64,000 nt of DNA from an uncultured Candidatus Saccharibacteria bacterium. Its GTDB lineage: Bacteria > Patescibacteriota > Minisyncoccia > Phycocordibacterales > UBA918. The notes beneath the pieces are model-generated. The model was not told the DNA's origin, searched no databases, and saw nothing but the letters and a program-made list of their open reading frames with translations. The position numbers were made by a program, and so were the translations under genes. Of this stretch, positions 1 to 64,000 are shown one piece after another (positions within the stretch are counted from its first letter, which is position 1; each line of letters starts with the position of its first letter). The stretch covers positions 47,782 through 111,781 of the forward strand of contig CAZVFY010000001.1 in the NCBI GenBank assembly GCA_964626635.1, read 5' to 3'.

Positions 1-482
1 GGGGTGGACTTGCGAATCTCAATTGTACCAACCGCATTTTCCTCGACATCAATTTGACCGGATGCTTGGACTTGGCTTTCTGCTGTCTCTTCTAGCGTCA
101 TGACGTCATACAGCAAACCGTCTGATTGCGGATTAGAACTGGCAGTAAAATCAGCACTGATCGTCGGTGTCCGATGTTCTGGATTAATGGTAATCTCGGT
201 CTTGCCCATTAATGTACTGAGTACGCTTGCACCGACGATAATGAATCCAGAGACAACGATAGCAGTGATTACACGCCGCTTATCTTTCCTGCGCCCATCA
301 GTAATCACAATATCGCCAGCAGTAGAAGCAGTTTCTGTGCGGGCACGTCGGCGGGACGGCGCAGCTTCAGAATCCTGAGCTTCGGATGATTGGTAGCCTG
401 AGGCTGGTTGAGAAGCTGGTTTGCGGCGATTGCGCGAATTACCAGCGGGCCTAATATCTTGGAGGTTCCATTTTTGCGACAT
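1..482 (-). CDS. Hypothetical membrane-anchored protein (partial; C-terminus runs off the window start). Arg-rich cytoplasmic N-terminus followed by one TM helix.
   Basis: The reverse complement from 482 reads ATG TCG CAA AAA TGG... = MSQKWNLQDIRPAGNSRNRRKP...RRKDKRRVITAIVVSGFIIVGASVLSTLM..., with no stop before position 1. The listed plus-strand ORF 100..378 is its antisense shadow. Confidence 0.45.
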   Translation of the reverse strand, partial: MSQKWNLQDIRPAGNSRNRRKPASQPASGYQSSEAQDSEAAPSRRRARTETASTAGDIVITDGRRKDKRRVITAIVVSGFIIVGASVLSTLMGKTEITINPEHRTPTISADFTASSNPQSDGLLYDVMTLEETAESQVQASGQIDVEENAVGTIEIRKST

Positions 483-506
483 ATACGATTAGTATATCGT
501 TAAATC

Positions 507-1637
507 TCAAACAAATATATATGGCTTAGTATTCGTGTGGACAAAATGAGCCAAACAAGCAAGGTGAGTATCCTGATCTTGAGTCAAGTTCAGCAGTGAT
601 TTAGTGAATGGTGGTTTCTCACCCAGTTGCGTAAACAGTTCGATGACAATGGCACTTGCCAGTTGATCAGCGCCTGCCGCTGCCATAATCACATATCCTA
701 AGCTGGCGTGTTCACGCAATTTTACGTGCAGCGCAGACTTTAATTCACTGGCCAGCTCCTTAATTGAGTCTTGAAATAATTCGGGTTTTTGTTCAAAGTA
801 TACATCAGCGCTATACAATAATTGCTCTAACGTATATTGAGACTGATCGGCTACAGCAGTTAGAATGTGTAGTAAGCCTTGCGACACGTGTTCAGTACGC
901 GCTCCGGTTGTCTGATCAACGGTTGTGATTAGTTCGGTGGCATAGCCCGAAAAGATAATTACATTTGCATGTTCCAACTCAAAATTACTGCGGACAAATT
1001 GTTTTAAAATTTGTGACTCACTGTAGAATTGTATGCCAGAGTTTGGGTACAGCTTACTAAGGGTTTCGATGGCGATAGTGCGTAGTGTTGACTGCAAAAA
1101 CACCACCTCAATCCCCAACTCGATCTTTGAAACTAGTTGCGCATTATACTCGTGTATGGCGTAGCCATTGGCGGTGATACTGCGAACGCAGTAATTCGCT
1201 AGCACTATTTTATTAGCCACTGACGTTTGCGTTTCAACAGCTGATACTAGAGCAGGCTTGGCAGAGGTCGCAATTTTTTCAATCACCTCGTTAGTTAAAC
1301 GGAATGGTTCGCGCGGCTCATGTGTTGTATTGTAAGTAAACGAATGTGAGTAAGGAGCTCCAAAAGTTACGTACAACATTGCTACTCGACCATGGTTCTC
1401 AGTTACTGTCTCTTCAATGATGCTAGAGTGGCCGAGAAGTACATTCACAATAGTTGCTGCTAATAACCGATCCGGTTCCCGCACAATCGAAGCCGAGATG
1501 TGTTCTCGGATCGAGAGTAGCAACTCACCAGATGCAGCATCATGTAAGCCGACCCCAATACTGTGTGATGATACTGATACCAACACATGATATTTTTTTA
1601 CCTTAGATCTAAACACTGCTGACAGTATACCGGTCAT
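507..1637 (-). CDS. Ppx/GppA-family phosphatase (exopolyphosphatase / pppGpp phosphohydrolase-like, ASKHA fold)
   Basis: 376 aa. N-terminal LVSVSSHSIGVGL resembles the Ppx/GppA AIDLGSNSFHLVI motif. IIFSGYATELI resembles the DIGGGSTE motif. Confidence 0.5.
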   Translation of the reverse strand: MTGILSAVFRSKVKKYHVLVSVSSHSIGVGLHDAASGELLLSIREHISASIVREPDRLLAATIVNVLLGHSSIIEETVTENHGRVAMLYVTFGAPYSHSFTYNTTHEPREPFRLTNEVIEKIATSAKPALVSAVETQTSVANKIVLANYCVRSITANGYAIHEYNAQLVSKIELGIEVVFLQSTLRTIAIETLSKLYPNSGIQFYSESQILKQFVRSNFELEHANVIIFSGYATELITTVDQTTGARTEHVSQGLLHILTAVADQSQYTLEQLLYSADVYFEQKPELFQDSIKELASELKSALHVKLREHASLGYVIMAAAGADQLASAIVIELFTQLGEKPPFTKSLLNLTQDQDTHLACLAHFVHTNTKPYIFV

Positions 1638-1669
1638 GAGGACATGTGCGAAGTCCTGATTAGTAACAA

Positions 1670-3559
1670 TTATGTGAACACCGCTTTGATGCGCCTAACG
1701 CCGGCCGAAGAGGACTCTTCCTTTTTGATTGTAAACGTTGGTGTCAGTTCAGTCAGTGATTGTACGTGTGGACCGCCGCACAGTTCTCGTGAGACAACGG
1801 TTTCGTCGGTTAGTTTCATGGTGTAGACCTTGACTTCGTCCGGATACCGATCCCAAAAGCTGCCTTCAACTGTCGGGTCATTCTCAGCGACTGTTTTGGG
1901 CATAGTTTCGATTGTCACTGCCCCACCGCTCTCTATCTGCTCGTTGACCCAGGCTTCGATCTGATCGAGTTGCTCGCGCTCGACCTTTTCGCTGTGCGTA
2001 AAGTCAAAGCGTAGGCGCTCACCAGTGATGTTACTGCCGGCCTGGTGCACGTGGTCGCCGAGGAAGTGCCGCAGCGCCGCTAACAGCAAGTGGGTCGCAG
2101 TGTGATACTGCACCACCGCATCGGATTGGTCAGCCAATCCGCCCTTGAACTTTTGTTCAGCGCCGGCCCGCGAAGTAGCTTGGTGGGTGCTCATTTCTTT
2201 GTCAAAGGCGACTCGATCGACAATGACACCGCGCTCACCAGCTAGTTCCTCGGTTAATTCGTACGGGAAGCCGTAGGTAGTAAATAGCACAAAAGCATCT
2301 CGCCCTGACACTGATCCAGAGTCAACGATTTTTTCAAACTCGCGTGTGCCCTTCTCGAGCGTCTTGCGGAACTGCGTTTCTTCGCTCGCCAGAGCGGTTT
2401 TAATGTCGTCGCGCTTCTCTTTGAGGTAGACGTAGTGGTCTTGGTAACTGGTGATCACGCTGTCTGCCAGTTCAGCAAATGATCCGGCGGGGACGCCCAC
2501 GACATCAGCGTACCGCACCGCGCGGCGGATCAGACGTCGCACAAAGTACCCTTGCTCGCTATTACTCGGCAACACACCGTCCCCGATCATCATAACCGCG
2601 CCACGGATGTGGTCGGTGATGATTCGCATTGGTTCAGCCTGGTCAGCGTAGGACTTTCCAGATAGTTGTTCGATTTGGGTAATTACGTTTTCGAGCAGAT
2701 CCACCACGTACACGTCTGGTGAATCTGCTGCGGCGGCGGCGATCCGCTCTAGTCCCCCACCAAAGTCTACGTTTTGTGCTGGGAGCTTCTCGAAGCCCGT
2801 TTCGGTTTTCACGTACTCCATGAAGACGCTATTGCCAATTTCCATAAATCGCCCACAGTCACACGCTGGGTGGCAGCGCTCGCCGTATTTCGGGTCATGC
2901 ATTGCGCCTGACGGGTCAAAGTCATAAAACATCTCGCTGTCTCCCCCGCCGATTTCGCCAACTGGCATGTTGGCTAGGACGCCAGCGCGGCTCCACCAGT
3001 TTTCTTTGGCGTCGTAGTAGAAAATGCGTTCACCGGCTTTTATGCCACGTGCTGCGGCCTCGTCAGCACTGCCCATTTCGGCGACGCCGTCAGTCAGTCC
3101 GCGCGACTGGAACACTCCTTGCCATAACTCCACTGCCTCGGTATCTTTTGGCACCCCGGCTACCGCGTCACCGATGAACGCCGTGACGTAGAATCGCTCT
3201 GGGTCAAGGCCGACCACATCCAGGTAGAACGCAGCAATACGCGGGATTTGTTCTGCCTTGAAGTAGTCGCCGAGCGACCAGTTCCCCAACATCTCGAAAA
3301 AAGTTGTGTGGTTAAGGTCGCCCACTTCGTCTATGTCCTCGGCCCGGAAACATTTTTGGCTGTTGACGAGGCGCGAACCCTTGGGGTGAGTCTCGCCGAG
3401 GAGGTATGGCACCAGCGGCTGCATCCCACTACCAGTAAATAGCGTGGTCGGGTCGTTGTCTGGTACCAGCGCAGCCGAAGGCACGACCGCGTGACCATGC
3501 TGCTCCATGAACAGTAGATATTTTTGTCTAATGTCAGCAACGCTAAGAGATTTTTTCAT
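1670..3559 (-). CDS. alaS: Alanine--tRNA ligase, short form (catalytic + editing domains, no C-Ala domain)
   Basis: 629 aa. Class II core (FTGSGMQPLVPY, KCFRAEDID), editing-site HTATHLL..H and CGGPHV motifs. It ends about 250 aa earlier than the ~875-aa canonical bacterial AlaRS. Confidence 0.9.
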   Translation of the reverse strand: MKKSLSVADIRQKYLLFMEQHGHAVVPSAALVPDNDPTTLFTGSGMQPLVPYLLGETHPKGSRLVNSQKCFRAEDIDEVGDLNHTTFFEMLGNWSLGDYFKAEQIPRIAAFYLDVVGLDPERFYVTAFIGDAVAGVPKDTEAVELWQGVFQSRGLTDGVAEMGSADEAAARGIKAGERIFYYDAKENWWSRAGVLANMPVGEIGGGDSEMFYDFDPSGAMHDPKYGERCHPACDCGRFMEIGNSVFMEYVKTETGFEKLPAQNVDFGGGLERIAAAAADSPDVYVVDLLENVITQIEQLSGKSYADQAEPMRIITDHIRGAVMMIGDGVLPSNSEQGYFVRRLIRRAVRYADVVGVPAGSFAELADSVITSYQDHYVYLKEKRDDIKTALASEETQFRKTLEKGTREFEKIVDSGSVSGRDAFVLFTTYGFPYELTEELAGERGVIVDRVAFDKEMSTHQATSRAGAEQKFKGGLADQSDAVVQYHTATHLLLAALRHFLGDHVHQAGSNITGERLRFDFTHSEKVEREQLDQIEAWVNEQIESGGAVTIETMPKTVAENDPTVEGSFWDRYPDEVKVYTMKLTDETVVSRELCGGPHVQSLTELTPTFTIKKEESSSAGVRRIKAVFT

Positions 3560-3611
3560 AATCTGGAGAATAACAAACGTAGAGTAGTTCGCAACAGCTT
3601 ATAGAGTTTAC

Positions 3612-3896
3612 CTACAGGCCAGGTAATGCGATGGCTTGATTCACGGCGGCCGCGCACTGCGCTCCGGTACAAGTCAGCATGTCGGTAAAGCCGTAGAAAT
3701 AAATTTCTAGAAAGTATCCTGATATGATCAGCAACACTCCAACGACCGTTAAGACCCGTTCGGTTTTAAAGCTCTTTAATACTAGCTGATCAACGCGTTT
3801 TTCGTGTGCTAACTCGCTATGAGCAATCAATACACCCGCCGCGACCATTACTTTACCGACCATGCTGATGGTCAGACCCCAAAACAGAAGATTCAT
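3612..3896 (-). CDS. Small hypothetical membrane protein (2 predicted TM helices)
   Basis: 94-aa ORF with two hydrophobic helices. No recognisable family. Confidence 0.35.
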   Translation of the reverse strand: MNLLFWGLTISMVGKVMVAAGVLIAHSELAHEKRVDQLVLKSFKTERVLTVVGVLLIISGYFLEIYFYGFTDMLTCTGAQCAAAVNQAIALPGL

Positions 3897-3932
3897 AGCA
3901 GTATCATACCGTACTCGAGCGACATACCTCGA

Positions 3933-5765
3933 TTATTTTGTGAGTTTCTTTAGTTCGCGTATTTCGGCGTCCATTCGCTCCAAGCCGGCTTCAAATGTCG
4001 AGATTTGTTTGGTATTAATTTGCGCGCGCTTAAAAATATTCGCGACGCTATCACTGCCGCCAGCAGTCAAGAAGGCATCAATGCGTGACACGTAACCAGG
4101 GTCAGCTTTAAGGTTGTCTATCATCACGCTACTCATTAGGTGTCCAAAAGCGTATGTATACACATAAAACCCATAACGTAAATGCGCTACGTAGATATAA
4201 GAATGTCCATCTTGTTCAGTGATGTGTACTCCCGCTCCGCAGTATGAGCGTAGATGTTTTTGCATCATCTCGTTGAGTTCGTGGCGTGATATGGCTCCCT
4301 GCGCCCGTACCGTTTCGTGCATTTCTAACTCAAAATTATAGAACGCGATTTGACGCTGAATCGTGGCAATGTCACCACTCAGTTTGTCGTGCAATAGAAC
4401 AGCGCGTTGATCAGGTGTAGTTTGGGCTTGAATGGCGTCAAACAGCAAGCCTTCGAACAACGTGCTGGCAGTTTCGGCTGTCGTGGTTGAGTAGTCCTGG
4501 TAATGGGCTGGCTGAGTTTTCGATCGTTCGCTGTGAATGGCATGACCCATTTCGTGCGCATACGTTTCGAGCGAGCGCATGGTGTCGGCCTGGTTGAGCA
4601 TCACGTAGGTTCGCATGCCGGTATCGCTGGCGCAAAAGGCTCCGCCGCGTTTACCTTGCTGTGGGTACACATCAATCTGTCCGCCGAGCAACAAACGATC
4701 AAATATTTCACCGTAGGTTCGGTCCACGCCATAGAAAACGTCTCGGGCTATCTCGTTGGCCTGTGTAAAGGGCATATGTAGCGGCTCGCCAACACTCGCC
4801 GAGCGTTGCGCGTACTGCAGCTGATCAACGCCGTGAAGGGCAGCTTTTAGTTTGTAGAATTTCTTACTGAGTGCGAAGCCTTTGGTGCTGACCGCTTCAA
4901 TTAATGCCTGAACACTTTTTTCGTCATCATCGTGATCAATAATTGATGCTGAGTACGGCTGTTTATAGCCACGGAGTTCATCCATGGTCTTTTTACGGGC
5001 TGCTACCGCTGTCAGTTCGTGTTCAACAAATTCTGCCAGCTCTGCCACTCGCTCCATGATGGCTGCCCATAGGACTGGTTGATCCTCAAATTGCAGCTTG
5101 CTGACATGATCAAATGCACTGTTGAGTGGCAGTTCCTCATTTTGGTACGTGACGGTACGCGCCCCGAGCATTTTTTCGGTCGCATCGACCCACATGTCAC
5201 TGCTGACATTGCGTAAGCGGCGGATGATTTTCTCTTCTGGTTCTGAGAGGTGATATTTGGCATTCAGGAATCGTTGCTGTAACTCATATTTCCATGGCTG
5301 CAGCTCGCTGGCTCTGAGTAACTGTCGCTGCGATCCTTTTGGAGTTGCCGCCAATTCAAGTCCAAAAAAAAGTAAATTGTTAGAGGCTTTAGTTAGTCGC
5401 TCGGAAAGTAGATTTAGGCGCTTGAGAATAGTCTCGTTAGTCGTATCAAGGGTCGACAAAAAGCTCAAGTACCGGATCGGTTTACCTAAGGCAGACTTTT
5501 CTGACAGGGTGTTCAGGTCTGTGAGGGCTTGAGCGAGGGTGGTGGGGTTACTCGCAAAATCGCTGTCTTTGTAGTGTTTCGCAAACCCAGTGTACGCTTG
5601 TTCGGCGGCGCGTACGTCAGTTTCAATTTGTGGATCATCGATAGATTGGTAGTAATGCGCAGCCACATCCCAAGTGGTTGGTAGCGCTGTGAGGGCCGGA
5701 ACGTCAGGAGTAGACGGCGTGTAGGCAAAATTCTGAACAGGCTGTACGGGTTTTTTCTTAGGCAT
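3933..5765 (-). CDS. pepF: Oligoendopeptidase F (M3B metallopeptidase)
   Basis: 610 aa. HEMGHAIH zincin motif and M3-family length and architecture. Confidence 0.8.
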   Translation of the reverse strand: MPKKKPVQPVQNFAYTPSTPDVPALTALPTTWDVAAHYYQSIDDPQIETDVRAAEQAYTGFAKHYKDSDFASNPTTLAQALTDLNTLSEKSALGKPIRYLSFLSTLDTTNETILKRLNLLSERLTKASNNLLFFGLELAATPKGSQRQLLRASELQPWKYELQQRFLNAKYHLSEPEEKIIRRLRNVSSDMWVDATEKMLGARTVTYQNEELPLNSAFDHVSKLQFEDQPVLWAAIMERVAELAEFVEHELTAVAARKKTMDELRGYKQPYSASIIDHDDDEKSVQALIEAVSTKGFALSKKFYKLKAALHGVDQLQYAQRSASVGEPLHMPFTQANEIARDVFYGVDRTYGEIFDRLLLGGQIDVYPQQGKRGGAFCASDTGMRTYVMLNQADTMRSLETYAHEMGHAIHSERSKTQPAHYQDYSTTTAETASTLFEGLLFDAIQAQTTPDQRAVLLHDKLSGDIATIQRQIAFYNFELEMHETVRAQGAISRHELNEMMQKHLRSYCGAGVHITEQDGHSYIYVAHLRYGFYVYTYAFGHLMSSVMIDNLKADPGYVSRIDAFLTAGGSDSVANIFKRAQINTKQISTFEAGLERMDAEIRELKKLTK

Positions 5766-6357
5766 GATACGTTGTCTCTTGATCTAATAAAAATTGCTTG
5801 AACAATTCAAAAGTGTGATTAAACTCATGTACTATACCACCCTTCAAGCGATTGTTGATCGCATTTGAAACTATCTGGTACGCCTCTATCCTGTCCTGGT
5901 GCGAGTTGCTAAAGTCACGCGCCAACCCACTCGGGTCATCGTGATACGTCTCGATGAGACTACGAAAATTGTGCGTTTTGTCAGCGGCTGCCACCATGAC
6001 CGCTGCCAGAGGGCCGGCTTTTAGCTGTTTGGCGTAGGCTTGTTTGCGTTTGAGTAGCGATTCGCCGCCTGGCGCACCGATGGCTGGTTCGGTCACGGTC
6101 TGTACGATCTCGGCGACGGTTTCGCCAAAATCCCCCGTCAATTCGTCGTATGTGTAGTCTGTGTCTTCGAGTGTGTCATGCAGCAGTGCCGCGACCAATG
6201 TATCCTCATCAGCCGTATAATCACGTAGTAGAAATGTCACCCCCATTAGGTGCGTAATGTATGGCACTGGCACCGATCCCTTGCGTTCATGTGAGTGGTG
6301 TAGGACCGCGGCGGCCTGAATGGCTTGTTCAATTTTTTGGGTATACATAAGACTCAA
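5758..6357 (-). CDS. HD-domain phosphohydrolase, (p)ppGpp-hydrolase-like (small alarmone hydrolase type)
   Basis: 199 aa. HD motif LLHDTLEDT, with an earlier His (YITHLMGV) typical of RelA/SpoT hydrolase-domain proteins. Confidence 0.65.
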   Translation of the reverse strand: MSLMYTQKIEQAIQAAAVLHHSHERKGSVPVPYITHLMGVTFLLRDYTADEDTLVAALLHDTLEDTDYTYDELTGDFGETVAEIVQTVTEPAIGAPGGESLLKRKQAYAKQLKAGPLAAVMVAAADKTHNFRSLIETYHDDPSGLARDFSNSHQDRIEAYQIVSNAINNRLKGGIVHEFNHTFELFKQFLLDQETTYHA

Positions 6358-6395
6358 GACGCTATTTAAATAATAAATGCAGGCGTGTGCTTTTA

Positions 6396-7193
6396 TTACG
6401 CATTCCTTTGCTGGTGAATTTGTAATAATCGCTTACCGACGGCTTCTCGGTATGGGCAGAACTCGCACCGTGGTCCGCTGGCCGGAATGGTTGTGCTGTC
6501 CAAACATTGCTTGATGTCTAGCAACACTGGTTCTATCCAGCTGACGTCAGTGGTGACAGGCACCAGCGTGGTTTCGAATACCAGCTGATTATGAAAACCG
6601 TCTTCGTCTTTGGATGCGTTGGCGTACACGAGGTAACCCGTCTCGGCGACCGTAAATCCGTTTTGTTCTAAGAGCCAACGATAGACCCCCAACTGGCGCT
6701 TGTATTGTTCGTCCCAGGGGCTGTTGCTGAGTTCGGTGATACGACTATGCTTGCTAGTGGCTTTGTAGTCAACGATGATGACTGTGCCCTCAGGCGTCAT
6801 CCATAAGTCGTCGACTCCACCACTGACCACCATCCCGGTCGGCGCGTGGGTGTGCATAATACCTACGAACGGATCGCGCCAGTCATCCAGTGAGTCGTGC
6901 TGCATTGGTACTGCGTCTAAGCCACCTTCAGTCATGATTGGATGTGGTGTGCCAGCTGCGCGATGTACGTCGAACTCTTTTTTAAATAGTTCGTCAACGG
7001 CAATGTTGAGGTTGAATTTAGGAAAGCCGGGCCGTTTAGTTCCCAGAACGTTATCAACCCAAAAACACCGCGGACACTCGATAAAAAAATCAATTTTACT
7101 GCGTGATAATTTCCATTTTGCTCCGCCGTAGTTCCACTGCGCATTTCGGTGCGGATTGTATTTTTTGTAGTCCATTTGCCAGTAGTATAACAA
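6396..7193 (-). CDS. PD-(D/E)XK nuclease superfamily protein, Cas4-like (Cys cluster split between N- and C-termini)
   Basis: 265 aa. N-terminal CPRCFW and C-terminal CEFCPY cysteines as in Cas4/RecB-family Fe-S nucleases. IIVDYK matches the D-x-K catalytic motif. Confidence 0.6.
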   Translation of the reverse strand: MLYYWQMDYKKYNPHRNAQWNYGGAKWKLSRSKIDFFIECPRCFWVDNVLGTKRPGFPKFNLNIAVDELFKKEFDVHRAAGTPHPIMTEGGLDAVPMQHDSLDDWRDPFVGIMHTHAPTGMVVSGGVDDLWMTPEGTVIIVDYKATSKHSRITELSNSPWDEQYKRQLGVYRWLLEQNGFTVAETGYLVYANASKDEDGFHNQLVFETTLVPVTTDVSWIEPVLLDIKQCLDSTTIPASGPRCEFCPYREAVGKRLLQIHQQRNA

Positions 7194-7202
7194 ACTCCCG
7201 CG

Positions 7203-7232
7203 CTTAGGCGCGGGAGTTTGTATTCGTTATAA
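7203..7232 (-). terminator. Intrinsic terminator downstream of the 7242..7757 gene
   Basis: Perfect hairpin aaactcccgcgc-ttag-gcgcgggagttt, followed on the minus strand by TTTGTTATACT. Confidence 0.4.
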
Positions 7233-7241
7233 TGAGCGGCT

Positions 7242-7757
7242 CTACTGAGCGACGAACGTACCGAATACTTCTTCTAGTCGAGTGTCACCATTAGTGTCAA
7301 AGCCAGCTACGCCGTCACTTTCGTAAATAACGATTGCGTACTGTCGCCCCGCTGAAGTTGGGAATTGTAATGGAATTTCATTAGGCGCGATGTCAGCTGA
7401 TTCACTGAATTGCACTGCGCCCAGAATGGTAGCAAATGTTTCGCCATCATAATCCTGCACGGCTACCCAACCTTCGCTGACCGGGTAAATTGCCTGGTCT
7501 AATGTCACAGTCGCGCCAGCTGGTTGATCACTCACGCTCACATTAGTGCTGGTAGGAGTGTCTTCACCTGACCCTTCTGTGTCAGTATCGGTGTCGGTGC
7601 CGTCAATTGCGGTGTCTACGACTGTGTCCACGTCATCGTTGGGTGCGACGGTGTCGTCACCGCCAGAGAATGCCCACACGAGCATACCACCAATGAGGAT
7701 ACCGACGATAAAAGATACGAACGTCTTTGAACTATCTTGTTCTTGCTGTTCTGCCAT
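7242..7757 (-). CDS. Hypothetical membrane-anchored protein with an acidic T/D-rich linker
   Basis: 171 aa. N-terminal TM (FVSFIVGILIGGMLVWAF), then a DTDTDTDTEGSGEDT low-complexity stretch, then a globular C-terminus. Confidence 0.4.
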   Translation of the reverse strand: MAEQQEQDSSKTFVSFIVGILIGGMLVWAFSGGDDTVAPNDDVDTVVDTAIDGTDTDTDTEGSGEDTPTSTNVSVSDQPAGATVTLDQAIYPVSEGWVAVQDYDGETFATILGAVQFSESADIAPNEIPLQFPTSAGRQYAIVIYESDGVAGFDTNGDTRLEEVFGTFVAQ

Positions 7758-7851
7758 ACTTGATTCAATTATGTATTTTCTGACTAATTAGTACGCAAAT
7801 ATAGTAGCATACTCAATTTATTGCACAGGTCTTGACGAAAGTAGCAGAGTA

Positions 7852-8682
7852 TTACACTGTCTTGGTGATGGCTTTGGCTTCGGCGAGGATGGCCTCACGT
7901 TTTTTGTCCGATAAATGTAAGTGTTGGAGTAACTGCGGCCGCTCGACAACATCTCGACACAGCATCGCACCCCGGTCGATCAGCGCTCGGGCCTGGTTGT
8001 TGGATAGGGTTTGCAGGGTCGTGACTGGATAAATACCAGCCCGTTGGATCCGATCGTGTAGATTGTTTCGTTTCGGGTATGTCCAACTTAGTAGAGGCAA
8101 GCCAACGCAGCGCGCGTACCGTTCGGCGGCACTAGTAAATTTGGTGTTGGTTACAATCCAAAATTCAGTGATGCCGCAGTGGTCAGCGGTGCAAATCTTT
8201 TGAGCCTTGAGGTCGAGCAAGCGAGCGTGTGAATACATGGCAACTTGCAAGTCAGATTTGATGCCTGGACGAGCATGGAATTTTGCTTCGGCCACAAAAG
8301 AGTGGTCGTCTTTGTAGGCAGCGACATCGATCTCGTGATCAGCGCATTTGCCACTGAGGGTCAGACCAGTTTCGGTGGTATACCCATCACACTCGAACAG
8401 TCGAGCGAGGAATGTCTCGAACGGAAATCCGGTTGGACCTAAATTAAACAAAGCCCGCCGCAGTGAATACCGTGCTGCTACTGCCCCACCCCCCGCACGT
8501 AGCAACTCAAAAGCGCGACGGTAGATCTCCTGAGTCGACATGCCATCGCGGAGGGTTGGGGTGATGGTCGAGAGGATTTCACGCATCTCGTCAGGTCCGG
8601 CACCGGCTCGGCGAAGTGATCGGCGTAATTTTTCAATTTTGAAGAATTCTTGGCTGCCGTCGGCCTTGGTAATCGTAATCAT
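7852..8682 (-). CDS. ATP-cone domain protein fused to a restriction-endonuclease-like (PD-(D/E)XK) domain
   Basis: 276 aa. N-terminal ITKADGSQEFFKIEKLRRSLRRAG matches the ATP-cone consensus (VIKRDGr.E.Fd.eKl..sl). The C-terminal HEIDVAAYKDDHSFVAEAKFH contains a D...E-x-K nuclease motif. Confidence 0.6.
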   Translation of the reverse strand: MITITKADGSQEFFKIEKLRRSLRRAGAGPDEMREILSTITPTLRDGMSTQEIYRRAFELLRAGGGAVAARYSLRRALFNLGPTGFPFETFLARLFECDGYTTETGLTLSGKCADHEIDVAAYKDDHSFVAEAKFHARPGIKSDLQVAMYSHARLLDLKAQKICTADHCGITEFWIVTNTKFTSAAERYARCVGLPLLSWTYPKRNNLHDRIQRAGIYPVTTLQTLSNNQARALIDRGAMLCRDVVERPQLLQHLHLSDKKREAILAEAKAITKTV

Positions 8683-9741
8683 TTAAGTAACTATACCACC
8701 CCCAATACAGTGCGAACCGAGGTACAGTACACAGGATTGTCCGGCGGCAATTACACTTGTGGCTTCCCCGGCGACCGGCTCGACAAGTAGCTGACCACCA
8801 CTCGTATTAACGATAGTGATCGGTGTCCGTGGCCCATGATAGCGGGTGACCATATCGTATACGTCACCTGCCCGGACATCAGCACGCAGCACAGTGTGTT
8901 TCAGTTGTAGTTGCGTGTCAGGCCCGATCGAGGGCACATTGGGGGCGACAGTAATGGTGTGACTATCTATGTCTGTGGCAACAACGTATTGCGCAGTACG
9001 GTCGGTCGATTTGTCATGTAGTGTAAACCCTTGCCGTTGGCCAATTGTGTATAAGAGCGCGCCTTGGTGAGTGCCGATCACCTGCCCACTAGTATTTAGT
9101 ACATTGCCAGGCTGCAAATCCACGTACTGACCAAGAAACTCAGTAATGTCAATGTGCCCTAGAAAGCAAATACCCTGACTATCGCGTTTGTCAGCGACCG
9201 GTAATTCGAGGGTAGTTGCCTCGGCGCGAATGGCAGATTTTGGGGTGTCACCAATGGGGAACAAACTATGTGCGAGTTGGTCAGCGGTAAGTGACCACAA
9301 GAAATACGACTGGTCTTTACTAATGTCAATGCCGGCGTGTAGCTCGGGTCCGGTTGGGGTGTCTATTCGCCGCGCGTAGTGACCTGTTGCGATGTATTCA
9401 GCGCCATGTTCACACGCAAACTCTAAAAATCGCCCAAACTTCACGTGCTGATTGCACATCACGTCTGGGTTAGGGGTACGACCGGCTTTGTATTCTTCAA
9501 TAAAATACGCTGCCACCGAGTCGCGATAGGCGGCTTCGGCATTACAGGTTAGGAACGGGATACCAAGGTGCGCCGCCACCCGCATGGCGTCGAGGCGTTC
9601 TTGCTCCCAGTTACAGACCAGCCAATCTGGATGCCAGACCTTAATAAAAACCCCGACCACTTCGTGTCCCGCCTGCAGTAACCGCGCGGCTGCGACCGAA
9701 GAATCGACGCCACCAGATAGTCCAACAAATACTTTACTCAT
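8683..9741 (-). CDS. mnmA: tRNA-specific 2-thiouridylase MnmA
   Basis: 352 aa. PP-loop SGGVDSS. Length and conserved Cys positions match MnmA. Confidence 0.9.
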   Translation of the reverse strand: MSKVFVGLSGGVDSSVAAARLLQAGHEVVGVFIKVWHPDWLVCNWEQERLDAMRVAAHLGIPFLTCNAEAAYRDSVAAYFIEEYKAGRTPNPDVMCNQHVKFGRFLEFACEHGAEYIATGHYARRIDTPTGPELHAGIDISKDQSYFLWSLTADQLAHSLFPIGDTPKSAIRAEATTLELPVADKRDSQGICFLGHIDITEFLGQYVDLQPGNVLNTSGQVIGTHQGALLYTIGQRQGFTLHDKSTDRTAQYVVATDIDSHTITVAPNVPSIGPDTQLQLKHTVLRADVRAGDVYDMVTRYHGPRTPITIVNTSGGQLLVEPVAGEATSVIAAGQSCVLYLGSHCIGGGIVT

Positions 9742-9756
9742 GGCACTACGCTACCA

Positions 9757-10746
9757 CTAGCGCAGGTAACGTTCAATGTTTCGCAGATGCTCATTGTAAG
9801 TAGTCGCAAAGTAAAACTTGCCGTCGCGACCGGTCAGGTAGTACAAATACTCTGACGGGGTTGGATTAATCGCGGCCTCTAATGCCATGCGCCCTGGATT
9901 GCTGATCGGAGTCGGTGGTAATCCACCGTAGAGGTAGGTGTTATAAGGCGAATCGAGCTCGCGTAGTTCAGCGGCCAGTTGCCCTGGCGCCAATTCGTTC
10001 AGAGGAGTGTTGAGTACGTACTCGATCGTCGCGTCTGCCTGGAGTGGCATACCAATATTTAGCCGGTTGTAAAAAATGCCGGCCACCAACCCCATCGACT
10101 CTTCATCATTGGCCTCACGCTCGAGGATAGATGCCAGGTTAACGATTGTGCTGGTGGCAGTGTCGGTTGTCGTCGCGCTACTGGTGAGTAATTCCGCCAG
10201 CACAGCGTCGTGGGTCGTCCGTAGTAACGCAACCGTGTCCTCGGTCGTAAAATCCACCGGCAAACGATACGTGTCCGGAAATAACCTCCCTTCTGCATCC
10301 ATCGTCAGTTGCTCCCATTCGATTGGGTCAAAGTCTGGTAGCACTTGTGCTAGCCTGGCTCCCATCCGCCAAGCTGGTTCGCCCTCGGGTAGAGTCACAC
10401 TGGTTTCACTCGTGATGATTACGCCAGTAGTGATGCGTTCAATGATCTCCCAAGTGGTGAGCATGCCGGGCGGAAGGGCGTACTCGCCAGCCTGTATCGT
10501 ACTGCCAGTAAACGCTGTTCGCAGCACCCATTCACCATAAAGTGCTGAGCGAATATGTCCCTCTGTTTGCAGTCGGATGAGTGTGCGTTCGGCACTTTCT
10601 CCGGGTGTGACGGTAAACGTTTGCAGTTGGTCTGTGGCGGCGGGTGGTGTATTTAAATACTTTACATACTGGTTGCCAGCATACGACCCGCTCGCGAGCA
10701 CGAGGAACAGGATAATACTAACTAAAGTAATTCGCTTTCCAGTCAT
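9757..10746 (-). CDS. mltG: Endolytic murein transglycosylase MltG (YceG-like)
   Basis: 329 aa. N-terminal TM, LQADATIEY and GLPPTPISNPG motifs characteristic of YceG/MltG. Confidence 0.85.
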   Translation of the reverse strand: MTGKRITLVSIILFLVLASGSYAGNQYVKYLNTPPAATDQLQTFTVTPGESAERTLIRLQTEGHIRSALYGEWVLRTAFTGSTIQAGEYALPPGMLTTWEIIERITTGVIITSETSVTLPEGEPAWRMGARLAQVLPDFDPIEWEQLTMDAEGRLFPDTYRLPVDFTTEDTVALLRTTHDAVLAELLTSSATTTDTATSTIVNLASILEREANDEESMGLVAGIFYNRLNIGMPLQADATIEYVLNTPLNELAPGQLAAELRELDSPYNTYLYGGLPPTPISNPGRMALEAAINPTPSEYLYYLTGRDGKFYFATTYNEHLRNIERYLR

Positions 10747-10766
10747 ATTTATCGGGTAGTTGAAAC

Positions 10767-12101
10767 TTACTGTGGTAAGTCTGCAATTGGTAGGTTACCA
10801 GGTGCAGTACTGCGTGTCGATGGGATCCGTCCTAGACCCGGGGTTAGTACACTGCGACCAGGGATATGCCATAGCGTCGCCAGCTCCTCGGCTGACATGA
10901 CTTTGGGCATATGGACAATTGATTGCTGGCCACTGCCGGGGTAGTACGATCGGCGCTTGAGCTGTTCAAGCTCTTCCTTTTTGCGATTAGATTGCTTGGC
11001 ACCACTAAAGTCTTCTAGCCACACGTTGTCAAATTCGGTACGCCAACGCACACCTACCCCGTTGCGGTTCAGTATATCGAACTGTCGAAACGCATTTAGC
11101 ATCGGCCCGATCATGTTGCCGTCGAACTGCATTTTGTCCATCGTGTAGTACATTGCGCGAATACCGGTTTCATACGCAACCTTGCCAAGGTTTCGTTCAA
11201 TGGCAGTAATGGTGTCTCGCTCGCCGCTGGTAAGGATCGGTCGGTTTTCGGTTTCCTCAAGGGCACCTTGTTTTTTCTCATCTCGCCCTAGCATCTTGTC
11301 GACGTACTCGCGGCCAGCTTCGTCCCAGGTGCCAGACGGGGTGCGATTGCCGTTGTTGAACTCGCGCTTGGCGTGCGGTGTGCAAATAATTTGTACGATT
11401 AAACGCTCGTGCGGTTTAGCGCGCCCGAGGTGCTCGATCAACGCTGCCATTGGTTCGAACTTCTCTTCTTCTTTGGGCATTCGATCGTGGCCAAAGTCGA
11501 CGTAGGTTTTGATAGGGAAAATTTGATCGTTCTTTTTTACAATATGAAAAGACATGAGGTCACGTTCGCTTGGGAGCCAGCGCAATTCAGCCGCGTAATC
11601 AACTGGTTCTTGTTCAATTTCAATTCCCGGATATTGCGAATACAACTGACTCTCGACGAGGTCTTTGATCTTTTGGTGGACATTAATATAAAAACGCACA
11701 TCGCCACCAATCGACACCAGCTCAAAACTAGCTGGTAATGGGTGCTTGCCGTCAATGTAGGCTTGCCAGAGATTATCGCTGCCATTGGCGGCAAACATTT
11801 GCGTAAAAACACTTTCCATGGCCTCGGGTGATTTGAACACCTCGTTTGGTAGCCGTACGCGCAGCGTTACTCGTGGGTTGTTATAGCGAAAGCGACCGTG
11901 CGTAAATTCCTGCCACCGATCAAAGGTAATTCGATATAAAAAAATGGGCAATACAATCGGTAGGATTATTAGCAGCAACGTTACCGCTGGCCAGATGTTA
12001 ATTGTCACCCGCTCAGAAACGACAAATAACACAAACGCAATGATGAAAAATGCGATTGGTAGTAGTAAAAAACCTAACAACTTTTTGAGTAGGTCACTCA
12101 C
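10767..12101 (-). CDS. Conserved hypothetical membrane protein (2 N-terminal TM helices + ~370-aa soluble domain)
   Basis: 444 aa with no family recognised by eye. Distinctive C-terminal motif AEELATLWHIPG. Confidence 0.5.
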   Translation of the reverse strand: MSDLLKKLLGFLLLPIAFFIIAFVLFVVSERVTINIWPAVTLLLIILPIVLPIFLYRITFDRWQEFTHGRFRYNNPRVTLRVRLPNEVFKSPEAMESVFTQMFAANGSDNLWQAYIDGKHPLPASFELVSIGGDVRFYINVHQKIKDLVESQLYSQYPGIEIEQEPVDYAAELRWLPSERDLMSFHIVKKNDQIFPIKTYVDFGHDRMPKEEEKFEPMAALIEHLGRAKPHERLIVQIICTPHAKREFNNGNRTPSGTWDEAGREYVDKMLGRDEKKQGALEETENRPILTSGERDTITAIERNLGKVAYETGIRAMYYTMDKMQFDGNMIGPMLNAFRQFDILNRNGVGVRWRTEFDNVWLEDFSGAKQSNRKKEELEQLKRRSYYPGSGQQSIVHMPKVMSAEELATLWHIPGRSVLTPGLGRIPSTRSTAPGNLPIADLPQ

Positions 12102-12199
12102 AGTGTCTGTATTGTAGCATTTGCGCGACGGGGTCCAGATAGCAATACCCTCTCACAGTGCGGAGCGTTGCGAGCGGGTATTGTGACTGTGTCGAGGCG

Positions 12200-13225
12200 T
12201 TACTCAGCCAATGTGTAGGTACCGTTACTGAGTCGTTTGAACAAATTAGAATCTTGCAAATTTACTACGATAGTGTTGTCTTTGACATAGCGTTCGCGAC
12301 GGACACGGTCGATGATCTCTTCGCGTGATAGTGGACCTTCAGCGTCCAGAATGTCACGTAGGACCTCTTTGACGACGCCGGCAGTGTACCCCCACTCGGA
12401 CAAAGCGTACAGTCCGCGCCCCACGAGGACAAACCGATCGTCTTTAATCAACTCGTTGTGAGTAGTCGCGATGTGTGCTTTGTGTTCAAATAGTTCGTTG
12501 ATCGCTTTGGCAACCTCACGAAAGTGCATTGGTGATCCGTGACGCTTGACCGCGAGGTACGCGTAGTCCCGGATACCTTTGACGCGGATATTTGGACTTT
12601 CGGCGTGTCCCCAGTCCCCTAGCGGGTTTTGGTTAATTTGCTTTGAAATTTTGAGCCAGCGGCGCAAGACTTCTTCGGTGTGTTCTTCGGAAAGTTCAGC
12701 CAGTTCAGTTTTAAAACGATTGATAATATCTTGCTCGGTCACCAGATCATCACGCTTGAGGCTTTTGCGAACTTGGCGTAAGGCTTTTTCGACGCTGTCC
12801 GCTACTTTTTCTTGAGTGTACCAACGATGTGCATAGTACGGGTTCTCTTTACTGCGGTAGAACGTGTCCCCCACCACCAGGAGGAAGTACAGGTGATTAC
12901 GCACCTTTGGGTCTGTTGTCAGTTCGTCGAGTAGGACGTGTTCGGCGACCACCCCACCACCGAGTTGATCGATGAGCTTTTGTAATTCCAAAAATAGCTC
13001 GTAGTGCTTTTTATACACATCAGACTTTTGGACTGACTGGATACCGTAATTTTCGATCTGACGTACCCGTTCACGCGTGATGCCGTAGGACTGGCCAATG
13101 GCTTCGAGGGTGAAAGTTTCACCATCTTTGTTAAGGCCATAGCGCTTTTCGAGGACGTCGCGGGCGCGTTCTGGCAAAGCATCGAGTAATGCCTTGGTGA
13201 TTTGTTGTGGTTTAAATGAAATCAT
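12200..13225 (-). CDS. Sigma-70 region-4-like HTH fused to a HARE-HTH domain (putative DNA-binding regulator)
   Basis: The likely real start is M17 (MISFKPQQ) at 13225. The listed ORF extends to 13273 through a hairpin. LPERARDVLEKRYGL...TLEAIGQSYGITRERVRQIE is a sigma-70 r4 signature. C-terminal SPMHFREVAKAINE...DDRFVLVGRGLYALSEW matches the HARE-HTH pattern. Confidence 0.55.
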   Translation of the reverse strand: MISFKPQQITKALLDALPERARDVLEKRYGLNKDGETFTLEAIGQSYGITRERVRQIENYGIQSVQKSDVYKKHYELFLELQKLIDQLGGGVVAEHVLLDELTTDPKVRNHLYFLLVVGDTFYRSKENPYYAHRWYTQEKVADSVEKALRQVRKSLKRDDLVTEQDIINRFKTELAELSEEHTEEVLRRWLKISKQINQNPLGDWGHAESPNIRVKGIRDYAYLAVKRHGSPMHFREVAKAINELFEHKAHIATTHNELIKDDRFVLVGRGLYALSEWGYTAGVVKEVLRDILDAEGPLSREEIIDRVRRERYVKDNTIVVNLQDSNLFKRLSNGTYTLAE

Positions 13226-13338
13226 AGGTGGTGATTGAATGTTTGTGTGTGCGCAGCAAAACTTGCTGCGCACTTCAATGCGTGTTGTTATTTATAACAT
13301 ATTGGCAGAATATGGTCAACAACTCGCGATTGCCATCG

Positions 13339-16155
13339 TTACTGCACGATATTGAGGATCCGACCTGGCACATAGATCAACTTGCGATGCGGCTGTGGGG
13401 GTAATTTATTTGCAAGCGGCTTATCAGCCAAGGCTGCCGCTAGCGCCTCAGCCTCACTAGCGTTCGGCGCAATGGTGATGTTACCACGAACTTTGCCATT
13501 AACCTGCACGCCGATAGTGACCTGCTGGTCTTTGGCTAAATCAGCGTCATACGTCGGGAACGCGACTGTGTGCACACTTCCCTCACCATTTGTCTCACTC
13601 CACAGTTCTTCGGTAATGTGCGGCGCAAACGGCGCGAGGAGGCGTAAGAACGCCATATAACTATCATTGGTGAGACCAGTTTTCTCAACGGTATTGATGT
13701 AGATCATCATCGTGCTGATGGCCGTGTTAAACTTGAATGTTTCGATATCACCGCTTACTTTCTTGATAGTTTTGTGAAGTGCGCTGGTGGCGTCGTTCGG
13801 CTCATTGTCGGCAATGTGCTCTGATAGGCCATACACACGCTCGAGGAACCTTCGTGCTCCGACCAACCCATCCTGACTCCAGGCGATGGTGTTCTCGAAC
13901 GGGCCCATGAACATCTCGTACACACGCATGGTGTCAGCCCCGACAAGCGCGACGATATCGTCTGGATTGATGACATTCCCCCAGCGCTTAGACATCTTGC
14001 GTCCATTCTCTGCCAAAATAAAGCCAAGGAACTCGAGGCGTTTGAATGGTTCTGTCGTACTAACGACGCCGATATCGTAAAGGAACTTGTGCCAGAACCG
14101 CGCGTAGATCAGGTGACGCACCGCGTGGTCACCGCCGACATACACATCGACCGGAAGCCAATCTTTTTCTTTTGCGGGGTCAATAAGCTGCGCGGTATTG
14201 CCAGGGTCGACGTATCGCAAGTAGTACCAACTACTCCCCGCCCATTGCGGCATGGTGTTGGTTTCGCGCGTGGCACTGACCAGTTCTTTACCGGCCGGTG
14301 CTTCATCTGTCACCATAAAGTCACCATCATCGGTCAGGTAGCCGGTGACATTGACCCAGTCGTCGATGTTCGCTAGTGGCGAACGACCGTCACCAGCGGG
14401 CGCGTAATGCTCGACGTCTGGCAGAGTGACTGGTAACTGAGACTCGGCCACCGGTACGGCAGTACCGTCCGCGAGGTGCACTATCGGGAACGGCTCACCC
14501 CAGTAGCGTTGGCGCGAGAATACCCAGTCTTTGATTTTGTACGTAGAGGTCATGCGCCCCCCGACTTTTTTGGTGATGGCAACTTTGGCTTCCTCGGTAG
14601 ACATACCGTCAAACTCATTTGAATTCATTAGTTCTCCAACTCCAGTATTTACACCCGCCAGTGCTAAAGCAATGGTGCTTTGTAAAAATTCCGATGCTTT
14701 TTCTGCTTTAAGATCTGCAGCTGATGCTGCTTGGATAATTCCCGCACCCTCGCATAGAGTAAGTGAACTAGGATCAATATCTTCCACAACAAAAATCGCT
14801 ACAAATTTGCCGTCTTTTCGCTGATGAAATTTTAATAACCTGTGGGAAGAATGATGTTTGGTCAAATCAAGCATTAGTTCTTCTTTCGTCTCTCGGACAA
14901 CTGTCTGCCATACAGTCTCTCCCACTTCCATACCGCCACCAAAAACAGCAACTCCGCCCGGGTTTGATGGGGCATGTAAATCGCGCCTTTGGTAAAGAAA
15001 ATGTCCATCTGTAGTTTTTAAAATTAGTCCTGATGCATCAACACCGTCTGGAGCAGCGGGTACTACAACTTGCTTCACCTCGATTCCAAATTGCTTCGCA
15101 AACGCATAATCACGCTCGTCGTGCGCTGGTACTGCCATGATCGCGCCGGTGCCGTAGCTCGCGAGGACGTAGTCAGCGATGTACACCGGAATGGTTTCGT
15201 CGCTGGCTGGATTAGTTGCCGTGACGCCCTCTAATTTTATCCCGGTCTTTTCCTTGGTGTCGTCGAGGCGATCCATTTCTTTTTTGTTGGCTACATCCTC
15301 TATGTACGCCGCGACCTCATCCCAGTTCTCGATGGTGTTTTTGTGTTGCTGCACCAGCGTGTGCTCGGGCGTCAGTACCATGTACGTTGCACCGTATAGT
15401 GTGTCTGGGCGCGTTGTAAATACTGTGACCTGGTCACCAGTAGAAAGCGTGAAATCTATTTCCGCCCCTTCACTTTTCCCTATCCAATTACGCTGCGCTT
15501 CTTTGATATGTTCTGGCCAGTCGAGCGTGTCAAGGTCAGACAGAAGTCGATCGGCGTACCCACGAATACGCAGGGTCCACTGTCGCATCGGCCTTTTCTC
15601 GACCACGCTATCGCAGCGCTCGCAGGTACCATCGGCCTCGAGGTCTTCATTCGCGAGGCCGGTTTGACAACCCGGGCACCAGTTGATGGGTTCGTGACTC
15701 TCGAACGCGAGGCCTTTTTTGAATAACTGGATGAAAATCCACTGCGTCCATTTGTAGAACGCTGGGTCGGTGGTGTTGATCTCTCGTGACCAATCGTAGT
15801 CGAACCCAAGCTTCTCGAGCTGACTCTTAAAATTCTCGACGTTCTGGTCGACGGCTGCGCGCGGGTGGACTTTATTTTTGATCGCGTAGTTCTCGGCTGG
15901 TAAGCCAAAGGCGTCCCAACCCATTGGGTGGAGCACTTCGTGTCCGGTCATACGCATGAAGCGGCTGTAAATATCGGTGGCGATGTAACCTTTTGGATGT
16001 CCGACATGTAGCCCTTCCCCGGACGGGTACGGGAACATATCGAGGACAAAACATTTTGGCTTTTCAGAACTACTATCAGTCTGGTAGATCTTGGATTCTT
16101 TCCATGCTTGTTGCCATTTCTTTTCTATAGCAGCATGATCAAAGCGTTTATTCAT
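13339..16155 (-). CDS. leuS: Leucine--tRNA ligase carrying a Nudix-box insertion downstream of the CP1 editing domain
   Basis: 938 aa. HIGH (HVGHPKGY) and KMSKS (KMSKRWGN) motifs. Editing-domain TRPDTLYGATYMVLTPEH and GTGAIMAVPAHDERDYAFA. Extra segment at residues ~365-507 contains FGGGMEVGETVWQTVVRETKEELML. Confidence 0.95.
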   Translation of the reverse strand: MNKRFDHAAIEKKWQQAWKESKIYQTDSSSEKPKCFVLDMFPYPSGEGLHVGHPKGYIATDIYSRFMRMTGHEVLHPMGWDAFGLPAENYAIKNKVHPRAAVDQNVENFKSQLEKLGFDYDWSREINTTDPAFYKWTQWIFIQLFKKGLAFESHEPINWCPGCQTGLANEDLEADGTCERCDSVVEKRPMRQWTLRIRGYADRLLSDLDTLDWPEHIKEAQRNWIGKSEGAEIDFTLSTGDQVTVFTTRPDTLYGATYMVLTPEHTLVQQHKNTIENWDEVAAYIEDVANKKEMDRLDDTKEKTGIKLEGVTATNPASDETIPVYIADYVLASYGTGAIMAVPAHDERDYAFAKQFGIEVKQVVVPAAPDGVDASGLILKTTDGHFLYQRRDLHAPSNPGGVAVFGGGMEVGETVWQTVVRETKEELMLDLTKHHSSHRLLKFHQRKDGKFVAIFVVEDIDPSSLTLCEGAGIIQAASAADLKAEKASEFLQSTIALALAGVNTGVGELMNSNEFDGMSTEEAKVAITKKVGGRMTSTYKIKDWVFSRQRYWGEPFPIVHLADGTAVPVAESQLPVTLPDVEHYAPAGDGRSPLANIDDWVNVTGYLTDDGDFMVTDEAPAGKELVSATRETNTMPQWAGSSWYYLRYVDPGNTAQLIDPAKEKDWLPVDVYVGGDHAVRHLIYARFWHKFLYDIGVVSTTEPFKRLEFLGFILAENGRKMSKRWGNVINPDDIVALVGADTMRVYEMFMGPFENTIAWSQDGLVGARRFLERVYGLSEHIADNEPNDATSALHKTIKKVSGDIETFKFNTAISTMMIYINTVEKTGLTNDSYMAFLRLLAPFAPHITEELWSETNGEGSVHTVAFPTYDADLAKDQQVTIGVQVNGKVRGNITIAPNASEAEALAAALADKPLANKLPPQPHRKLIYVPGRILNIVQ

Positions 16156-16182
16156 GAATAGATTGTGCCACGATCTAAGTAG

Positions 16183-16566
16183 TTAGTCTATTAGTTTTGG
16201 TACAAACAGGTGTAAGTGGTAGTGGCCGGGAATAGACTTGTGTTTGGGAAGTGCTTCAGCTACAAACCCGTAATGTTCATTAAGATGCGTTGTTTTAATC
16301 TCGTACAATTCGCTTACTTCTTCATCCGAAAGTGCCGTTTCAATTTTGTGAGCCTTTGGCAGGATCATGTGGTGCACACTGGTAACTGCATCGTAGGGAT
16401 ATTTATTATCAATAATGCGCCAATACGTAAACTCATGCAGACTGGGTGCGCTACACAGTGGGCAGGTGTCAGTTTTTAGGTCAGCTTGACGGTCATTATG
16501 GTATTGCTGATGGGTGGCTTCTGTGCGCCAAGAGCGCGGTTGTAGGGTTTTGCTCAGGTTAGACAT
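16183..16566 (-). CDS. HIT-family (histidine triad) nucleotide hydrolase
   Basis: 127 aa. N-terminal zinc motif CPLC, HHMILPKAH, and the histidine triad GHYHLHLFVPK. It is co-directional with leuS and 27 nt upstream of it. Confidence 0.75.
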   Translation of the reverse strand: MSNLSKTLQPRSWRTEATHQQYHNDRQADLKTDTCPLCSAPSLHEFTYWRIIDNKYPYDAVTSVHHMILPKAHKIETALSDEEVSELYEIKTTHLNEHYGFVAEALPKHKSIPGHYHLHLFVPKLID

Positions 16567-16590
16567 AATGCGTGTAGCATAAACTATTAC

Positions 16591-16632
16591 TCACAAAAAG
16601 AAACCGCCCGCCCCACAAGTGGGGCGGGCGTT
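16591..16632 (-). terminator. Intrinsic (rho-independent) terminator after the EEP-family gene
   Basis: GC-rich hairpin ccgcccgcccc-acaagt-ggggcgggcgg, followed on the minus strand by TTTCTTTTTGTG. Confidence 0.6.
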
Positions 16633-16639
16633 GGACGTT

Positions 16640-17515
16640 TTACAGCGCCGTGATTGGCATCGTATCGCTGTTTGTGTTGCTGCCATGTGACAATGGCTTT
16701 AAGGTCACTTCAAGCGACAGCAAAGCATGATCCGACGGAACCGTGCGGTCAATCATCATGACAGCACTAAACTGTTCGACTAGGGCTGGTGACACCAGTA
16801 TGTAGTCTGCTTCACGCGTCGCTTTGTCTACCGGATAATGCCACGTGCGAGTATTCAAACCGTTCGGCACCAGATCATTCATAACTATTGCGCCATCTGA
16901 GCCAAAAATTTTACGGCACCGCACGATCTCAAGCGCCTCCATGGTGCGACGGTAGTTGAAGTCACCACCCAGGATCACATAGACTGGCTTATCAAAGCCG
17001 CGTACCTCGTTAACGCGCCGCTCGAGATGCTCGACAATCCGACAGCTTTGCTGGTCGCGTTCGGGGCTGTCAACCTTGCCCTTTTTCATCCAAAGCCCGT
17101 GAATGTGGGAGACGATCAGCCAACCTTCTTCGGTTGGAATGATGTAAGACTGAATCAGGCTACAACTTGAGATGACTCTTGGGTGCGACCAGTATTTACC
17201 GTACTCACCGTGAATCAGCTCTGTTTGGAGCGCAAACGGTGGATGTTTGCGATGATGAAACATAGCAAGTCCATACGCGGCACCACTACTCGCGCGCGCA
17301 GCCATCGAAAAGTGTCCTAAATGCGAGGTGTTAATCGCCAGACTCAGCCGTTCGAATTGATCGGGCATGGGTATTTTCGGGCGAGGCGCGGCCGGAAACC
17401 GACTACTGTGCATTTCGCTAAAGTTCGCAAAATCATAGATAGGTAGGTGTTGTTCGGCCCATGATTGATACCCCTCAGCTCGAGCGTACCAGGTATTCCA
17501 GAACGCAATTTTCAT
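16640..17515 (-). CDS. Endonuclease/exonuclease/phosphatase (EEP) family protein
   Basis: GGDFN and SDHALL motifs typical of the EEP fold. Start placed at M19 (MKIAFWNTW). The ORF is listed to 17569. Confidence 0.7.
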   Translation of the reverse strand: MKIAFWNTWYARAEGYQSWAEQHLPIYDFANFSEMHSSRFPAAPRPKIPMPDQFERLSLAINTSHLGHFSMAARASSGAAYGLAMFHHRKHPPFALQTELIHGEYGKYWSHPRVISSCSLIQSYIIPTEEGWLIVSHIHGLWMKKGKVDSPERDQQSCRIVEHLERRVNEVRGFDKPVYVILGGDFNYRRTMEALEIVRCRKIFGSDGAIVMNDLVPNGLNTRTWHYPVDKATREADYILVSPALVEQFSAVMMIDRTVPSDHALLSLEVTLKPLSHGSNTNSDTMPITAL

Positions 17516-17599
17516 TGTAAGGTACTCCTGTTTACAGAAAGATCTATTCCCGATCACCCTACCAGACACAATCCTTTTAGCAATGTATACTTACAAAAT

Positions 17600-17869
17600 A
17601 TGAAAAAAGAGCAACTCAAAAGCGCCCCCAAAATTTTCTGTGAACGGGCATCAGTCGCGTACACCGAGGAATTTTTTGTGCTGGGGTTACAGTCCGGTAA
17701 TCAGGGCACCATTTACACTCTGACTCCACAACACGCCAAGCGTCTGTCGCAGTACCTTGCCCATCAAGTCAAAGAATTCGAAGACAAAAATGGTGACATC
17801 AAGGCCAACTGGGACCCCAACATCGTCAGTCCAGTGCAGCGGGCCAATCCGCCAACTGACCTAAGTTAG
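17600..17869 (+). CDS. Hypothetical small protein (89 aa)
   Basis: Start taken at the internal Met (MKKEQLK) at 17600, because the 5' part of ORF 17465..17869 overlaps the EEP gene. No recognisable domain. It is the only plus-strand ORF in a minus-strand block. Confidence 0.3.
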   Translation: MKKEQLKSAPKIFCERASVAYTEEFFVLGLQSGNQGTIYTLTPQHAKRLSQYLAHQVKEFEDKNGDIKANWDPNIVSPVQRANPPTDLS

Positions 17870-17883
17870 TCACCGATACTAAA

Positions 17884-18237
17884 CTACTCGACGTCAACAT
17901 CCACGCTGTCGTCGTCGGTTTGATCTGAAGTTGCTTGGTCTGCATCCTCACTATCTGTGTCATCAGAACTAGTGGCAGTACTAGTTGCCTCGAGCGCAGC
18001 GGCTGCAGCGGCATCACGCGCTACGCGTTCCTCGGGGGTAATGATCCCAAACGAATTTTCCACCGCTGGTGCGGACTGTACATTGACTGTGTCAGTCGGT
18101 ACGCCGGTAGTGGGCGCCAGTGTGTCAGAGACCTCGGCTTCATTATTTGTAACTAACGCAAATATAATAATCCCTACAAGGGCAACGACACCAATTAGCA
18201 AAACCATCGTTTTTTTATTCATATCAATAGTATACAA
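17884..18237 (-). CDS. Hypothetical membrane-anchored acidic protein
   Basis: 117 aa. N-terminal TM (MVLLIGVVALVGIIIFALV), then an Asp/Ser/Thr-rich low-complexity tail. Confidence 0.4.
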   Translation of the reverse strand: MYTIDMNKKTMVLLIGVVALVGIIIFALVTNNEAEVSDTLAPTTGVPTDTVNVQSAPAVENSFGIITPEERVARDAAAAAALEATSTATSSDDTDSEDADQATSDQTDDDSVDVDVE

Positions 18238-19341
18238 CTAAGAATGAAGAAATTCGATCACGTCACCATCTTGGACGACATACTCTTTGCCCTCAGTGCG
18301 GAGTTTGCCAGCATCTCGGGCTGCTGCTCTTGATCCACTAGCGACCAAATCTGCGTACGTGACAACCTGCGCGCGAATAAATTTGTCCAGGAAATCAGTG
18401 TGGATGACCCCAGCTGCCTCGGGCGCGGTTGAGCCAATGGGGATGGTCCAGGCGCGAGATTCTTTTTCGCCAGTAGTGTAATAACTCATCAAGCCTAATT
18501 TGCGGTACGCCGCAGTAATGAGCGACTCTACCCCGCTGTCTTGCGTGCCGTATTCGCGGCGAAATTCGGTTTTCTCTTCGTCGGCCAGGTCGCGTAGCTC
18601 ATGCTCGACACCCGCGTCCACCACCACATATTCAGCGCCAGTCGTTTCAAAAAATGCGACTAACTCTTGCCACCTGGCATCATTGTGCTCATCAAAATTA
18701 TACGCATCGTGTTTGCGATTGCAGACGTACAGGAATGACTTCATGGTCAGTAATTGCAAGCCCTTCAGCAGTGCGCGCTCTTCATCCGACATGTCCATCG
18801 AATTAGCCAGCTGCCCGGCCTCTAGGTGGATCAACAGTCGCTCCAGTAGTGCGTCGAGCTGTGCGGCGTCTTTGTCACCGCGCTTTTTGTCACGCTCGTT
18901 GGATTGGCGGCGTTTGCTGGCGGTTTCGGCGTCGGCCATGATCAGTTCGAGGTTAATGGTTTCGATGTCGCTCATCGGATCCACACTGCCCTCGACGTGG
19001 TGAATGTCTTCGTCCTCGAAAATCCGCACCACCTCGGCAATCAACTGTGTTTCGCGGATATTAGCCAAGAATTGATTCCCGAGTCCTTCCCCACTCGAGG
19101 CGCCGCGCACCAGACCAGCAATATCCACGAACTCAACCACCGCTGGTACAACCTTTTCAGACTGCGACAGCTGCCCGAGGCTCGCGAGTCGTGCATCTGG
19201 CACTGGTACCACCCCGACCGATGGATCGATAGTAGCGAACGGATAATTGGCCACTAGCACTTCTTTTTTGGTGAGGGCGTTAAACAGGGTTGACTTGCCG
19301 ACATTGGGCAGACCAACGATTCCAACTGAGAGTTTTGACAT
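18238..19341 (-). CDS. ychF: Ribosome-binding ATPase YchF (Obg-family GTPase/ATPase)
   Basis: 367 aa. G1 motif GIVGLPNVGKST and a C-terminal TGS domain (KEYVVQDGDVIEF). Confidence 0.9.
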   Translation of the reverse strand: MSKLSVGIVGLPNVGKSTLFNALTKKEVLVANYPFATIDPSVGVVPVPDARLASLGQLSQSEKVVPAVVEFVDIAGLVRGASSGEGLGNQFLANIRETQLIAEVVRIFEDEDIHHVEGSVDPMSDIETINLELIMADAETASKRRQSNERDKKRGDKDAAQLDALLERLLIHLEAGQLANSMDMSDEERALLKGLQLLTMKSFLYVCNRKHDAYNFDEHNDARWQELVAFFETTGAEYVVVDAGVEHELRDLADEEKTEFRREYGTQDSGVESLITAAYRKLGLMSYYTTGEKESRAWTIPIGSTAPEAAGVIHTDFLDKFIRAQVVTYADLVASGSRAAARDAGKLRTEGKEYVVQDGDVIEFLHS

Positions 19342-19384
19342 GGCTTACAGACTAGTAGTTTTAGTATAAATTAAAAAGTCTGCG

Positions 19385-19413
19385 TTAAACGCAGACAATG
19401 GACGGGGTGCTGG
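19385..19413 (-). terminator. Intrinsic terminator downstream of sppA
   Basis: Palindrome gtctgcgtt-a-aacgcagac, followed on the minus strand by TTTTTAATTTATAC. Confidence 0.45.
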
Positions 19414-19501
19414 GCCGTATGATGGCGGGGTTACTAAAATGTGGAGGCAGTAAATCAGCAACCCATACACGACCCAGCATATGTAGTAAAGCATACATAA
19501 T

Positions 19502-20413
19502 TTAAAATGGCAACAGCGGTGGCTCGTATTCACAGAACACGACATCCTCGAACTCTGTGTCCAGCAGTCCCGCAAACGCAGCTACCGCCTGTGGCCGTCC
19601 GCCGATCGAGTCAATTAGGCCAACATCTGCAGCGCGGCGACCCGGCATAGTAGCACCGTTGGCGAGCGCCTCGACATCGGCGCGGTCTAGTTCACGGTAT
19701 TCAGCAACTAGATCAATGAATTCGTTGTGAATGATAACCAGACCTGCCTGCAGTAGTTCGCGCTCCTCGTCGGTGATCGGCCGGTTCGGGGTGCCAGTAT
19801 CCTTAAATTCACCGGTAATCAGTTGTACATAGGTCAAGCCTTCTTCCTCATTTTTTTGGGATTCTTCGACATAGGACATATTGACCCCAATACTCCCGAC
19901 ATCAGACATGGCAGACGCGAGCAGGAAATCTGTCGCCGCCGCGACCATGTACCCACCCGAGGCAGCCACGTCCCCCACAGTACCGACGACCGGCAAATCA
20001 GCGCGGTGCAGCATGTCAGCAATTTGCTCTGATGCAACTGGTGTGCCACCAGGTGAGTTGATCTCGACTAAAATACCCTCGATCAGCGAGTCGTTAGTGG
20101 CACTATCAAGAAATTCTCGCACCGTGGACGGCGTGATGCTCAGTCCAAAATCATCGAGGATCGCCAGCCCAGTAAATGGCAAGATGACGCCTTCTATTGG
20201 CAGAACGGCGATATTGCACTCACCGTCACTAATACCCAAGTCAGCACTAAATGTCGCTCCGAGCACACCGACAGTGGCGACGACTACCAGTACCACAGTA
20301 AAAACGGTAGCGACGGATTTAGCGGCCAACAAAACAAACTCTTTCCATAGTGGTCTCATGATCGCAATCATACCACGCAACCGGTCCAGTTGACGAAGAA
20401 GCCGCGAGCACAC
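19502..20413 (-). CDS. sppA: Signal peptide peptidase SppA (S49 family)
   Basis: 303 aa. N-terminal TM, S49 core (GDVAASGGYMVAAATDFLLA; SDVGSIGV). The real start may be an internal Met (MIAIMRPLW). Confidence 0.8.
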   Translation of the reverse strand: MCSRLLRQLDRLRGMIAIMRPLWKEFVLLAAKSVATVFTVVLVVVATVGVLGATFSADLGISDGECNIAVLPIEGVILPFTGLAILDDFGLSITPSTVREFLDSATNDSLIEGILVEINSPGGTPVASEQIADMLHRADLPVVGTVGDVAASGGYMVAAATDFLLASAMSDVGSIGVNMSYVEESQKNEEEGLTYVQLITGEFKDTGTPNRPITDEERELLQAGLVIIHNEFIDLVAEYRELDRADVEALANGATMPGRRAADVGLIDSIGGRPQAVAAFAGLLDTEFEDVVFCEYEPPLLPF

Positions 20414-20440
20414 AGTGTGCGCTCGCGGCGAGTGATGGGG

Positions 20441-20650
20441 TCAGCATTCGGCAGTGCGAATGCTGGTGCGGGTCAGTCCGACCGCAGTCGAACCGACCGC
20501 CACATAGGCGTGGCATGGTGCCGGATTCAACACCGGCGCGGTGGCTTGATGCACGGCCAGCGCGATACCAGGCAGGTCGCTGGAGACCTCGAGGTCGCTG
20601 CAGGCAGCGAGACCCAGCGCAAGGGCAATGATCAGCAATCGTGCAATCAT
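20441..20650 (-). CDS. Small lipoprotein (lipobox LAAC)
   Basis: 69 aa. MIARLLIIALALGLAAC signal peptide with lipobox. Its ATG overlaps the upstream gene's TGA (TGATG). Confidence 0.5.
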   Translation of the reverse strand: MIARLLIIALALGLAACSDLEVSSDLPGIALAVHQATAPVLNPAPCHAYVAVGSTAVGLTRTSIRTAEC

Positions 20651-20943
20651 CAGTGCCTCCCAGGGACGCAGGTGCCGCTGCGGCTCATGGCCGAGTTGAA
20701 TACGTAGTAGTCTGGCTGGCCGATCTCGCGGCGCACCCGGGCGTCAGTCCGCGTATTGATGCGCGGCACCGTCGGTACGTAGCCGGGCGGGCAGCCATCG
20801 ATCGAGGCCACTTGACCGAGGGCATAGTCCGTCGTGATGCGGTAGCCTTCTGCGGCTCGCATGACGCGCTCCTCAGCGGTTGGCACGGGCCCAGTGGCGC
20901 AGCCTGCCAGCAGTAGGCCTGTCAATGAGATGGTGATGCGCAT
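20650..20943 (-). CDS. Small lipoprotein (lipobox LAGC)
   Basis: Start taken at MRITISLTGLLLAGCATG. Translationally coupled to the downstream lipoprotein gene. Confidence 0.5.
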   Translation of the reverse strand: MRITISLTGLLLAGCATGPVPTAEERVMRAAEGYRITTDYALGQVASIDGCPPGYVPTVPRINTRTDARVRREIGQPDYYVFNSAMSRSGTCVPGRH

Positions 20944-21070
20944 GTGCGCCTCCTCCATAAATTTGATCGAGAGCTGTGGTTTCTACTAAAATTATACATA
21001 CAATTTAGCGAAAGTCAATAAATCACCTTCTGTTGGGAGCGCTCGTTATATTTAAAGTAAGGCGATGCAA

Positions 21071-21658
21071 TTATTTTGCCACTTTGCCGTGGCCTGCGGC
21101 CTGCTTTAGCCATTTGTTGCGGCAACTGTCATCGACCTTTTCGCAAGGGCCGTAAGTTGTCACTTGGGTTTTGATACCAGCAAATTCAAGAATACCGTAC
21201 TGAATTTCATTCGTGTAATCGCCGTACTGCCACCAGGTTTTGAAGGGGCTGTGCGATCCAGATAGTACATAGACGCGGGCGGTACGACCAGCGAGATGAC
21301 CTTCAACTTTCTTTGTTTCCTTATTAAAATTGAACGCAAACCCCGGCAACCAGGCCCGATCAAATAAGCCCTTTAGTTTGGCTGGCATGCTGCACCACCA
21401 ATTTGGGTAGGCTAACACAAAATGATCACACTCACGTATGGCGTCTTGAAATTCCATTAGGGCAGGTTCGAGTTGCTGAATCTCTTTGTAGCCCTTGTGC
21501 AACACTGGGTCAAAGTCCATGTCGCCAATGTTGTAGCGCTTGACAAGATGCTCTGCTTCTTCGGCAGCAACTTGATATTGATCTACCACCGAGCTAGTAA
21601 ACGAGTCACTATCGGGGTTACCACAAAGAATAACGATTTTCTTTTGTTGCATAGACAT
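21071..21658 (-). CDS. Flavodoxin-like fold NAD(P)H dehydrogenase (quinone) / FMN reductase
   Basis: 195 aa. KIVILCGNPDSDSF N-terminus and overall similarity to the NQO1/MdaB/Flavodoxin_2 family. Confidence 0.7.
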   Translation of the reverse strand: MSMQQKKIVILCGNPDSDSFTSSVVDQYQVAAEEAEHLVKRYNIGDMDFDPVLHKGYKEIQQLEPALMEFQDAIRECDHFVLAYPNWWCSMPAKLKGLFDRAWLPGFAFNFNKETKKVEGHLAGRTARVYVLSGSHSPFKTWWQYGDYTNEIQYGILEFAGIKTQVTTYGPCEKVDDSCRNKWLKQAAGHGKVAK

Positions 21659-21740
21659 ATATGGTATTTAGTATATACGGGTACACCTCGCCCAACCATG
21701 GACGAGGTGTTGATACGCATTCATTCAATCATAGCGATTG

Positions 21741-22058
21741 TTAGGAATTGATAGATCCATCTGGCTTGAAGGCTCCGGGCATTTTGCCACCCATCATACT
21801 GGCGACTTTAGTACGCATTTCGGGACTCATGGCAGCCATGATTTCTGTTTGGTATTTTGGGAGGACTTTCATCGCCGCGGCCATTTGATTGTTACCGTTG
21901 GCTTTCATCTCGGCTTGCATTTCGAGGGCTACTTTCTGGAATAGCTCGGGATTGTTTTCGAGCATCTCCATAATCATTTGCTGCTGGTCCTCAGGGACGT
22001 TTTTCATTTGCGATTGCAGCATTTTTTTCATCGCCATGTTTTTTAGTTTTCCGAACAT
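21741..22058 (-). CDS. Met-rich small hypothetical protein
   Basis: 105 aa, about 18% Met (MFGKLKNMAMKKMLQSQMKN...AAMSPEMRTKVASMMGGKMPG). Reminiscent of an Ffh M-domain 'methionine bristle', but no NG domain. Confidence 0.4.
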   Translation of the reverse strand: MFGKLKNMAMKKMLQSQMKNVPEDQQQMIMEMLENNPELFQKVALEMQAEMKANGNNQMAAAMKVLPKYQTEIMAAMSPEMRTKVASMMGGKMPGAFKPDGSINS

Positions 22059-22176
22059 ATGCCGGATAGTGTAGCACGTCGCGAAAGCTATACCAAAACC
22101 ACTCGTAACAATGAGTAAGTATAGACAAATTAGTAAATTAGTGGTACTTTTCCGTCATTATATAAAAAAGTACAGT

Positions 22177-23712
22177 ATGAAAAAACGCACAGTTATTGCC
22201 GGGGTGGTTGGATTAGTAGTTGGTGGTGGGATTGCCTGGTTTATTTTTGGAGGAAGTGACGAAGCTCCAGCAGCGCTCGTAACTCCCGCGACCACCGTCA
22301 CTCTGTTAACTGCAGACTCTTACGCGAACGAAAACGCCCTGACTCTCATTGGGACCGTCCGGGCCGCGAGCGAGGCTCGGATAACTGCTGATCGGAGTGG
22401 TCGTGTCACGAGCGTGCCAGTGAACCTCGGCCAGAGCGTCGCCGCCGGACAAGTGATCGCTACTATTGAAAATAGCTCGGAACAAGCGGCAGTGCTACAG
22501 GCCGAAGGTGCGTACCAAGCGGCGCTGGCTGCGCGCGCGCAGAGCGATCTGGATGAACTAGATCGCGGTGTGGGTGTGGCAAGTGCCCAGACTGCACTGG
22601 AGGCTGCCCGCGAATCAGCAGTTAGTACGTACCGTAGCGCTGTCACCACCAATAATGCCGCTGTGCGTGGCACGATTGATCCATTTTTCTCTGATCCAGA
22701 TGGATTTATTCCTGGTTTGACTATTTCTGGAAAGGGCTTTACGAGTGAACTAAACGCTGAACGAGTCGAGTATCAGGATTTACTGCAACAATACCGCCAG
22801 CAAGCTGACACTGTGTCTGTTGATAGCGATTTGACGACCGAGTTACGTGACCTCAATGCGTACATTGACCGCACGGCTGAATTTCTTGATACATTTATAG
22901 CTGTTCTAGAACTCCAAACCAATGACGCTAGGTTTAGTAATGAACAGATTGCTGGTTTTATTACTTCATTTTCTAGTGCTCGTTCTAATCTCATCAACCT
23001 AGCGGCGTCGGTCGAAGCCTCTGCCACGGCCATCGAAAACGCCGAGGATGCAGTCGAACGCGCGCGCATCGCTGACGTGCGTGTCTCTGATGCACCACGC
23101 GCGAGTGACGCCCAAGTCACCCAAGCACTCGGAGGGTTGCGCGCCGCCCAGGCTAACCTCGCTAAGACGATCTTGCGTACGCCGATCAGTGGCACTATCA
23201 ACCAACTGTCCGTCCAGACCGGTGATTTTATCGGGGCGCAACAACAAGCAGCCCTAGTCGCGAACAACAATGCCCTCGAGATCGTCACGTACGTCAGCCA
23301 GGCTGAGCGCGACTTGCTCGCTGTTGGTGACACCTTGCAGGTTGAAGGCGTCACAGCGATTGTCACGGCGATTGCACCAGCAGTCGATCAGACTGTTGGC
23401 AAGATCGAAGTCCGACTCGCCGCAACATCCGATGACCTCCAAAATGGTGACACGGTCACCGTGACGTTTGTCGCCGACAGCCAAGCTGTCGTGGCTGGCC
23501 CGGTCATAGTGCCGCTCGCTGCGGTCAAGTTCACCCAGAATGATGGCGAGGTGTTCCTAGTGCGTGACGGTCTCCTCGTGTCACAACCTGTCACCACGGG
23601 CGCGGTCCAAGGTGGCGGAGTCGTGATTACTGCTGGACTGAATAGTGATCAGGTATTCGTGGCCGACGCGCGCGGATTACAAGCCGGCACCGCGGTAACT
23701 GTCTCTAATTAA
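22177..23712 (+). CDS. Efflux RND transporter periplasmic adaptor (membrane fusion protein, HlyD family)
   Basis: Start at MKKRTVIAG (M23 of the listed ORF). TM anchor, long Ala/Gln-rich coiled coil, C-terminal beta-barrel segments. Confidence 0.8.
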   Translation: MKKRTVIAGVVGLVVGGGIAWFIFGGSDEAPAALVTPATTVTLLTADSYANENALTLIGTVRAASEARITADRSGRVTSVPVNLGQSVAAGQVIATIENSSEQAAVLQAEGAYQAALAARAQSDLDELDRGVGVASAQTALEAARESAVSTYRSAVTTNNAAVRGTIDPFFSDPDGFIPGLTISGKGFTSELNAERVEYQDLLQQYRQQADTVSVDSDLTTELRDLNAYIDRTAEFLDTFIAVLELQTNDARFSNEQIAGFITSFSSARSNLINLAASVEASATAIENAEDAVERARIADVRVSDAPRASDAQVTQALGGLRAAQANLAKTILRTPISGTINQLSVQTGDFIGAQQQAALVANNNALEIVTYVSQAERDLLAVGDTLQVEGVTAIVTAIAPAVDQTVGKIEVRLAATSDDLQNGDTVTVTFVADSQAVVAGPVIVPLAAVKFTQNDGEVFLVRDGLLVSQPVTTGAVQGGGVVITAGLNSDQVFVADARGLQAGTAVTVSN

Positions 23713-23713
23713 T

Positions 23714-26700
23714 ATGTGGGACTTCTTCATTCGCAACAATCGGTTTGCGTACTTGTTTATAGTTGCGCTGATTGGTGTCGGTACGTTTAGTGTACTCAAT
23801 ATTCCCCGCGAGTCCTCACCAGAAGTCATCGTGCCGATTGGTGTCGTCACCACCGTGCTGCCGGGCGCGCCGGCGGCTGACATCGAGACATTAGTCACGA
23901 ACGAAATCGAGCGCGGCCTCACTGGACTCGAAGGTGTCGACTCGATCACTTCCGTGTCACGAGAAGGGGTCTCTAGCGTCACCGTCGAGTTTGACGCGTC
24001 AGCTGACGTCGATGAGTCGATCCAAGAACTCAAAGACGAAGTCGACCTCATTCAGTCAGACTTGCCGTCTACAGCAGAAGACTCAATCGTCTCAGAAGTT
24101 AATCTCCAAGATTCACCAGTACTGACCGTCGCGCTGTCTGGATCGTTTACCGATCAAGAATTCACCGCGATCACCAGTGACCTCGAAGCCGAAATCGAGA
24201 CTATCGCTGGCGTATCTCGAGTAGAATTCAGTGGTGTACGCGATCGACAAGTATCAGTGCTAGTCGATCAGGCTGCGCTCGATCAGTTTGGCATCACGCT
24301 GAATACGGTAATCGATGGCTTGCGGGCGGCGAACCAAACTTTCCCGATTGGCCAAATCGAAAATAACGGCATTTCTTATAACGTCGCCTTCGAAGGCGAC
24401 ATCGCCAGTAGCGAAGTCCTCGGGAACGTTGGTATCGCGAATGTGTCAGGACAGCCAATCCTCGTGCGTGACATTGCGCGGGTCGAAGACGGTTTGTCAC
24501 CTGCCAGTTCCCTATCGCGACTGAGTGTCGATGGCGCGCCGTCAGAAAGTGCTGTCGAAATGAATGTTTTCAATCAAACTGGTGGCGACGTCACGCGTGT
24601 CACCACGGCAGTCAACGAACGCCTGGCAGAACTACAGGCTGAAAATGAGGTGCTGGACGGTATCACGTTGGCGGTTATTCAGGACTCGGGCGAGTTAATT
24701 TTGGATGACCTGATTAACCTATCGACATCAGGTTTGCAGACTATCATTCTGGTTGTGCTGCTCTTAGTGGTTGCGATTGGCTGGCGAGAAGGCTTGATCG
24801 CTGGAACCGCTATCCCCTTGTCATTCTTGTTTGGGTTCATCGGGCTGTATTTCAGTGGCAATTCCATCAACTTCCTCAGTCTGTTCTCGCTCATCCTGGG
24901 AATCGGTATCCTCGTCGACTCAGCCATTGTGATGGTTGAGGGTATCAATCGACGCATGAAAGAAGACCCAAACATTGATAAACGCGAAGCGGCTGTCGCC
25001 ACAGTGCGAGAATTTGCTGCGCCACTGACAGCCGGGACGCTGACGACTGTCGCGATGTTCTCGGGGTTGTTTATCGTTAGTGGAGTGATCGGTCAGTTTA
25101 TCTTTAGTATTCCGTTCACAATTATCTTTCTCTTACTCGCATCGATTTTTGTCGCGTTGTTCATTGTGCCGCTAATTGCGTCGCAATTCTTGCGTCGTCG
25201 CAGCACGACAAAATTGGAACAAAAACAGAACGAACTGTCACGCCGACTCGAAGGCTGGTACCGCCACAAACTCGATTGCATCATTGGCAACAAACGACTC
25301 GAGCGACGGTTCATTTGGGGCGTGCGGGCTGGATTAGTAGGAGCCATCCTATTGCCAGTCATCGGTCTGGTGCCAGTGGTATTCTTTGAGCAAGGCGACG
25401 TTGACTTTGTCATTGTGCAACTAGAAAACGCCGAGGGTACAGTCAAAGAAGTCACCGACATCGGTATTCGTCGCGTCGAAGAATTCTTATACGACAAACC
25501 GTACATCGAATCATTCTCGACTACGGTCGGGAGCGGCAGCCAGTTTGCCGGTGGTAGTGCCGGTGAGAAATTCGCCAACATCACCGTCAATTTGCGTGAA
25601 GATCGTGACGTCACTAGTACCGAAGTAATCGACGCGATCCGTACCGATCTGGCGGTTCTGTCTGACCTCAACGTCACAGTTGATCAACCGAGTGACGGGC
25701 CACCGACTGGCGCCGCGGTTGTGATCAAATTCCTCGGCGATGATCTCAGCGCGCTAACCAGGCTGGCCAATGAGTCAGCCAATGTATTGCGCAACATTCC
25801 TAACACCGTCAACATAGAAACGAGCACCAACAATAACAACACCGAGTTCGTCATTAATCTAGACAATGCCAAGGCAACCGCGCTCGGTGTCTCGCCTTCA
25901 CAAGTATCACAGGTGGCCCGTACTGCGCTGTTTGGGGCTGATGCGACATCTCTGACTACTCTCAACGACAGTATTGACGTCGTCGTCAAACTAAACCTTG
26001 ACGGCGATCCGACCATTACTGCCGACACCAGCAATCAAATTAGTATTTCTGACCTCGAGCGCTTGACGATCAGCAGCCCAACTGGACCGGTCACTCTGTC
26101 TTCAGTAGCTGATGTAACACTGCGGGAATCCAGCACAGTCATCAATCACGAAGACGGCGAGCGCGTCGTTAGTGTCACTGCTAATGTCGGGCCCGAAGGA
26201 AACGCCCGCGAGATCCAGGCCACTGCTGTTGAGCGCATCCAGTCCGAGGTGGCCATTCCTGATGGCATTACCCTCAGCACCGGCGGTGGTGAAGCCGAAG
26301 AGTCCAACGAAGCATTCATAGAGATGTTCCTGGCCCTGATCATCGGGATAGGACTGATGGTCGGTATTCTCATTCTGCAGTTCAATTCGTTCTTGCACAC
26401 CAGGTACGTATTGTCGATCCTCCCCTACTCACTGATCGGTGTACTCGGCGGACTGGCGATCACTCAGAATCCGCTGTCCTTCCCGTCTATCATGGGCTTT
26501 ATCGCGCTATCAGGAATCGTGGTCAACAACTCGATCCTACTAATCGACATGATGAATAACCTGCGCCGCAAAGACATGACACGACCGATCAAGGATGTGG
26601 TGCTCGACGCGGCGACTAACCGGTTACGGCCAATTCTACTAACGACCATTACGACTATCTTTGGGGTGGTGCCGCTACTGTTCGCTGGCTCAATCTGGGT

Positions 26701-26851
26701 GCCGCTGGTGTACGCACTGATCTTTGGGCTATTGTTTGCGGTAGTCATTACCCTCTTTACCATCCCAATTACGTATGCCCGCAAACCAGGCAGTCTGCCA
26801 GGTCAGATTGATATGGTGGCTTCTACAGACCAAACCGTACAATACAAATAG
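23714..26851 (+). CDS. Efflux RND transporter permease (AcrB/HAE1-like)
   Basis: 1045 aa. 12-TM RND topology, two large loop domains, conserved FSILPYSLIG...ALSGIVVNNSILLID segments. Confidence 0.9.
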   Translation: MWDFFIRNNRFAYLFIVALIGVGTFSVLNIPRESSPEVIVPIGVVTTVLPGAPAADIETLVTNEIERGLTGLEGVDSITSVSREGVSSVTVEFDASADVDESIQELKDEVDLIQSDLPSTAEDSIVSEVNLQDSPVLTVALSGSFTDQEFTAITSDLEAEIETIAGVSRVEFSGVRDRQVSVLVDQAALDQFGITLNTVIDGLRAANQTFPIGQIENNGISYNVAFEGDIASSEVLGNVGIANVSGQPILVRDIARVEDGLSPASSLSRLSVDGAPSESAVEMNVFNQTGGDVTRVTTAVNERLAELQAENEVLDGITLAVIQDSGELILDDLINLSTSGLQTIILVVLLLVVAIGWREGLIAGTAIPLSFLFGFIGLYFSGNSINFLSLFSLILGIGILVDSAIVMVEGINRRMKEDPNIDKREAAVATVREFAAPLTAGTLTTVAMFSGLFIVSGVIGQFIFSIPFTIIFLLLASIFVALFIVPLIASQFLRRRSTTKLEQKQNELSRRLEGWYRHKLDCIIGNKRLERRFIWGVRAGLVGAILLPVIGLVPVVFFEQGDVDFVIVQLENAEGTVKEVTDIGIRRVEEFLYDKPYIESFSTTVGSGSQFAGGSAGEKFANITVNLREDRDVTSTEVIDAIRTDLAVLSDLNVTVDQPSDGPPTGAAVVIKFLGDDLSALTRLANESANVLRNIPNTVNIETSTNNNNTEFVINLDNAKATALGVSPSQVSQVARTALFGADATSLTTLNDSIDVVVKLNLDGDPTITADTSNQISISDLERLTISSPTGPVTLSSVADVTLRESSTVINHEDGERVVSVTANVGPEGNAREIQATAVERIQSEVAIPDGITLSTGGGEAEESNEAFIEMFLALIIGIGLMVGILILQFNSFLHTRYVLSILPYSLIGVLGGLAITQNPLSFPSIMGFIALSGIVVNNSILLIDMMNNLRRKDMTRPIKDVVLDAATNRLRPILLTTITTIFGVVPLLFAGSIWVPLVYALIFGLLFAVVITLFTIPITYARKPGSLPGQIDMVASTDQTVQYK

Positions 26852-26874
26852 CCACCACCGTGGGTAGTACTGCA

Positions 26875-27396
26875 TTACGCCGCCACACCTTTAGAGGCGG
26901 CTTTTGCTTTCATGCGTCGCATGACCAAATTGACGACACCGAGCGCGATAGCGATGATGATGATTTGCAGCAGTATCACTTGCCACAATGATTGGTCTGT
27001 CAAACCTTGTGCCTTTAGTGCCATTAGAATGCCCAGTGTATACCATGAACCAGCCTGGATGCCTGGACCAAACGTACTCGGCATGAGACGCCAACTCATC
27101 AACAATGCATTCGCAAATAATACAAATGTTGCTATAGCAATCCCCCAATCTATCGGCATCACACCATCAAAACCGTGGACAGTAATCTGCCCAATGATGT
27201 ACAGCGCCGTAGTGATCAGGATCGCTACCATGGCAATGCGTAGCACCACGTACACTATGCCCATCATCCGACGCTCAGTTTGGTCAATCTGTCCATCACG
27301 GATAGCGCTAAAGAAATTGAGGATAGCTAGGGTTGATGATCCGACCCCAAGGGACACAGCGAAAGACTGCAAAATGGCTACGATGATTGTAAACAT
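26875..27396 (-). CDS. Hypothetical integral membrane protein (~4 TM)
   Basis: 173 aa, hydrophobic throughout. No recognisable family. Confidence 0.4.
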   Translation of the reverse strand: MFTIIVAILQSFAVSLGVGSSTLAILNFFSAIRDGQIDQTERRMMGIVYVVLRIAMVAILITTALYIIGQITVHGFDGVMPIDWGIAIATFVLFANALLMSWRLMPSTFGPGIQAGSWYTLGILMALKAQGLTDQSLWQVILLQIIIIAIALGVVNLVMRRMKAKAASKGVAA

Positions 27397-27454
27397 GGTT
27401 TTATAGTAACAAACACTTCATCGCTACTACAGCTGTTGTGCACCAGGTCCGTGA

Positions 27455-28171
27455 TTACCGGCGCTGAGCGCGGACATACAACCCTGCCACCACCAGCGCC
27501 AAGACACCGGAGAGAGCAACGAACACCCACGCCTCTCTCATGTAATTACCCCATGCCACTGCCACTGACGCCCAGACCAGCACACCACCGTACCAAATGT
27601 TGTAGTCACTGCGTCTATAAAAATACAGCCCGTAGGCAGCAATCGCAGTAAACAGCACAAGGTTGGACGTAATATTAAGCGAGTTAGTCGTAATGACGTT
27701 TTGATCAACGGCCAGCGATTGGATATTCAGCCACGCTGCGATACCGGTCCAGGCGGCGTACGGCAGGAGGGTTTTGATCGCAAAGAAATTAGTGATGCTA
27801 CTATCAGACCGTGGTGCCGTCACGACTCGCGTCAGCGCTAGTGCCATGATGAATAATGTCGGGATAGTCAGCCACACCAGTGGCGCGTCCTGACCGGCAA
27901 ACCAGAGCCACACAATTGACCCAAAAAATGCAACTGCCGCCGGTACTCTCGTGCGCCGCACGGTGCCTGAGTCGTGGTCAGGAATTACCTGATACACAGC
28001 ATATATCAGGGACAAAATGTAAATGAGCCCCCAGATGGCAAATGCCCATGAGGCTGGTTGAATAAAGACTGGCAACACGCGCTCGGACGTTTCAAAGGTG
28101 CCGACACTGAGATACCCAGCAGCAAAAATTTGCGCGACTGCTCCCACTAGCACAGTTAGTTTTAATAGCAT
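27455..28171 (-). CDS. Trp-rich integral membrane protein, possibly TspO/MBR-related
   Basis: 238 aa, about 6 TM, many Trp residues (ASWAFAIWGLIY; WLWFAGQ; AAWTGIAAWL). Family assignment is tentative. Confidence 0.35.
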   Translation of the reverse strand: MLLKLTVLVGAVAQIFAAGYLSVGTFETSERVLPVFIQPASWAFAIWGLIYILSLIYAVYQVIPDHDSGTVRRTRVPAAVAFFGSIVWLWFAGQDAPLVWLTIPTLFIMALALTRVVTAPRSDSSITNFFAIKTLLPYAAWTGIAAWLNIQSLAVDQNVITTNSLNITSNLVLFTAIAAYGLYFYRRSDYNIWYGGVLVWASVAVAWGNYMREAWVFVALSGVLALVVAGLYVRAQRR

Positions 28172-28207
28172 ACCTTAGTGTAACAACTCTATAGGAATGT
28201 ACAATTG

Positions 28208-28280
28208 TGGACCGTACAGGATTTGAACCTGCGACCTCTGCCATGCCATGGCAGCGCTCTACCAGCTGAGCTAACGGCCC
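28208..28280 (-). tRNA. tRNA-Ala (anticodon GGC)
   Basis: The reverse complement folds as a cloverleaf: acceptor GGGCCGT with G3:U70, anticodon loop AT-GGC-AT, T-arm GGTTCAAATCC. Confidence 0.85.
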
Positions 28281-28327
28281 AATAGATAGCAAAATAACGC
28301 AAAAATCGCCAATCGGAAATTTTGTGT

Positions 28328-28403
28328 TGGTGGACTCGACAGGACTTGAACCCGCTACCTCCTCAGTGCAAATGAGGCGCTCTACCAGATGAGCTACGAG
28401 CCC
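28328..28403 (-). tRNA. tRNA-Ala (anticodon UGC), CCA encoded
   Basis: RC: GGGCTCGTAGCTCATCTGGTAGAGCGCCTCATTTGCACTGAGGAGGTAGCGGGTTCAAGTCCTGTCGAGTCCACCA. G3:U70 present. Anticodon loop TT-TGC-AC. Confidence 0.85.
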
Positions 28404-28482
28404 GAATTGTGGGTTTTACCGGCCACACTCAGACTTGAGTGCACCAATCTTACCGCACTAATCGCAAAACGCAAGCGCAATA

Positions 28483-29427
28483 TTAGGCGGTTTCTATCAA
28501 GTGCGCCACGAGATCAGTAAATGATAATCCCACCGCGGCGGCAGCCTTGGGGTACAGGGATTCGCCTGTCAGTCCCGGTAGTGTGTTGACTTCAAGGAAG
28601 AATACTTCCCCGCTACGTACGATAAAATCACTACGTGAATACTGTCGCAGCCCGAGCTGCTGATGCGCCACCCTTGCCTGTCTTTGCAGCTCGTCGCGTA
28701 TGTGTGGCGCAAATCGACCCGGGACAATTTCATCGGTTTGTCCACTGTACTTGGCGTCATAATCAAAATAAGCATTCTGTTTGGGTGGTACGATTTCGAT
28801 CACTGGGAAGGCGTATAGCGCTTCACCACGAAAGTTTTCGAGCACGCCGACTGTTGCCTCGACCCCAGCTACGTGTTCTTCGACGAGGATGTCACGATGC
28901 TCCGTCGTCAGTTCGCGTAATGCCTGGTAAGTGTCCTCTGTATCAAGAATCATCCGCGCGCCGTGCGAGGAACCGCTGCGGGTTGGTTTGGCGAATAGAT
29001 TAGCACCGAGTTCCGTTTCTAATTGCGTAATTGTTCGTGGCTGATGCAGTTCGTGTCGACGTAATTTGCGCCCCCGAGCCATGGGTAGATCATTGATTAA
29101 ACGTTCACGAGTCTGACACTTATCAAATGCAATCGCAGATGGTAGTTCGTGCGACCCAGTGTACCGTGTGTCTGATCGGCGCAACAGGCGCTGGATAGTA
29201 CCGTCTTCACCGTACTCACCATGAAGCGCGAGAAACGCTACGTCGACTCCGGCTAGTGCGGCCTGAGGCGATCTGATGCGCCCCTCGACCAGCCAGCGAC
29301 CGGTACGATCAATGACAACATCTAGCGGTTGTCTGTCGCTCAGTGCATCAAGGACCGCACGCCCCGTTTGCATCGACACATCGTACTCACTACTAGGACC
29401 ACCTCGGATAACCGCAATTCGATTCAT
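28483..29427 (-). CDS. ddl: D-alanine--D-alanine ligase
   Basis: 314 aa. ATP-grasp (DVAFLALHGEYGEDGTIQ; EVNTLPGLT). Confidence 0.85.
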   Translation of the reverse strand: MNRIAVIRGGPSSEYDVSMQTGRAVLDALSDRQPLDVVIDRTGRWLVEGRIRSPQAALAGVDVAFLALHGEYGEDGTIQRLLRRSDTRYTGSHELPSAIAFDKCQTRERLINDLPMARGRKLRRHELHQPRTITQLETELGANLFAKPTRSGSSHGARMILDTEDTYQALRELTTEHRDILVEEHVAGVEATVGVLENFRGEALYAFPVIEIVPPKQNAYFDYDAKYSGQTDEIVPGRFAPHIRDELQRQARVAHQQLGLRQYSRSDFIVRSGEVFFLEVNTLPGLTGESLYPKAAAAVGLSFTDLVAHLIETA

Positions 29428-29473
29428 AGGTACAGTATACAGAACCTGGCGCTAGATTCCCGCTCGACAGTGA

Positions 29474-30766
29474 CTAGGTGTGTTTATTGCGTTGAGTTTT
29501 GGTGCGGGTGCGCCTCGCCGACGAATCGGTAATACCGAGCGAAGATTTGCTGCGCCGATGACGGTGAAAGGTAATGGCAAAGCGGTGCGCCTCGGCGTTG
29601 GCCTCGAGGATGGCTGCCTGATGGCGGTCGAGCAAGTCTTTTTGGCCGATCAATCGTTCCGGTTTGTGTTTGTGGTTTTTGACTACCGCGACTACCGGAA
29701 TGACCGACCCGTGCTCTTTGAGCACCAGCTCCGCCGCGCGTTTTTGGATTGCGTTCCCATCGACTACTATCAACTGCGGAAATGACCATTCGGGATGCCC
29801 GAGTCGCCTGGTCAATACTTCGCGTAAGGCACCAGGATCGTTGGCTTCGGTGTAGCCGCGGATATTGAATTTGCGGTATTCGCTACTGTTAGGCTGATTA
29901 CCGTCGACCACTGTCATCACTCCGACCATGTCGCTACCCTGCAAATGAGCGATGTCGTACGCCTCGATCCGAATGGATTTGTCGTCGCGATACACCCGGG
30001 CGTCGTCTTTAATGAGTGCAATGTCATGAATGTGCTGTAGCGCTAAAATGCGCTTTTTGATGTTGTTCGCTTCCTCAAACTGCATGGCTTTGGCGTGACG
30101 CATCATGTCGCGCTGTAGTTCTTTGATGATGATATTTTTCTTGCCTTGAAAGAACAGTTTGATGTGCCGGATGGTACGGGTGTACTCGTAGCGATTCTCC
30201 TCGCTGGGGTACAGTCCGATCTGGCGATTAAAATCGATCCTACCTTTGACAACGTTGCTAGTCTCGACCCCAACCGCCCGTTTGGTATCGTAAAATTTAA
30301 ATAGCTTGCGGATGATTTTTAAGGCTTCCTTAAATAGCGCGCCACTCGGGAATGGTCCAAACTCGTATTTGATATCACGCGGATTGAACTGCGTGGCCAA
30401 ATCTTTGCCACGCACGACGAGGACTCGCGGCCACTCTTCTTTGGTAATAATGAGGTGGTTATATGATTTGTCGTCTTTGCTGAGGGTGTTGTACTTTGGT
30501 TTATGAGTGCGGATCAGATTAGTCTCCAGGATCAACGCCTCCAGCACAGAGTCAGTTTCTGTGCATTCGACTGACGCAGCGTTACGCACCATGTTGGCGA
30601 TCAGGGCCGAACGCTTGTCACGCAGATCTGGCGCAAAATAGCTGCGGACTCTCGATCGTAAACTTGTCGCTTTGCCGATGTAGAGAATTTCTTTTTTGGG
30701 TCCCAAGAAAAAGTACACGCCCGTCGCGTCAGGTAGTTCGGTTTTGTCTAAGTCTGCCCGGGTCAT
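29474..30766 (-). CDS. uvrC: Excinuclease ABC subunit C, short form (GIY-YIG + UVR + RNase-H-like endonuclease; no C-terminal HhH)
   Basis: 430 aa. GVYFFLGPKKEILYIGKATSLRSRV (GIY-YIG), QFEEANNIKKRILALQ (UVR), IEAYDIAHLQG (UvrC endonuclease domain). Confidence 0.85.
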   Translation of the reverse strand: MTRADLDKTELPDATGVYFFLGPKKEILYIGKATSLRSRVRSYFAPDLRDKRSALIANMVRNAASVECTETDSVLEALILETNLIRTHKPKYNTLSKDDKSYNHLIITKEEWPRVLVVRGKDLATQFNPRDIKYEFGPFPSGALFKEALKIIRKLFKFYDTKRAVGVETSNVVKGRIDFNRQIGLYPSEENRYEYTRTIRHIKLFFQGKKNIIIKELQRDMMRHAKAMQFEEANNIKKRILALQHIHDIALIKDDARVYRDDKSIRIEAYDIAHLQGSDMVGVMTVVDGNQPNSSEYRKFNIRGYTEANDPGALREVLTRRLGHPEWSFPQLIVVDGNAIQKRAAELVLKEHGSVIPVVAVVKNHKHKPERLIGQKDLLDRHQAAILEANAEAHRFAITFHRHRRSKSSLGITDSSARRTRTKTQRNKHT

Positions 30767-30802
30767 TGGTGTGTGGTGTAACGCTTCAGTTGGTACGCGC
30801 GA

Positions 30803-33463
30803 CTAGAGAATCTTTTTCAGGTAGCGCCCCGTATGGCTCTTTTCGACTGCGGCGACTTGTTCAGGAGTACCCTTGGCGACGATCGTGCCGCCACCCGCGC
30901 CACCCTCGGGGCCGATGTCGATGATGTAATCAGCTGATTTGACTAGGTCCAAGTTATGCTCGATCACCACGACAGTGTTGCCGCGATCGACCAACTGTTG
31001 CAGAATCTCGATCAATTTCCGCACATCATCATAGTGTAAGCCGATGGTTGGTTCGTCCAATAGGTAGATGGTTTTCTGGGTGTGTTGACGAAATAATTCT
31101 GACGCGATCTTGACCCGTTGTGCTTCCCCGCCGGACAGGGTGGTAGCACTTTGTCCTAGTTCTAGATATCCCAGTCCAACGTCCAGCAGAGATTTCAGGC
31201 GTTCTTGAATAGCCGGAATATCAACGTAAAATTCGTGCGCTTCTTCGATCGTCATGTGCAATACCTCGTAAATATTTTTGCCTTTGTAGCGCACCTCGAG
31301 TGTCTCCCGAGTATAGCGAGTACCGTCACACACATCACAGGTCACATACACCGTCGGCAAGAAGTGCATTTCAACCGCGATCACGCCGTTCCCTTGGCAG
31401 GTCTCGCAGCGACCACCCTTGACGTTAAACGAGAATCGACCGGGCTTCCAGCCACGAGCCCGCGCCTCACCAGAGGCTGCAAATAAATCGCGGATATGCG
31501 TAAACGCGCCGCTGTACGTCGCTGGGTTTGATCGTGGTGTCCGGCCGATGGGTGACTGGTCGATCAAGACCTGACGCCCTAAGTATTCGCTGCCAGTAAA
31601 ACTGCTGGCGTTGTACGTTTTAGGTGAACGATGGCGTTTCTCTAGTCGGGCGAGCAAGTTTTTGTGCACAATTTCGTACATAAAGGTTGACTTGCCCGAA
31701 CCAGATACCCCGGTAATGCAGACTAGTTTGCCGAGTGGCAGGTCGACGTTTAGGTTTTTGACATTAAAAGCTTTGCCTCCCTTGATTTGCAGTTTGCCTT
31801 TCTCGCTGGTACGACGGGTTGGGAGTTCGATGGCCTTTTCGTGACGTAAGTACGCCAGCGTAGTTGAGCCAGATTCGTTGGCGTTAGCCTTGAGGAGTGG
31901 TTCAAGGAAATCGGATACGATCACTTCCCCGCCATGCACGCCAGCGCCAGGACCAATATCTACTAGGTAATCTGACGCGTAGATCGTGTCCTCATCGTGC
32001 TCAACCACCAGGATGGTATTACCGAGATCGCGTAGCTCGCGCAAGGTCTTGATCAGTTTGTCGTTATCACGTTGATGCAGACCGATAGTTGGCTCATCAA
32101 GGACATAGAGCGCCCCGACCAGCCCTGACCCCAATTGTGACGCGAGGCGGATACGTTGCGCCTCACCGCCAGACAGCGTATTGGCCCGCCGATCGAGCGT
32201 CAGGTATTCGATCCCCACATCCATCATAAAATCCAGTCGCTCGATCACCTCTCGTAGCGCGGGCCAGGCGATCTCTTCTTGGGCCTTACTGAGTTTGAGA
32301 TTATTAATAAAATCAGCTGCCTCGGCAACCGTGAGTCCGGTAAAGCCGACAATATTCATGCCCAAATCTTTCTTGCCATCACCACCGAGGTAGACTCGCA
32401 TGGCCTCTGGTCGCAGTCTGGCTCCGTTACACACCGGGCAAACGTCACTATTAAAAATACCAACAACTCCTAGTCCGTTACAGTTTGGGCAGGCGCCGTA
32501 CGGAGAATTGAATGAAAACAGACGGGGTTCCACCTCGGGAAAGCTCGATCCATCAACCGGACAGATAAACTTGGCCGATAGCGTACGATCGGTACCATCT
32601 GGGCTTTCGATTTTGACCAAACCGCTGGCCTCGGCGAGCGCCAATTCAACAGCTTCTGATAGTCGTTCTCGGGAACCCTTAGGATCGTCAGTGAATTCTG
32701 ATACGTAGATCTCGTCAATGAGCACGTCGATATCATGCCGCTTGTTTTTTGACAGGGTAATCTTGTCTCGTAGTTGATGAATCTGCCCATCAATTTTGAC
32801 CGTCTCGTACCCTTTGCCGAGCAGGTCATATAACATCTGGTAGTACTCGCCTTTACGGCCGACGATGACCGGCGCAAAGATCACGACTCGACCCTTACTG
32901 ACTTCTATGCCCATGACGTGCTCGTTCTTTTGCGCCGCCTTAACTTCTTTGTCCTCAATGGATTGCAGGACGATGCCGAGAATTTCGTCTTGTGAAAGCT
33001 TTTGGATTGGTACGTCAACATCCAGACAGTATGGCTGTCCGACGCGCGCGTAAACAATACGCAAATAGTCGTATATCTCAGTGATTGTAGCGACCGTTGA
33101 CCGCGGATTGCGGCTGGCGGATTTCTGGTCAATTGAGATCGCTGGAGATAGGCCGGCGATCTCGTCAACGTCTGGCTTTTGCATTTTGTTGAGAAATTGA
33201 CGGGCGTAGGGAGAAAGGCTCTCGACGTAGCGGCGCTGCCCTTCAGCGAAAATCGTATCAAACGCCAACGATGATTTACCTGAACCCGACGGTCCAGTGA
33301 TGGCGATCATTTTGCCACGAGGCATCACTACATCGACGTTCTTGAGGTTGTGAGTGCGGGCGCCACGAACAATTAGTTTGTCCTCGGCTTTGGTGTCAGC
33401 GTGCCAGGAAACTTGATTGGCGGGCTGCTTCTTTTTGGGTGATTGGTTGTTTTTAGCGGACAT
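30803..33463 (-). CDS. uvrA: Excinuclease ABC subunit A
   Basis: 886 aa. Two ABC ATPase modules (GPSGSGKSS; GVSGSGKST; LSGGEAQR twice) and zinc-finger Cys clusters. Confidence 0.95.
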
Positions 33464-33480
33464 TTGTACAAGTATAACAA

Positions 33481-34821
33481 CTAATGTTTAGACGTACTAG
33501 ACTGCGTGATTGGTAGCGTAACAATCACATGGGTACCAACTGACTTAATTGACTCAATCATAATTGTCCCGCCCAATAGTTCTACTAGCTGCTTTGTAAT
33601 CCAGAGTCCTAAGCCGGTACCTGTGACATTTGATTTTGCGGCTTCCCCTACACGGCTGAATGGGGCAAACAATTTTTGCTGATCGCTGGCCGAAATACCG
33701 GTACCAGTATCTTGAATTTTGACAGTCAGCTTTTTGCCTTTCATATCTGATGTCACTGTGATAGTCCCGTTATCGGTGTATTTGATAGCGTTACTAACTA
33801 GATTGGTCAGTACTTGCGTCAGGCGATTCTGATCGGTTTGTAATAATTGAGCAGACAGCGGTTTAATGTACTGCAACTGCAGACCGCTTTCGGTGGCTAA
33901 GGTTTCGAGTCCTTGCACGGTATCTTGAATCAGGTCACGCACATCTACATTTTGGTATTCTAATTGCATGCGACCAGACTGGATACGGGCTACTTCTAGA
34001 AAATCGTTAACTAATAGGACTAATCTTTCGGCTGATTCACGAATCACTGCTACGTGACGTCGATTTTCTACAGTAAGTGTGTTGGTTTCATGCACTAAGC
34101 TTGCGTACCCCTTAATTGCAGTTAGTGGTGCGCGGAACTCATGGGCGATCATGTTACTAAACAAATCTCGCTCACGCATTCGCTCAGTCGACCGATCGTA
34201 CCGTGAGCGCCAGTCTATTTGTCTGTTAATCCAGTACGCCATGCCTATCAGAATGCACAGTATTAGGGCAATACTAGTGTATGTTGTAAAGGCTATTTGT
34301 TGTATATGCCGATTAGCCAATGTCAACCGGTGCTCACTGAACAGGTAAAGATCTGCGTCTGGTAAGGCTCGCCTCGCATGAACAACCCGATCACTTGCTG
34401 TGTTGAGCTGCACGATTGAGGTTCGATTCGGCTCGGTCAAAGCAGTTGTGAGTGCGGCCGCGTCTGACTCAAGACCTACCTCATTTTGATTTGTGCTATT
34501 GGTAATTACTACTCGACTACTACTGACTGGACGATATAAGCGGAAGACAGTTGCATCTGGGTTACTAACCACAAACATATCCAGTGCGGTTGACAGCTCT
34601 GCGTCGTTCGCTACGAGCACGCTAATAGCATCGTGTAATCCGCTAATGCGCCGGTACTCGGCTGCCGCGATGCGCTCTTCGGCACTCTCTAAAAATTGTT
34701 CACTTGTAAAAAAAAGCGCCAATGGCAACCCCACAACCAACAAGCCAATGACTAATAATTTTGGGGTGCGAATGAGCTGCCTGCAACCGTTTTCGATTGT
34801 GTACAAGAGCCGGGAGAGCAT
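33481..34821 (-). CDS. Sensor histidine kinase (two TM helices flanking an extracytoplasmic sensor; HisKA + HATPase_c)
   Basis: 446 aa. H-box FSNMIAHEFRAPLTAIKGY, N-box LVSNAIKYT, G-boxes DTGTGI and GTGLGL. Confidence 0.85.
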   Translation of the reverse strand: MLSRLLYTIENGCRQLIRTPKLLVIGLLVVGLPLALFFTSEQFLESAEERIAAAEYRRISGLHDAISVLVANDAELSTALDMFVVSNPDATVFRLYRPVSSSRVVITNSTNQNEVGLESDAAALTTALTEPNRTSIVQLNTASDRVVHARRALPDADLYLFSEHRLTLANRHIQQIAFTTYTSIALILCILIGMAYWINRQIDWRSRYDRSTERMRERDLFSNMIAHEFRAPLTAIKGYASLVHETNTLTVENRRHVAVIRESAERLVLLVNDFLEVARIQSGRMQLEYQNVDVRDLIQDTVQGLETLATESGLQLQYIKPLSAQLLQTDQNRLTQVLTNLVSNAIKYTDNGTITVTSDMKGKKLTVKIQDTGTGISASDQQKLFAPFSRVGEAAKSNVTGTGLGLWITKQLVELLGGTIMIESIKSVGTHVIVTLPITQSSTSKH

Positions 34822-34824
34822 ACG

Positions 34825-37116
34825 TTATACATGCCCTAAAGATTCGTCTCGGTGTGGACTGTTTAATTTTAGACTTAATCCCAGAAGTAATAGCAACACT
34901 CCAATAGCCAAAAGCGAAACTCCTAGCACAGTCGTGACACTGCTGGTATCGTCCTGAGAAGTGAGTAGCACTGGTTCTGATACAGTAACTGGGGTTTCGA
35001 CAACGGTGAAAGCTTCAGCCTCCTTTACAAATCGGAAGGGATCAGTCTGAGCAAGAATGGCGCCGGTGTTATCAGTAAGTGCTACAAACACTTGATGTTC
35101 ACCATCTTCTAGTTCTCGTTCAAAGGTATACTCAAAAACGCCTGTTGCGTTCGTTCGCACGGTTACAATAGTCGGCGTGCTAAAGAGATACAGTGTGACA
35201 AAACTGTTTGGCAGTGCCCTACCTCGTACTGTGGTTTTAATAGTTGGTTCATCAGCCACCGCGCTCACGTCAATTAAGGGTGTCACCGAATCAATTTTTA
35301 ATTCTGGAATACGAGGTACCCCAATGGTAGTTTTAGGTGATTCGTATACAATCGCTGCTTCTGCAGATGCATCGGTGGGATTAAATCCGCGAATAATTTC
35401 TGCCCCATCAGTAAAGCCGTCGTTATCGGTGTCAACCAAAGTGGGGTCGGTATTGAATAGCGTCACTTCATCAACATCGCTAACGCCATCGCCATCTGTG
35501 TCAACGGCCGAATCAGATTCGCTACGCTCTCGACGCACGTCCTCAAAAGCAATGACCGATGCTTGCATAGTTTCTAACGCCGCCTGTAATTCTCGAGCTA
35601 TGTCATCAGCGATGAACCACTGTTCGTCATTGGCCAGCAACTCGCGCAAAATTACGCTTTGATACTGAGATATATTTGTCTCGGCGGCCGCTATTAAAAC
35701 CGGGTCATTAGATTGTACGGCGATAGACAGTTGAGTAAATAATTGATCCAATTCTGCTTGGTCGGCCAAAATTCTATCGGCCACAATGGCTTTTATTGAA
35801 TCAGTGGTTGAGGTACCAGTTTCAAAATCTTGATATAAATCAGCATTGAGCTCTCTCGTGATGGTGAGCAAACGACCGGTTTCCAGTGCTGCGCTTTCGG
35901 CCGGTGTTATGTTGTCAATTGTAACTAATTCTGAATTGGATTCATCAATTGCTCCATCAGCAGAACTGCGAGCATACAACTCGTAGGAGCCATTGGGTAG
36001 TTGAGCACTGTTGAACACAAAAGAACCGGCTCGCGGTGGCGAAGCAACCGAACCGATTAGTTGTGAACCTGTTGATTGAGCTGATCGTGCAAAAAATTGT
36101 ATATTATCAGCTTGGTTTTGGGTTGTGTATTGAAAAGATACAGAGTTTGTGATGTTTCTTGGTGCAGTGATGGTTACTACATTAGTTGCTGCGCTCAGCG
36201 CTTGCTGTTCAACCATGAACCTGGCTTGTTCAGAGGTAACAACATCGTTGCTCTCCCCTTCTATTCTCACAGCTTGGTCATCAATTGGTACCGCAAATGA
36301 GGCGAGCTGGTAAGTGTCGACATTACCGATACGGTCACGAATGTTGACAGCGACTTGATACATCGCTGGGTCCAACTCAGAAACTGGTATAGTCGTAGCA
36401 AATTTATCGTTTCCAAGCGGGTTAACTGACAGATCAATATTCTGACTTACACCACGTTCGTTCTGAAAGAGTAAAGTAGCATTGACACTATCAGTATTGG
36501 GGGCAGAAAATGTGAGTGTTTCAGTGGCACCTAGGGTGCCTGACAAGCCATCAATAATTTTGACATGACGACTAGGTATAGAAGCCTTTACTGCAACAGT
36601 GCTAGCTTGAGACACTAAGGCTGGCTGACAATCTGTAGTGCAACCGGCCTCATAGACTATAGATTGATAAAGTATTCCGGCACTCACTAACGTAAATATG
36701 ATGGCACCAATAACACTGCTAGCAATAGCGCTACGATACAAGTACTCGTCTGCGTGCTCATAAAGGAGCACCACCTTATCTTTGAGTCTTAGCGGGACAT
36801 TGGTTGGGAGTTCGACCACAGCTGAGTGTGCTGGTGATGCTGTTTGATTTATTTTATGCGTTCGTCTACGGTTAGGGCTCTGTGGTGATTTAGCGCTAAC
36901 AGTAGCGCGCTTTCGCGTGGTTGCTTTTTGTTTTGGGGCTGTTGCAGCGACACTCTTAGAGATTGTAGAACGGGTGATTTTTCGGGCGGTGGAGCGTGGC
37001 TTAGCGGTACGTGCGGTCGTAGCGACACCCTTCGGAGCTGCTACTTTTTTAGTTTTTGTGACCGGAGCTTTTTTACTGGTCGTCTTTTTCTTGGGTTCTT
37101 GGGGAGTCAGCGCCAT
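34825..37116 (-). CDS. Large bitopic surface protein: Lys/Ala/Thr-rich histone-H1-like cytoplasmic tail, TM, extracellular domain with thrombospondin-type-3-like Ca-binding repeats, C-terminal TM
   Basis: 763 aa. KKKTTSKKAPVTKTKKVAAPKG... N-terminus, TM VIGAIIFTLVSAGILY, DTDGDGVSDVDEV...DTDNDGFTDGAE repeats, C-terminal LLAIGVLLLLLGLSL. Confidence 0.5.
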   Translation of the reverse strand: MALTPQEPKKKTTSKKAPVTKTKKVAAPKGVATTARTAKPRSTARKITRSTISKSVAATAPKQKATTRKRATVSAKSPQSPNRRRTHKINQTASPAHSAVVELPTNVPLRLKDKVVLLYEHADEYLYRSAIASSVIGAIIFTLVSAGILYQSIVYEAGCTTDCQPALVSQASTVAVKASIPSRHVKIIDGLSGTLGATETLTFSAPNTDSVNATLLFQNERGVSQNIDLSVNPLGNDKFATTIPVSELDPAMYQVAVNIRDRIGNVDTYQLASFAVPIDDQAVRIEGESNDVVTSEQARFMVEQQALSAATNVVTITAPRNITNSVSFQYTTQNQADNIQFFARSAQSTGSQLIGSVASPPRAGSFVFNSAQLPNGSYELYARSSADGAIDESNSELVTIDNITPAESAALETGRLLTITRELNADLYQDFETGTSTTDSIKAIVADRILADQAELDQLFTQLSIAVQSNDPVLIAAAETNISQYQSVILRELLANDEQWFIADDIARELQAALETMQASVIAFEDVRRERSESDSAVDTDGDGVSDVDEVTLFNTDPTLVDTDNDGFTDGAEIIRGFNPTDASAEAAIVYESPKTTIGVPRIPELKIDSVTPLIDVSAVADEPTIKTTVRGRALPNSFVTLYLFSTPTIVTVRTNATGVFEYTFERELEDGEHQVFVALTDNTGAILAQTDPFRFVKEAEAFTVVETPVTVSEPVLLTSQDDTSSVTTVLGVSLLAIGVLLLLLGLSLKLNSPHRDESLGHV

Positions 37117-37165
37117 AATATTTAGTATACTCAGTTTGATACCTATAATTGGACCCTGTACACAA

Positions 37166-37708
37166 CTACTGCTTTGTGACCTGGTGAATGATGTTGACTA
37201 ACTCTTCAAGATCAGTGAGAGCCTTAACGTAAAATCCAGCTGCACCCATGGCAGCCGCTTGGGCGCGAGTTTCTGCATTGTCTTTATTAGAAAAAACAAT
37301 TACCGGCGCTGCAATATTAATGGCTTTAAGAGTAGACCACACATCAAATCCACTAGTACCGGGCAGCATCAAATCTAGTAGCACGACGTGAGGAGTATGT
37401 GCTTGTGCTAACTCTACTGCGTCAGAGCCATCAGTTGAGATGTAAAATTCTATTTTAGAACGCTCTAGCTTTGTTGCTAGTAAATTCTGTAATAGCGGAT
37501 CATCTTCAATGACTAACACCCTAATGCCAGCAACACTGGCTGCTTTCGAAGGGTGAAGTGCTGATTCTAGGTCCTTTAAGGCCGCTTGCGATGTGGTGTC
37601 TGTGTCTGCGCCCAGATCTGTGTCTGCTAATGACAATGTGCGATCAACTACCTTCGAACCAGTTGCGCCAAATCCGTCATTTGTGTTCTCTTTAAATTCA
37701 CCATTCAT
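37166..37708 (-). CDS. Response-regulator receiver (REC-only) protein
   Basis: 180 aa. IRVLVIEDDPLL, phospho-acceptor context VVLLDLMLPGTSG, conserved K in IVFSNKD. Low-complexity N-terminal extension and no output domain. Confidence 0.75.
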   Translation of the reverse strand: MNGEFKENTNDGFGATGSKVVDRTLSLADTDLGADTDTTSQAALKDLESALHPSKAASVAGIRVLVIEDDPLLQNLLATKLERSKIEFYISTDGSDAVELAQAHTPHVVLLDLMLPGTSGFDVWSTLKAINIAAPVIVFSNKDNAETRAQAAAMGAAGFYVKALTDLEELVNIIHQVTKQ

Positions 37709-37757
37709 ACTTTGAGTCTACCATCTAGTAAATACACACCTACAATTTATGCACGGA

Positions 37758-39788
37758 CTAATTTTTACTACCCAATTCTTCAAGGTATTGGATCTCATCG
37801 CGCAATAATGCCGCGGTCTCGAAATCCAAGATCGCCACCGCTTCTTCCATTTGACGCTTCTTTTCTTTGATGACTTTCTTAGGATTCTTTTTGTATAGTT
37901 CGGCGTCAATCTTGAGCATGCTATCGACCGCCTCGTCGTGCGTGCTGCGCATTTGATCAGCGATAGACTTGATTTCTTTGGTCACGGTGCGTGGGGTGAT
38001 GCCATGCTTTTCATTATGAGCCACCTGGATGGCGCGGCGACGACTGGTTTCGCCAATGGCGTACTCGAGCGCGTCAGTCATCTGATCGGCGTACAGTACG
38101 ACGCGTCCATTCACGTTACGAGCGGCGCGACCGATAGTCTGAATCAGTGCCGTGTCACTACGCAAGAAGCCAGTCTTATCGGCATCCAGAATCGCTACTA
38201 GCTCGACCTCTGGCAGGTCAAGCCCTTCACGGAGCAAGTTCACTCCGACGAGGCAATCGAACTTACCCTTACGAAAGTCCATCAAGATCTCGATCCGCTC
38301 GATGGTGTCGATATCGGAGTGAATGTATTTTGTCCTGATCCCCTTTTGCTCAAGAAAATCTGCCAGATCCTCCGCCATTTGCTTGGTCAAAGTGGTGGTC
38401 AGCACGCGGGCGCCGCCTTTGATAATCTGTTCGGCTTCAGCAATAAAGTCTTTGACCTGGCCAGGGTAGTCCTCGGTCTGCAGAATTGGTCGTACGTCGA
38501 TCTCAGGGTCTACTAGGCCGGTCGGACGAATGATCTGCTCGACTGGTCCAATGCCGCTTTCTTCCATCGCCGCCTTCTCGAATTTGCCGGGGGTGGCGGT
38601 GGTGTAGATCACCTGCCCCAAGCGTTCGGTGATCTCGTCGTATTTCAGCGGGCGGTTGTCGAGGGCTGACGGGAGGCGAAAGCCGTGTGAAATGAGCGTT
38701 TCCTTTCGGGCGCGGTCACCGTTGTACATGCCGTTTAGTTGCGGGATGGTGACGTGGGATTCGTCGATAATGGTCAGAAAGTCTGGTGTCCCGTCTGGCT
38801 TGTGTGGAAAGTACGACAACAGTGTGTACGGTGCTTCGCCCGGCGAGCGGCGGTCAAAGTGACGCGAGTAATTCTCGATCCCGTTGCAGTAGCCCACCTC
38901 GCGGATCAGTGCGAGATCATGTTCGGTACGGCGTTTGAGGCGTTCGGCTTCGAGTAGTTTGTCTTCTTGAGACTTAAAAAACTTGAGTTGTTCATTTAGT
39001 TCAAATTGGATGTCTTCAATGGCAGCTTTACGCTCATTCTCGGGGGTGACAAAGTGCTTGGCTGGGAACAGGTAAAATACATCGGGTTCATCAATGATCT
39101 CGCGGGTGATGGCGTCAATTTTGGTGATATTGCTGACGGTGTTGCCGCCAAACGATAACCGGTAGATAACTCGTTCGTTGGTCGGCATGATCTCGACCAT
39201 ATTGCCGACGGCGCGAAACTGCCCGGGATTCAGGTCGGCATTGGTACGTTCAAAATACATTCCGACCAGTAGTCGTAGCATTTCTGTCCGGGTCGTCTCG
39301 AAACCACGTTCGATTTTCTTGTGGACGCGTTCGTATTCTTTTGGTGATCCCAGGCCATAAATACACGACACTGACGCTACTATAATGACGTCATTTCGAG
39401 TCAATAACGCCTGGGTGCTAGCGTGGCGCAAGCGGTCGATTTCTTCGTTGATCTGCGCCTCCTTCTCAATGTACGTATCGCTGGTTGGCATGTACGCCTC
39501 GGGCTGATAGTAATCGTAATATGAGACAAAATAGTGCACGGCGTTGTTCGGAAAAAAATCCCGGTACTCCTGCGCCAGCTGGGCCGCGAGCGTCTTGTTG
39601 TGCGCGATGACGAGCGTCGGTTTCTGGATCTGCTGAATGACATTGGCGGCGGTAAAGGTTTTGCCAGACCCTGTCACCCCCAAGAGCGTCTGCGTTGGCA
39701 GCCCGTCTCGCACACCCTTGACCAAAGCCTCGATGGCTTTTGGCTGATCCCCAGCAGGAGTTTTGTCGGTGGCAAGGTCGAAGGTCAT
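37758..39788 (-). CDS. uvrB: Excinuclease ABC subunit B
   Basis: 676 aa. Walker A GVTGSGKT, helicase motifs, C-terminal UVR-interaction motif (FETAALLRDEIQYL). Confidence 0.95.
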   Translation of the reverse strand: MTFDLATDKTPAGDQPKAIEALVKGVRDGLPTQTLLGVTGSGKTFTAANVIQQIQKPTLVIAHNKTLAAQLAQEYRDFFPNNAVHYFVSYYDYYQPEAYMPTSDTYIEKEAQINEEIDRLRHASTQALLTRNDVIIVASVSCIYGLGSPKEYERVHKKIERGFETTRTEMLRLLVGMYFERTNADLNPGQFRAVGNMVEIMPTNERVIYRLSFGGNTVSNITKIDAITREIIDEPDVFYLFPAKHFVTPENERKAAIEDIQFELNEQLKFFKSQEDKLLEAERLKRRTEHDLALIREVGYCNGIENYSRHFDRRSPGEAPYTLLSYFPHKPDGTPDFLTIIDESHVTIPQLNGMYNGDRARKETLISHGFRLPSALDNRPLKYDEITERLGQVIYTTATPGKFEKAAMEESGIGPVEQIIRPTGLVDPEIDVRPILQTEDYPGQVKDFIAEAEQIIKGGARVLTTTLTKQMAEDLADFLEQKGIRTKYIHSDIDTIERIEILMDFRKGKFDCLVGVNLLREGLDLPEVELVAILDADKTGFLRSDTALIQTIGRAARNVNGRVVLYADQMTDALEYAIGETSRRRAIQVAHNEKHGITPRTVTKEIKSIADQMRSTHDEAVDSMLKIDAELYKKNPKKVIKEKKRQMEEAVAILDFETAALLRDEIQYLEELGSKN

Positions 39789-39870
39789 AATGTGGCAGTA
39801 TAGCCTGACACTTTAAATAGTTAAAGCGCAGCAGACTGTTCAAGTCTGCTGCGCCCAGTGGCTCTTGGCT

Positions 39871-40086
39871 TTAATTCAGGAGTTGGCTTATTAAGAATGC
39901 GCCACCTATAATGTGACATGATCCGATTAACACAAATACAATATCAAATTCATCAGGGATATATCGCGCTCTAATAAACCTAACTAGCATGAAGCCCAGA
40001 TACATCCAGACACACATCGCGGTTAGTACGAGCAGTTGATGGATTAGCCACATGACTCCAGTCATTGCATTTTCTCCTATGAGCAT
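39871..40086 (-). CDS. Small hypothetical membrane protein
   Basis: 71 aa, two hydrophobic helices. Could be spurious. Confidence 0.3.
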   Translation of the reverse strand: MLIGENAMTGVMWLIHQLLVLTAMCVWMYLGFMLVRFIRARYIPDEFDIVFVLIGSCHIIGGAFLISQLLN

Positions 40087-40187
40087 TTACTAAATATAGT
40101 ATATCATCGATAATTAGTTTGTCAATATTTCTCCACGCAACCACTTAGTAAGGTTCATTACCAAAAAATGTTATGTATTTTTGTTAT

Positions 40188-40228
40188 GAGAAATAAATAA
40201 GCGCGGCGGACATTGCTGTCCGCCGCCT
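40188..40228 (-). terminator. Intrinsic terminator ending a ~210-nt tgt 3' region
   Basis: Perfect 10-bp stem gcggcggaca-ttgc-tgtccgccgc, followed on the minus strand by CTTATTTATTTCTC. Confidence 0.55.
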
Positions 40229-40437
40229 TGATCACCAGCCAAGTGACATGAATGACTCTACTGGTCCGCATTTGTACCTGCGTCTCACTACAAACCTACT
40301 CACTCGCTCTTCGTGGTATAACTCGAGCCAAAGAAGAACGGTTTGCCCGTCAGTGTCCTTAACTAGGACTGGGCACCACGCAAATTTTTTCACCATTGGT
40401 AACACTCCGTGTTTGGTCTATTTAAATTAGCAATGAA

Positions 40438-41646
40438 TTACTGTATAGTCAATATTTTCTCCCGCAACCGCTTCGTATGTTGCACGATGAAATACAGGTT
40501 ATGGAGTGACGCCAAGTGCGGGCCGAGCATTTCGCTAGATTTAAATAAGTGCGCTAGGTACGCTTTGGTGTAATTCTGACAGACGTAGCAGTCGCACGAT
40601 TCATCTGGCTTTTCAAAGGCGCGCTGGTACTTGGCGTTCATGAGGTTGGTGCGGCGGTAGCCGTCATTGGTGCGCTCATAAATCGTCCCGGTGCGAGCAA
40701 TCCTTGTCGGGGCCACGCAGTCGAACGTATCGCACCCGAGGGCGACGCCCTCGACAATGTCCTCTGGCTCGCCAATACCGAGGAGATGGCGGGGTTTGTC
40801 CTCCGGGAGTATTTCATTAACGACGCGCAGTGCCTCACCCAGGTCGGCCTTGGAAAAGCTCCCACCAATCCCAAATCCATCAAAGTCCATCGCAGACAAC
40901 ACCCGCGCGCTTTCAGCGCGCAGATCGAGGTGCCGCCCGCCTTGGACGACGCCGTACAAGCCCTGTTTCTTAAGGGCCTCGAAATTCTGTTTGTGCGCCA
41001 GCACGCTGCGCTTGGCCCAGCGATGCGTACGGTCCATGGCTTCCTGTTGGTAATCTTTGTCGGCGGTCGGACTGGTGCACTCATCAAACGCAATGATGAT
41101 GTCGGCGCCGATGTTGTGCTGAATCTCAATTGATCGCTCGGCCGTGAAGCGATGCAGACTGCCGTCGATGTGCGACGTGAACGTCACCCCTTCTTCGTCG
41201 ATGATACAGAGCTTGCCGTGCTCGCTCGCCGCTTCGGCCGAATAGACATTAAGGCCTGACTTTTCCGCGGCGCGCTCGGCCTCCTCAGCATTCGCGGCAA
41301 ATTTGGTCACCCCCTTGCCGAACGCCGCGCCGAGCGAGAATACCTGAAATCCCCCACTGTCAGTAATGGTTGGCATGTCACAATTCGAGAATTGATGCAA
41401 GCCACCCGCTTCGCGCACAACATCGTCACCTGGTTGCAAGAATAAGTGGTAGGTATTGGCGAGTGCGACCTGATTACCTACATACTCACGCATGTCTTCA
41501 GGCTTGAGGCTTTTGACCGTACCTTTTGTGCCAACGACAACAAATGCTGGCGTTTCGATATCCCCGTGTGGGGTATGAATGACACCAGCCCGGCCAAGGG
41601 TGCCGAGTTGACGCTTAAGTACCTCGAATGAAACAGGTGCTTGCAT
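40438..41646 (-). CDS. tgt: Queuine tRNA-ribosyltransferase (tRNA-guanine transglycosylase)
   Basis: Start taken at MQAPVSFEV (M50 of the listed ORF). Its ATG overlaps the FKBP gene's TAA by 1 nt. Catalytic region (AFDECTSP) and C-terminal Zn site CDCYVCQNY...H. Confidence 0.9.
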   Translation of the reverse strand: MQAPVSFEVLKRQLGTLGRAGVIHTPHGDIETPAFVVVGTKGTVKSLKPEDMREYVGNQVALANTYHLFLQPGDDVVREAGGLHQFSNCDMPTITDSGGFQVFSLGAAFGKGVTKFAANAEEAERAAEKSGLNVYSAEAASEHGKLCIIDEEGVTFTSHIDGSLHRFTAERSIEIQHNIGADIIIAFDECTSPTADKDYQQEAMDRTHRWAKRSVLAHKQNFEALKKQGLYGVVQGGRHLDLRAESARVLSAMDFDGFGIGGSFSKADLGEALRVVNEILPEDKPRHLLGIGEPEDIVEGVALGCDTFDCVAPTRIARTGTIYERTNDGYRRTNLMNAKYQRAFEKPDESCDCYVCQNYTKAYLAHLFKSSEMLGPHLASLHNLYFIVQHTKRLREKILTIQ

Positions 41647-42200
41647 TATTTTATAGCCACCAGTTCGACCTGGAAGACGAGCGTGGCGTTCGGTGGGATT
41701 GGGCCAATTCCCTGTTCGCCGTAGGCTTTTTCCGGAGGGATAACCAAGGTTCGTTCGCCGCCGACTTTCATACCGGCAATGCCCTCTTCCCAACCAGCGA
41801 TAACTTGGCCGCTGCCAAGGGTGAATTCGATCGGTGCACCTCGCTTGACTGAGTTGTCGAACTCAGTGCCGTTTTGTAGCTTACCGACATAGTGTACTGC
41901 CACCATATCGCCAGTAGCGGCTTCCTGGCCAGTGCCAATAGTAATATCTTCAATAGAAAGTTCTGATGCCATAATAGGATTGTTAGTTTGAGTAAGATCA
42001 GCTGCTAATTCATCTGAAACAACGATTGCATCAGGGTCGGCCGCAACAATTGCAGCGGCTGGACCAGTGGCCGTGAAGGTATTCGTCACTTGCAGTAAAT
42101 AAAGTGAAAGACCAATTGCAACTGCGCAAAATGCTATAGCAATAACTTGAACGTTGTTCGACATGAGAGTCATCGTACTATTTATAACGGTAATAAACAA
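41646..42200 (-). CDS. Membrane-anchored FKBP-type peptidyl-prolyl cis-trans isomerase
   Basis: 184 aa. N-terminal TM, FKBP core (VAVHYVGKLQNGTEFDNS...GSGQVIAGWEEGIAGMKVGGERTLVIPPEKAYG). Confidence 0.75.
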   Translation of the reverse strand: MFITVINSTMTLMSNNVQVIAIAFCAVAIGLSLYLLQVTNTFTATGPAAAIVAADPDAIVVSDELAADLTQTNNPIMASELSIEDITIGTGQEAATGDMVAVHYVGKLQNGTEFDNSVKRGAPIEFTLGSGQVIAGWEEGIAGMKVGGERTLVIPPEKAYGEQGIGPIPPNATLVFQVELVAIK

Positions 42201-42203
42201 CTG

Positions 42204-42656
42204 TTACCAGCTTTGCAGTGATTCTGAGTAAGTAACTGCTTGATTATCCGTATTAAAAAAGCCGATTTCATATTGATACATGTAGTACATCAGTCCTGCC
42301 GCCGCTACAGTAAATGCGCCCACGATAACAAAAATGTACTGGGCTATTACCATATGGTTCCAATTTGTTTCTGGCTCAGCAAAACTTGTTGACTCTACAT
42401 TAATATGTAGCAGTTCAGCAATTTCATGGGGTTGTAGTGTTTCACTGCTAGAAAATATTTTATGCATCCCATCAGCGCGTACTTCTTTGGTGATATTATT
42501 TTCGCGGAGTACGGTCAAGGCTGTGTCTACTTCATCCTGATTAAATCTCGCACTAATTAGCACTGACTTGATATGTTCGTCAGGCGCTGTTTGATCAAGT
42601 CCGTTGATTTTAAGAATGGTTTCGATTTGTTGGCGCGAGATCATAGCTAGAGTCAT
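42204..42656 (-). CDS. Hypothetical protein with C-terminal TM helix
   Basis: 150 aa. Soluble N-terminal domain, then IAQYIFVIVGAFTVAAAGLMYYMY. Confidence 0.4.
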   Translation of the reverse strand: MTLAMISRQQIETILKINGLDQTAPDEHIKSVLISARFNQDEVDTALTVLRENNITKEVRADGMHKIFSSSETLQPHEIAELLHINVESTSFAEPETNWNHMVIAQYIFVIVGAFTVAAAGLMYYMYQYEIGFFNTDNQAVTYSESLQSW

Positions 42657-43716
42657 CAGTACTGGTGATCCGTTGATCTTGTACGATATGTTGATTATAT
42701 ATTTCTAATAGCACTAAAAACAGAGTTACTACCACCGGCCCAATCAAAAAGCCGATTGGGCCAAACAATGAAATACCGCCCAACACTGATATTAGAATGA
42801 TAAACGGGTGTAATTTGTTACCGCGACTCATCAGGTAGGGGCCAATCAAATTGTCGACTAGCCCAACTACGACCACAGACCAAATCAGCAGCCCGACCCC
42901 CGATACAATATTTCCGGTCACAAAGAGAGTAATAACGATCGGAATCATCACAATACCTGTCCCCACCCCAGGGATCATAGCGCCGATCGCCGCTACCGCC
43001 CCGAGCAGGATGGCTCGATCAACTCCAAATAATGTCAGACCAATTGCCGCTAATGTCCCCTGAATGAGAGCGACGAACAATGTCCCGGTCGCAACGGCGC
43101 GCACCGCTCGACCGAGTCGGTCGAGAATCTCCTTGTCCTCATGGTCTGGCAACGGACTGGCTTTGATGAGTACTTGCAAAAGTTCTTGACCATCGCGAAA
43201 GAAATAAAATGAGGCAATGATAGCGATAAAAAACAAGAACACGGTCGATATTGTGCTCGCAAAAATACTCGCCAGGTTACCAGTTAGCCATTCCGCGACT
43301 AAACGCAGTTGCTCAGCCAAATTAAGCTCTAAACCAGGCAAGATCAGTCCAATTTGCGACTCTAGCATTGTGAGCGTTCCACCAAATGTGAGTGAGCCAT
43401 CTTGATCAATGTCCTGATACAAACTGATTAGTTCATTGACAACTAATGTCGAAATAAAAGCGATCGGCATGATACCAATTGTAAATACAATCAAGGTTGA
43501 TAACAGGGCTGCGATCGAACGATTCTGGCGTGGCATACGCGGCACCAGCCACTGATATAGCGGACTAGAAATTGTCACGATTACCGCCGCCAGTGCCAGG
43601 GAGCTCAGGAATGGTGACGTGATCAACCACACCATGTACCCAGACAGGAGTAATAAAGAAAAGAAAAACGCGTATTCAACGATGCGGCTAAGAGACATAG
43701 TAAAAGTATACAACAA
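42610..43716 (-). CDS. AI-2E family transporter (UPF0118 / PerM-like)
   Basis: 368 aa, about 8 TM, arrangement typical of AI-2E/YdiK family permeases. Confidence 0.7.
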   Translation of the reverse strand: MLYTFTMSLSRIVEYAFFFSLLLLSGYMVWLITSPFLSSLALAAVIVTISSPLYQWLVPRMPRQNRSIAALLSTLIVFTIGIMPIAFISTLVVNELISLYQDIDQDGSLTFGGTLTMLESQIGLILPGLELNLAEQLRLVAEWLTGNLASIFASTISTVFLFFIAIIASFYFFRDGQELLQVLIKASPLPDHEDKEILDRLGRAVRAVATGTLFVALIQGTLAAIGLTLFGVDRAILLGAVAAIGAMIPGVGTGIVMIPIVITLFVTGNIVSGVGLLIWSVVVVGLVDNLIGPYLMSRGNKLHPFIILISVLGGISLFGPIGFLIGPVVVTLFLVLLEIYNQHIVQDQRITSTDDSSYDLAPTNRNHS

Positions 43717-44026
43717 AGCCGAGCAGAAATGCCCGGCCGTGACTTAAAAGTTTTCCTGAATCTCAATCTGCGATTGGATGGCGGCTAGCTCTACGAGTCT
43801 GAGTGACTCAGTGGCAGCGCCGTCAAACGCATGAAAAGAGTTGCTAAAAAACTGCGAAAGACCATACAAAATGATCAAAAGTCCGAGGGCTCGAAACATA
43901 TTAAATGAGTTGCGTCTTGTGCTGAACTGATCAGCACTGCCTGTTAATGCATAAGACGCAACAGTCCTTTGGACTAACTCCTAATAATTTCTTAACACAT
44001 TTTAAACGGTTTGTACATAGCTGGAC

Positions 44027-44569
44027 TTAGTCCGACTGAATTTGATTAGAGAAGAAACCTAGTTCGCGCGCATCAATCGCACCAGTGCGTGTCCGCACCA
44101 ACGCACCATCGCTGTCGTAGTACAACGTAGTTGGCATTGTAAGGCCAGCAACGGTTTGAAAATAACTGTCCACAGTATCTCGAACGATCGTGATGTTTGG
44201 TGTTGCATATTGTGCCAAGAAATCGCTGGCGACCGACTCGGGGTCAGACCGATTGATCGCCAGTACCGCCAACTGACCAGTGGGCTCTGTAGCAGCTAGC
44301 TCATCGAGTAGCGCTAAATCGCTGGGTGCAGATGGTACCCAGCTAGCCCACACATAGACAATCGTCGGCATGCCTTGATATGACGCGAGATCAAATGGCT
44401 CTTTATCATAGCGAGTCAGTGATGAGCTGGCAATAGTATTGGCGGTCTCCAACAAAGCTGAACGATCATCGGTATCATATGTGTCCGCAGTAAAATACCA
44501 CACGAACCCTGCCGCCAGCGTCAGCAACCCTCCGAGTACCAAGAGCGTAATCAAGCTATCCCTACGCAT
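44027..44569 (-). CDS. Membrane-anchored thioredoxin-fold (TlpA/redoxin-like) protein lacking the CXXC active site
   Basis: 180 aa. N-terminal TM. WASWVPSAPS sits where TlpA-like proteins have WATWCPPC. Confidence 0.5.
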   Translation of the reverse strand: MRRDSLITLLVLGGLLTLAAGFVWYFTADTYDTDDRSALLETANTIASSSLTRYDKEPFDLASYQGMPTIVYVWASWVPSAPSDLALLDELAATEPTGQLAVLAINRSDPESVASDFLAQYATPNITIVRDTVDSYFQTVAGLTMPTTLYYDSDGALVRTRTGAIDARELGFFSNQIQSD

Positions 44570-44571
44570 AA

Positions 44572-45837
44572 TTAGGTGTCAGTAGTGTCGACCCGGAATC
44601 CCGGTGGCTCGTAATATTCGGTGACTGCAAAATTTTCGGTCATTGATAAATATATTCCCCACACCATTAACAACCCGAGAGCGACCACCGCAGCACTCGC
44701 TGCTAGTAACAAGCGATTGTCACGCAGCCATTTAAGGCGACGATGCTGAAGCGTAGCGCCTTCATCGTCGGAACGTAGATCAAGTAGATCAGCCCCAGGG
44801 CCTGAAGCGTTCGTGGGCGCAGTTCTGCGGTGAGCCATGCGCTTTAAGTCGGGCGTAATGCCTGAAAGGCGCAACATCCGTCTGATGTAGTACCGCACCG
44901 CCAATACGACTAACCCCACCAATCCACTAATCAGCACGGAGCCGAGCAGCAAACCGCGCCAGGGTATTATCCAGAAGTGTGTTTCGGCAGACATAAACTG
45001 CCTTGATTCAGAGCCGTATCCAAGTGTCAAGGCAGCCGTGTGGCGACCAAAATGTGACAGCTGCCAATCACTCGACCAATTAATCACATACTCGCGAGTG
45101 CTACTAGCCAGCACATTACCAAACTGGCTATTGCCGCCGATCTCGATTCTGGTGTGCTCATTACCCCACATATCGGTCACTGTTATGTCACCATCTGGTT
45201 GCAAATGGACATTGCCAGTATTTTTGACGCGGACAGAAAAACTAGTGTCAGGCGCTGCATAAATCAATTGAGAAGTAATAAACTCGCGCAGGCGAGCCTC
45301 CTCGATAACGCCGCCGCCAACGGTCAACAACACCAGAGACGTCACCACCTGGGCCGTCTCGAGCCTGGACACCTGCGCCCCAGAGTCTGGTGGACGAGTA
45401 CCGACTAGCAAGGCAGCGTAGTGCCCTCCTGGTGGTGCGTCGTCTGGCACGTTTATGGAAAACGGCACCTGTGCCACCGCACCCGGTTTGATGGTGTGCA
45501 TGAGTTCTGGAATGGTGATCCATTCGGCGATGGTGTTGCCAGGCTCATTTTGGTCCAAGATCGGCAACAACTCGCCGGTTCCCTGTTCGCCTACCGGAGC
45601 AAAATTAACTGCTTCGACGTAGACCGTGATCGGATACTCATTAGCATTAATCACGCGCAACTGACTCCGAAATGGTACGCCAGGCACCGTATCCGCGTTG
45701 AACATCGTCGGTGTCACACTGAGCACCTGCGACGACTGCGCGCCGACCGCGCTCACCCCAACCGCACTGAAACTAGCCAGCAGCAGAACGCCAAAAATAG
45801 CGTACCTATTAATTATTATTTGCCAGGTCAATGTCAT
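44572..45837 (-). CDS. Secreted / C-terminally TM-anchored surface protein (signal peptide, beta-sandwich ectodomain, TM, cytoplasmic tail); DUF916/DUF3324-like architecture
   Basis: 421 aa. Signal peptide ending VGAQS, ectodomain, TM LLLGSVLISGLVGLVVLAV, basic tail, second C-terminal hydrophobic segment. Confidence 0.45.
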   Translation of the reverse strand: MTLTWQIIINRYAIFGVLLLASFSAVGVSAVGAQSSQVLSVTPTMFNADTVPGVPFRSQLRVINANEYPITVYVEAVNFAPVGEQGTGELLPILDQNEPGNTIAEWITIPELMHTIKPGAVAQVPFSINVPDDAPPGGHYAALLVGTRPPDSGAQVSRLETAQVVTSLVLLTVGGGVIEEARLREFITSQLIYAAPDTSFSVRVKNTGNVHLQPDGDITVTDMWGNEHTRIEIGGNSQFGNVLASSTREYVINWSSDWQLSHFGRHTAALTLGYGSESRQFMSAETHFWIIPWRGLLLGSVLISGLVGLVVLAVRYYIRRMLRLSGITPDLKRMAHRRTAPTNASGPGADLLDLRSDDEGATLQHRRLKWLRDNRLLLAASAAVVALGLLMVWGIYLSMTENFAVTEYYEPPGFRVDTTDT

Positions 45838-46801
45838 GATCTTTGGTTTCGTGATCGCGGTTAGTGCCGACGTACATCGCTACCGACTCGCCGTGTTCAC
45901 TGTTATCTGTCACTGCGCGCGTTCGCAGTAAAGAGAGTAAGAGTAGTAGTACGGCTAGCATGCCAACGCCAAGAACTAAGAAAATCCACCATGGCACCGC
46001 TAGGAACGATGTCGACGCGAACACCGTTGCGCGTTGCTCGCCATACGTGAGGAGCGCGTTGGCTGACACTCGCCCGGCCGGGACAGTGTCGGGGAGCGGT
46101 ACTGTCAGTACCAACTCTTCGCTCACGCCAATTATTTGGTCATAGGTGTTAACTGGCGCCGCCGCGATCTCGCGACCGCGCGCGTCATAAAAAACTACTT
46201 CGCCTTGCGGGTTGATAGCGCGTTGGCCTTCATTAGTGACAGTTAGTGTCAATGTTTTATCAGACTCATCAAACACAAAGCGATCGCTTTCGAGAGCTGC
46301 GATCCTGATACTCTCGACCCGGGTGTCGGGCACGGTGACCTTGAGGATCAGTCCTGGCGCGTCACCGGCTAGCGCAGCTGCTTCGGCTATTGCGCGATTA
46401 CTGGCTTGTGTCAAACCAATAAACGCGTGGTACACACCCGGCGGTGTGTTGGGGTGGGTCTGGACGGTCAGTGGGATCGCGGTTGTTTCACCGGCTGGCA
46501 AGCTAATCCGACCGCGGTTGATGCTGATCCAGCTAGTGACATCGGTCTCGCGATCCGTCATCACTGGTGGTACGAACTCGCTGATGCTGCCGGTATTGTC
46601 GATGGCGATTTGGTTGACGGTGGCGTACAGTGTTGCGGTGCGACTGTCATAACTGTTGCGCAGGGTGATGTCGCGAGTGACAGACTGGCGTGGCTCAATT
46701 TCTATGTCAATTAATCGGGGTGCGATAGATACATCCGCTGATGCTGGTATAGTTCCAGCAATCCATAATGCCGCGATTAGTGGTGGGTACCGCAATTTCA
46801 T
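45809..46801 (-). CDS. Secreted / C-terminally TM-anchored surface protein, same architecture as the neighbouring 44572..45837 gene
   Basis: 330 aa. Signal peptide (AALWIAGTIPASA), ectodomain, TM WWIFLVLGVGMLAVLLLLLSLL. Confidence 0.45.
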   Translation of the reverse strand: MKLRYPPLIAALWIAGTIPASADVSIAPRLIDIEIEPRQSVTRDITLRNSYDSRTATLYATVNQIAIDNTGSISEFVPPVMTDRETDVTSWISINRGRISLPAGETTAIPLTVQTHPNTPPGVYHAFIGLTQASNRAIAEAAALAGDAPGLILKVTVPDTRVESIRIAALESDRFVFDESDKTLTLTVTNEGQRAINPQGEVVFYDARGREIAAAPVNTYDQIIGVSEELVLTVPLPDTVPAGRVSANALLTYGEQRATVFASTSFLAVPWWIFLVLGVGMLAVLLLLLSLLRTRAVTDNSEHGESVAMYVGTNRDHETKDHDIDLANNN

Positions 46802-46817
46802 AGGTGTATCATATCAT

Positions 46818-49800
46818 TTAGAATGCTGGCGCTGCGATGTAGGCCACATCGGTCGCGTACTCACCGGCTGGTTGGAGCGCTGTCACGCTCGCGCGATAGA
46901 CCACGTCATGGGTGTCGACGGTTTTCTGGGCTGAATACATAATTTCTTGTGGCGTCGTATGAAGTGCCGCGTAAGCATCAGTCGGCGCGAACCGCGTCGA
47001 GCCACCCGACAGCGTGCCGTCAGTGGTGTGATATCCCACACAGCCAGTACCACTGCTAGAACAGGCACTGGCCCATCCAGCCGGCGCATTGTTGGTGCTG
47101 GTGATGTTGGCAATACTGTTACCACGTCCATCGATTAGTCCGCTGCGAGCGTACTTGTACACTCGGTAGCCATCAGTCGCGTTCGTGTCGATTACCAATC
47201 GTTGTGCCGCAATCACATCAGACCCCAGTGGTATTGATCCAAACCGGACGCCGTCGGCTGTCGTCGAAGCTGTTGTCGTGACGCCAGCAGTGGTGGTACC
47301 GCTCGGTACGCCATTAATGGTAAAGGTAAGGTTTGCGCCGTCAGAAACCAGTGAGGGGTAGCTCGCCCCATTGGCGAGCGAGACCGGCCGGCCGCGACCA
47401 ACGTCGTACAGCCGGAAATAGTAGACAATATTGGGGCGCAAGGCGGCTGGACTGATCGTAAACGAGTACTCTTGGGCTGCGCTCGCGGTGTGCGTGTGTC
47501 CGGTGACATACGCTCCAGCGCTATTATGCCGACCACAACCGCTACCGACGCTACTACTACAACTATCGGCACTCGCCAAGAGCGCAGTCGTGATAAGAGT
47601 GTTGTCGGACACAGCACCAGTATCGTAGCACCAGGGATCAGCTAGGGTACAGGTTCCAATCGGATTCAGTGTGTCCGCACTGCTAAAATCCGCCAGTGTT
47701 GAGACTTGCAGCGCGAACTTGGTGTCGACTCCTTCGACGTTTTTGGTTTCTGGTACCACTATTCGCAGCGCTAGTGTCGAAGAAGCACCAATGTCAGTCG
47801 GGGCGGTGTCGGGGTTTGCTCTTGGCTGCACTGGCGTTTCAGTTGCAGAGTCTTGATACCAACGCCACTCGCCAATCGCGGGTGAGAAATCTGCGGTACG
47901 CAACTGCGGATAATGTAAATAGCCGCGCAAGGGTGTCCCGCCACGCTCAACCATGCGGAAACAATATGGTGTATCAATAGCGGCGCCGTTATTTTCAAGA
48001 TACCAATCGTACTCGACCTCCTCTCCGTCAAACACGCGATAGGTATTGGATGCTGTGTCATTCTGCTGCTCGAGCGTACCGGCCACATCCGACACTGACA
48101 ACAGCAACTCACCAGACGTAGGCGGATCAGTCGACAACACATCGCCATCAGTCGTATTTGTCGAAGCATGCCCGCGCCAAATAGTGCTAGCCGCAGTGCC
48201 GCCCACGTCGCTCCAGGTCGCCACGGCACTACAGGTCGTTACCCGCTCGGCAAACTGCAACGTAAAGCGAACGAAGTCTTCGGGCAGGTTCGCGTTGCGC
48301 GCCTCAATTGACATCCGCAAGCGCAACACATCCCCGACGCCTGGCGGTTTATCGAGATCGGTGATCGAGGTATTTTCACCGAGGTCAACAGCCCCCGCTG
48401 GCCACGGATCGCTCGGCGTCAGTTGGTCATTATCGTCGTACCACCGATAGTAGCTTTGCTGGTATTGCAAATCAGCGATTGGCCACTGCACTAATTCGAC
48501 TTGGTAATACAACGTTTCACCAGTATCACTACGCCAAATTGCGTAAGTGGTGGGGTTAATAATTTTAAGGCCAGCAATCGAGCGTGGGTGGGCGTTATTG
48601 GTACCGTCAGCTGCGCTACTACCGAAAATCGACGCATTACTCACCGCTGATAGTGTGTCGGAAATACTGAGTGAAGACAGTAACGGCTCAGAGCCGCCCC
48701 GCATCGAGCCGCTTTGGCGTTCAACTTTCATGGCGCCAGGGCCTGTCTGCGTGTTGGCGATAACCCAGGCGACACCAGTGTGCGTATTGGTCATGTCCGC
48801 GTCGGCTGCGAGGCGGAACGAGACCGCACCGATACTAGACATGAACACTTCGTGTCCATGTGACGCAACCAGTGAATTACCAGTCATGCGCTTTTGCGGG
48901 TGCAAGAATGTCTGGGACAATGCGGGCACCGCGGTGATGCTCGCGGTCTCGGTCGTGCCAGCCTGAGTGTACACATGCTCGACACGATCAATTTGCCAAT
49001 TGAAGCCGGTGTATTCAACCACCGCATAACTGACAAAGGCAGTCACCCCAAGGGTGGCCGCTCGAGTAAATTCTGGTACATCGAGTGTCTCATTCCAGTC
49101 GCTCGTGAACTGCGTCGTATGGAAATCATTGGCCGTGTCGTCTCCCCCAATCCCAGTGATGAATACCACTACATCTGCATCATCTGCAATCGTGACACTT
49201 GGCCCAGCGACGGTGGTATCACCAAGACCAACCGACACCACCCCGACGTCGCGCACGATCATTTCGTTATCGGTGGTAGGTCGACCAATAAATTCAATAA
49301 TCTCCCAATCAATCCTCGTTTCATTAAGGTTTATGTCTCGCGTAAACGTAATACTAGTGTCCAGATTGTCGGGATTCTGAATGTAGGCAGTGACCTCCTC
49401 GACGTCTTGTGAGCCACCGCCATTAATATCGCCGGCTCCAGTGTGATGGGTGTTGGTAATACGAATAAATGCAGTGCCAGTTGCCGCTGGCGGCGTGTAG
49501 TCGGCACCAGCGGTGATGGTCGTATTTAAGCCCGTCAAGACAGTTGTACCACGCTGCGTCTTAAAGTCTTGTTTGGCAGACATAATGATCTGGGGGTATT
49601 GCTCGTAGCCTTCGAGTGCTTCATTATTGGCCACCAGTCGGAAGCAATAGGTGGCTTCGAATGCAGTCGCGTTCGTACTGGTCAAGCTAAACTCATACTC
49701 AATAAAAGTGTCTGCGGCGAGCGAGATTGCGCTCGTGCTGGCCGAAGATTCTCGTACCCCGTCGATACCGACGAACGTGGGTTCCCGGTCTGCGATACCG

Positions 49801-52800
49801 CCGTCTGCAATTGCAATATTGGTAGTTGCCTCATTGTGTGTCAGATTCACAGAATTGTTCATATCCCACTCATCACCAGCTACCGCATTGACCGCAATCC
49901 AAGTGTTTGCCAGAGCACTGCAAGAGCCAACTTGCTCGGCAAACTGTAATTGATACACGGTACTCGGGGCAGTGGCGCTACCGGCGTTGTGTACTCCCAT
50001 ACGTAATCGCACTGGCGTCGTTTGGTCAAAGCCATCAATGGCTGTGTTCTGCGTACCGTTCGTGTATGACGTCGCCCCAGTCTCTGACCCATCGTCGTTA
50101 CGCCAGTGGTAGTTCCCTTGCGTTAGCTCGGCCGCCTCGATCACTGTCGCACCCACCAGTGCAACGGGGGTCGACGGCGAGACTGACGCGCCGCCGGCTG
50201 CCACGTCAGCGGCCGGCGAGTCTATCTGCAGTTCAATTGTTTGGCCGTCCCTAACGCCATCTGCCACATCAGCAACGACGTACACACAGGCGGTCGCCTC
50301 TGTGGTGATGGTGAGAGATCCGCTGAAGGTTGAAGAACCATTTGCCGCTGGAAAACCGTTAGCATCCGTCGCACCAAATTGCGACTCAGTCCCAGCGTAT
50401 GATTCGCTGGCGCAGTTGTATGGGCTGCTGGTATCGAGATCATAAAACAGTGATACATTCGTCAGGTTTTGAGCATCGATCGTTCCTATTTCGGTCAGGG
50501 TCAGACTGCTGATGGTCTGACTCACGGCATTTGATCTGATCGCGAATGTACCGCCGAGGTACTGGCCAGTGCTGGGTGCCGTGAGAGCGGCTGCTTGCGT
50601 ACCGATAGCTGCCACTGATACATCGGCGTTGATCGTGACTTGGGGGTAGTTAGTGTAGGCGATCAGCGGTTCGTTATCTTTGACTAAGCGAAAACAGTAC
50701 GTGTTCCCTTCGACCGCACTGGCGGTAGCTGTCAGCGAGTACTCTAACTCTACAAAATCATTGGTAGTAAGGGTGTAACTACCACTGGTGTCGCTCGTTT
50801 CTAGGACGGCGCTATTAGGCGATCGGAAGTTGGTGTCGGCATCAGTAATCCCACCACTGCCGACAGCAATATTGGTCGTGTCAGATCCATGGGTCAGGTT
50901 TGATGAATCAAACATCGCAAACGCATCACTAGCGGCCCCAACGGCAACCCAACCGGTGACGAGGTCGCAAGTGGTGGCCGCTTCGGCAAATTGCAGTTGG
51001 AAGGATCCTGAATCGCTCGTGACAGACCCTTCGTTTGACACCCCGACGCGCAGTCGCAGTTGACCACTCGGTGTCAGCGATGAAAATCGCGTGTTCTCAG
51101 CCCCGCCAGTTAGAGATGTGGCGGTTGTTTCTGAACCGTTGTCACTCCGCCAATGGAAGTTGGTCTGGGTTACATCAGCGCCGACCAAGGCGGTCGTCCC
51201 AGTGATGGCTACTGGGCTGGCAGGAAACGCATCGCTACCGGTCACTCCAATATCAACTGTTGGGTCAGTAATCTGCACAGTAAACGTTTCCCCGTCCGGC
51301 GCCAGGCGGGTGGTATCAGTGATAACATAGCCACAAAATGTCGCTGTGGGACTGATGATCACCGCTGCTCCACCAAACGTCACCGTCCCGTCAGCTGCGA
51401 ACCCGTCTGTGGCAGTAGCACCAAACTGGACTTCGGTGCCGGCGTACGACTCGCTTTCGCAGTTGTAGGGACTAGTGATATCGAGCTCGTAAAATAGTTT
51501 GACGTTCTCGAACGCTGCGCCGACGGCATTAGTGCCCGTTGCGGTTACCGTAATACTTGATAAGGTATTGGTAAATAGACTGCTGATGGCGATCGCGCCA
51601 CCGACGTACAGATCAGCACGCTCGGCCCGTAACAGTGTGACTTGCGAACCAGTGGTGCTGACAACTGTGTCAGGGCCGATGTTGTCGAGCGTCTCGCCGA
51701 ACCGATCGTCCGTCGCTGCTTCCCACCAAGTAACATAGAGTCGTTCGGTGTTACTCGGATCAAGGGCGGGTTTGCGAATATCGCCAGCGGTGGTATTAAC
51801 TGGGCCCTCTTCCCCACCCCAGCTTGTCATGGCGTCAGTCGACCGCTGCCAGTATATATTGGCAGAACTAGCCGTACCGCCGGTGTCTTGGACTGTATAC
51901 GCAGCGTACACATTGCCATTATTTTGATCGATTGCTAATGACACATCGACAATACCGCGACCAGTTGCATTGCTGAGGACGTTGGCCATTTGCGACCAAC
52001 TGCTGCCATCATAGACGGCGGTTTTAATGTCATCATTGTTATCATTTAGAAAATTGTGATCCGTCACATACGCGAGATAGATGTGTCCATTGCTATGATT
52101 GATCATGCCTGACATACCACCATCGTACTCAGTACTTTCGGCAATGCCTGAGTCAATGGTTGTCCAAGTGCTTGACCAGCTGCTGCCATCCCAAATTTTG
52201 CTGCGTAGCGTGTTGGCCGATACATCGCGATTAATTAACATGATGTCGTCGTTATCAAGCGGCAACAGCAGCGTCGGGTCAGGGCTATTATCGAGTGGAT
52301 TGGTACCAGCTTCGACCCAATTCGAACCGGTGTTGCAGTTGGCTGTACAGCGCAAGACATAAGACTCGATCGGGCTATTGTTCGGCTGATTGTCAGTCAC
52401 CGCTGCGTACAACACTCCGTCCGTACCTTTGGTAAGCGTTTGTAAGTTTGCGGCTGAACTGAATGTCGTGACCTGTCCGGTCGGGCTCGAAATGTTGATC
52501 GGGCTGGTGCCGAGGAGTCGCGTGTCGGTCGATGTATCCAGCCGATTATAGAACAGACTGTCGGTATTGGTGTCCATGGTCAGGATGTGAATGTTGCTGC
52601 CAGTATCGTCAGGCGTCCAGCCGTCGTACCAGACCACAATCCTGATGCAGTCAGACTGAGCGTCCACTACTACCGCACTTGACCAAGTGGCACCGGCATC
52701 GGTTGACTTGCTGTAGACACAGCCACCATTGCGATCCCGATAAAACGCGTACCCAGTTTGATCAGTTATAAATACCGTTTGCGCCCCAGTGCTGTTGTTG

Positions 52801-52964
52801 GTGCGAGCTGTTGTACTAGTGTTGTCATCGATGATCACGACCGCTGCTCGAGCAAGTGGCACCCCACCGAACACACCCAGTCCCAGCAACTCGAGAATAA
52901 GTGCAGCAATAATACTGCCACTAACACAGTAGCGTACACAGGGAAAAAAGCGCAGTACATCCAT
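46818..52964 (-). CDS. Giant secreted protein: N-terminal BNR/Asp-box (sialidase-like) beta-propeller region plus four copies of an unrecognised ~190-aa Cys-pair repeat
   Basis: 2048 aa. Signal/TM N-terminus. Asp-box-like SKSTDAGATWS, QRSTDAMTSWG, DGSSWSS(T/Q). Repeats start (F/Y)HWR.DDGSE and end YCFR(L/M)V...Y.(N/Q)YPQ. Confidence 0.7.
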   Translation of the reverse strand: MDVLRFFPCVRYCVSGSIIAALILELLGLGVFGGVPLARAAVVIIDDNTSTTARTNNSTGAQTVFITDQTGYAFYRDRNGGCVYSKSTDAGATWSSAVVVDAQSDCIRIVVWYDGWTPDDTGSNIHILTMDTNTDSLFYNRLDTSTDTRLLGTSPINISSPTGQVTTFSSAANLQTLTKGTDGVLYAAVTDNQPNNSPIESYVLRCTANCNTGSNWVEAGTNPLDNSPDPTLLLPLDNDDIMLINRDVSANTLRSKIWDGSSWSSTWTTIDSGIAESTEYDGGMSGMINHSNGHIYLAYVTDHNFLNDNNDDIKTAVYDGSSWSQMANVLSNATGRGIVDVSLAIDQNNGNVYAAYTVQDTGGTASSANIYWQRSTDAMTSWGGEEGPVNTTAGDIRKPALDPSNTERLYVTWWEAATDDRFGETLDNIGPDTVVSTTGSQVTLLRAERADLYVGGAIAISSLFTNTLSSITVTATGTNAVGAAFENVKLFYELDITSPYNCESESYAGTEVQFGATATDGFAADGTVTFGGAAVIISPTATFCGYVITDTTRLAPDGETFTVQITDPTVDIGVTGSDAFPASPVAITGTTALVGADVTQTNFHWRSDNGSETTATSLTGGAENTRFSSLTPSGQLRLRVGVSNEGSVTSDSGSFQLQFAEAATTCDLVTGWVAVGAASDAFAMFDSSNLTHGSDTTNIAVGSGGITDADTNFRSPNSAVLETSDTSGSYTLTTNDFVELEYSLTATASAVEGNTYCFRLVKDNEPLIAYTNYPQVTINADVSVAAIGTQAAALTAPSTGQYLGGTFAIRSNAVSQTISSLTLTEIGTIDAQNLTNVSLFYDLDTSSPYNCASESYAGTESQFGATDANGFPAANGSSTFSGSLTITTEATACVYVVADVADGVRDGQTIELQIDSPAADVAAGGASVSPSTPVALVGATVIEAAELTQGNYHWRNDDGSETGATSYTNGTQNTAIDGFDQTTPVRLRMGVHNAGSATAPSTVYQLQFAEQVGSCSALANTWIAVNAVAGDEWDMNNSVNLTHNEATTNIAIADGGIADREPTFVGIDGVRESSASTSAISLAADTFIEYEFSLTSTNATAFEATYCFRLVANNEALEGYEQYPQIIMSAKQDFKTQRGTTVLTGLNTTITAGADYTPPAATGTAFIRITNTHHTGAGDINGGGSQDVEEVTAYIQNPDNLDTSITFTRDINLNETRIDWEIIEFIGRPTTDNEMIVRDVGVVSVGLGDTTVAGPSVTIADDADVVVFITGIGGDDTANDFHTTQFTSDWNETLDVPEFTRAATLGVTAFVSYAVVEYTGFNWQIDRVEHVYTQAGTTETASITAVPALSQTFLHPQKRMTGNSLVASHGHEVFMSSIGAVSFRLAADADMTNTHTGVAWVIANTQTGPGAMKVERQSGSMRGGSEPLLSSLSISDTLSAVSNASIFGSSAADGTNNAHPRSIAGLKIINPTTYAIWRSDTGETLYYQVELVQWPIADLQYQQSYYRWYDDNDQLTPSDPWPAGAVDLGENTSITDLDKPPGVGDVLRLRMSIEARNANLPEDFVRFTLQFAERVTTCSAVATWSDVGGTAASTIWRGHASTNTTDGDVLSTDPPTSGELLLSVSDVAGTLEQQNDTASNTYRVFDGEEVEYDWYLENNGAAIDTPYCFRMVERGGTPLRGYLHYPQLRTADFSPAIGEWRWYQDSATETPVQPRANPDTAPTDIGASSTLALRIVVPETKNVEGVDTKFALQVSTLADFSSADTLNPIGTCTLADPWCYDTGAVSDNTLITTALLASADSCSSSVGSGCGRHNSAGAYVTGHTHTASAAQEYSFTISPAALRPNIVYYFRLYDVGRGRPVSLANGASYPSLVSDGANLTFTINGVPSGTTTAGVTTTASTTADGVRFGSIPLGSDVIAAQRLVIDTNATDGYRVYKYARSGLIDGRGNSIANITSTNNAPAGWASACSSSGTGCVGYHTTDGTLSGGSTRFAPTDAYAALHTTPQEIMYSAQKTVDTHDVVYRASVTALQPAGEYATDVAYIAAPAF
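47340..48467. repeat. Two further diverged B-type repeat copies (B3 ~47895-48467; B4 ~47340-47873)
   Basis: Boundaries approximate. B3: YYRWYDDNDQ...LRLRMSIEARN...FTLQFAERVTTC...YCFRMVERGG...YLHYPQL. B4: WRWYQDSATE...LALRIVVPE...FALQVSTLADF...YYFRLYDVG...SYPSL. Confidence 0.45.
49575..50567. repeat. Intragenic supra-repeat copy 2 (A2 + B2 modules, residues ~800-1130)
   Basis: Boundaries approximate. A2 (FYDLDTSSPYNCASESYAGTESQFGATDANGF...) and B2 (GNYHWRNDDGSETGATSYTNG...YCFRLVANNEALEGYEQYPQI). Confidence 0.5.
50625..51602. repeat. Intragenic supra-repeat copy 1 (A1 + B1 modules, residues ~455-780 of the giant protein)
   Basis: Boundaries approximate. A1 (FYELDITSPYNCESESYAGTEVQFGATATDGF...) and B1 (TNFHWRSDNGSETTATSLTGG...YCFRLVKDNEPLIAYTNYPQV) are repeated in copy 2. 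Confidence 0.5.
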
Positions 52965-52996
52965 AACTCCGATATGCTCATTGTACCTTGAAGTGA

Positions 52997-54784
52997 TCAG
53001 TGCGTTGGTGTGCGTTGTGTACTAGATGCTTGATCTATTGGTGATTTAACAGCGCTATCGTCTGCGGCGAGACTAACGGAGGTGCTGGCAGAAAGATCCA
53101 GCTCGTATTCTGTCGTCACCGTGGTAGTGCTTGCGGGCTGCGCGACCCGCAGATCGAGAGTGCTCGGGCTACTAGTGGACGCCGGGCTACTGGTGACCGG
53201 ATCGCTTGTGTCGATTTCAGGCGTACTTGTGGAGGTCGTATCGTCAGTGCCTTGTACCTCTTTTTCTTGAATTTCAAGATCTTGTTCCATGGTGCTGCCG
53301 GTAAGCGCTAATGGTTGTCCAACCGGATCAGGGTTCGGCAATTCGCGCGCCGGAAGAGCTGGCTGAGCTCCCAGGGCAATTTGCTCACCGGTGGCAATGT
53401 CGACTGCTCGGGTGATACGGTCACCATTTTCAACCGTGTTGTATACGAGCGCAACACGCGGATTCTCGACCATTGCACCAGTCGGGTCGTCAATGTAGGT
53501 GAGCTGTTTGGTGTTGATATTGTAGGTGGCAATACTGCGCTGTACGTCAGACGAGAGATGAGTCCAAACGACTAAATCACCGGTGATATCAGGTGCAATA
53601 TTATCGGTATTAGATTGAGAAATAACTTCGGTGGTCCCGTCCCGAGCCAACACTATTTCCCAGCCAACGCCGGACCAACGCTGCCACACGGTATACGCTC
53701 CAGCCCGACTCGGTGAGAGATTATTGACGCGATCGCTGGTGAGATACGTTTCGGTATTGTTCGCAATATCGTACGCCACGATTTGGTAACGATCCTGCTG
53801 TAGTCGTTGCCAGACTACAGTGTTAGACAGTGGATCGTAGTGCGGAGCTTGGTCGTCATATGAGTTAAAAGTGATTTGCGTCCGTTCCTCATCAAGATAC
53901 AGTACGATCTCGGTATCTCCCTCGGTGTCAATCTCGGCGAACACGGTATCAGCAATGGTCGGCTCAGTTGTACCTACCTGACAAAAGAATGTTCCGCCAC
54001 CAGTTTCGACACAACGCTGCGGATCAAAACGAAGCTCGTTAGAGGACTGCTGCACAAACGTCATATCTTGGTCTATTTCAGTGTCGGTGCTAGTGGCAAT
54101 GTCGACCGATGGGAACTCATTGACTGAAACAGCTGCAGTGTCCGTTGCGGTCTGCGTTTCTGGTCTTGCGGAGACGATTGGTTCAGCACTGTCATTGACT
54201 GAGTCCTCAGCTGCATTTGTAGTGTTATTTGTACGTAAGTTTGTGGTTGTCGCCCTGTTCGCGTTTGAAGCTGCAGTGGGGGCGGCGTCAGCCACAGCAG
54301 CCGCAGTCTCGTCTGCAGTTTGGTCATCGACTGACTCTCCGAACGTGCTTGTATTGCCACCCTCTTGAACATTAGTTGGTTCTGTTTCGTCTACAATTTC
54401 GGTGGTTTGTTGTATAGATTCTGCAGTTTGGGAAGGCTGTGTATTCGGTTCAGTAACCTTATCAAGAGTGGATTCGGTGGTGACTAATTCGTCGTTACTT
54501 GCGGTAGGTTCTGCTATCACAGCCTCGGGCATCTCTTCAGGACTAACTGTTTCAGGCGCTGATGTAGGAGTATCTGATGGCGCAGGTACAGTTTTATTGG
54601 TGTCTGCTGCTACGACGGAATCATCGCTATCGGCATAGGCGGGCTGAGCATAAAGCGATGTTATCACACTCAGAATTAGCCCGATTGCTACGGCCCGAAT
54701 TATAAACTGCAACCAGGAAGAAACTGTCGATACCTCTGATATCTGGGCTGCCTCGTCTAATTTATATCGGTATTCACTTTTCAT
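52997..54784 (-). CDS. Secreted/membrane-anchored protein with acidic linker and a PD40/TolB-like beta-propeller-type C-terminal domain
   Basis: 595 aa. N-terminal TM/signal, long Thr/Glu/Asp/Ala-rich low-complexity spacer, repeated ...VW.R......YQIV.YD / VVWTHL... blade-like segments. Confidence 0.45.
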   Translation of the reverse strand: MKSEYRYKLDEAAQISEVSTVSSWLQFIIRAVAIGLILSVITSLYAQPAYADSDDSVVAADTNKTVPAPSDTPTSAPETVSPEEMPEAVIAEPTASNDELVTTESTLDKVTEPNTQPSQTAESIQQTTEIVDETEPTNVQEGGNTSTFGESVDDQTADETAAAVADAAPTAASNANRATTTNLRTNNTTNAAEDSVNDSAEPIVSARPETQTATDTAAVSVNEFPSVDIATSTDTEIDQDMTFVQQSSNELRFDPQRCVETGGGTFFCQVGTTEPTIADTVFAEIDTEGDTEIVLYLDEERTQITFNSYDDQAPHYDPLSNTVVWQRLQQDRYQIVAYDIANNTETYLTSDRVNNLSPSRAGAYTVWQRWSGVGWEIVLARDGTTEVISQSNTDNIAPDITGDLVVWTHLSSDVQRSIATYNINTKQLTYIDDPTGAMVENPRVALVYNTVENGDRITRAVDIATGEQIALGAQPALPARELPNPDPVGQPLALTGSTMEQDLEIQEKEVQGTDDTTSTSTPEIDTSDPVTSSPASTSSPSTLDLRVAQPASTTTVTTEYELDLSASTSVSLAADDSAVKSPIDQASSTQRTPTH

Positions 54785-54875
54785 CTCTAAAAGACACCAA
54801 ACAAATGGCGTATGTTTCCCTCACACCCTAATGGTAACACCAAGCTAAATGCTTTGCTGACCCTATTAACATTAC

Positions 54876-55616
54876 TTACTGCATGAAATAGCTCGCTAAA
54901 ATGATCGAAAAGTCCCTGAATGTCATCCGGTTATCGCCATCAAAATCCAGCGTTCTACTCTGACTGCTCCAAGCGCCCATAAAAGCACTGATGTCCCGCA
55001 GCGTCACCTGCCCGTCGCCATTTACATCAGTCGGCAGCTGTGCAAGCACGGCAGCCTCAATTGATTCGGAGTCTTCTGGGTCATACGCGATTAGCGTAAG
55101 TGCTCCTTCGTCCTGAGCGGCCGTGACAGCGGTTCCTTGCCCGTCTCCGGCAAATAATTGCACGTCATTCAGTTCAATATCACCAGCGCCAGTATTGATC
55201 ACTCGTAAATTTACCTCGATGATTTCGTGCGCACCAATAAAACCACGTCGGTACGTCCCTCCGGAGATGACTATTTCACCGTTGCGAGCTTCGGGTTCTT
55301 CGGTCCAGAGCGTAATGACAGATGAGCCTCGATTAATGTTGAAAACTTCAAATACCCCAGTATCAAAAGATAGGGTGGCCTCGACGGCATTAATTGGTAC
55401 CGTGGCATTCGCGCGCACTAATATCGGCACAATCTCACCCATGCTGACGACTTGTGTTGGAGTTGAGACCACCACCGTTGAACCTTGACTGCCACTAGTC
55501 AATGCCAGCGCTGACGCGATTGCTACTGACCCCAGCACCGTTGGAAATACGTAGCGCACCGTTCGACTTCGTTGGCGCCGGAATATGAAACTAAATCGCT
55601 GCAGGAACTGGCGCAT
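54876..55616 (-). CDS. Cohesin-like domain protein with C-terminal dockerin (type I-like duplicated Ca-binding segment)
   Basis: 246 aa. Signal/TM, then a cohesin-like block (PINAVEATLSFDTGVFEV...SSVITLW...GEIVISGG). C-terminal DVNGDGQVTLRD...DFDGDNRMTFRD dockerin repeats. Confidence 0.6.
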   Translation of the reverse strand: MRQFLQRFSFIFRRQRSRTVRYVFPTVLGSVAIASALALTSGSQGSTVVVSTPTQVVSMGEIVPILVRANATVPINAVEATLSFDTGVFEVFNINRGSSVITLWTEEPEARNGEIVISGGTYRRGFIGAHEIIEVNLRVINTGAGDIELNDVQLFAGDGQGTAVTAAQDEGALTLIAYDPEDSESIEAAVLAQLPTDVNGDGQVTLRDISAFMGAWSSQSRTLDFDGDNRMTFRDFSIILASYFMQ

Positions 55617-55621
55617 ACCGA

Positions 55622-56320
55622 TTATAATGAGGTTAATTGTTGTCGCAGTGTATCGGTCTGTGTTTTTGCTAACTCTAATCCATCTCGGGCGTCTTGTACC
55701 CGACCCAATATAGCCACAATTGACTCAGAAGTGATGGTGTCTCCGGCCCGTAGTGCCGTGATGATTTCACCCTGTAGCCGCACGAGATCCGTAAACAATA
55801 CCTGCTGCGTTTGCTCTAGCTCAACCAGTTGTTCCCACTTAGCAATAGGTAGCGAGTATTCGTCTGACCCTTGCAGCGTGCGCAACTGGTCGGCGTACTG
55901 GGCCAGTATCTCTGTTTCGCGGTCTAATCTGGCTACCATTGCTGCTTTGCGCTCGGCATTAAATCCACCACAACGACTATGCAACTGCTCTACTTCGGCC
56001 AATTCGGCTGCATTCAATCCTCGGTCAAGTGAGCTCAGTAGACTGTTATAGCGACTGAGTTCTTGCATTGGGCAGTTTTGCACAATTGATTCCGTGACAG
56101 CATCAGCGCCATTGCGGGCTGTTATTTCGGCGATGCTAGACACCAACGCCAACTGGCCTAACAATTGATTCTGGATCACTTGCTCGGTCGCTTCGAGACG
56201 ATGGTTGGCGATGAACATTGCGATTACATACGCGATCAATAGTCCGCCGAGCAAGAATAACCAGGCTGTATAGCGATGTTTGTTTGCCTGACTAGTGTGC
56301 GACTGTGATGAATCTTGCAT
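55622..56320 (-). CDS. Membrane-anchored coiled-coil protein
   Basis: 232 aa. TM (WLFLLGGLLIAYVIAMFI), then heptad-rich Leu/Gln/Glu sequence. Confidence 0.4.
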   Translation of the reverse strand: MQDSSQSHTSQANKHRYTAWLFLLGGLLIAYVIAMFIANHRLEATEQVIQNQLLGQLALVSSIAEITARNGADAVTESIVQNCPMQELSRYNSLLSSLDRGLNAAELAEVEQLHSRCGGFNAERKAAMVARLDRETEILAQYADQLRTLQGSDEYSLPIAKWEQLVELEQTQQVLFTDLVRLQGEIITALRAGDTITSESIVAILGRVQDARDGLELAKTQTDTLRQQLTSL

Positions 56321-56329
56321 AATAATGTA

Positions 56330-58096
56330 TTAAGGGTTAGTAATGTCATCAATTTCGTCGTGGACGATATTGTCGTGCTTGTTGATGGTGTTAGTAATGG
56401 ATGTAATTAACGCTTGTTCACCTTTGGTGAGAGACTTAGTTTTGCGCGTCGCACGTAGCTGTTCTTCACCGTGACGGAGCACGCTGCGTAACTCGTTAAA
56501 GGCATCGGTCGCAGCCACATCCGCCTCGCCAGCTTCAATCGCGACCGTTTGTCGGTAACGTCGCATGCGCACATAGAGGAACACAAACAGAAACAGTACA
56601 AATCCGGATAGCACAATCAATGGCACAATGACTGACAATACACTGACGAGCCAACCACCAATCCGCAGATAGCCTGGTGGCTCGACCACAACGCGGTAGA
56701 TATCAGACAGTTCGCTAACCGACTGGAGCGGATCCGTGGCCAGCGCTGATAGTTCGTACACACCGTTCATGAGCGCACCATCAGGAATAAAGGCGAATGT
56801 ACCGTTCTCATCTGCTGTCACCTGATACACGTTTGGCTCGCCGCCAATTCGTTCCAAGAACACATCGACAACTGATCCAGGTCGAGTTGATCCGTACAAA
56901 ACCGGCACCACATCACTACTAATCCGGTCTGGTAGCGCGGTGAAAACTGGCTTGTCGAATGACTCAATAGTGAATGTGATAGTGTCGCTCGCGAGATTGC
57001 CAGCCTGGTCAGCCACCGTCACCATCACCGTCTGATCGCCTGGCGGTAGTGGGGGCAAAGTAATGGTGCCTGATGCGACTTCGGCTGCAGCTAAGATAAG
57101 CGGATCGTTGTTGTTGAAGCGTACCTGGTACTGGGCGATACCAGACCCTCCATCATTCGCTTGGACCAGCAGCGTTTGTGCCGCCGACCCCATATCCTCC
57201 CCGTCAAGTAGCAATACCGACACGTCAGTCGGCGCTACCGTGTCAATCGCCACGCGGTGATGCGCTACCCTTCCCCAACCATCGGCATTCCTAAACTGCA
57301 CGTGTAGATACTGCACTCCTTGGTCTAGCTCGATCAGGGAGAGGCGGCTGATCGGTGGCTCGTAGACGCGGGTAGGAATCGCGGTGGGCGCGTCACTGAG
57401 AAGGGTGCGCACAGCCGTCACATCATTCGGTAGCGCCCACTCGAATTCGGCGCTGGTGGTCGCATACCAGCCCTCGGCATCAGGGTGCGTAACCGACGTG
57501 ACTGAAGGCCGAGCCGGAGTATTGACTGGTGGCACATACTCGACAATCCGCTCTGGTTCTGGCGAGACTGATACCGCTTGGACAGTAAACGAGCCGCCGT
57601 TCATCGCCGTCAGTACATTCGTCCCCAGACCATCGTTTGCCAGCACAGCACCATTGGTGAACTCAACACGCTGAGTGCCGGCGGTCTTAGTGCGAAAGGT
57701 AACCGACAACACTGTCCCAGTCGATCCTGTGTAACCGGTTGGTACTCCACCACTAAATGACACTGTTCCGGCTGAATTATTGAAACTCGGTTCGCTCACC
57801 CACAAGTTAAAGATTGAGGAGCTGCGGTTGATTCCGACGACTGACAGCTCGTTGGGGTTAAATCGCAGCGTCCCTTCGGCGGCATTGATGGCAGCGCCGC
57901 CGGTCACTAACTGGATACGCGCAGTAAAAGTCGCACCGGGCTCGTACACCCCTGATTGCGGCGTGAGGCGCAGTTCGGCTGCCTGCGCCGCCACCGCGCC
58001 AGCGCTCATACCAAAACCTACTACTAACCAGAACATACCCGTTAGCAATAGTAACCAACTGATTCGTTTGAAACGCTTAATAGGTAGATTATTCAT
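56330..58096 (-). CDS. Cohesin-like domain surface protein with Ig-like middle region, C-terminal TM anchor and cytoplasmic coiled-coil tail
   Basis: Start placed at MNNLPIKRF (M64 of the listed ORF), giving an 8-nt overlap with the upstream gene. Signal peptide, cohesin-like block (INAAEGTLRFNPNELSV...SSIFNLW...GTVSFSGGVPTGYTG), TM LVSVLSVIVPLIVLSGFVLFLFVFLYV. Confidence 0.6.
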   Translation of the reverse strand: MNNLPIKRFKRISWLLLLTGMFWLVVGFGMSAGAVAAQAAELRLTPQSGVYEPGATFTARIQLVTGGAAINAAEGTLRFNPNELSVVGINRSSSIFNLWVSEPSFNNSAGTVSFSGGVPTGYTGSTGTVLSVTFRTKTAGTQRVEFTNGAVLANDGLGTNVLTAMNGGSFTVQAVSVSPEPERIVEYVPPVNTPARPSVTSVTHPDAEGWYATTSAEFEWALPNDVTAVRTLLSDAPTAIPTRVYEPPISRLSLIELDQGVQYLHVQFRNADGWGRVAHHRVAIDTVAPTDVSVLLLDGEDMGSAAQTLLVQANDGGSGIAQYQVRFNNNDPLILAAAEVASGTITLPPLPPGDQTVMVTVADQAGNLASDTITFTIESFDKPVFTALPDRISSDVVPVLYGSTRPGSVVDVFLERIGGEPNVYQVTADENGTFAFIPDGALMNGVYELSALATDPLQSVSELSDIYRVVVEPPGYLRIGGWLVSVLSVIVPLIVLSGFVLFLFVFLYVRMRRYRQTVAIEAGEADVAATDAFNELRSVLRHGEEQLRATRKTKSLTKGEQALITSITNTINKHDNIVHDEIDDITNP

Positions 58097-59234
58097 GCGA
58101 TTTAGGGCTTTGACTAGTCGGATCAGTGTTGTGATCATTCTCACTACTGCCAGGTTGTGCAGGTGACTGGTGTCCATCTGGATAGACTGAGTCAGCTGTA
58201 TCTGATTTGAACCCATCGTTCTTAGTTTCATGTGTCTTATGCGTACCATGAGCGATTTGAGTAGCTGGGCGTGGACGGCGCACAATGAGCGTAATCGCGA
58301 CCAGCAGTAATAGAAACGCCACGATGCCCATACCTAAATACAACAGAAATTGCTGATCAGACATTAAGCGCATTGACTCCTCCGGTAGCAGACTGGCGAC
58401 GTATTCATTGCCAGCCTTGTCAATTGCTCTTACCCGGATGACGCTATTGAGCGTCTGGTCTTCTAACACATACGGGCTACGAGCTGCCACCCACGGGGCG
58501 TCAGCCCGTCCCCACAGGAACGATCCAAACTGATCGAGCGGTTCTTCCATAACCTCGTAACGGTCAATCCCGGTCTGTTTGTCAGTAGTATTAAAAGAAA
58601 TGTAGTACCGACCATCAAAAGTCGTTTCGTCGCTAGTCAGGGTGATACTGAATGGGCGCGGGTCTTGAGTGTCTGCCGCCACTCGTCCGCTCCAGGCGTC
58701 AGTCACAAACTCGTTGGTGCTACTACCGATCCGGACAGTAGCTGAGAGCGTATCGAGATCAGCGTTCTGTCCCGTACCGTCATTGAGAAGTGCAACGGTG
58801 TCCGGTGTAAAACTAATGGTGCCGATTTCTTCATTCGTTTCTGCCGGAGTATCAGTGCGCACAATCACCTGAAATAAGGTGTTGGTGAGCCGCGGGTCAC
58901 CTGCGATCCGACCGCAGTACCCATTGGGGATGCCGCCAGCAAAACTCACTGACCGCGCATCGGACGAAATGGTCGGTGACTCGATCCACAACCCAAAGAT
59001 TGAATTGCCAAGCGAAACATCGATTGGCGTGATGGGGCCGCTGAACTGCAAGACACCGGACACGGCGTTAATACATTCGCCGGCTGCTTCATCGGTATCA
59101 ATTCGGACTGAGTACAGCACCGCGTCACCCCGCCCCAGTACAGAGTGCGCTGGGTCGACCGACAAGCTCGCTGCCTGCCCCATTGCCGGCAGCAAACACA
59201 CCACTGCTAGACCGCATAGTAAAAAGTTCCTCAT
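58089..59234 (-). CDS. Cohesin-like domain surface protein with C-terminal TM anchor
   Basis: 381 aa. Signal peptide (LLPAMGQAAS), cohesin-like block (INAVSGVLQFSGPITPIDV...NSIFGLW...SVSFAGGIPNGYCG), TM LGMGIVAFLLLLVAITLIV. Confidence 0.55.
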   Translation of the reverse strand: MRNFLLCGLAVVCLLPAMGQAASLSVDPAHSVLGRGDAVLYSVRIDTDEAAGECINAVSGVLQFSGPITPIDVSLGNSIFGLWIESPTISSDARSVSFAGGIPNGYCGRIAGDPRLTNTLFQVIVRTDTPAETNEEIGTISFTPDTVALLNDGTGQNADLDTLSATVRIGSSTNEFVTDAWSGRVAADTQDPRPFSITLTSDETTFDGRYYISFNTTDKQTGIDRYEVMEEPLDQFGSFLWGRADAPWVAARSPYVLEDQTLNSVIRVRAIDKAGNEYVASLLPEESMRLMSDQQFLLYLGMGIVAFLLLLVAITLIVRRPRPATQIAHGTHKTHETKNDGFKSDTADSVYPDGHQSPAQPGSSENDHNTDPTSQSPKSHE

Positions 59235-59287
59235 GTATTTCTAGTATACCGCTGCCCATAGTTCGTTCTCTTACCTATTCACAAAAC

Positions 59288-59320
59288 AAAAACCCCTCTC
59301 GTGGTGGGAGATAGGGTTTT
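59288..59320 (-). terminator. Intrinsic terminator after the 59353..60477 gene
   Basis: Imperfect hairpin cccctctc-gtggtg-ggagataggg, followed on the minus strand by TTTTTGTTTTGTG. Confidence 0.5.
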
Positions 59321-59352
59321 TGTATAAACTCCAAGCTTTGAGTTTGTGTTCG

Positions 59353-60477
59353 TTAGAACACAGGGGTGGCAACGTATGTCAATGTTGCCGTGTAGTCATC
59401 AGCAGCTTCTTGAAGCGGACTGATGTTTACTTGATAGAACACGTTAGTAACACCTGCTTCACCGCTACCATCAGTCGGTCCAGTGTGTCGCATGACCTCG
59501 ACTGGCGTGGTAGATGCAGCTACAAAACTTTCTCCACTGTTGAAATCCAATGTTGTAGTGGTGTCAGTTGAGGTAAGACCCCAGTGACCCCATTGGTTTT
59601 CATCTGTGGTTGAACCGCCTGGATCAGACCAACTTTGTGGGGTGCTCACATAAGTACCGTCAGCAAAACTGTCAATATCTGCACCATTGGCTGATGTCAA
59701 CTGCTGGTCAGTAGCTACAGTCACTACAAATCCATTAGCGGCATTAGTTTCGACTGTCAGACTTTGCGCACCGCTTACATCAGTTTCTGGTGCTAGTTCA
59801 CCAAACGGAATTGAAGTTGGTGTTGTAACTACTGTGGTGGTTGGTGAATCGGCAGTTTTCGTGTCAATTCCTAGCCCACCAATTTCGAAGTTGAAGATTG
59901 TATCGACAGTAGCTGTGACGACAACGCGATCAACGATCGAGACTCTGGTCTCACCACTGTCGTCACTACCAGCAGTTAGGTTGATTGCATACGAGCCAGC
60001 GGCTGGGTTCGTAATCTGGTTGGTGCCAGTGCTACCGTCAGTAGCATTGGTACCAACCTCAATTGTTACCTCTGTACCCGTAGCAACTGCAGCTGTACCG
60101 TTAGTGAAGGTCAGGACTTGACCACTGACGCCAAAGCCCCAGGTTGTACCAGAAGGACTAGCTGCAACTGTGGCATCGGTACCATCAAGAGCAACGTCAA
60201 CATCTGCTGGCACAATACTACCTATATCACTAAATCCAGCTGGATACGTAAGTGTGATAGCTTCACCCGCAGCAAGCTCTGATGGCAGTGTAAAGGCAAG
60301 TGTTTGATTTGATCCTACACTTGGCGCACTGTCCGACAGAGTATTGCTAAATTCTGTGACATTTGCGGCTGCTGCAAACCGCATTGTTGGGAACCCGAGT
60401 GACCATAGAATGATCGAGATCGAGGCCACCGCAGCAATAGCTTGGAGTACTGTGAACGTGTATGACGTCCTAGACAT
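59353..60477 (-). CDS. Secreted Thr/Gly/Ser-rich protein (possible major surface subunit)
   Basis: 374 aa. Signal peptide (AAVASISIILWSLGFPTMRFAAAA). No TM anchor. Own terminator and a 270-nt upstream intergenic region. Confidence 0.45.
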   Translation of the reverse strand: MSRTSYTFTVLQAIAAVASISIILWSLGFPTMRFAAAANVTEFSNTLSDSAPSVGSNQTLAFTLPSELAAGEAITLTYPAGFSDIGSIVPADVDVALDGTDATVAASPSGTTWGFGVSGQVLTFTNGTAAVATGTEVTIEVGTNATDGSTGTNQITNPAAGSYAINLTAGSDDSGETRVSIVDRVVVTATVDTIFNFEIGGLGIDTKTADSPTTTVVTTPTSIPFGELAPETDVSGAQSLTVETNAANGFVVTVATDQQLTSANGADIDSFADGTYVSTPQSWSDPGGSTTDENQWGHWGLTSTDTTTTLDFNSGESFVAASTTPVEVMRHTGPTDGSGEAGVTNVFYQVNISPLQEAADDYTATLTYVATPVF

Positions 60478-60751
60478 AGTACTCTACGTTGTATTTAGCT
60501 TGTGGGATGCACCTTCTACTAGGTGCTAGTTGGCGTTGTACTCCAACTGGTTTGCTGCGGTCTCCACTCCGAGCAAACAAACTAATCCCGCAAACATATT
60601 TATGAGGGTCACACCGGCTGAAGTGCTCGCCATCGTTTACAACCAGTAAACGAGAGTTCAATACCACTAAATGGATATTGCCCCCATAAATACGTATTCA
60701 TTGTACGCTGCGCATCGACGAGTGGGCTACGTGTTATGCACACAGCTCTTA

Positions 60752-61849
60752 CTAGCCAGTCCAGTTAAACAACAAGATCGAAAAGTCTTCAAGTCCAACG
60801 TTGCCATTTTGATTAATATCGGCTGGCGGCTCTGAATTGCCGCCATTGGTCTGCCACCAAAAGATTAGGATCGAGAAATCGATCAAATTAACAGAGCCGT
60901 CCCGATTAAGGTCAGATGGGGTTGTGGCTTGCCCATCAACCCCTATAAATAACTGGATTGACGAACTGAAGACACTTTCTGAAGTCAGTGGCGGGTTGTC
61001 CACAACACTGCGTGCCCGCAGCGGTTGCGCGGCAATTGGCAGTAGCCCGGTGTCGAGCTCTAATGACCAGTCACCGCTAGAATCTGCGCTGGTGGTAAAT
61101 GTTTCTTCAGCGCCGACCACTATTTCGATGGTGGCATTTGGTACGGATTCGCCGGACACGAGGACAGTGTCTCCCGGATTGATATTTTGGGTGTTTACCA
61201 CTACCGTGGGAGGCATGACGATACCTGTGACATTGGTAACCGCGCCCTGGGTGATGTCAAAGGTGTTATTAAGCGTCCTAGAACTAACGCCATTGCCGTC
61301 TTGACTCCACAGTCCAACCGTCGCGGTACCTGGTTCGGCATCCGCCGAGAACGAGAACTCCCCGAAGCGGTCAGTCCTGGCTCGTCCGATCTCCTCAGTA
61401 TCGAGCAGAATGCGCACGATGCTGTTTGGATAGCCCAACCCGGCAATACTGACCACTGTGTCCCCCAACGGCTCGTCAGAGCCACCACGGCGACCACCGC
61501 CGCCAGATGATCCACCACCACCTGATCCAGCCGGCTCTACCGTACAAAGGGCTGAACAAAAGTCGCCGTCGTCATTGTTACCGTCATCGCACTCCTCATC
61601 AAAACCCGTCTGCAAAATACCGTCACCGCAGTAGGGGCCAAACCGACAGACAGAATTACATTGCCGGCCGACGATTGTCTGACTATAGACACCGGTCTCA
61701 CCGGGCACGTCGCAGTCTTCGTTACCATCCACGATACTGTTGCCGCATATATTGAGAGACAGTGTAGTGGTTGCGATCGATTGCGCTTGTAGTTGGGACG
61801 GAATGACAAGACACAGGACTACAAAATAAATGTAGGTGCGAATGGTCAT
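60752..61849 (-). CDS. Secreted protein with two Cys-rich repeats (Myxococcus-type CGDG...EECDDGN repeat), Gly-rich linker, Ig-like region and C-terminal dockerin
   Basis: 365 aa. Signal peptide. CGNSIVDGNEDCD...C..C and CGDGILQTGFDEECDDGNNDDGDFCSALC. GSGGGGSSGGGGRRGG linker. DLNRDGSVNLID...DINQNGNVGLED dockerin repeats. Confidence 0.6.
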   Translation of the reverse strand: MTIRTYIYFVVLCLVIPSQLQAQSIATTTLSLNICGNSIVDGNEDCDVPGETGVYSQTIVGRQCNSVCRFGPYCGDGILQTGFDEECDDGNNDDGDFCSALCTVEPAGSGGGGSSGGGGRRGGSDEPLGDTVVSIAGLGYPNSIVRILLDTEEIGRARTDRFGEFSFSADAEPGTATVGLWSQDGNGVSSRTLNNTFDITQGAVTNVTGIVMPPTVVVNTQNINPGDTVLVSGESVPNATIEIVVGAEETFTTSADSSGDWSLELDTGLLPIAAQPLRARSVVDNPPLTSESVFSSSIQLFIGVDGQATTPSDLNRDGSVNLIDFSILIFWWQTNGGNSEPPADINQNGNVGLEDFSILLFNWTG

Positions 61850-61851
61850 AC

Positions 61852-62802
61852 TTACTTCCTGCTTCTAGTCTTGCGGCGGGCAAACAGCAGATACAGAACA
61901 GCGATAATTACGGCAAAGATTGGTAGCAACACTGATATCTTGTGCGCCATAGACAGCCCAACAAAGCCAAATCCAGCCGCCTGAACAGTGCCAGCTGGTT
62001 GAATAGTCAGCGTTAGGTCTCCCTGTTGCTTGAGTTCGTCTTCATTAAAAATCTGGTATCGAGCAATGTAGCTACCGGCTGGCAATCGGGTGGGTATCTC
62101 GGCAGTTACAGTGTCAGTACTATAGGGGTCGATCTCATCGACCCCGTTAATGTTGTTCGTTTCTTCGAGCAGCACTTCACCCACTCGGTCAAAAATCCTA
62201 AATTCGGTTCGAGACGGAGCAATTGGTACGTTACCAGTGTTCTCGATCAGCATATCGAACTGGATCTTACCGGGAAAGAACAACCACGCAAGTTTAGAAC
62301 CTTCGTTCAGTTCAGCCACTGAAATTTTGCGTACTCTAAAATCTTTGATCTGTTTATCTATTACCTGCAGATCGATATCGACGATTGCCCCCAAAGAAAT
62401 ATTTACCGCACCCCGAGAGAGTGTGTCACCATCAGGTACAGTTCGGATACGAATTGTGCCTTCGTAATCCGTGAACTCGGCGTCAGCTGGTACATTGACT
62501 TGCACGGTAATCGGAGTTTTCTGGATACCTGGTTCCAGTCGGACACGGTTTCCTTCTATTACTTGGATCCAACCTTCTAGTTCAGGTGCGTCAATGCCAA
62601 CTTCTGCCACCTGCGCCACACTAGGGTCGCTACGGACCAACAGGATCTGTTGCTCGTAAGTAGAATTACGCGTCAAACTAGTGTTGCGCACATACGGTGG
62701 AGTAATACCAAAACCAGCCAAAGCCAGCTCGGCAGTAGCCAGCCAGATTATTGCTGCCCCACACAGCAACAAACGCAAGATCGTACCTCGAGAGAACGTC
62801 AT
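61852..62802 (-). CDS. Secreted / C-terminally TM-anchored surface protein (third member of the signal-peptide/ectodomain/TM architecture)
   Basis: 316 aa. Signal peptide (LATAELALAG), ectodomain, TM VLLPIFAVIIAVLYLLFA, then RRKTRSRK tail. Confidence 0.45.
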   Translation of the reverse strand: MTFSRGTILRLLLCGAAIIWLATAELALAGFGITPPYVRNTSLTRNSTYEQQILLVRSDPSVAQVAEVGIDAPELEGWIQVIEGNRVRLEPGIQKTPITVQVNVPADAEFTDYEGTIRIRTVPDGDTLSRGAVNISLGAIVDIDLQVIDKQIKDFRVRKISVAELNEGSKLAWLFFPGKIQFDMLIENTGNVPIAPSRTEFRIFDRVGEVLLEETNNINGVDEIDPYSTDTVTAEIPTRLPAGSYIARYQIFNEDELKQQGDLTLTIQPAGTVQAAGFGFVGLSMAHKISVLLPIFAVIIAVLYLLFARRKTRSRK

Positions 62803-62898
62803 GTAATACCACCTATTATCAGAAATATATACTCATTAAGCAACCCGCCGACGCTGGATAACGTCGGCGGGTGTTGCTAGGACTGGATTAACTGCTGC

Positions 62899-64000
62899 TT
62901 ACCAATCGATTGCTTCGGCGGTTTGGACATAGAAGGTGTTTTGTCCGGTGTAGGCACCAGCCACAGTGATGGCATTCGGTACCGAGATACCCCAGTAGGT
63001 ATCACCGACTTCCCATGAAGTTGATGCAACCTGAGTTGTCTTTGGCACATCAAGTTCTAATTCAACTGCCGACGCGCCGCCCGGGGTGGTTGTGGCTAAC
63101 TGAATGCCTGAACTAAATGTCACGTTGCTGGTGTTGAATCGCTGGTTATCAGCAAAGATAGTAGACGTTGCCTGGAGCGAACAGTCAGAGGATGACGATG
63201 TGTACTCAGGACACATGGCTGATCCGTCGACTTGCTGGTCAATACCGGTATTTCCAAAGTTTGCAACCGTTGTGGTGGCTGACAATGTCGGTGTTGCGTC
63301 ACCTGGCGCGAGGTCACCGTACGGGATACTACCTGATCGCAAGGCTAGTGCAGGAGCCTGAAGTAGTTCGACGTTAAAGCCTGGTGTCATACCGACCAAA
63401 CTACTGGTAGCAAAGTCATCATCTCCCCCAGCGACTGCTGCTGTCCAGTCAGTTGCGTCAAATGGTGATCCAACATCAGTTGGATCAGCGAGGAACCATA
63501 GTGGGAATGTACAGTTAAAGTCCTGGGTGTCATCAGTGATACCAGTACAACTCGAAGTAGCAGCCGTACAACTAAGGTTCCAAGTTGTTGATGCGACTCC
63601 ACTGGTGTAGCAACCGTTTGGGTTATAGTCTGACGCGGCTGGATTACAGTTAGTTGATGTTGAGTACGCACCAGTTCGGAATACTGCCACATCGAATCCA
63701 ATCATTTCAGAAGAAGTAGCCCCGGTCGAATTGATACAACTATTGGCGTCACGGACCGTGAAATCTAGGGTAAAACCGGTTGTCTCGCCGCCGGGATTGG
63801 CAAGTGAAATGTCAGTCCCACCATTGAGAGTAATGCCACCACTGAGAAGGGTCGGAGCAACGTTAGCAATTTCAAAGTTTGCCTGGATCGGTGCAGATGC
63901 TTCGTGTCCATGATTGTCGATTAAGTACACAAAGGCAGAGTAGACCTGATCACGAATGATCGATGGTGTGGTAGTGGCCGCAGAAGCATTTGTCTCTGCA
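62899..64000 (-). CDS. Secreted hypothetical protein (partial; N-terminus beyond window end)
   Basis: The frame stays open upstream of the listed GTG-initiated ORF to the window edge (...AETNASAATTTPSIIRDQVYSAFVYLIDNHG...). Thr/Ser/Gly/Cys-rich extracellular-type sequence. Confidence 0.45.
   Translation of the reverse strand, partial: AETNASAATTTPSIIRDQVYSAFVYLIDNHGHEASAPIQANFEIANVAPTLLSGGITLNGGTDISLANPGGETTGFTLDFTVRDANSCINSTGATSSEMIGFDVAVFRTGAYSTSTNCNPAASDYNPNGCYTSGVASTTWNLSCTAATSSCTGITDDTQDFNCTFPLWFLADPTDVGSPFDATDWTAAVAGGDDDFATSSLVGMTPGFNVELLQAPALALRSGSIPYGDLAPGDATPTLSATTTVANFGNTGIDQQVDGSAMCPEYTSSSSDCSLQATSTIFADNQRFNTSNVTFSSGIQLATTTPGGASAVELELDVPKTTQVASTSWEVGDTYWGISVPNAITVAGAYTGQNTFYVQTAEAIDW

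What the first reader, a model, noticed from the sequence alone, without database searches (positions are those of the whole stretch)
14637..15063. Nudix-hydrolase box inserted inside leucyl-tRNA synthetase
LeuS residues ~365-507 form an extra ~140-aa segment between the end of the CP1 editing domain (...AFAKQFGIEVKQVV) and the conserved return to the core (GELMNSNEFDGMSTEEAK...KIKDWVFSRQRYWG).

E. coli LeuS has only ~18 residues at this position. The insert contains FGGGMEVGETVWQTVVRETKEELML. That is a near-perfect Nudix box (G-x5-E-x7-R-E-U-x-E-E-x-G-U; compare PGGGVEPGETPEEALVRELKEELGL).

The insert is also visibly more AT-rich in its codons (ttaaaaactacagatggacatttt...) than the flanking leuS sequence, which suggests a late acquisition.

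Nudix enzymes hydrolyse nucleoside-diphosphate-X compounds, including Ap4A and other adenylated by-products of aminoacyl-tRNA synthetases. A Nudix module built into a synthetase could give in-cis clearance of mis-made adenylates or dinucleoside polyphosphates. It could alternatively sense nucleotide second messengers.

I do not know of a described Nudix-bearing LeuRS.
Basis: partly seen in the sequence, partly recalled or inferred. Interest (0 to 1): 0.8.

Follow-up and report, generated by a model that had tools for sequence, protein, structure and literature searches.

The report
Swappable Nudix domain inside leucyl-tRNA synthetase
A complete, apparently active Nudix hydrolase domain sits in a surface loop of the editing domain of this CPR bacterium's leucyl-tRNA synthetase, and it is one of many interchangeable cassettes that related bacteria swap in and out of the same loop by recombination, a pattern I could not find described in the literature.

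Summary

It is not a one-off. Of the 121 nearest LeuRS clusters, 77 carry a 140-168 aa Nudix insert in this loop. Of the 150 best library matches to the insert profile, 103 are LeuRS, some with two or three Nudix domains. The catalytic residues E422, E425 and E426 are invariant (76/76).

The cassettes fall into about ten or more types that are unrelated to LeuRS phylogeny. LeuRS bodies 92-99% identical carry different cassettes, or none. The window's copy has GC3 0.27 against 0.61 for the rest of the gene.

Relatives carry other cargo in their LeuRS, either in this loop or at other sites: Ham1/ITPase, an alpha/beta hydrolase and a nucleotidyltransferase-like domain.

Best reading: an autonomous house-cleaning pyrophosphohydrolase carried as exchangeable cargo in a permissive LeuRS loop. 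In-cis Ap4A clearance is possible but not favoured. The substrate is unknown. No paper describing this was found.

The parts
13339..16155 (-). leuS, bacterial-type leucyl-tRNA synthetase, 938 aa, host of the insert
   Evidence: ORF. TIGR00396 scores 943 bits against a cut-off of 548. PDB LeuRS hits reach E 8e-193.
14527..15492 (-). CP1 editing domain (aa ~222-543), interrupted by the Nudix cassette
   Evidence: Pfam PF13603 scores 200.5 bits in 2 stretches, and aa 222-369 match profile positions 1-145 of 185. The alignment to T. thermophilus LeuRS resumes at aa 507 = Tth 381. The outer boundaries are approximate.
14638..15060 (-). Nudix cassette (aa 366-506) nested in a CP1 loop
14869..14937 (-). 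Nudix box GGMEVGETVWQTVVRETKEELML (aa 407-429), with the metal-binding residues E422, E425 and E426
   Evidence: Regex match. G407, E422, E425 and E426 are invariant in 76/76 homologous cassettes. R421 is kept in 59/76 and E413 in 58/76.
15400..15420 (-). Threonine-rich editing motif FTTRPDT (aa 246-252), intact
   Evidence: Read from the translation. F246, T247, T248, R249, D251 and T252 are invariant in 87 relatives. Its role in editing is established knowledge of LeuRS.
15109..15153 (-). Editing-site motif GTGAIMAVPAHDERD (aa 335-349), intact, about 16 residues upstream of the cassette
   Evidence: Read from the translation. The motif is invariant in the alignment. It was one of the two peptide patterns the genome scan chose as conserved anchors.
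15997..16008 (-). HIGH-type signature HVGH (aa 50-53) of the synthetic site
   Evidence: Read from the translation. Invariant.
13984..13998 (-). KMSKS-type signature KMSKR (aa 720-724)
   Evidence: Read from the translation. Invariant.

Best explanation
Residues 366-506 are a complete, catalytically competent MutT-type Nudix pyrophosphohydrolase domain. It is nested in frame in a permissive surface loop of the LeuRS CP1 editing domain, between the strand ...IEVKQVV and the strand GELMNS.

It is one of about ten or more mutually unrelated Nudix cassette types that Paceibacteria/Kaiserbacteria-type CPR bacteria carry in this same loop. The cassettes are gained, lost and replaced by homologous recombination through the very conserved flanking LeuRS sequence. 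The copy in this window is a compositionally foreign import.

The domain most likely works autonomously. It would be a Mg2+-dependent hydrolase of a nucleoside di-, tri- or polyphosphate derivative: a house-cleaning NTP pyrophosphatase, or a hydrolase of NpnN-type compounds. LeuRS would serve only as a constitutively expressed, essential scaffold, and the cassette would not take part in aminoacylation or editing.

Shown here: domain identity, fold, conservation of the catalytic residues, nesting inside CP1, distribution, cassette replacement, presence/absence polymorphism and the compositional anomaly.

Inferred: enzymatic activity, substrate class, autonomy from LeuRS, and recombination as the exchange mechanism.
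For: Domain identity:
- Pfam and fold evidence.
- In the full-length AF2 model (pLDDT 86.1) the insert keeps the same secondary-structure elements as when folded alone.

Catalytic competence:
- G407, E422, E425 and E426 are invariant in 76/76 cassettes, although cassettes of different types share only about 10-25% identity.
- Within a type, cassettes are 45-77% identical while LeuRS bodies are 74-80% identical. That indicates purifying selection.

Prevalence:
- 77 of the 121 nearest LeuRS clusters carry a Nudix cassette in this loop.
- 103 of the 150 best matches among 1.84 billion representatives are LeuRS.

Autonomy and exchange:
- Cassette identity is uncorrelated with body identity (Spearman 0.04).
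- P0081 and P0078 have bodies about 98% identical and cassettes 20% identical.
- At DNA level their flanks are 95.9% and 97.9% identical, and the middle ~506 nt gives no blastn match. The two come from independent samples.
- P0042 (with cassette) and P0050 (46-aa loop) have bodies 99.2% identical.
- In relatives without Nudix the loop is hypervariable, 9-112 aa.

Foreign composition in this window:
- GC3 0.27 against 0.61, the lowest of 1313 sliding windows.

Cargo logic:
- The same loop holds an aminoglycoside-2''-adenylyltransferase-like domain in L014.
- Other sites in relatives' LeuRS hold Ham1/ITPase (L067, P0195) and Ser_hydrolase (L053, L009, P0138).

House-cleaning type:
- The best profile matches are the NTP pyrophosphatases NudI, MutT and the CTP pyrophosphohydrolase (E ~1e-13; NCBIfam).
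Against: - No enzymatic data exist, and no cassette reaches the cut-off of any curated Nudix subfamily. The substrate class is a guess.
- This Nudix clade is tightly associated with LeuRS: 103 of the top 150 matches, up to three copies per protein, always in or next to CP1. That is more than a random scaffold would predict and leaves room for a functional link.
- I could not obtain model coordinates. The position of the Nudix active site relative to the editing pocket, the synthetic site and the tRNA path is therefore unknown.
- Low GC3 also appears in the cassettes of other lineages (and 10 of 12 loci). Part of the compositional signal may be a general property of the cassettes rather than a mark of recent transfer.
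Confidence: 0.6

Rival explanations
1. In-cis partner of the synthetase. The Nudix domain hydrolyses dinucleoside polyphosphates such as Ap4A, Ap3A or Np4N, or other adenylylated by-products that LeuRS makes from Leu-AMP plus ATP/NTP. It would clear them at source. Alternatively it acts on the bound tRNA, for example a 5' or 3' nucleotide modification.
For: - This Nudix clade is strongly enriched in LeuRS: 103 of the 150 best matches. Some LeuRS have 2-3 copies, and all copies lie within or flanking CP1.
- Aminoacyl-tRNA synthetases are the main cellular source of Ap4A (established knowledge).
- The catalytic residues are invariant.
Against: - LeuRS bodies 92-99% identical carry unrelated cassettes or none. 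There is no co-variation between cassette and body.
- Non-Nudix domains occupy the same loop in L014, and Ham1 or hydrolase domains occupy other LeuRS sites.
- 42 of the 121 closest LeuRS lack the cassette.
- Similarity to Ap4A hydrolases is no better than to MutT or NudI.
- Leu-AMP itself has no pyrophosphate bond for a Nudix enzyme to cleave.
Confidence: 0.2
2. Conflict or immunity module. The loop is a hot spot under diversifying or frequency-dependent selection. The different Nudix cassettes, and the other cargo, would neutralise different nucleotide-like toxins, adenylate-mimic LeuRS inhibitors, or phage- or host-derived nucleotide signals. That would explain why many unrelated types are kept and exchanged.
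For: - The polymorphism is extreme: about ten or more types, with replacement and presence/absence among near-identical genes.
- 21 of 27 cassettes match the PADLOC candidate-defence Nudix model PDC-S07, best E 5.7e-12.
- One alternative cargo resembles an aminoglycoside nucleotidyltransferase, a resistance-type enzyme (L014).
Against: - The PADLOC match is generic Nudix similarity.
- No defence genes were seen around leuS, and the synteny is housekeeping.
- Within types the cassettes evolve under ordinary purifying selection.
- Ham1 and MutT-like domains are classic house-cleaning enzymes.
- No relative of the window's cassette was found in viral contigs.
Confidence: 0.1
3. Non-catalytic module. 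The Nudix fold would serve only as a structural spacer, a nucleotide sensor or an RNA-binding surface that modulates CP1 movement or tRNA binding.
For: - Some Nudix-fold proteins are non-enzymatic regulators, for example NrtR (3gz5) and AraR (5bs6), which are among the structural neighbours.
- R421 and E413 vary in about a quarter of cassettes.
Against: - E422, E425 and E426 are invariant in 76/76 cassettes although the rest of the domain is highly divergent.
- The cassette is dispensable in relatives whose LeuRS is 99% identical.
Confidence: 0.05
4. Artefact: an assembly chimera or a mis-joined frame that creates an apparent fusion.
For: The compositional break coincides exactly with the insert.
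Against: - The identical 938-aa protein is on 4 contigs from 3 samples, one of them 210 kb.
- The insert is in frame, with intact LeuRS on both sides.
- The same architecture occurs in more than 100 independent 50%-identity clusters from JGI, ENA, NCBI and Logan.
Confidence: 0.02

Closest known systems
Free-standing MutT/NudI-type Nudix NTP pyrophosphohydrolases (e.g. PDB 3grn, 3oga/6dt3 NudI, 1mut MutT, 2rrk NudG)
   Same: - Same Nudix box with all the metal-binding glutamates.
- Best profile matches, at E ~1e-13.
   Different: - Here the domain is not a separate protein. It is nested in frame inside the editing domain of an aminoacyl-tRNA synthetase.
- No cassette reaches the curated cut-off of any of these families: MutT 22 bits against 97.9, NudI 20 bits against 95.
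Nudix-type Ap4A hydrolases and RppH (PDB 1ktg/1kt9, 5cfi, 3u53, 4s2y, 7sp3)
   Same: - Nudix fold, and among the top structural neighbours.
- Their substrates, Ap4A and Np4A caps, are made by aminoacyl-tRNA synthetases. That would give a rationale for a fusion.
   Different: - The sequence similarity is weaker than to NudI or MutT (E ~1e-9 against 1e-13).
- The evolutionary behaviour of the cassette, freely replaced or lost, does not fit an obligatory partnership with LeuRS.
Aminoacyl-tRNA synthetases with accreted enzyme domains (e.g. IleRS with a GNAT domain, NCBIfam NF040702) and bifunctional Nudix fusions (NadM-Nudix, PDB 2qjt/2qjo)
   Same: An unrelated small-molecule enzyme domain is joined to a housekeeping enzyme in one polypeptide. 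NF040702 appears in the hit list, and 2qjt/2qjo appear.
   Different: - As far as I know, those are terminal fusions with a fixed architecture.
- Here the domain is an internal insertion: Rossmann fold > CP1 > Nudix, three levels of nesting.
- The site is polymorphic and holds many unrelated cassettes.
Inteins and homing elements in conserved genes
   Same: - In-frame insert at a conserved site of an essential gene.
- Presence/absence polymorphism between near-identical hosts.
- Foreign composition and horizontal spread via conserved flanks.
   Different: - There is no Hint, intein or endonuclease domain.
- There are no splice-junction residues. The insert begins with VPAAP, and the loop ends with NTGVG directly before the conserved ELMNS strand.
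- The insert is an ordinary enzyme fold under purifying selection and is presumably retained in the mature protein.
Lineage-specific variation of LeuRS CP1 (e.g. CP1-less Mycoplasma mobile LeuRS, PDB 3ziu)
   Same: It shows that CP1 is an evolutionarily plastic module of LeuRS. 3ziu is a 637-aa LeuRS.
   Different: Known variation is loss or short idiosyncratic insertions. Insertion of whole foreign catalytic domains has not been described.

Membership tests
Nudix hydrolase superfamily (Pfam PF00293) | Significant match to the family HMM above its gathering score | tested here: met
   36.6 bits on the whole protein and 40.7 bits on the insert, against a cut-off of 21.1. The profile of 27 cassettes matches 192 PDB Nudix sequences.
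Nudix hydrolase superfamily (Pfam PF00293) | Nudix box GX5EX7REUXEEXGU with the metal-binding glutamates | tested here: met
   GGMEVGETVWQTVVRETKEELML at aa 407-429. G, E, R, E, E and E are all present. The deviations are U->T423 and G->M428. E422, E425 and E426 are invariant in 76/76 homologues.
Nudix hydrolase superfamily (Pfam PF00293) | Alpha/beta/alpha sandwich Nudix fold | tested here: met
   [not shown]
Nudix hydrolase superfamily (Pfam PF00293) | Divalent-cation-dependent hydrolysis of a nucleoside diphosphate linked to X | not testable with these tools
   Needs enzymology.
MutT 8-oxo-dGTPase (TIGR00586) / NudI (NF012016) / NudG (NF007834) | Score above the curated equivalog cut-off | tested here: not met
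   MutT scores 22.5 bits against 97.9, NudI 20.5 against 95, and NudG 17.6 against 156. None of the 27 cassettes comes near a cut-off.
Nudix-type Ap4A hydrolase | Closer similarity to Ap4A hydrolases than to other Nudix subfamilies. A subfamily-specific Tyr about 16-18 residues after the box is recalled from memory. | tested here: inconclusive
   [not shown]
Bacterial leucyl-tRNA synthetase (TIGR00396) | HMM score above the cut-off, HIGH and KMSKS signatures, and the CP1 editing motifs | tested here: met
   943 bits against 548. HVGH is at aa 50-53, KMSKR at 720-724, TTRPDT at 247-252 and GTGAIMAVPAHDERD at 335-349.
Bacterial leucyl-tRNA synthetase (TIGR00396) | Leucine-specific domain inserted before KMSKS (present in E. 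coli and T. thermophilus) | tested here: not met
   Query aa 716->721 aligns to T. thermophilus 580->638, so about 57 residues are missing. This is a lineage variation and does not exclude membership.
Intein / Hint-domain mobile insertion | Hint or intein domains and splice-junction residues (C/S at the start, HN + C/S/T at the end) | tested here: not met
   Pfam shows no Hint, intein or homing-endonuclease hit. The junction sequences are ...KQVV|VPAAP... and ...NTGVG|ELMNS....
Known anti-phage defence systems (PADLOC-DB) | Match to a defence protein model, with the system's partner genes nearby | tested here: inconclusive
   There is only a generic match to the candidate Nudix model PDC-S07: E 2e-4 for the window's cassette, best 5.7e-12. 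The neighbours are housekeeping genes.

The most novel reading that the evidence does not exclude
The CP1 loop of LeuRS in CPR bacteria is a dedicated docking site where a pool of unrelated nucleotide-metabolising domains (about ten or more Nudix types and a nucleotidyltransferase-like domain) is exchanged between strains under diversifying selection, while other LeuRS sites carry Ham1/ITPase or an alpha/beta hydrolase. The cassettes would act as an immunity or detoxification polymorphism, for example against adenylate-mimic LeuRS inhibitors, toxic nucleotides taken from the host, or phage nucleotide signals. That would make this a new kind of in-protein accessory locus, carried and spread by the conserved flanks of an essential gene.
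Probability: 0.12. Interest if true: 0.9.

Novelty: new variant of a known kind. Interest (0 to 1): 0.66.

Why it matters
Aminoacyl-tRNA synthetases are among the most conserved proteins known, and the bacterial LeuRS editing domain is a validated drug target.

This finding shows that a whole foreign enzyme domain can be nested inside CP1. Close relatives, with LeuRS up to 99% identical, replace it with an unrelated cassette or lack it altogether. That implies an unexpectedly permissive site in the enzyme. It also implies a route by which accessory functions spread horizontally inside an essential gene in small-genome CPR bacteria.

It offers a natural scaffold for domain-insertion engineering of LeuRS. 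It gives a marker for strain-level recombination in uncultivated Patescibacteria. If the Nudix activity turns out to act on Ap4A or Np4N, it would be a direct physical link between a synthetase and alarmone turnover.

It also warns annotators that 'LeuRS' of 920-1330 aa in these lineages hides one to four extra enzymes.

Tried and rejected
- Searching the 5.8-billion-protein index with the insert alone or with the insert profile found essentially nothing. The full-length query found dozens of Nudix-bearing LeuRS, so this is a word-index limitation and not evidence of rarity.
- The genome scan with the cassette-only alignment failed because no stretch was conserved enough.
- Scans of metagenome and viral contigs with the window's own cassette found no relative. 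The donor remains unsampled.
- HIT-family idea for the 127-aa ORF upstream of leuS (motif GHYHLHLF): there is only a sub-threshold DUF3605 hit and nothing in PDB or NCBIfam, and the ORF is not conserved next to other Nudix-LeuRS genes. Dropped.
- Intein or homing element: no supporting domains or junction residues.
- Assembly chimera: rejected.
- Subfamily assignment (MutT, NudI, RppH, Ap4A hydrolase, CoA pyrophosphatase): no cut-off was reached and the structural neighbours do not discriminate.
- A simple vertical 'one ancient insertion' model was rejected. Cassette-bearing and cassette-free LeuRS interleave in the body tree, and cassette identity is uncorrelated with body identity.
- The AFDB Foldseek library was not available.
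- Model coordinates could not be read, so the geometry of the Nudix site relative to the LeuRS pockets was not measured.
Full report
**1. The observation**

The gene is a bacterial-type leuS on the minus strand, window 13339-16155, 938 aa. It scores 943 bits on TIGR00396, whose cut-off is 548. Residues 365-507 correspond exactly to the reported coordinates 14637-15063.

Pfam NUDIX (PF00293) matches at 36.6 bits on the whole protein and 40.7 bits (E 3e-10) on the excised segment. The gathering score is 21.1. The box GGMEVGETVWQTVVRETKEELML (aa 407-429) keeps every catalytic position of GX5EX7REUXEEXGU. It is the only such match in any frame of the 64-kb window.

Folded on its own with an alignment of 27 homologous cassettes, the segment gives a confident model (pLDDT 90.6, pTM 0.84).
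- All 50 best Foldseek PDB neighbours are Nudix enzymes.
- In the full-length model (pLDDT 86.1) the insert keeps the same secondary-structure elements.

Alignment to solved LeuRS structures shows 17 residues in T. thermophilus (363-381) and 9 in E. coli where this protein has about 140.

The identical protein is encoded on four contigs from three JGI samples, one of them 210 kb. An assembly chimera is therefore excluded.

**2. A correction on position**

The insert is not between CP1 and the core. It is inside the CP1 editing domain.
- The Pfam editing-domain profile is interrupted at position 145 of 185.
- It runs straight through in a relative without an insert here (L053).
- T. thermophilus residues 363-381 lie within its editing domain, which spans about 224-417 (established knowledge).

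The nesting therefore has three levels: Rossmann fold > CP1 > Nudix.

The editing motifs (TTRPDT, GTGAIMAVPAHDERD) and the HIGH and KMSKS-type signatures are intact. LeuRS itself looks functional.

**3. It is a family, not a one-off**

Among the 121 closest 90%-identity LeuRS clusters:
- 77 carry a 140-168 aa insert here that is annotated PF00293;
- 42 have only 9-46 aa;
- 2 have about 80 aa.

The few source names say Candidatus Kaiserbacteria or Paceibacteria.

A profile of the cassettes was searched with HMMER against 1.84 billion representatives. It gives 3063 hits at E<=1e-10. Of the best 150, 103 are LeuRS or LeuRS fragments.

Several of these LeuRS have two or three Nudix domains. The extra ones sit at a second site near the start of CP1, about aa 242 in window numbering.

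A truncated scan of one-genome-per-species contigs found 13 species with a large insert at this loop.
- Twelve carry a Nudix box by eye or regex. PF00293 was confirmed in the four of them that I scanned: L005, L008, L009 and L067.
- They are labelled Patescibacteria, Saccharibacteria and Magasanikbacteria, but also Clostridia, Bacilli, Mycoplasmatota and Gammaproteobacteria.
- I did not verify those labels.

**4. Catalytic residues are conserved**

Across 76 cassettes, G407, E422, E425 and E426 are invariant. R421, E413 and G412 are kept in 58-60 of the 76. Between cassette types the rest of the domain shares only about 10-25% identity.

Within a type, cassettes are 45-77% identical where LeuRS bodies are 74-80% identical. 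That is ordinary purifying selection on a working enzyme.

**5. The cassettes are exchanged**

Cassette identity is uncorrelated with LeuRS-body identity (Spearman 0.04 over 2850 pairs). Clustering gives at least ten types. Mean body identity within a type (0.74-0.80) equals the overall mean of 0.77. Cassette-bearing and cassette-free LeuRS interleave in a tree of the body.

Near-identical bodies carry unrelated cassettes:

| Pair | Body identity | Cassette identity |
|---|---|---|
| P0081 / P0078 | 98% | 20% |
| P0034 / P0025 | 93% | 20% |
| P0074 / P0044 | 92% | 10% |

At DNA level, the P0081 and P0078 genes come from two independent samples. They are 95.9% identical over nt 1-1088 and 97.9% identical from nt 1595 into the next gene. 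The ~506 nt in between gives no blastn match at all.

P0042 (with cassette) and P0050 (a 46-aa loop) have bodies 99.2% identical.

In Nudix-free relatives the loop is hypervariable, 9-112 aa.

The simplest mechanism is homologous recombination through the extremely conserved flanks. The genome scan itself chose YGTGAIMA and TYK[IL][KR]DWV as the conserved anchors. This mechanism is inferred, not shown.

**6. Composition**

- GC3 is 0.266 in the cassette and 0.614 in the rest of leuS.
- The trough is confined to aa ~355-515.
- The 45 genes of the window have mean GC3 0.52 (sd 0.07, minimum 0.37).
- The cassette is the lowest of 1313 sliding 143-codon windows.

Together with section 5, this supports import of this particular cassette from a lower-GC donor. 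The window's cassette is a singleton type, at best 34% identical to any other. No relative was found in metagenome or viral contig scans, so the donor is unsampled.

One caveat applies. Cassettes in other lineages also tend to have somewhat lower GC3 than their hosts. Part of the signal may therefore be a property of the cassette pool.

**7. Other cargo**

| LeuRS | Extra domain(s) |
|---|---|
| L014 | Same loop holds an aminoglycoside-2''-adenylyltransferase-like domain (PF10706, 28.7 bits against cut-off 21) |
| L053 | Ser_hydrolase alpha/beta-hydrolase at the second site, no Nudix |
| L009 | Nudix plus Ser_hydrolase |
| L067 | Ham1-like domain plus Nudix |
| P0195 | Nudix plus a full Ham1/ITPase domain (197 bits) |
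| P0138, P0048 | Nudix plus hydrolase |

A related Nudix also sits inside an M17 aminopeptidase-GNAT protein (P0169).

Ham1/ITPase and MutT-type Nudix enzymes are the two classic house-cleaning NTP pyrophosphatases (established knowledge).

**8. Most likely function**

I conclude that the segment is an autonomous, active Nudix pyrophosphohydrolase carried as exchangeable cargo in a permissive CP1 loop.

The best sequence matches are NTP pyrophosphatases: NudI, MutT and the CTP pyrophosphohydrolase at E ~1e-13. Ap4A hydrolases score ~1e-9. No cassette reaches any curated subfamily cut-off. Structural neighbours do not discriminate. The substrate is therefore open.

The clade's strong bias toward LeuRS and toward CP1 is noteworthy. 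But interchangeability, dispensability and non-Nudix cargo argue against a co-adapted partnership. Leu-AMP also lacks the pyrophosphate bond that Nudix enzymes cleave.

A conflict or immunity reading, with diversifying selection on cassettes, is a minority possibility. The only PADLOC match is a generic candidate Nudix model.

**9. Novelty**

Six full-text searches found no paper describing a Nudix-bearing LeuRS or cassette exchange in an aminoacyl-tRNA synthetase. The combinations searched were LeuRS or leucyl-tRNA synthetase or tRNA synthetase with Nudix, Ap4A, CPR, Patescibacteria or Parcubacteria. Databases do hold such proteins, silently annotated as leucine--tRNA ligase.

Domain accretion in synthetases and Nudix fusions are known kinds of event. 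New here are the internal nesting in CP1, the diversity of cassettes and their recombinational turnover. I file it as a new variant of a known kind, of moderate to high interest.

**10. Limits**

- There are no enzymatic data.
- The genome scan was truncated.
- MAG taxonomic labels were not verified.
- Metagenome co-assembly could in principle create some mosaic genes. However, the same cassette types recur across many independent assemblies and sources.

Noticed in passing
window 13984-14010 (aa ~716-724 of LeuRS): This LeuRS lacks the leucine-specific domain that precedes KMSKS in E. coli and T. thermophilus. Query aa 716->721 aligns to T. thermophilus 580->638, so about 57 residues are missing.
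   Followed up: partly
window 16183-16566 (-): A 127-aa ORF lies 28 bp upstream of leuS on the same strand and has a His-x-His-x-His motif (GHYHLHLF) reminiscent of HIT proteins. It has only a sub-threshold DUF3605 Pfam hit and nothing in PDB or NCBIfam. It is not conserved next to other Nudix-LeuRS genes.
   Followed up: yes
L014:1972-4866 (aa ~399-479 of that LeuRS): In a GTDB species representative labelled Gammaproteobacteria, the same CP1 loop holds an aminoglycoside-2''-adenylyltransferase-like nucleotidyltransferase domain instead of Nudix (PF10706, 28.7 bits).
   Followed up: partly
P0195 (1330 aa), L067:1270-4872, L053:1447-4419, L009:2008-5430: LeuRS relatives carry further inserted enzymes. 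A complete Ham1/ITPase domain lies between the catalytic and anticodon-binding domains in P0195. A Ham1-like or Ser_hydrolase domain sits at a second CP1 site (about aa 242 in window numbering) in L067 and L053. An alpha/beta hydrolase sits in the catalytic core in L009. There are up to three Nudix domains in P0131, P0132 and P0139.
   Followed up: partly
P0169 (1318 aa): An M17 leucyl-aminopeptidase-family protein with two GNAT domains also contains a Nudix domain of the same clade. That suggests the cassettes are not restricted to LeuRS.
   Followed up: no
window 12200-13273, 10767-12101 (-); L084, L085: The gene order leuS, Sigma70_r4/HARE-HTH protein, DUF8128 protein, YceG is conserved between the window and relatives that carry different cassettes.
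   Followed up: no
window 34828-37708, 42207-42656, 59356-60477 (-): Four genes have GC3 of 0.37-0.375 against a window mean of 0.52. They may be other horizontally acquired segments.
   Followed up: no
window 28208-28403 (-): Two adjacent tRNA genes are the only Rfam matches in the window. There is no rRNA, so the organism could only be placed through protein similarity, as a Paceibacteria/Kaiserbacteria-like CPR bacterium.
   Followed up: no
tool behaviour (versus 10): The word-indexed protein search returned no LeuRS when queried with the cassette alone or its profile, although the cassette-bearing LeuRS clusters are in that database. A negative result from that tool with a sub-domain query should not be read as absence.
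   Followed up: yes

Follow-up and report, generated by a model that had tools for sequence, protein, structure and literature searches.

The small gene that abuts leuS in the 64,000-nt stretch of DNA analysed here (hereafter the window) encodes a divergent protein of the HIT superfamily, and its contact with the synthetase gene is probably an accident of genome compaction. The reading we prefer, and consider fairly probable as a whole, is that this HIT protein belongs to a gene block inherited by descent, that its abutment to leuS results from compaction, and that there is no dedicated partnership with LeuS or with the Nudix domain that LeuS carries. The first-pass annotation had instead suggested that the two genes form a dedicated adenylate-clearing unit which, if true, would represent a new adenylate/dinucleotide quality-control module around an aminoacyl-tRNA synthetase (aaRS) in ultra-small bacteria. 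The outcome appears ordinary: a divergent, recognisable HIT enzyme in a housekeeping block conserved by descent, which gene loss would have brought against leuS.

The 127-aa ORF is a genuine gene, judging by its 26 close homologues (E from 1e-29 to 1e-49) and the 22 alignment columns that are invariant among them. These columns include C35, P36, C38, W49, N54, Y56, P57 and D59, as well as H65, H73, S111, P113, G114, H115, H117 and H119. The translation contains CPLC (aa 35-38), NKYPYD (aa 54-59), HHMILPKAH (aa 65-73, running from H65 to PKAH73) and HYHLHLF (aa 115-121); the last holds the HxHxH triad near the C-terminus (H115-Y-H117-L-H119-L-F) within the longer motif S111-IPG-H115-Y-H117-L-H119. 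The minus-strand ORF, the three motifs first reported for it (CPLC, HHMILPKAH and HYHLHLF) and its distance of 27 nt from leuS can thus all be seen directly in the sequence (Table 1). The stop codon of the HIT gene occupies positions 16183-16185 and the leuS ATG positions 16153-16155. Both gene models are matched by the calls that JGI made independently for this contig, and the leuS start site is confirmed by the TIGR00396 alignment, which begins at residue 6. An 87-aa ORF on the opposite strand (16216..16479, plus) was rejected as a true gene, the conserved frame being that of the minus strand.

Table 1. Coordinates of the features discussed in the text, in window positions.
Feature	Position	Strand	Evidence and remarks
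DUF8128 protein, 444 aa	10767-12101	minus	JGI precomputed Pfam; no match in our own Pfam scan
Sigma70_r4 + HARE-HTH protein, downstream of leuS	12200..13273	minus	Pfam; synteny
leuS, bacterial-type leucyl-tRNA synthetase, 938 aa	13339..16155	minus	TIGR00396 943 bits; Pfam tRNA-synt_1, tRNA-synt_1_2, Anticodon_1
Nudix domain within LeuS, aa 375-469	14749..15033	minus	Pfam NUDIX 36.6 bits (cutoff 21.1); box GGMEVGETVWQTVVRETKEE
HIT-leuS spacer, 27 nt	16156..16182	minus	Sequence scan: no terminator-like hairpin, no promoter-like consensus
HIT gene, 127 aa, divergent HIT-superfamily protein	16183..16566	minus	ORF listing, ATG start
Terminator-like hairpin, 11-bp stem with 10 G-C pairs, loop of 4, then GTTTCTTTTT	16595..16630	minus	Scan
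EEP-family gene (endonuclease/exonuclease/phosphatase), upstream of HIT	16640..17569	minus	Pfam PF03372 25.0 bits
ychF, ribosome-associated ATPase/GTPase	18238..19341	minus	Pfam YchF-GTPase_C, MMR_HSR1; synteny anchor upstream
2048-aa ORF	46818-52964	minus	

Pfam and NCBIfam scans of the 127-aa HIT protein returned no match at E<=0.01. At a lax Pfam threshold (E<=10) the sole match was DUF3605, with an E of 0.014 and below cutoff; neither PF01230 nor any other curated HIT-clan model recognised the protein. A phmmer search against PDB sequences likewise gave no match, and a profile of the close homologues matched only Rv2613c in the PDB (E 8.5). Since no family model recognises the protein, the HIT name had to come from its fold and from profile bridging. 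Modelling with AlphaFold2 from the alignment (pLDDT 87.4, pTM 0.79) gave the alpha+beta HIT fold, and the top Foldseek matches of this model in the PDB were all HIT proteins (probability 1.0). The best of them was an Ap4A phosphorylase, and the nearest structures in general were Fhit-like or Ap4A-phosphorylase-type bacterial HITs, with a small margin over Hint and GalT.

The profile bridge was provided by an alignment of 65 diverse members of the family (A2), which hhalign linked to P0235 (Pfam PF01230 + PF11969, i.e. HIT and DcpS_C) with a probability of 98% and an E of 1.4e-13, pairing CxxC, NxFPY, PKRH and HxHxH. When the 65 members were scanned singly with Pfam, DUF3605 was matched by 14 (best E 2.8e-4, all below the gathering threshold), PF01230 by nine (best E 6.5e-6) and DcpS_C by eight, these last two weakly, and DUF4922 and CwfJ_C_1 by three each. 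DUF3605 (PF12239), the family that members match most often, if weakly, is uncharacterised, and we take it to be a member of the HIT clan. The full triad is retained in 62/65 relatives, H117 and S/T111 in 65/65, and CxxC in 53/65. From the motifs, the AlphaFold2 model, the Foldseek matches, the hhalign bridge and the retention of the triad, we conclude that the small protein is a member of the HIT superfamily with its triad intact, as far as sequence and a predicted model can tell. The HIT-family identity first given to it is therefore right at the superfamily level, even without a Pfam or NCBIfam match.

A HMMER scan covering 1.84 billion representatives of 50%-identity clusters detected 773 relatives at E<=1e-3, of which 419 reached E<=1e-10; almost all of the relatives are 110-130 aa long. 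The named genomes that encode a relative were Patescibacteria MAGs (species representatives) in 14 cases out of 14, belonging to Paceibacterota, Kaiserbacteria, Parcubacteria and, in one case, Saccharibacteria. By these sequence matches, the HIT protein is part of an uncharacterised family, centred on the Patescibacteria (Paceibacteria and their kin), for which neither Pfam nor NCBIfam offers a dedicated model. A literature search on DUF3605 and on HIT proteins in the Candidate Phyla Radiation found nothing relevant.

The HIT protein looks catalytically intact, since the triad, S/T111, H65/H73 (on the H-x-x-x-x-P-K-x-H strand) and CxxC are kept across the family, and its sequence suggests chemistry of the hydrolase or transferase type. 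By analogy with the HIT superfamily, H117 would attack the alpha-phosphate of a nucleoside-5'-phosphoryl substrate (NMP-X), giving a covalent nucleotidyl-histidine intermediate at H117 that water (or phosphate) would resolve with release of NMP. H115, H119, S111, H65 and H73 would assist H117 in this reaction. C35 and C38, together with a histidine, probably form a putative structural zinc site of the sort found in GalT and Zn-HIT structures, and a 'zinc motif' is probably what the CxxC represents, as we infer from these precedents. In alignment A2 the N-terminal helix of the family carries R14 in 65/65 members and Y22 in 62/65; this helix probably touches the substrate on the side of the leaving group and shapes leaving-group specificity. 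The default candidate substrates, again by analogy, would be dinucleoside polyphosphates or acyl/amido-adenylates.

The spacing between HIT and leuS has to be read against the organisation of the window as a whole. When ORFs of 80 aa or more are counted (greedy calls), the minus strand encodes 45 of the 50 genes, and 42 of the 49 neighbouring pairs are co-oriented. Same-strand gaps have a median of 42 nt, and 16/42 measure 30 nt or less. Given this strand bias and the frequency of short gaps, a co-oriented gap of 27 nt is the norm in the window and carries little information.

The terminator-like hairpin is strong, and the scan places it at 16630-16605 on the minus strand. It lies between the stop of the EEP gene (16640; the JGI call for this gene has 291 aa and spans 16640-17515) and the start of HIT (16566), some 30 nt ahead of that start. 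The 91-nt region around it is predicted to fold with an energy of -34.3 kcal/mol (z -2.8). If a promoter lies between the terminator and HIT, the distance of ~30 nt would leave the transcript with a very short leader or none; a scan of the minus strand saw no sigma-70-like site within HIT, ahead of it or in the spacer. With a terminator upstream of HIT and none in the 27-nt spacer, it is plausible from the sequence that HIT and leuS are co-transcribed in the window genome, possibly along with genes beyond.

Of the 75 loci assembled to place this arrangement among relatives, 7 came from looking up the exact protein, 14 were drawn from genomes and 54 from metagenomes; many of the contigs are short. 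HIT, LeuS, YchF, the sigma-like gene and DUF8128 were mapped by tblastn, and collapsing the loci at 90% HIT identity left 54 groups. We defined a close clade by a HIT protein at least 48% identical to that of the window, which comprises 12 informative groups plus locus L006, 13 in all. In 10 of these 13, leuS lies downstream of HIT on the same strand. The gap between them is 27 nt in the window only; in the other nine loci it ranges from 489 to 2264 nt and contains one to three genes. The usual +1 neighbour of HIT is a DUF5671 membrane protein of ~300 aa (13 loci). The first-pass annotation had suggested checking whether HIT-leuS adjacency is conserved, and it is not: it is direct in 1/10 of the leuS-linked close loci, the window itself, and in the distant part of the family (<48% identity) leuS is found nearby in 1/21 informative groups (L070, with DUF5671 in between).

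On the other side of HIT, ychF lies upstream in 12/13 close groups and is directly adjacent in five. In L025, L027, L030, L032 and L033, HIT follows ychF with a gap of <25 nt, and by virtue of these gaps ychF, rather than leuS, is the tightest recurrent neighbour of the close HIT clade. In all related loci, leuS is directly followed by the sigma70_r4/HARE-HTH gene and then by DUF8128. The conserved unit, as read from these sequences, is thus a co-directional block, ychF ... HIT - DUF5671 - leuS - sigma-like - DUF8128 - yceG, and conservation of the whole block argues against a specific HIT-leuS pair. Within it, the sigma70_r4/HARE-HTH protein is unusually conserved, at 75-83% identity across relatives whose LeuS proteins share merely 46-65%.

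One of the close loci suggests how the direct contact could have arisen. The 489-nt HIT-leuS spacer of L029 (L029:7385-7873) contains three fragments of DUF5671 detected by blastx, corresponding to residues ~5-38, 134-167 and 266-303. Judged by these fragments, it is a decaying DUF5671 pseudogene, an intermediate towards the 27-nt spacer of the window, and no DUF5671 homologue was found in the window. The EEP gene, upstream of HIT in the window, lies downstream of it in L022 (7474-8295), L025 and L044, where it is sometimes duplicated; this switch of position implies a local rearrangement. We propose that the housekeeping block of the close clade was inherited by descent as a co-directional array, and that the DUF5671 gene was lost in the window genome, with EEP now on the other side of HIT. 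This loss would have left HIT abutting leuS, probably transcribed with it from just past the terminator. The abutment would then be the outcome of genes being lost and rearranged locally as the genome shrank, and the L029 pseudogene would provide a clean example of how genome compaction can produce suggestive adjacencies.

Beyond the close clade, the contexts of HIT homologues are heterogeneous (HAD hydrolase, methyltransferase, APH-type kinase, peroxiredoxin, TrmB regulator, Maf, holin), and no conserved functional neighbour was found across the wider family, hence no clue to the substrate. In locus L046 (896-2963), a 46%-identical HIT homologue comes directly after, and overlaps, the gene for GluRS, the only other aaRS neighbour among ~30 independent distant loci. 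Such linkages could be taken to mean that the protein is a translation-linked housekeeping HIT, hydrolysing stray aminoacyl-adenylates or NpnN of any aaRS in a Hint-like or Fhit-like role, and loosely retained near translation genes (ychF, leuS, occasionally gltX) without a tie to the Nudix domain. The retention of the ychF...HIT...leuS block, with ychF directly adjacent in five loci, the homologue following GluRS, the structural neighbours acting on Ap4A and Ap3A and the 'Ap4A HIT family hydrolase' labels that JGI gives to several members are all consistent with this idea. However, these database labels are automatic annotation, a single aaRS neighbour among ~30 loci is about what chance would give (a rough estimate), and the remaining distant contexts are diverse. 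Moreover, the block also holds unrelated genes (the DUF5671 membrane protein, EEP and the sigma-like gene). We therefore consider a general role in clearing the by-products of translation unlikely.

The family may nevertheless have a loose functional tie to aminoacylation, as leuS is linked to HIT in most of one clade and in L070, and L046 has the gene after GluRS. A stronger version would make the family a new branch of the superfamily tied to aminoacylation; in the lineage of the window its gene would have joined the operon of leuS, whose product gained its Nudix domain independently. Such enzymes would remove leucyl- or other aminoacyl-adenylates, or NpnN, arising from aaRS, in organisms that need to conserve scavenged nucleotides. 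To this stronger version we give little credence.

The Nudix insert of LeuS, pointed out in the first-pass annotation, is borne out by its Pfam match (Table 1). Its Nudix box was found by regex, and its limits were set by alignment with Nudix-less relatives: it follows the CP1 editing domain and stands, flanked by 'KQVV' and 'NSxEFDGM', where those relatives have a loop of ~25 aa. A Pfam-significant NUDIX insert is present in the LeuS of the window, L007, L023, L041/42 and L043, and a similar insert is recognised in the L022 protein from its length and Nudix box only. The insert is absent from the LeuS of L014, L029 and L035 (811-822 aa), which have a loop of ~25 residues instead. The Nudix box is intact in the window and in L007 and degenerate in L041 ('...ITEIEEEA') and L023, where HIT stays intact. 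Since HIT lies upstream of LeuS both with and without the insert, its linkage to leuS is, by sequence comparison among loci that were themselves selected through HIT homologues, independent of the Nudix domain. A search of a 5.8-billion protein set with the insert gave no match at E<=1e-3, and a literature search on LeuRS and Nudix found nothing relevant. Variable in both presence and box integrity among close relatives, the insert is the more interesting object of this region.

These results bear directly on the idea that HIT and the Nudix domain of LeuS form a dedicated unit, clearing or signalling via leucyl-adenylate and/or Ap3A/Ap4A, with adjacency selected for co-expression. In the window the pair does look like a unit, with a co-oriented 27-nt spacer devoid of a terminator and a terminator separating both genes from the upstream gene. 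In 10/13 close loci, moreover, HIT lies upstream of leuS at a distance of no more than 2.3 kb, and the nearest solved structures include an Ap4A phosphorylase and Fhit-type ApnA hydrolases. Both aa-AMP and Ap4A are known products of aaRS enzymes, although LeuRS ranks with those that produce little Ap4A (PMC10148737). The proposal is not supported, however: relatives do not share the direct adjacency, and HIT is decoupled from the Nudix insert. Contact is restricted to the window genome, where loss of DUF5671 would explain it, a Nudix-less LeuS follows HIT in L014, L029 and L035, and several Nudix boxes have degenerated, yet HIT remains intact. The scarcity of leuS near HIT in distant loci (1/21) and the ordinariness of short co-oriented gaps in the window weigh in the same direction. 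A dedicated HIT and Nudix-LeuS unit is accordingly quite improbable, and the preferred reading remains that of an inherited block compacted by gene loss.

The first-pass annotation had also invoked the Hint/Fhit branches; here, membership of the HIT superfamily stands, and sequence models place the protein in neither branch, the best sequence match being a half of GALT and the best structural match an Ap4A phosphorylase. Hint/HinT proteins (HINT1, E. coli HinT) are purine nucleoside phosphoramidases and aa-AMP hydrolases, and Fhit is an Ap3A hydrolase. In hhalign comparisons to human HINT1 and human FHIT, each represented by a single sequence, probabilities were 38% and 17%, respectively; we give these low values no weight in choosing a branch. 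The residues after the triad of our protein (FVPKLID) are not those of the Hint branch: the HINT1 sequence used for comparison has 'VLGG' where the window protein has FVPK, and the N-terminal regions are also unlike. The C-terminal extension of Fhit is absent from the window protein, which has a CxxC that FHIT is not known to have. Similarly, we know of no canonical Hint or Fhit protein with the N-terminal R14/Y22 helix. COG0537 Fhit-like/Ap4A-phosphorylase HITs (M. tuberculosis Rv2613c, PDB 3ANO; E. cuniculi Zn-HIT, 3R6F; B. anthracis, 3IMI) share only ~21-22% identity with the window protein, which differs from them in the additional helix at its N-terminus that carries R14 and Y22, in a 'YPYDAVxxxH' segment that is longer by 3 residues and in a shorter core (~94 aa).

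When the family profile was compared to PDB sequences, the one significant match was the C-terminal half of human GALT (aa 201-293, E 2.7e-4), in an alignment that sets the family helix R14...Y22 opposite 'QREERSQQAY' and also covers the PKRH segment. Generic HIT entries followed with E values of 0.15-0.6, and Hint-type entries with E >= 0.15. This match, together with the recurrence of a glycosyltransferase and a TrmB sugar-type regulator near distant members, would fit a GalT-like enzyme rather than an adenylate hydrolase: a nucleotidyl transferase or phosphorylase with nucleotide-sugars or related compounds as substrates, and a single-domain relative of the GalT half-domain. However, GalT is a tandem of half-barrels of ~350 aa with its catalytic HxHxQ in the N-terminal half, whereas the window protein is a single 127-aa domain with HxHxH, and the half of GALT that it resembles is the non-catalytic one. 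The strong hhalign link to a Pfam-HIT protein (P0235) also argues against this possibility, which we regard as very improbable. Given the small structural margin and the match to a half of GALT, set against HxHxH and a single domain, the protein is placed at the superfamily level only, sequence models giving no Hint or Fhit assignment.

It is extremely improbable that the protein is a MccH-like immunity phosphoramidase directed against aminoacyl-adenylate mimics (microcin C, agrocin-84) and placed beside the gene of the target synthetase: MccH-type HIT hydrolases do cleave the P-N bond of toxic aminoacyl-adenylates, TM84, the warhead of agrocin-84, is a leucyl-adenylate mimic that inhibits LeuRS (PMC8323819), and the gene adjoins leuS in the window, but the neighbourhood lacks the genes for biosynthesis or transport that such systems have and gives no PADLOC or PHROG matches, the adjacency is not conserved, and leuS is the housekeeping copy in a conserved block. 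A phage or defence reading of the HIT locus was dropped, as neither PHROGs nor PADLOC gave a match.

Under the preferred reading, in which an inherited block was compacted around leuS, interest also attaches to the family to which the HIT protein belongs. It is sizeable (hundreds of 50%-identity clusters), lies outside Pfam and NCBIfam, and has family-specific residues in R14, which is invariant, and Y22, which is nearly so. At one distant locus (L074:4444-6984), the gene after the HIT homologue encodes a SNF2-family helicase with an intein that carries a HNH endonuclease domain.

Follow-up and report, generated by a model that had tools for sequence, protein, structure and literature searches.

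A GC-rich pair of predicted lipoprotein genes is probably native to a hypervariable slot between flav and sppA in Patescibacteria

We find that a sharply GC-rich islet in the stretch of DNA analysed here (64,000 nucleotides, referred to as the window) is probably a native two-gene operon, lpA-lpB, occupying a hypervariable slot for small lipoprotein genes between flav and sppA in a clade of Patescibacteria. The first-pass annotation had described an islet of about 65% GC between sppA and an NAD(P)H dehydrogenase gene, containing two small lipoprotein ORFs with lipoboxes, and both points stand: the GC content is 64.8% compared with 50.9% overall, and the two ORFs, on the minus strand, encode proteins of 97 (lpA) and 69 (lpB) amino acids.

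The islet, at positions 20390-20960, has a GC content of 0.648 against a mean of 0.509 (sd 0.038) for 570-bp segments of the window (z=3.6). Only 0.06% of segments match or exceed this value, and the most GC-rich segment of the whole 64 kb is that at 20381-20950 (GC 0.654). The tetranucleotide distance of the islet from the window average (0.608 vs 0.413, sd 0.044) is the largest among all 570-bp segments, and its GC-normalised dinucleotide signature ranks among the top 1.35%; the islet is the top outlier of the 64 kb in the windowed GC and tetranucleotide analysis that the first-pass annotation had proposed. Values of GC1/2/3 are 0.61/0.58/0.79 for lpA and 0.66/0.56/0.69 for lpB, compared with a GC3 of 0.52 (sd 0.07) in 44 long ORFs and a GC2 of 0.42 in long ORFs of the window. 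Given the amino-acid sequences and the codon usage of the window, a combined GC3 of 0.551 is expected for lpA and lpB and 0.753 is observed, an excess matched by just 0.24% of 166-codon segments. Both genes end in TGA, a stop codon used by two of 43 long ORFs, and both proteins are without lysine and rich in Arg, Ala, Pro and Gly. The earlier impression that GC and codon usage are atypical for the window is therefore borne out. AT-rich flanks had also been reported; these were recovered on the upstream, promoter side (GC 0.33-0.38 around 20925-21000), the sppA side being at the genome average. A composition atypical for the resident genome is a feature looked for in horizontally acquired islets. 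It speaks against a native origin that the islet is a strong outlier in its own genome on every compositional measure and, with its TGA stops, looks just as foreign DNA classically does.

The sequence of the islet and its junctions is the same (100% identity) in four independent assemblies and hence not that of a chimera. The plus strand also carries ORFs of 105 and 91 amino acids and, since high GC inflates ORF length, these would suit a reading in which there is no gene pair but only ORFs that arose by chance in non-coding, GC-rich DNA, or in which the islet is a structured RNA or the result of faulty assembly. We give this reading practically no weight: in the called reading frames GC3 is higher than either GC1 or GC2, more than 30 homologous sequences conserve the lipobox and both cysteines, an Rfam scan of 20000-21400 gave no credible RNA family (best E-value 0.52), and the agreement of the four assemblies argues against an artefact. 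The conservation evidence refutes the chance-ORF or non-coding reading.

The islet is a predicted self-contained operon on the minus strand, with a promoter, ribosome-binding sites, lpA, lpB and two 3' hairpins. A sigma-70-type promoter (20991..21018) reads TTGACT, 16 nt, TATAAT, with 11 of 12 matches to the consensus; the 1 kb scanned contains three promoter-like sites, where shuffles would give 0.6. This predicted promoter falls within the AT-rich spacer that follows the flavodoxin-like gene. A Shine-Dalgarno sequence read from the DNA, GGAGGAGG (20949..20956, minus strand), lies 5 nt ahead of the lpA ATG. The lpA gene (20943..20650) encodes a prolipoprotein that starts MRITISLTGLLLAGC, with signal peptide MRITISLTGLLLAG, lipobox Cys15, Cys51 in a GCP motif and Cys92; NCBI and Logan call the same 97-residue product (P0001). 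Within the 3' end of lpA, and likewise read from the sequence, is a second Shine-Dalgarno sequence, GGGAGG (20656..20661), 5 nt ahead of the ATG of lpB (20650..20441). The lpB prolipoprotein (P0004) starts MIARLLIIALALGLAAC and has signal peptide MIARLLIIALALGLAA, lipobox Cys17, Cys46 and a C-terminal Cys69. The TGATG overlap that had been noticed between the two genes was located at 20648-20652, base 20650 being common to the lpA stop and the lpB start. A 9-bp hairpin (20442..20465, inverted repeat I5) spans the lpB stop codon and forms part of the minimum-free-energy fold, and it is followed by an intrinsic-terminator-like element (20391..20429) consisting of a 13-bp G+C-rich hairpin (20429..20401) and then UUCUUCGUCA. 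The fold of the 86-nt 3' region has an energy of -40.3 kcal/mol, with z=-5.2 relative to shuffles. The borders of the slot, also on the minus strand, are the flavodoxin-like gene flav upstream (21071..21658; Flavodoxin_2/FMN_red, NAD(P)H dehydrogenase-like), which is 60-80% identical in 93 related loci, and sppA downstream (19502..20371), which encodes a signal peptide peptidase by its Pfam match to Peptidase_S49.

Both lipoboxes fit the pattern [LVI][ASTVI][GAS]-C (LLAG-C15 in lpA, GLAA-C17 in lpB), as required of a lipoprotein sequence, and the lipobox cysteine is invariant in 19 lpA-family and 15 lpB-family sequences. Each protein has two further conserved cysteines. In the lpA family the C-terminal cysteine is invariant and the middle one, in the GCP motif, is present in at least 90% of sequences; in the lpB family Cys46 is invariant and the C-terminal cysteine is present in at least 90%. 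The mature domains that follow the lipid-modified cysteine would be 82 (lpA) and 52 (lpB) residues long. An AlphaFold2 model of lpA had a pLDDT of 83 and that of lpB, built from a five-sequence alignment, was poor (pLDDT 58); the two models are alike only in their helix-plus-beta layout and in cysteine placement. Paralogy of lpA and lpB was rejected as unproven, the hhalign probability of 96% at full length giving way to E=0.11 over 17 columns once the signal peptides were removed. When both proteins and their relatives were searched against Pfam and NCBIfam just sub-threshold matches at the level of signal peptides were obtained (DUF7292, TrbK, TraN and LptM). Assignment of lpB to DUF7292 (PF23964) was rejected at 16.5 bits (E=0.0095), below the gathering threshold of 27 bits; this family was matched by one of three lpB-family members scanned. 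Assignment of lpA to TrbK (TIGR04359) was likewise rejected, as the match scored 11.9 bits against a cut-off of 23 (E=0.17) and was limited to the signal peptide (residues 5-24). PDB sequence profiles gave no match below E=0.02. We conclude that lpA and lpB are two putative small-lipoprotein families, unannotated and restricted to one clade. We define the cassette family as small lipoproteins with a cysteine before the beta region (in a GCP or PC motif) and a C-terminal cysteine, encoded between a flavodoxin-like gene and sppA, and lpA and lpB show all of these features.

A HMMER profile search of 1.84e9 representative proteins recovered just 20 lpA relatives at E<=1e-3, one of them labelled 'Patescibacteria group bacterium', and the nearest is only ~33% identical. 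Among the nine relatives located in their genomic context, eight lie in the flav-cassette-sppA slot of Patescibacteria, the ninth contig being too short to tell. When 5.8e9 proteins were searched by word index, using the lpA sequence on its own and three-sequence profiles of both families, the query proteins were returned together with one further lpB-type protein, P0008. In these 5.8e9 proteins, the 1.84e9 representatives and the eight informative contexts, we saw no homologue elsewhere than in the syntenic slot of Patescibacteria. The gene order flav, cassette, sppA, ychF is kept in 13 genome loci and 80 metagenome loci, from organisms variously labelled Paceibacterota, Saccharibacteria, Nomurabacteria, Kaiserbacteria and 'Patescibacteria group', and lpA- and lpB-like genes are found in the slot of loci L002, L004, L019, L025, L031-L033, L035, L036, L040, L044, L049-L051 and L059. 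The slot and its predicted protein families are thus conserved across a clade of Patescibacteria.

These findings bear directly on the proposal of the first-pass annotation that the islet was acquired, recently and horizontally, from a high-GC host lineage such as Actinobacteria. Its 65% GC and GC3 of 0.75, the absence of lysine from both proteins, their richness in Arg, Ala, Pro and Gly and the TGA stops make the pair resemble an actinobacterial gene, and the islet forms the strongest compositional outlier of the window. However, homologues are detectable only in the Patescibacteria slot (8/8 informative contexts), including in relatives of 39-46% GC; closest homologues confined to the same locus of related CPR genomes were the outcome named beforehand as refuting this proposal. 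The cassette is thus present at this site in relatives, with no homologue seen in a plausible donor. Searches of plasmid and phage collections, as DNA and as protein, gave no match. At the islet borders we found no integrase, transposase or tRNA, the neighbours being flav and sppA, and no convincing direct or inverted repeats as insertion scars, so that the direct repeats suggested as a check were not forthcoming. Moreover, the operon has its own predicted sigma-70 promoter and Shine-Dalgarno sites inside a native intergenic spacer. We therefore consider host acquisition extremely unlikely. The search for the islet in close relatives, also proposed at the outset, instead placed the cassette at the same slot in related Patescibacteria. 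The alternative offered in the first-pass annotation, a locally conserved and highly expressed cassette, came closer: conservation of the slot and families was upheld, and high expression is suggested only by the 11/12 promoter and by the GGAGGAGG and GGGAGG ribosome-binding sites.

The content of the slot is hypervariable among relatives, which have it empty or filled with one to three small lipoprotein genes. At 78-80% flav identity it is empty in L003, holds one gene in L017 and L018, and two to three in L015 and L019. Homologues of lpA and lpB co-occur in relatives in unchanged order, often with overlapping stop and start codons, and natural lpA-lpB fusion proteins occur in two relatives from two lineages: P0020 (lpA domain at residues 5-95, i-E 1.6e-12; lpB domain at 198-262, i-E 5.5e-11) and P0021 (lpA domain at 4-93; lpB domain at 186-239, i-E 7.6e-9). 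Because of these fusions and the coupling, we conclude that lpA and lpB probably act together as a pair. Their non-synonymous evolution is about ten times faster than that of neighbouring genes, the dN of lpA in the two closest pairs being 0.35 (vs 0.037 for flav) and 0.62 (vs 0.056-0.097 for flav, sppA and ychF). Since dS is saturated in every usable pair, the ~10-fold excess in dN is the only measure reported and does not separate positive from relaxed selection. Beyond the closest pairs, no clear correlation was seen between the similarity of lpA and that of the flanks (lpA and flav distances compared by Mantel test, r=0.13, p=0.16), and this comparison lends no support to vertical descent at depth.

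A potential explanation that keeps the slot native is that homologous recombination within the conserved flanks recently brought in the present lpA-lpB allele from another slot-bearing Patescibacterium of higher GC, so that the composition is partly that of the donor. This would fit with the differing slot content of even the closest relatives, the deviant tetranucleotide and dinucleotide signatures, the TGA stops of both genes and the lack of correlation between lpA and flank distances at depth; with the nearest lpA relative ~33% identical, the history of the allele is moreover unsampled. Against it, cassette GC tracks resident GC with a slope near 1, which is unexpected if alleles moved freely between genomes of different GC, and the same GC offset recurs in 17 of 20 loci. 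The GC maximum among sampled members of the clade is ~0.555, with none near 0.65, and a donor background therefore cannot explain the latter value. We regard allele replacement as rather unlikely.

In 17 of 20 loci the cassette is more GC-rich than its host, three relatives showing no excess (mean difference over the 20 loci +0.063, Wilcoxon p=6e-5), and cassette GC follows host GC (Pearson r=0.69, slope 1.14). The GC of the relatives' loci ranges over 39-55%, the highest locus being at 0.54 and the highest neighbour gene at 0.555. The enrichment is visible alike in amino-acid composition (GC2, raised in 14/16 relatives) and at synonymous sites (GC3). Given an excess that recurs, tracks the host and has no counterpart above 55.5% in any relative's locus, we conclude that GC enrichment, as judged by comparing these sequences, belongs to the cassette or slot itself and developed in place, and is not the fingerprint of a donor. 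It follows that the genome of a small symbiont may contain a sharply GC-rich islet that does not derive from its host, and that compositional outliers can be native where a locus has a persistent bias of its own.

As to its cause, selection on mRNA or codons is possible. In its full form, this explanation takes the raised GC3 to be the translational-selection codon bias of a very highly expressed pair and the raised GC2 to follow from the needs of secreted proteins rich in Ala, Gly, Pro and Arg. It would agree with the near-consensus promoter, the two strong Shine-Dalgarno sites, the widespread rise in GC2 and an mRNA that, as a whole, folds slightly better than shuffles (z=-1.95, a weak effect). 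However, the window genes highest in GC3 encode repair and tRNA enzymes (UvrB, AlaRS, TGT and UvrC) of classes that are not highly expressed, so that it is not evident that codons ending in G or C are the 'optimal' ones; the window is also without ribosomal or elongation factor genes to define preferred codons, and translational selection is usually weak in small-genome, slow-growing symbionts. We judge this account improbable. The most plausible cause, which we propose here, is a recombination-associated GC bias at a hot spot of gene flux. Recombining bacterial genes are reported to have higher GC3 (Lassalle et al., 2015, PMC4450053). Being small and clearly bounded, the flav-sppA slot is suited as a test case for bacterial GC-biased gene conversion. 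A bolder version, in which the slot is a recombination hot spot where GC-biased gene conversion upholds the islet and lpA-lpB is a hypervariable, disulfide-locked surface heterodimer that sets host or phage specificity, we hold to be distinctly unlikely; if true, lpA-lpB would be a compact 'specificity cassette' for episymbionts.

For the native operon, Sec export and lipidation would place lpA and lpB on the outer face of the cell membrane, where disulfides may stabilise them as a pair, translational coupling providing the two in near-equal amounts, and where they may act as a rapidly diversifying surface structure towards the environment, host or phage. Being fast-evolving, they may reasonably be considered as candidate factors at the interface with host or phage. 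The organisms that bear the slot have a biology that hinges on cell-surface contact and are nearly uncultured. Like the small lipoproteins of monoderms that are processed by Lgt and LspA, the two proteins start with a short, positively charged n-region followed by a hydrophobic core and a lipobox (L-A-G-C in lpA, L-A-A-C in lpB); neither Lgt nor LspA was among the ~20 window ORFs scanned against Pfam. The invariant +1 cysteine of all homologues and the small mature domains are as in generic small lipoproteins, whereas membership of no Pfam or NCBIfam family, confinement to one syntenic slot in one Patescibacteria clade and occurrence as a coupled, sometimes fused, pair set lpA and lpB apart. 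Phage T5 Llp (PDB 8a60, E=0.08) and conjugative TrbK (E=0.17), the sole and very weak database matches, are similar in size, lipobox and cysteine pair. However, the matches cover essentially the signal peptide, far below cut-offs, and lpA-lpB is chromosomal, in a conserved slot, and not phage- or plasmid-borne. In Mollicutes, which are host-associated, have small genomes and lack an outer membrane, surface lipoproteins diversify rapidly at dedicated Vsp/Vlp loci. The lpA-lpB slot is similar in the rapid diversification of predicted surface-anchored lipoproteins at a dedicated locus, but is without tandem repeats, a multigene family under phase-variable promoters or sequence similarity to Vsp/Vlp, and the variation observed in it is between lineages, by gene gain, loss and replacement.

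A further comparison concerns the position of the cassette, which in all relatives is directly upstream of sppA. In E. coli the cleaved signal peptide of Lpp is degraded by protease IV (SppA); here too a presumably abundant small lipoprotein is linked with a signal-peptide peptidase, in this case physically, and the arrangement may reflect a heavy signal-peptide load. Neither lpA nor lpB has sequence similarity to Lpp. The lpA-lpB operon has its own terminator, which sets it apart from sppA, and we therefore do not infer co-regulation of the two. The start of sppA is more likely the ATG at 20371 or 20359 than the GTG at 20413, as the latter would overlap the terminator hairpin, and homologues align just from about residue 10 of the 289-residue form, which is the JGI call.

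The GC-rich islet at 20390-20960 holds two small predicted lipoprotein genes on the minus strand, lpA (a 97-aa ORF, 20943..20650) and lpB (a 69-aa ORF, 20650..20441). As the first-pass annotation had described, they are coupled by a stop/start overlap, with base 20650 common to the lpA TGA and the lpB ATG. Canonical lipoprotein signal peptides are present in both, MRITISLTGLLLAG and MIARLLIIALALGLAA, each followed by Cys. The remaining operon signals lie on the same strand: a predicted promoter (TTGACT-16-TATAAT, 11/12 consensus, 21018..20991); a Shine-Dalgarno sequence, GGAGGAGG, 5 nt before the lpA ATG (20956..20949); a second one, GGGAGG, within the lpA 3' end (20661..20656); an inverted repeat folding as a 9-bp hairpin over the lpB stop (20465..20442); and, as a terminator predicted from folding, a 13-bp G+C-rich hairpin plus UUCUUCGUCA (20429..20391). 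Together the two hairpins have a folding energy of -40.3 kcal/mol (z=-5.2), and structure beyond composition in the whole lpA-lpB mRNA is weak (z=-1.95). An Rfam search over the islet region gave no RNA family match. The flanking direct repeats that the first-pass annotation had proposed looking for were not found around the islet.

It can be seen that the composition of the islet is indeed atypical. Its G+C content is 64.8% against 50.9% for the whole 64-kb window; 570-bp windows average 0.509 (sd 0.038) and peak at 0.654 in 20381-20950, and just 0.06% reach the islet value. The tetranucleotide L1 distance (0.608 vs 0.413, sd 0.044) is the largest of all 570-bp windows, and the GC-normalised dinucleotide signature is in the top 1.35%. 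AT-rich flanks had been noted on both sides; the promoter side is AT-rich (33-38% GC around 20925-21000) but the sppA side is average. The compositional shift holds at non-synonymous and synonymous levels, with GC2 of 0.58 (lpA) and 0.56 (lpB) vs 0.42 (sd 0.055) in the window's long ORFs, and GC3 of 0.79 and 0.69 vs 0.52 (sd 0.07). From the codon usage of the window and the residues encoded, a GC3 of 0.551 is expected for lpA+lpB and 0.753 is observed, an excess reached in 0.24% of 166-codon windows drawn from the window's genes. The 166 residues include no lysine, and Ala, Pro, Arg, Gly and Cys are enriched. GC3 peaks in the called frames, consistent with real coding sequence; long ORFs on the plus strand are by-products of high GC. 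Both genes stop with TGA, forced in lpA by the ATGA-type overlap with lpB, and the window's 43 long ORFs use TAA 31 times, TAG 10 times and TGA twice (507-1637 and 52997-54784). Contigs of SRR7428105, SRR7428122 and JGI metagenomes 3300040789 and 3300040787 carry the locus at 100% identity, and therefore the islet junctions are real.

As a lone query against 5.8e9 proteins, lpA matched only itself. We collected 93 related loci by an SppA scan of genomes and a flavodoxin-like protein scan of metagenomes. All come from candidate-phyla-radiation (Patescibacteria) MAGs or metagenomes, and the order flavodoxin-like gene (flav, NAD(P)H dehydrogenase-like, 21071..21658), gap, sppA (signal peptide peptidase), ychF is kept across them, as is a divergent RND and membrane-fusion gene pair where the loci extend far enough upstream. 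The gap, or slot, is empty (5-116 bp) in L003, L013, L021, L022, L024, L026, L027, L029, L043, L072 and L073. Other loci have between one and three genes for small lipoproteins there, frequently overlapping stop to start, or in some cases a different lipoprotein family and a 131-aa membrane protein. With iterated profiles, lpA-like and lpB-like genes were recognised in the slot in 15 or more additional loci. When 1.84e9 representative proteins were searched in full with a HMMER profile, just 20 lpA relatives came up at E<=1e-3, one of them from a 'Patescibacteria group bacterium'; where genomic context was examined (9/20), eight lay in the flav-sppA slot and the ninth on a 1.2-kb contig too short to tell. 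Nothing similar to the cassette was present in plasmid and phage collections. On this sequence evidence we conclude that lpA and lpB represent two families of small lipoproteins, both unannotated, that are restricted to a single syntenic slot within a Patescibacteria clade. The first-pass annotation had called import from the host lineage, if the hosts are high-GC, an attractive explanation; homologues found only in the same slot of Patescibacteria, with background GC no higher than 0.555, speak against this and are the kind of outcome that the annotation had itself named as refuting it. The distribution supports the conservation part of its alternative, a locally conserved, highly expressed cassette.

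The alternative slot family, with the motif ...KPSRAQ..FPRGE..C.T..., occurs in L005, L007-L012, L054-L057, L063 and L074. Its genes are usually GC-richer than their locus (e.g. 0.52 vs 0.43 in L008) and are followed by the conserved 131-aa multi-pass protein (MEQYTWYATLIKPTWAPP...), which looks TspO/MBR-like.

The slot also diverges quickly. In the closest pairs, where dS is saturated, lpA non-synonymous divergence is about 10 times that of its neighbours (L031/L033, lpA 0.35 vs flav 0.037; L099/L100, lpA 0.62 vs flav 0.056, sppA 0.097 and ychF 0.066). Similarity of lpA follows flank similarity for the closest pairs alone (overall Mantel r 0.13, p=0.16), and presence or absence already varies at 78-80% flav identity. 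Together, these patterns mark the slot as a locus of fast divergence and gene flux.

The GC excess recurs among relatives. Cassette GC exceeds that of resident long ORFs or neighbours in 17/20 non-redundant loci (mean excess +0.063, Wilcoxon p=6e-5). In a set of 16 loci GC2 is higher by 0.07 (14/16) and GC3 by 0.10 (11/16, p=0.009); TGA stops are also over-represented in the relatives' cassettes (6/22 vs 15/210, Fisher p=0.008). Across the 20 loci cassette GC follows host GC (Pearson r=0.69, p=7e-4, slope 1.14). Tracking of this kind, at a steady positive offset, is expected if the cassette evolved in place under a local bias, and not if it was imported from a fixed high-GC source. In L098, the relative most like the window, neighbours are at 0.555 and the cassette at 0.652; no sampled relative has a background above 0.555, so a donor's genomic composition cannot explain 0.65. 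The excess thus looks to be a property of the cassette or slot and not of a donor. Codon bias from high expression is unsupported, the window's other high-GC3 genes being UvrB, AlaRS, TGT and UvrC. Since the slot shows rapid divergence and gene flux, recombination-associated GC bias is a natural candidate for its cause; Lassalle et al. (2015, PMC4450053) report that bacterial genes undergoing recombination have higher GC3. What stands out most from the analysis is that a hypervariable slot keeps a GC excess that follows host GC.

The two lipoproteins probably work together, because their overlap coupling, which recurs in several relatives, is accompanied by co-occurrence in the same order and by fusions: P0020 (264 aa) and P0021 (241 aa), from the same slot, are single polypeptides with an N-terminal lpA and a C-terminal lpB domain (i-E 1.6e-12 to 7.6e-9), between which lies a Pro-, Lys-, Glu- and Arg-rich linker of ~100 residues. 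All lpA-family sequences share the lipobox and C-terminal Cys, and at least 90% have the middle Cys of the GCP motif; the lpB family is invariant at the lipobox Cys and at Cys46 and keeps its C-terminal Cys in 90% or more of its members. One disulfide per domain is suggested. An AlphaFold2 model of lpA (19 sequences, pLDDT 83) has a signal helix, a long helix (23-46) and four predicted strands (55-57, 61-71, 79-89, 92-94); the lpB model (5 sequences, pLDDT 58) has the same element order. Sequence evidence for the two as paralogues disappeared after signal peptide removal. Our working model is that lpA and lpB would be made together and stabilised by disulfides, as a lipid-anchored pair on the cell surface that would diversify quickly. 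Among the representative proteins, the giant P0024 (4260 aa; whole-protein E=5e-4) has 13 weak lpA-profile matches, mostly at intervals of ~100 residues (individual i-E 0.007-9). These may point to kinship between the lpA fold and a repeat module in large surface proteins, or may be compositional noise.

The sppA call used by NCBI and Logan (19502-20413, minus strand, 303 aa from GTG 20413) overlaps the lpAB terminator hairpin, and SppA homologues align just from about residue 24 of this form. The JGI call is 289 aa from ATG 20371; this ATG or ATG 20359 is more likely to be the true start. At 20396..20367 there is a promoter-like site (TCGTCA-18-TATGAT with TG).

The membrane-fusion (533 aa) and AcrB-type RND pump (1045 aa, ACR_tran E=4e-176) genes (22111-26851, plus strand) are kept divergently beside the flav-slot-sppA block across the clade, including L095, L097-L100 and L104, with no outer-membrane factor gene in view near them. 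Between the membrane-fusion gene and flav, a 105-aa Met/Gln/Lys-rich protein (21741-22058, minus strand) has no Pfam match, and a 96-105-aa gene occupies its position in every relative examined. Elsewhere on the minus strand are leucyl-tRNA synthetase (13339-16155, 938 aa), with an unusual NUDIX insertion (PF00293, residues 375-469, E=5.5e-9) immediately following its editing domain; a probable large surface protein (34825-37116, 763 aa) that has both TSP3 repeats and a bacterial Ig-like domain; a 2048-aa ORF, probably also a surface protein (46818-52964), with unusually high GC2 (0.52); and a 357-aa protein (12200-13273) of atypical sigma-like architecture, with sigma-70 region 4 near the N-terminus and a HARE-HTH domain.

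Follow-up and report, generated by a model that had tools for sequence, protein, structure and literature searches.

A candidate three-component signalling module conserved between uvrB and uvrA in Saccharibacteria-type bacteria

Background

In Firmicutes, the WalR-WalK system includes YycH and YycI, two membrane-anchored proteins, each held by a single anchor, whose genes accompany that of the kinase and which probably control WalK in part through contacts between transmembrane (TM) helices; WalR itself binds DNA. The single-domain response regulators CheY, Spo0F and DivK act by protein-protein contact. UvrY of E. coli, a DNA-binding regulator of the NarL type, has its kinase (BarA) encoded at another locus and is not known to take part in DNA repair.

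In the QseE-QseG-QseF system of Enterobacteriaceae, QseG binds the periplasmic domain of the kinase and is needed for phosphorylation (PMC6075780). In the actinobacterial MtrA-MtrB-LpqB system, LpqB interacts with and modulates the kinase according to Hoskisson & Hutchings 2006, as cited in PMC5845573. The cultured Saccharibacterium Southlakia epibionticum carries the trios SEML1_0245-0246-0247 and SEML1_0319-0318-0317, each composed of an extracytoplasmic 'hypothetical' protein, a histidine kinase (HK) and a receiver-only (REC-only) regulator. The accessory proteins are PsbP-like in one and DUF3048 in the other, and genes SEML1_0245-0247 were essential or growth-defective in Tn-seq (PMC10633639).

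Organization and conservation of the locus

The locus lies in a 64-kb window (the whole stretch of DNA that was analysed) from an uncultured Candidatus Saccharibacteria bacterium. Six minus-strand ORFs were recovered at the coordinates given in an earlier note on this DNA, and are listed from uvrB downwards:

37758-39788, minus strand: uvrB (NCBIfam UvrB equivalog, 935 bits), upstream frame gene, outside the module
37166-37708, minus strand: stand-alone response regulator, 180 aa (Pfam Response_reg, 75 bits, residues 64-174)
34825-37116, minus strand: doubly membrane-anchored surface protein, 763 aa, accessory or co-sensor candidate (ORF; Pfam TSP3_bac and Big_13)
33481-34821, minus strand: sensor histidine kinase, 446 aa (Pfam HisKA, 61 bits; HATPase_c, 99 bits)
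30803-33463, minus strand: uvrA (NCBIfam UvrA equivalog, 1224 bits), downstream frame gene, outside the module
29474-30766, minus strand: uvrC (recognised by NCBIfam, 254 bits)

UvrA and UvrB exceeded the NCBIfam equivalog cut-offs; the short length of UvrC explains why it remained slightly under (254 vs 285 bits). Successive spacers between uvrB and uvrA measured 49, 49, 3 and 17 nt, within the 3-50 nt reported before. The window contains no other HK or REC than those of the triad.

The order uvrB-REC-surface protein-kinase-uvrA-uvrC was kept in about 35 related loci, among them genome contigs of about 1 Mb; most were retrieved with the surface protein or the HK as query, so that any estimate of how common the module is in relatives would be biased. 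The triad recurs in these loci, and its genes are functionally linked and co-inherited, as the earlier note had supposed. Their divergence is parallel, with identities across loci of 30-45% (surface protein), 32-46% (HK) and 32-53% (REC) vs 81-88% for UvrA. Since each triad ORF is conserved in about 35 independent loci, all three are real genes. Seven contigs from JGI and Logan data encoded a protein identical to the HK; at the two sites displayed among them, the 180-aa REC and the 763-aa surface protein were also those of the window. We regard the three genes as a signalling module that is old and conserved in ultrasmall bacteria of the Patescibacteria/Saccharibacteria type.

The kinase and its coupling to the surface protein

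The HK comprises an N-terminal cytoplasmic helix, TM1, a sensor domain, TM2 continuous with the DHp helix, HisKA (residues 218-283) and HATPase_c (329-439). Neither Pfam nor the AlphaFold2 model (mean pLDDT 85.1) showed a HAMP domain, TM2 being a single helix that runs into DHp. The order of helices and strands in the sensor was PDC-like:

34297-34701, minus strand: extracytoplasmic alpha/beta sensor domain of the HK, about residues 41-175 (model)

Residues H227 (H-box), N340/N344 (N), D371-G373-G375 (G1) and G401-G403-G405 (G2) were invariant in 66 orthologues. The catalytic residue sets of the HK and of the receiver (D/D/D/S/K) are intact.

The surface-protein stop codon precedes the HK start by 3 nt in the window, and most relatives display a 4-nt overlap (ATGA). 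In every locus reaching far enough, about 35 of them Saccharibacteria-type, the HK gene directly followed the surface-protein gene. The same succession occurred in all seven distant patescibacterial loci (L047, L048, L053, L054 (Moranbacteria), L059, L060 and L061), among unrelated neighbours and without uvr genes; the pairs of L047 and L048 adjoin glycolysis genes. Their HKs shared a common TM-sensor-TM-DHp-CA layout, and none of the seven loci had an adjacent receiver. The constant core of the system is hence a membrane HK translationally coupled to an Ig-like, putatively calcium-binding surface protein, to which the receiver is a clade-specific addition.

The surface protein

This protein belongs to a family of 283 representatives at E<=1e-30, most of them of 700-900 aa. 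Pfam scores were 39.4 bits for TSP3_bac (cut-off 25) and 34.8 bits for Big_13 (cut-off 27), and an AlphaFold2 model built with 62 homologues had a mean pLDDT of 75.8. From the N-terminus, the following parts were recognised:

36820-37116, minus strand: N-terminal tail in the cytoplasm, residues 1-99, rich in K/R/T/A/P and predicted to be disordered
36775-36816, minus strand: conserved juxtamembrane motif on the cytoplasmic side, residues 101-114, V-x-L-P-[TSN]-x-[MV]-[SP]-x-R-x-x-[DE]-K (alignments)
36667-36741, minus strand: TM1, about residues 126-150 (hydropathy; model helix, pLDDT 87-95)
35917-36561, minus strand: pair of Ig-like beta-sandwich domains outside the cell, residues 186-275 and 314-400 (model strands, pLDDT >90)
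35524-35844, minus strand: extracellular helical bundle, residues 425-531 (helices 437-451, 453-469, 472-495 and 500-531, pLDDT about 90)
35362-35514, minus strand: two thrombospondin type-3-like, predicted Ca2+-binding repeats, residues 535-585 (Pfam TSP3_bac, two stretches)
35005-35298, minus strand: membrane-proximal Ig-like domain, Big_13, residues 607-704 (Pfam, model, alignments)
34864-34947, minus strand: TM2, residues 724-751, before a short cytoplasmic tail (hydropathy score 2.66; model helix)

The protein had been described as a bitopic, lysine-rich, Ca-binding one. Hydropathy and model predicted two TM helices rather than one (about 126-150 and 724-751), which would place both ends in the cytoplasm and about 570 aa outside. 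Lysine richness held for the N-terminal 125 aa (23% K+R) and failed for the rest of the protein. Calcium binding is a prediction from the TSP3 repeats DTDGDGVSDVDE and DTDNDGFTDGAE; across 62 family members their aspartates never vary, the complete invariant set being D539/D541/D543/G544/E550/D562/D564/D566/G567/D570/E573.

The tail (residues 1-99) was modelled with pLDDT <50 and contains 23% K+R and 5% D+E; among relatives its length and sequence vary and its composition is kept (22-33% K+R). In the motif, P104 was kept in at least 90% of the 62 sequences, and the motif runs into a model helix (109-157) continuing as TM1, where F141 and G145 were conserved in at least 90%. In TM2, G739 and L742 were invariant. 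Foldseek matches of the tandem Ig-like domains were limited to generic tandem Ig/FN3 folds; this region (186-275, 314-400) also gave a weak Pfam Big_3_5 match, and the protein matched NCBIfam 'Ca_tandemer' under cut-off. The helical bundle received no family assignment, and its conserved residues were Y463, A466, Q468, F524, E525 and R528. The Big_13 region was the best conserved portion of the family and is common to short relatives (about 250-340 aa) from other Patescibacteria.

The receiver

Pfam found Response_reg alone in the 180-aa regulator, confirming that it is REC-only, without output domain:

37187-37519, minus strand: canonical receiver domain, residues 64-174 (Pfam Response_reg)

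The acidic pocket (E68/D69/D70), the acceptor D112, S140, F159 and K162 were present and conserved. Most relatives were longer (254-280 aa, usually about 267), with an N-terminal pseudo-receiver, which has N instead of the acceptor D and lacks the K, ahead of the receiver. Judging from this comparison, the N-terminal 63 aa are a pseudo-receiver remnant and the regulator is truncated to 180 aa here. Genes for chemotaxis, phosphorelay (Hpt/Spo0B) or cell-cycle partners were absent from the neighbourhood of REC. In the subclade of L041, L044 and L046, DHp alpha1 of the HK and alpha1 of REC covaried, which, together with the lack of any further HK or REC in the window, favours HK and REC as a cognate pair.

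Promoter-like elements

The following sites were retained as consensus matches, promoters of the host organism being unmapped:

40203-40226, minus strand (40226-40203): terminator-like hairpin upstream of uvrB
40098-40125, minus strand (40125-40098): strong promoter-like site upstream of uvrB
39797-39802, minus strand: TATACT before uvrB
37715-37720, minus strand: TAGACT, a -10-like hexamer; the REC start codon follows after 6 nt
37124-37129, minus strand: TATACT, a -10-like hexamer; the surface-protein start codon follows after 7 nt
33471-33476, minus strand: TATACT, a -10-like hexamer within the 17 nt that separate HK and uvrA; the ATG of uvrA follows after 7 nt

These -10-like elements sit 6-9 nt before the ATG. 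In the window, TAnnnT occurred at -15..-5 in 16 of 44 genes vs 7% of random positions, and an SD-like motif in a single one of the 44. An equivalent of the REC element, TGnTAnnnT, was present 6-7 nt before the ATG in all 25 related loci, and TAGACT is probably the own promoter of a leaderless REC transcript. TATAAT or TATACT preceded the surface-protein gene in about 27 of 30 related loci, and the uvrA element was found in about half of the loci, the window included. The HK gene, unlike those of REC, surface protein and uvrB, had no such element of its own. Because REC carries its own, the single operon proposed earlier is not required. Read-through from uvrB to uvrC may occur, since no intergenic terminator was found between them.

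Proposed mechanism and alternative readings

We slightly favour a three-component signalling module composed of HK, surface co-sensor and receiver. The sensor kinase, with one PDC-like domain and no HAMP, would be made together with the membrane-anchored surface protein, and both probably operate as a complex, in contact through their ectodomains and/or TM helices. The surface protein, displaying its Ig-like domains, helical bundle and two TSP3 repeats outside the cell, would act as co-sensor or modulator of the kinase for a signal at the cell surface, which may be Ca2+, envelope state or host-cell contact. The kinase would then transfer phosphate to the adjacent stand-alone receiver. Having no DNA-binding domain, the latter must work by protein-protein contact, and the juxtamembrane motif or the K/R-rich tail of the surface protein is a candidate target. 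The putative accessory role of the surface protein is argued from gene linkage only; if correct, the TSP3/Big_13 protein would represent a new accessory-protein family.

That signalling runs from inside to outside is rather unlikely, though the idea is compatible with the co-sensor model, in which it would be a feedback arm. The surface protein would then be what the kinase-receiver pair exists to control: REC in its phosphorylated state, or the pseudo-receiver domain that partners it, would dock on the motif or tail and alter the ectodomain or clustering, and thus adhesion. A receiver without output domain and a tail ending in the conserved P104 motif that leads into TM1 are consistent with this. 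Tail and motif also tend to co-occur with the receiver gene: about 24 loci combined a tail of at least 80 aa with a long REC, L035 had a long REC and the motif but a 48-aa tail, neither tail nor REC was seen in L039, L047, L048 and L053, and no REC was found near L054, L059, L060 and L061. The motif was degenerate in L045, where REC is missing, and in L041, L044 and L046, where it is short and divergent. Yet this co-occurrence amounts to few independent evolutionary events, L045 retains a 136-aa tail without adjacent REC, and REC has its own promoter-like element. The earlier note saw a module dedicated to the surface protein through the receiver, whereas the older, deep link is that of surface protein and kinase, receiver-free in the seven distant loci.

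Less probable still is a plain envelope or adhesion protein lying by chance upstream of a conventional kinase and playing no signalling part. The complete sensor domain of the kinase, which could sense its own ligand through the PDC-like fold, is compatible with this, and the generic ectodomain modules (Ig-like, TSP3, sub-cut-off Ca_tandemer), as modelled, would fit an adhesin equally well. Chance neighbours are nevertheless unlikely because the pair, with overlapping or near-abutting frames, persists across lineages in entirely different gene surroundings.

A tie with nucleotide excision repair, through control of uvrA/uvrC or a histone-like tail tethering DNA at the membrane, is very improbable. 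In the roughly 35 Saccharibacteria-type loci the module is always placed between uvrB and uvrA, the spacers are short and free of terminators, and the basic disordered tail compositionally resembles DNA-binding tails. However, the distant loci show the same pair in non-uvr surroundings, the regulator has no DNA-binding domain, and uvrB, as well as uvrA in about half of the loci, carries its own -10-like element. Moreover, the whole region from FKBP and tgt through uvrB...uvrC to ddl is syntenic, so that the linkage is not uvr-specific. In E. coli, the response-regulator gene uvrY likewise overlaps uvrC by 4 nt, there without any accessory protein, indicating that such a frame need not be functional and can exist without a repair role. 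The position between uvr genes is no sign of a DNA-repair function; as far as gene order indicates, it is ancestral synteny inherited within one Saccharibacteria-type clade.

The insertion between uvrA-uvrC and uvrB suggested earlier was likewise not borne out. In S. epibionticum, which has no PF19077 or PF18884 protein and hence lacks the surface-protein family, about 104 kb separate uvrB from uvrA (PMC10633639 supplementary tables), so that there was no pre-existing uvrBA operon to insert into. A recently acquired island is scarcely credible: the triad has a G+C of about 0.45-0.47 vs 0.50-0.55 in the uvr genes, but this also fits fast-evolving, K/T/S-rich, less constrained genes, the arrangement is kept although the triad proteins diverged to 30-50% identity, and no flanking direct or inverted repeats and no integrase, transposase or other mobility genes were found at the locus.

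Comparison with known systems

The arrangement, previously considered unusual, has counterparts. Accessory-protein genes are known within two-component operons, as in qseE-qseG-qseF (PMC6075780) and mtrA-mtrB-lpqB (PMC5845573), and S. epibionticum has two annotated receiver-only regulators adjoining pairs of 'hypothetical protein then HK' (PMC10633639). The trios of the latter differ from ours by their accessory families and by their kinases, a 235-aa soluble HK and a PAS HK (PMC10633639). REC resembles CheY, Spo0F and DivK as a receiver without output domain, and the additional pseudo-receiver of its relatives, devoid of acceptor Asp and Lys, recalls pseudo-receiver proteins (PMC12632262); we found no published description of a pseudo-receiver plus receiver linked to a surface protein.

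The surface protein recalls YycH and YycI of WalR-WalK as a membrane-anchored extracytoplasmic protein whose gene accompanies that of the kinase, but it gave no Pfam match to the YycH/YycI families. MtrA-MtrB-LpqB is comparable in that a regulator, a kinase and an extracytoplasmic accessory protein are conserved together throughout a phylum (PMC5845573). LpqB, however, is a lipoprotein from another family, whose domain Pfam did not detect in the surface protein; MtrA is an OmpR-type DNA-binding regulator, and the gene order is RR-HK-accessory. QseE-QseG-QseF shares an accessory gene inside the two-component locus and a conserved linkage (PMC6075780), in the order HK-accessory-RR instead of REC-surface protein-HK. 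QseG is a small outer-membrane lipoprotein without sequence or fold kinship to the doubly anchored protein of this presumably monoderm host, and QseF is a sigma-54 activator with DNA-binding output, in contrast to REC. By analogy, the best reading is that the module would be functionally similar to QseEGF or MtrAB-LpqB.

Organization of the locus

The six ORFs from uvrC to uvrB were recovered by ORF listing at exactly the coordinates of the earlier note, and the assignments proposed there for HK (sensor histidine kinase), surface protein, REC (response regulator) and uvr genes were upheld by Pfam and NCBIfam:

29474-30766, minus strand: uvrC, 430 aa (ORF listing; NCBIfam/Pfam UvrC)
30803-33463, minus strand: uvrA, 886 aa (ORF listing; NCBIfam/Pfam UvrA)
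33481-34821, minus strand: HK, 446 aa (Pfam HisKA and HATPase_c)
34825-37116, minus strand: surface protein, 763 aa (Pfam TSP3_bac, two repeats, and Big_13)
37166-37708, minus strand: REC, 180 aa (Pfam Response_reg alone)
37758-39788, minus strand: uvrB, 676 aa (ORF listing; NCBIfam/Pfam UvrB)

Successive spacers from uvrC to uvrB measured 36, 17, 3, 49 and 49 nt. The common strand is uninformative here, since almost every gene in the 64-kb window lies on the minus strand. Its only large plus-strand genes (22111-26851) encode an HlyD-like adaptor and an AcrB-type RND transporter; an AcrB-like gene was also present at the end of L063, a syntenic locus among those collected for comparison (L numbers). 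UvrC (29474-30766) was short, with GIY-YIG, UVR and RNase H-like endonuclease domains and without the C-terminal HhH region; it scored just under the NCBIfam equivalog cut-off, and its counterparts in related loci also had 411-434 aa. Elsewhere in the window (44572-54784), four successive minus-strand ORFs (421, 330, 2048 and 595 aa) formed a block of large unknown proteins, none of which had a Pfam match at E<=1e-4.

Distribution and conservation of the module

A genome scan yielded two relatives that share the gene order of the window, and a metagenome scan queried with the C-terminal 178 aa of the surface protein yielded 35 loci; both were seeded with the surface protein and carry the corresponding ascertainment bias. 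A full-length query of a word-indexed protein database matched only itself, its candidates being crowded out by words from the K-rich tail and TSP3. When window proteins were compared with locus ORFs (BLASTP), the order tgt ... uvrB-REC-surface protein-HK-uvrA-uvrC-ddl appeared in essentially all loci that were long enough. It was identical in four loci reached via HK orthologues, two of them on contigs of ~1 Mb. The triad thus does recur in related genomes, as the earlier note had asked: HK, surface protein and REC kept their order in about 35 Saccharibacteria-type loci, a few of which had no REC gene (L039 and L045) or a short (~120 aa) and divergent REC (L041, L044 and L046). In another locus (L052, 4450-6739) both the surface-protein gene (248 + 341 aa) and uvrB (471 + 203 aa) were split in two ORFs, which probably reflects frameshifts or sequencing errors and not biology.

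Within the clade, identity reached 75-88% for the frame genes (uvrB, uvrA and uvrC) vs 30-53% for the triad proteins, which therefore form an old, fast-evolving module in a slowly evolving frame. The lower G+C of the triad (0.45-0.47 vs 0.50-0.55 for the uvr genes) fits fast-evolving genes of biased composition.

The accessory-protein gene stood beside the kinase gene not only in the Saccharibacteria-type loci (about 35) but also in all seven distant Patescibacteria loci examined (L047, L048, L053, L054 from Moranbacteria, L059, L060 and L061). In each of these seven, a relative of the surface protein lay directly upstream of a kinase with the same architecture. Common to these relatives was at least the Big_13 module, and those examined at their C-terminus also had the TM helix there. 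The neighbourhoods of the seven loci were unrelated and contained neither uvr genes nor a receiver. As the pair is kept there without uvr genes or receiver, surface protein and kinase make up the constant unit; receiver and uvr frame characterize a single clade. In two of the distant loci (L047, 6993-7355, and L048, 6909-7292), a small treble-clef zinc-finger protein (PF23477) was encoded upstream of the pair. An exhaustive profile-free search at E<=1e-30 brought the surface-protein family to 283 representatives (50% identity), mostly of 700-900 aa and matching at the extreme C-terminus, while HK orthologues formed >120 clusters (90% identity).

The uvr frame

The triad had been described in the earlier note as inserted between the uvr genes. 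No bracketing repeats and no integrase or transposase ORFs were found at the locus, and synteny held in all related loci, a set that carries the ascertainment bias of the scans. A mobile island is rejected on the absence of flanking repeats and mobility genes, the hallmarks of genomic islands searched for at the locus, together with the deep synteny. Nor were uvrA and uvrB adjacent in a genome lacking the module: the annotation tables of Southlakia epibionticum listed no Big_13 or TSP3 protein, and its uvrB and uvrA lie about 104 kb apart (PMC10633639). That a two-component gene can be coupled to a uvr gene is known from E. coli uvrY-uvrC. The uvr frame is treated here as inherited gene order.

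Architecture of the surface protein

The layout below was read from a structure model (62 homologues, mean pLDDT 75.8) together with hydropathy:

Residues 1-99: disordered tail rich in K, R, T, A and P (structure model)
Residues 101-114: conserved juxtamembrane motif V-x-L-P-T-N-V-P-L-R-L-K-D-K
Residues 109-157: long helix entered from the juxtamembrane motif and including TM1
Residues 186-275 and 314-400: two Ig-like sandwiches
Residues 425-531: helical bundle
Residues 535-585: two TSP3 repeats with invariant aspartates
Residues 607-704: Big_13 Ig-like domain
Residues 724-751: TM helix 2, which ends the protein

Contrary to the first proposal, the protein is not bitopic, since both hydropathy and model placed a membrane anchor at each end. 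K and R accounted for 23% of residues 1-125. Pfam scores exceeded the cut-offs for TSP3_bac (39.4 vs 25 bits) and Big_13 (34.8 vs 27 bits), and the repeats were tested against the Ca-binding pattern Dx[DN]xDGxxDxxE; on these sequence features the protein belongs with bacterial TSP3/Big_13 surface proteins and is predicted to bind Ca2+. Other Pfam/NCBIfam matches were weak Ig/adhesin ones only. Foldseek against the PDB gave no informative fold relative, only generic antibody, Ig/FN3 and adhesin Ig tandems. The ~570-aa Ig-like/TSP3 region is predicted to lie between the two TM helices, on the same membrane side as the HK sensor domain, so that the accessory protein would be exposed, by prediction only, where the kinase senses.

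Kinase and receiver

In the HK model (66 orthologues, pLDDT 85.1), a short cytoplasmic helix precedes TM1, which runs on into a long helix. Between the two TM helices lies an alpha/beta sensor with elements in the order typical of PDC/Cache-like domains, and TM2 continues into the DHp as one unbroken helix, without HAMP. HisKA and HATPase_c both scored above the Pfam cut-off. H227, N340/N344, D371xGxG and G401xGxG were invariant across the 66 orthologues; with the HisKA histidine and the N, G1 and G2 boxes in place, HK can be assigned by sequence to the kinases of classical two-component systems.

In REC, the receiver domain (64-174) was the only one detected by Pfam among 180 aa, in line with the earlier description of a receiver without output domain. 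Residues E68/D69/D70, D112, S140 and K162, plus F159, were conserved across relatives. These correspond to the acidic pocket, acceptor Asp, Ser/Thr and Lys of a two-component receiver. With the receiver as its only domain, REC is classed as a single-domain (CheY-like) response regulator. An output domain encoded nearby was considered and rejected: profiles built from relatives' kinases and receivers detected no second kinase or receiver in the 64-kb window, and REC is devoid of a DNA-binding domain.

Most relatives possess a longer REC (~267 aa) in which the canonical receiver is preceded by an N-terminal pseudo-receiver with Asn in place of the acceptor Asp and without the Lys. The N-terminal 63 aa of the window REC align to the end of this pseudo-receiver, most of which has been lost. 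A missed exon upstream is excluded because the spacer to uvrB is only 49 nt. Neither is the short form an assembly artefact: a protein identical to the window HK occurred on seven contigs, and the same 180-aa REC was encoded at both of the sites displayed (JGI and Logan).

HK and REC genes were neighbours in about 30 loci, and in one subclade DHp alpha1 of HK and alpha1 of REC varied in step. Together with the lack of a second kinase or receiver in the window, this speaks indirectly for a putative phosphotransfer from HK to REC.

Transcription signals

Among the 44 large ORFs of the window (21071-21658, 28483-29427 and 58089-59234, for example), one start was preceded by a Shine-Dalgarno-like motif. 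TAnnnT occurred at -15 to -5 of the start in 16 of the 44, compared with 7% at random positions and 5/44 in a control window. These signals suggest widespread leaderless expression in this organism.

Several genes of the locus displayed a -10-like element, often TGn-extended, 6-9 nt before their ATG. It was found before REC in 25/25 loci, before the surface protein in about 27/30, before uvrB in 17/20, before ddl in 17/21 and before uvrA in around half, window included. The window hexamers, all on the minus strand, were:

TAGACT: before REC
TATACT: before the surface protein
TATACT: before uvrB
TATACT: before uvrA

The HK start had no such element and overlaps or, in the window (3 nt), nearly abuts the stop of the surface-protein gene. 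No terminator-like hairpins were seen in the intergenic regions between uvrB and uvrC, so that read-through is possible. From these promoter assignments, which represent consensus matching and not transcripts, we infer that the genes are leaderless and have promoters of their own, the surface protein and HK genes forming a bicistron. Where a single operon had been proposed, obligatory co-transcription looks restricted to this pair. In streamlined genomes, with almost all genes in one direction and many apparently leaderless, close spacing and a common strand prove neither an operon nor an 'insertion'.

Other signals flank the module. About half of the related loci (L017 at ~11960-11996, L019, L034, L036, L043 and L051) carried a hairpin, CCTTCGCC-N5-GCGAAGG, directly before the uvrA start, sometimes with TATAAT ahead; absent from the window, it could act on uvrA as a 5' regulatory element. 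Between tgt and uvrB, some 300 nt ahead of uvrB, a strong terminator-like hairpin (40226-40203; 10 pairs, 8 of them G-C) was followed by a promoter-like site of the extended -10 type and close to consensus, TTGACA-16-TATACT (40125-40098).

Tail of the surface protein and receiver

Nearly all loci with a long REC displayed both the juxtamembrane motif and a K/R-rich tail (80-160 aa, 20-33% K+R); L035, also with a long REC, had the motif but a shorter tail of 48 aa. Both features were absent from L039, which has no REC, and from L047, L048 and L053, the distant loci whose surface-protein N-termini were examined and which also have no REC. The motif was degenerate in the three loci with a short REC (L041, L044 and L046) and in L045, which retains a long tail although it has no REC. 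This co-occurrence, which represents few independent events, is compatible with a contact between REC and the tail.

Phosphorylated REC, joined in most species by its pseudo-receiver partner domain, might bind the juxtamembrane motif or the K/R-rich tail. Binding to a doubly anchored protein that is predicted to bind Ca2+ would complete a loop from sensor to effector at the membrane, which could switch surface adhesion or host contact in these epibiotic ultrasmall bacteria. That the two-component output in this clade is the surface protein itself, reached through such a loop and not through transcription, is a rather unlikely proposal. If it were true, the cassette of kinase and surface protein would represent, for Patescibacteria, an ancestral sensor of the cell surface or of host contact.

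Comparison with known three-component systems

Patescibacteria host sensing and switching between free and attached states have been called completely unknown (PMC11665869). The module, which links a kinase, a large, predicted Ca2+-binding Ig-like surface protein and a regulator without DNA-binding domain, is a concrete candidate that can be tested for a role in surface or host-contact signalling of this group. In S. epibionticum, two trios of other families were annotated in the order extracytoplasmic protein, HK, REC-only regulator, and Tn-seq scored one of the two as essential or growth-defective (PMC10633639); the trio design therefore seems common in Saccharibacteria. No description of the present module was found in the literature searched on Saccharibacteria two-component signalling. 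Unsurprising in principle, it is yet widespread and apparently undescribed, in a group in which signalling has hardly been explored.

A three-component system is the best-supported reading of the module. As in such systems, its accessory gene keeps its place beside the kinase gene in different lineages. The kinase would be made together with a surface co-sensor or modulator and would signal to a stand-alone receiver. The earlier interpretation is partly supported: the output-less receiver was retained, the insertion was not. The module would work like WalRK-YycHI, QseEGF (PMC6075780) or MtrAB-LpqB (PMC5845573), but by Pfam and NCBIfam its accessory protein is homologous to none of YycH, YycI, QseG and LpqB. 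Homology places the module in none of the three systems, and its regulator has no DNA-binding domain; compared at the sequence level, the likeness appears functional and not one of family membership. The class of three-component systems is known; new are the accessory-protein family with its doubly anchored architecture and the receiver-only output.
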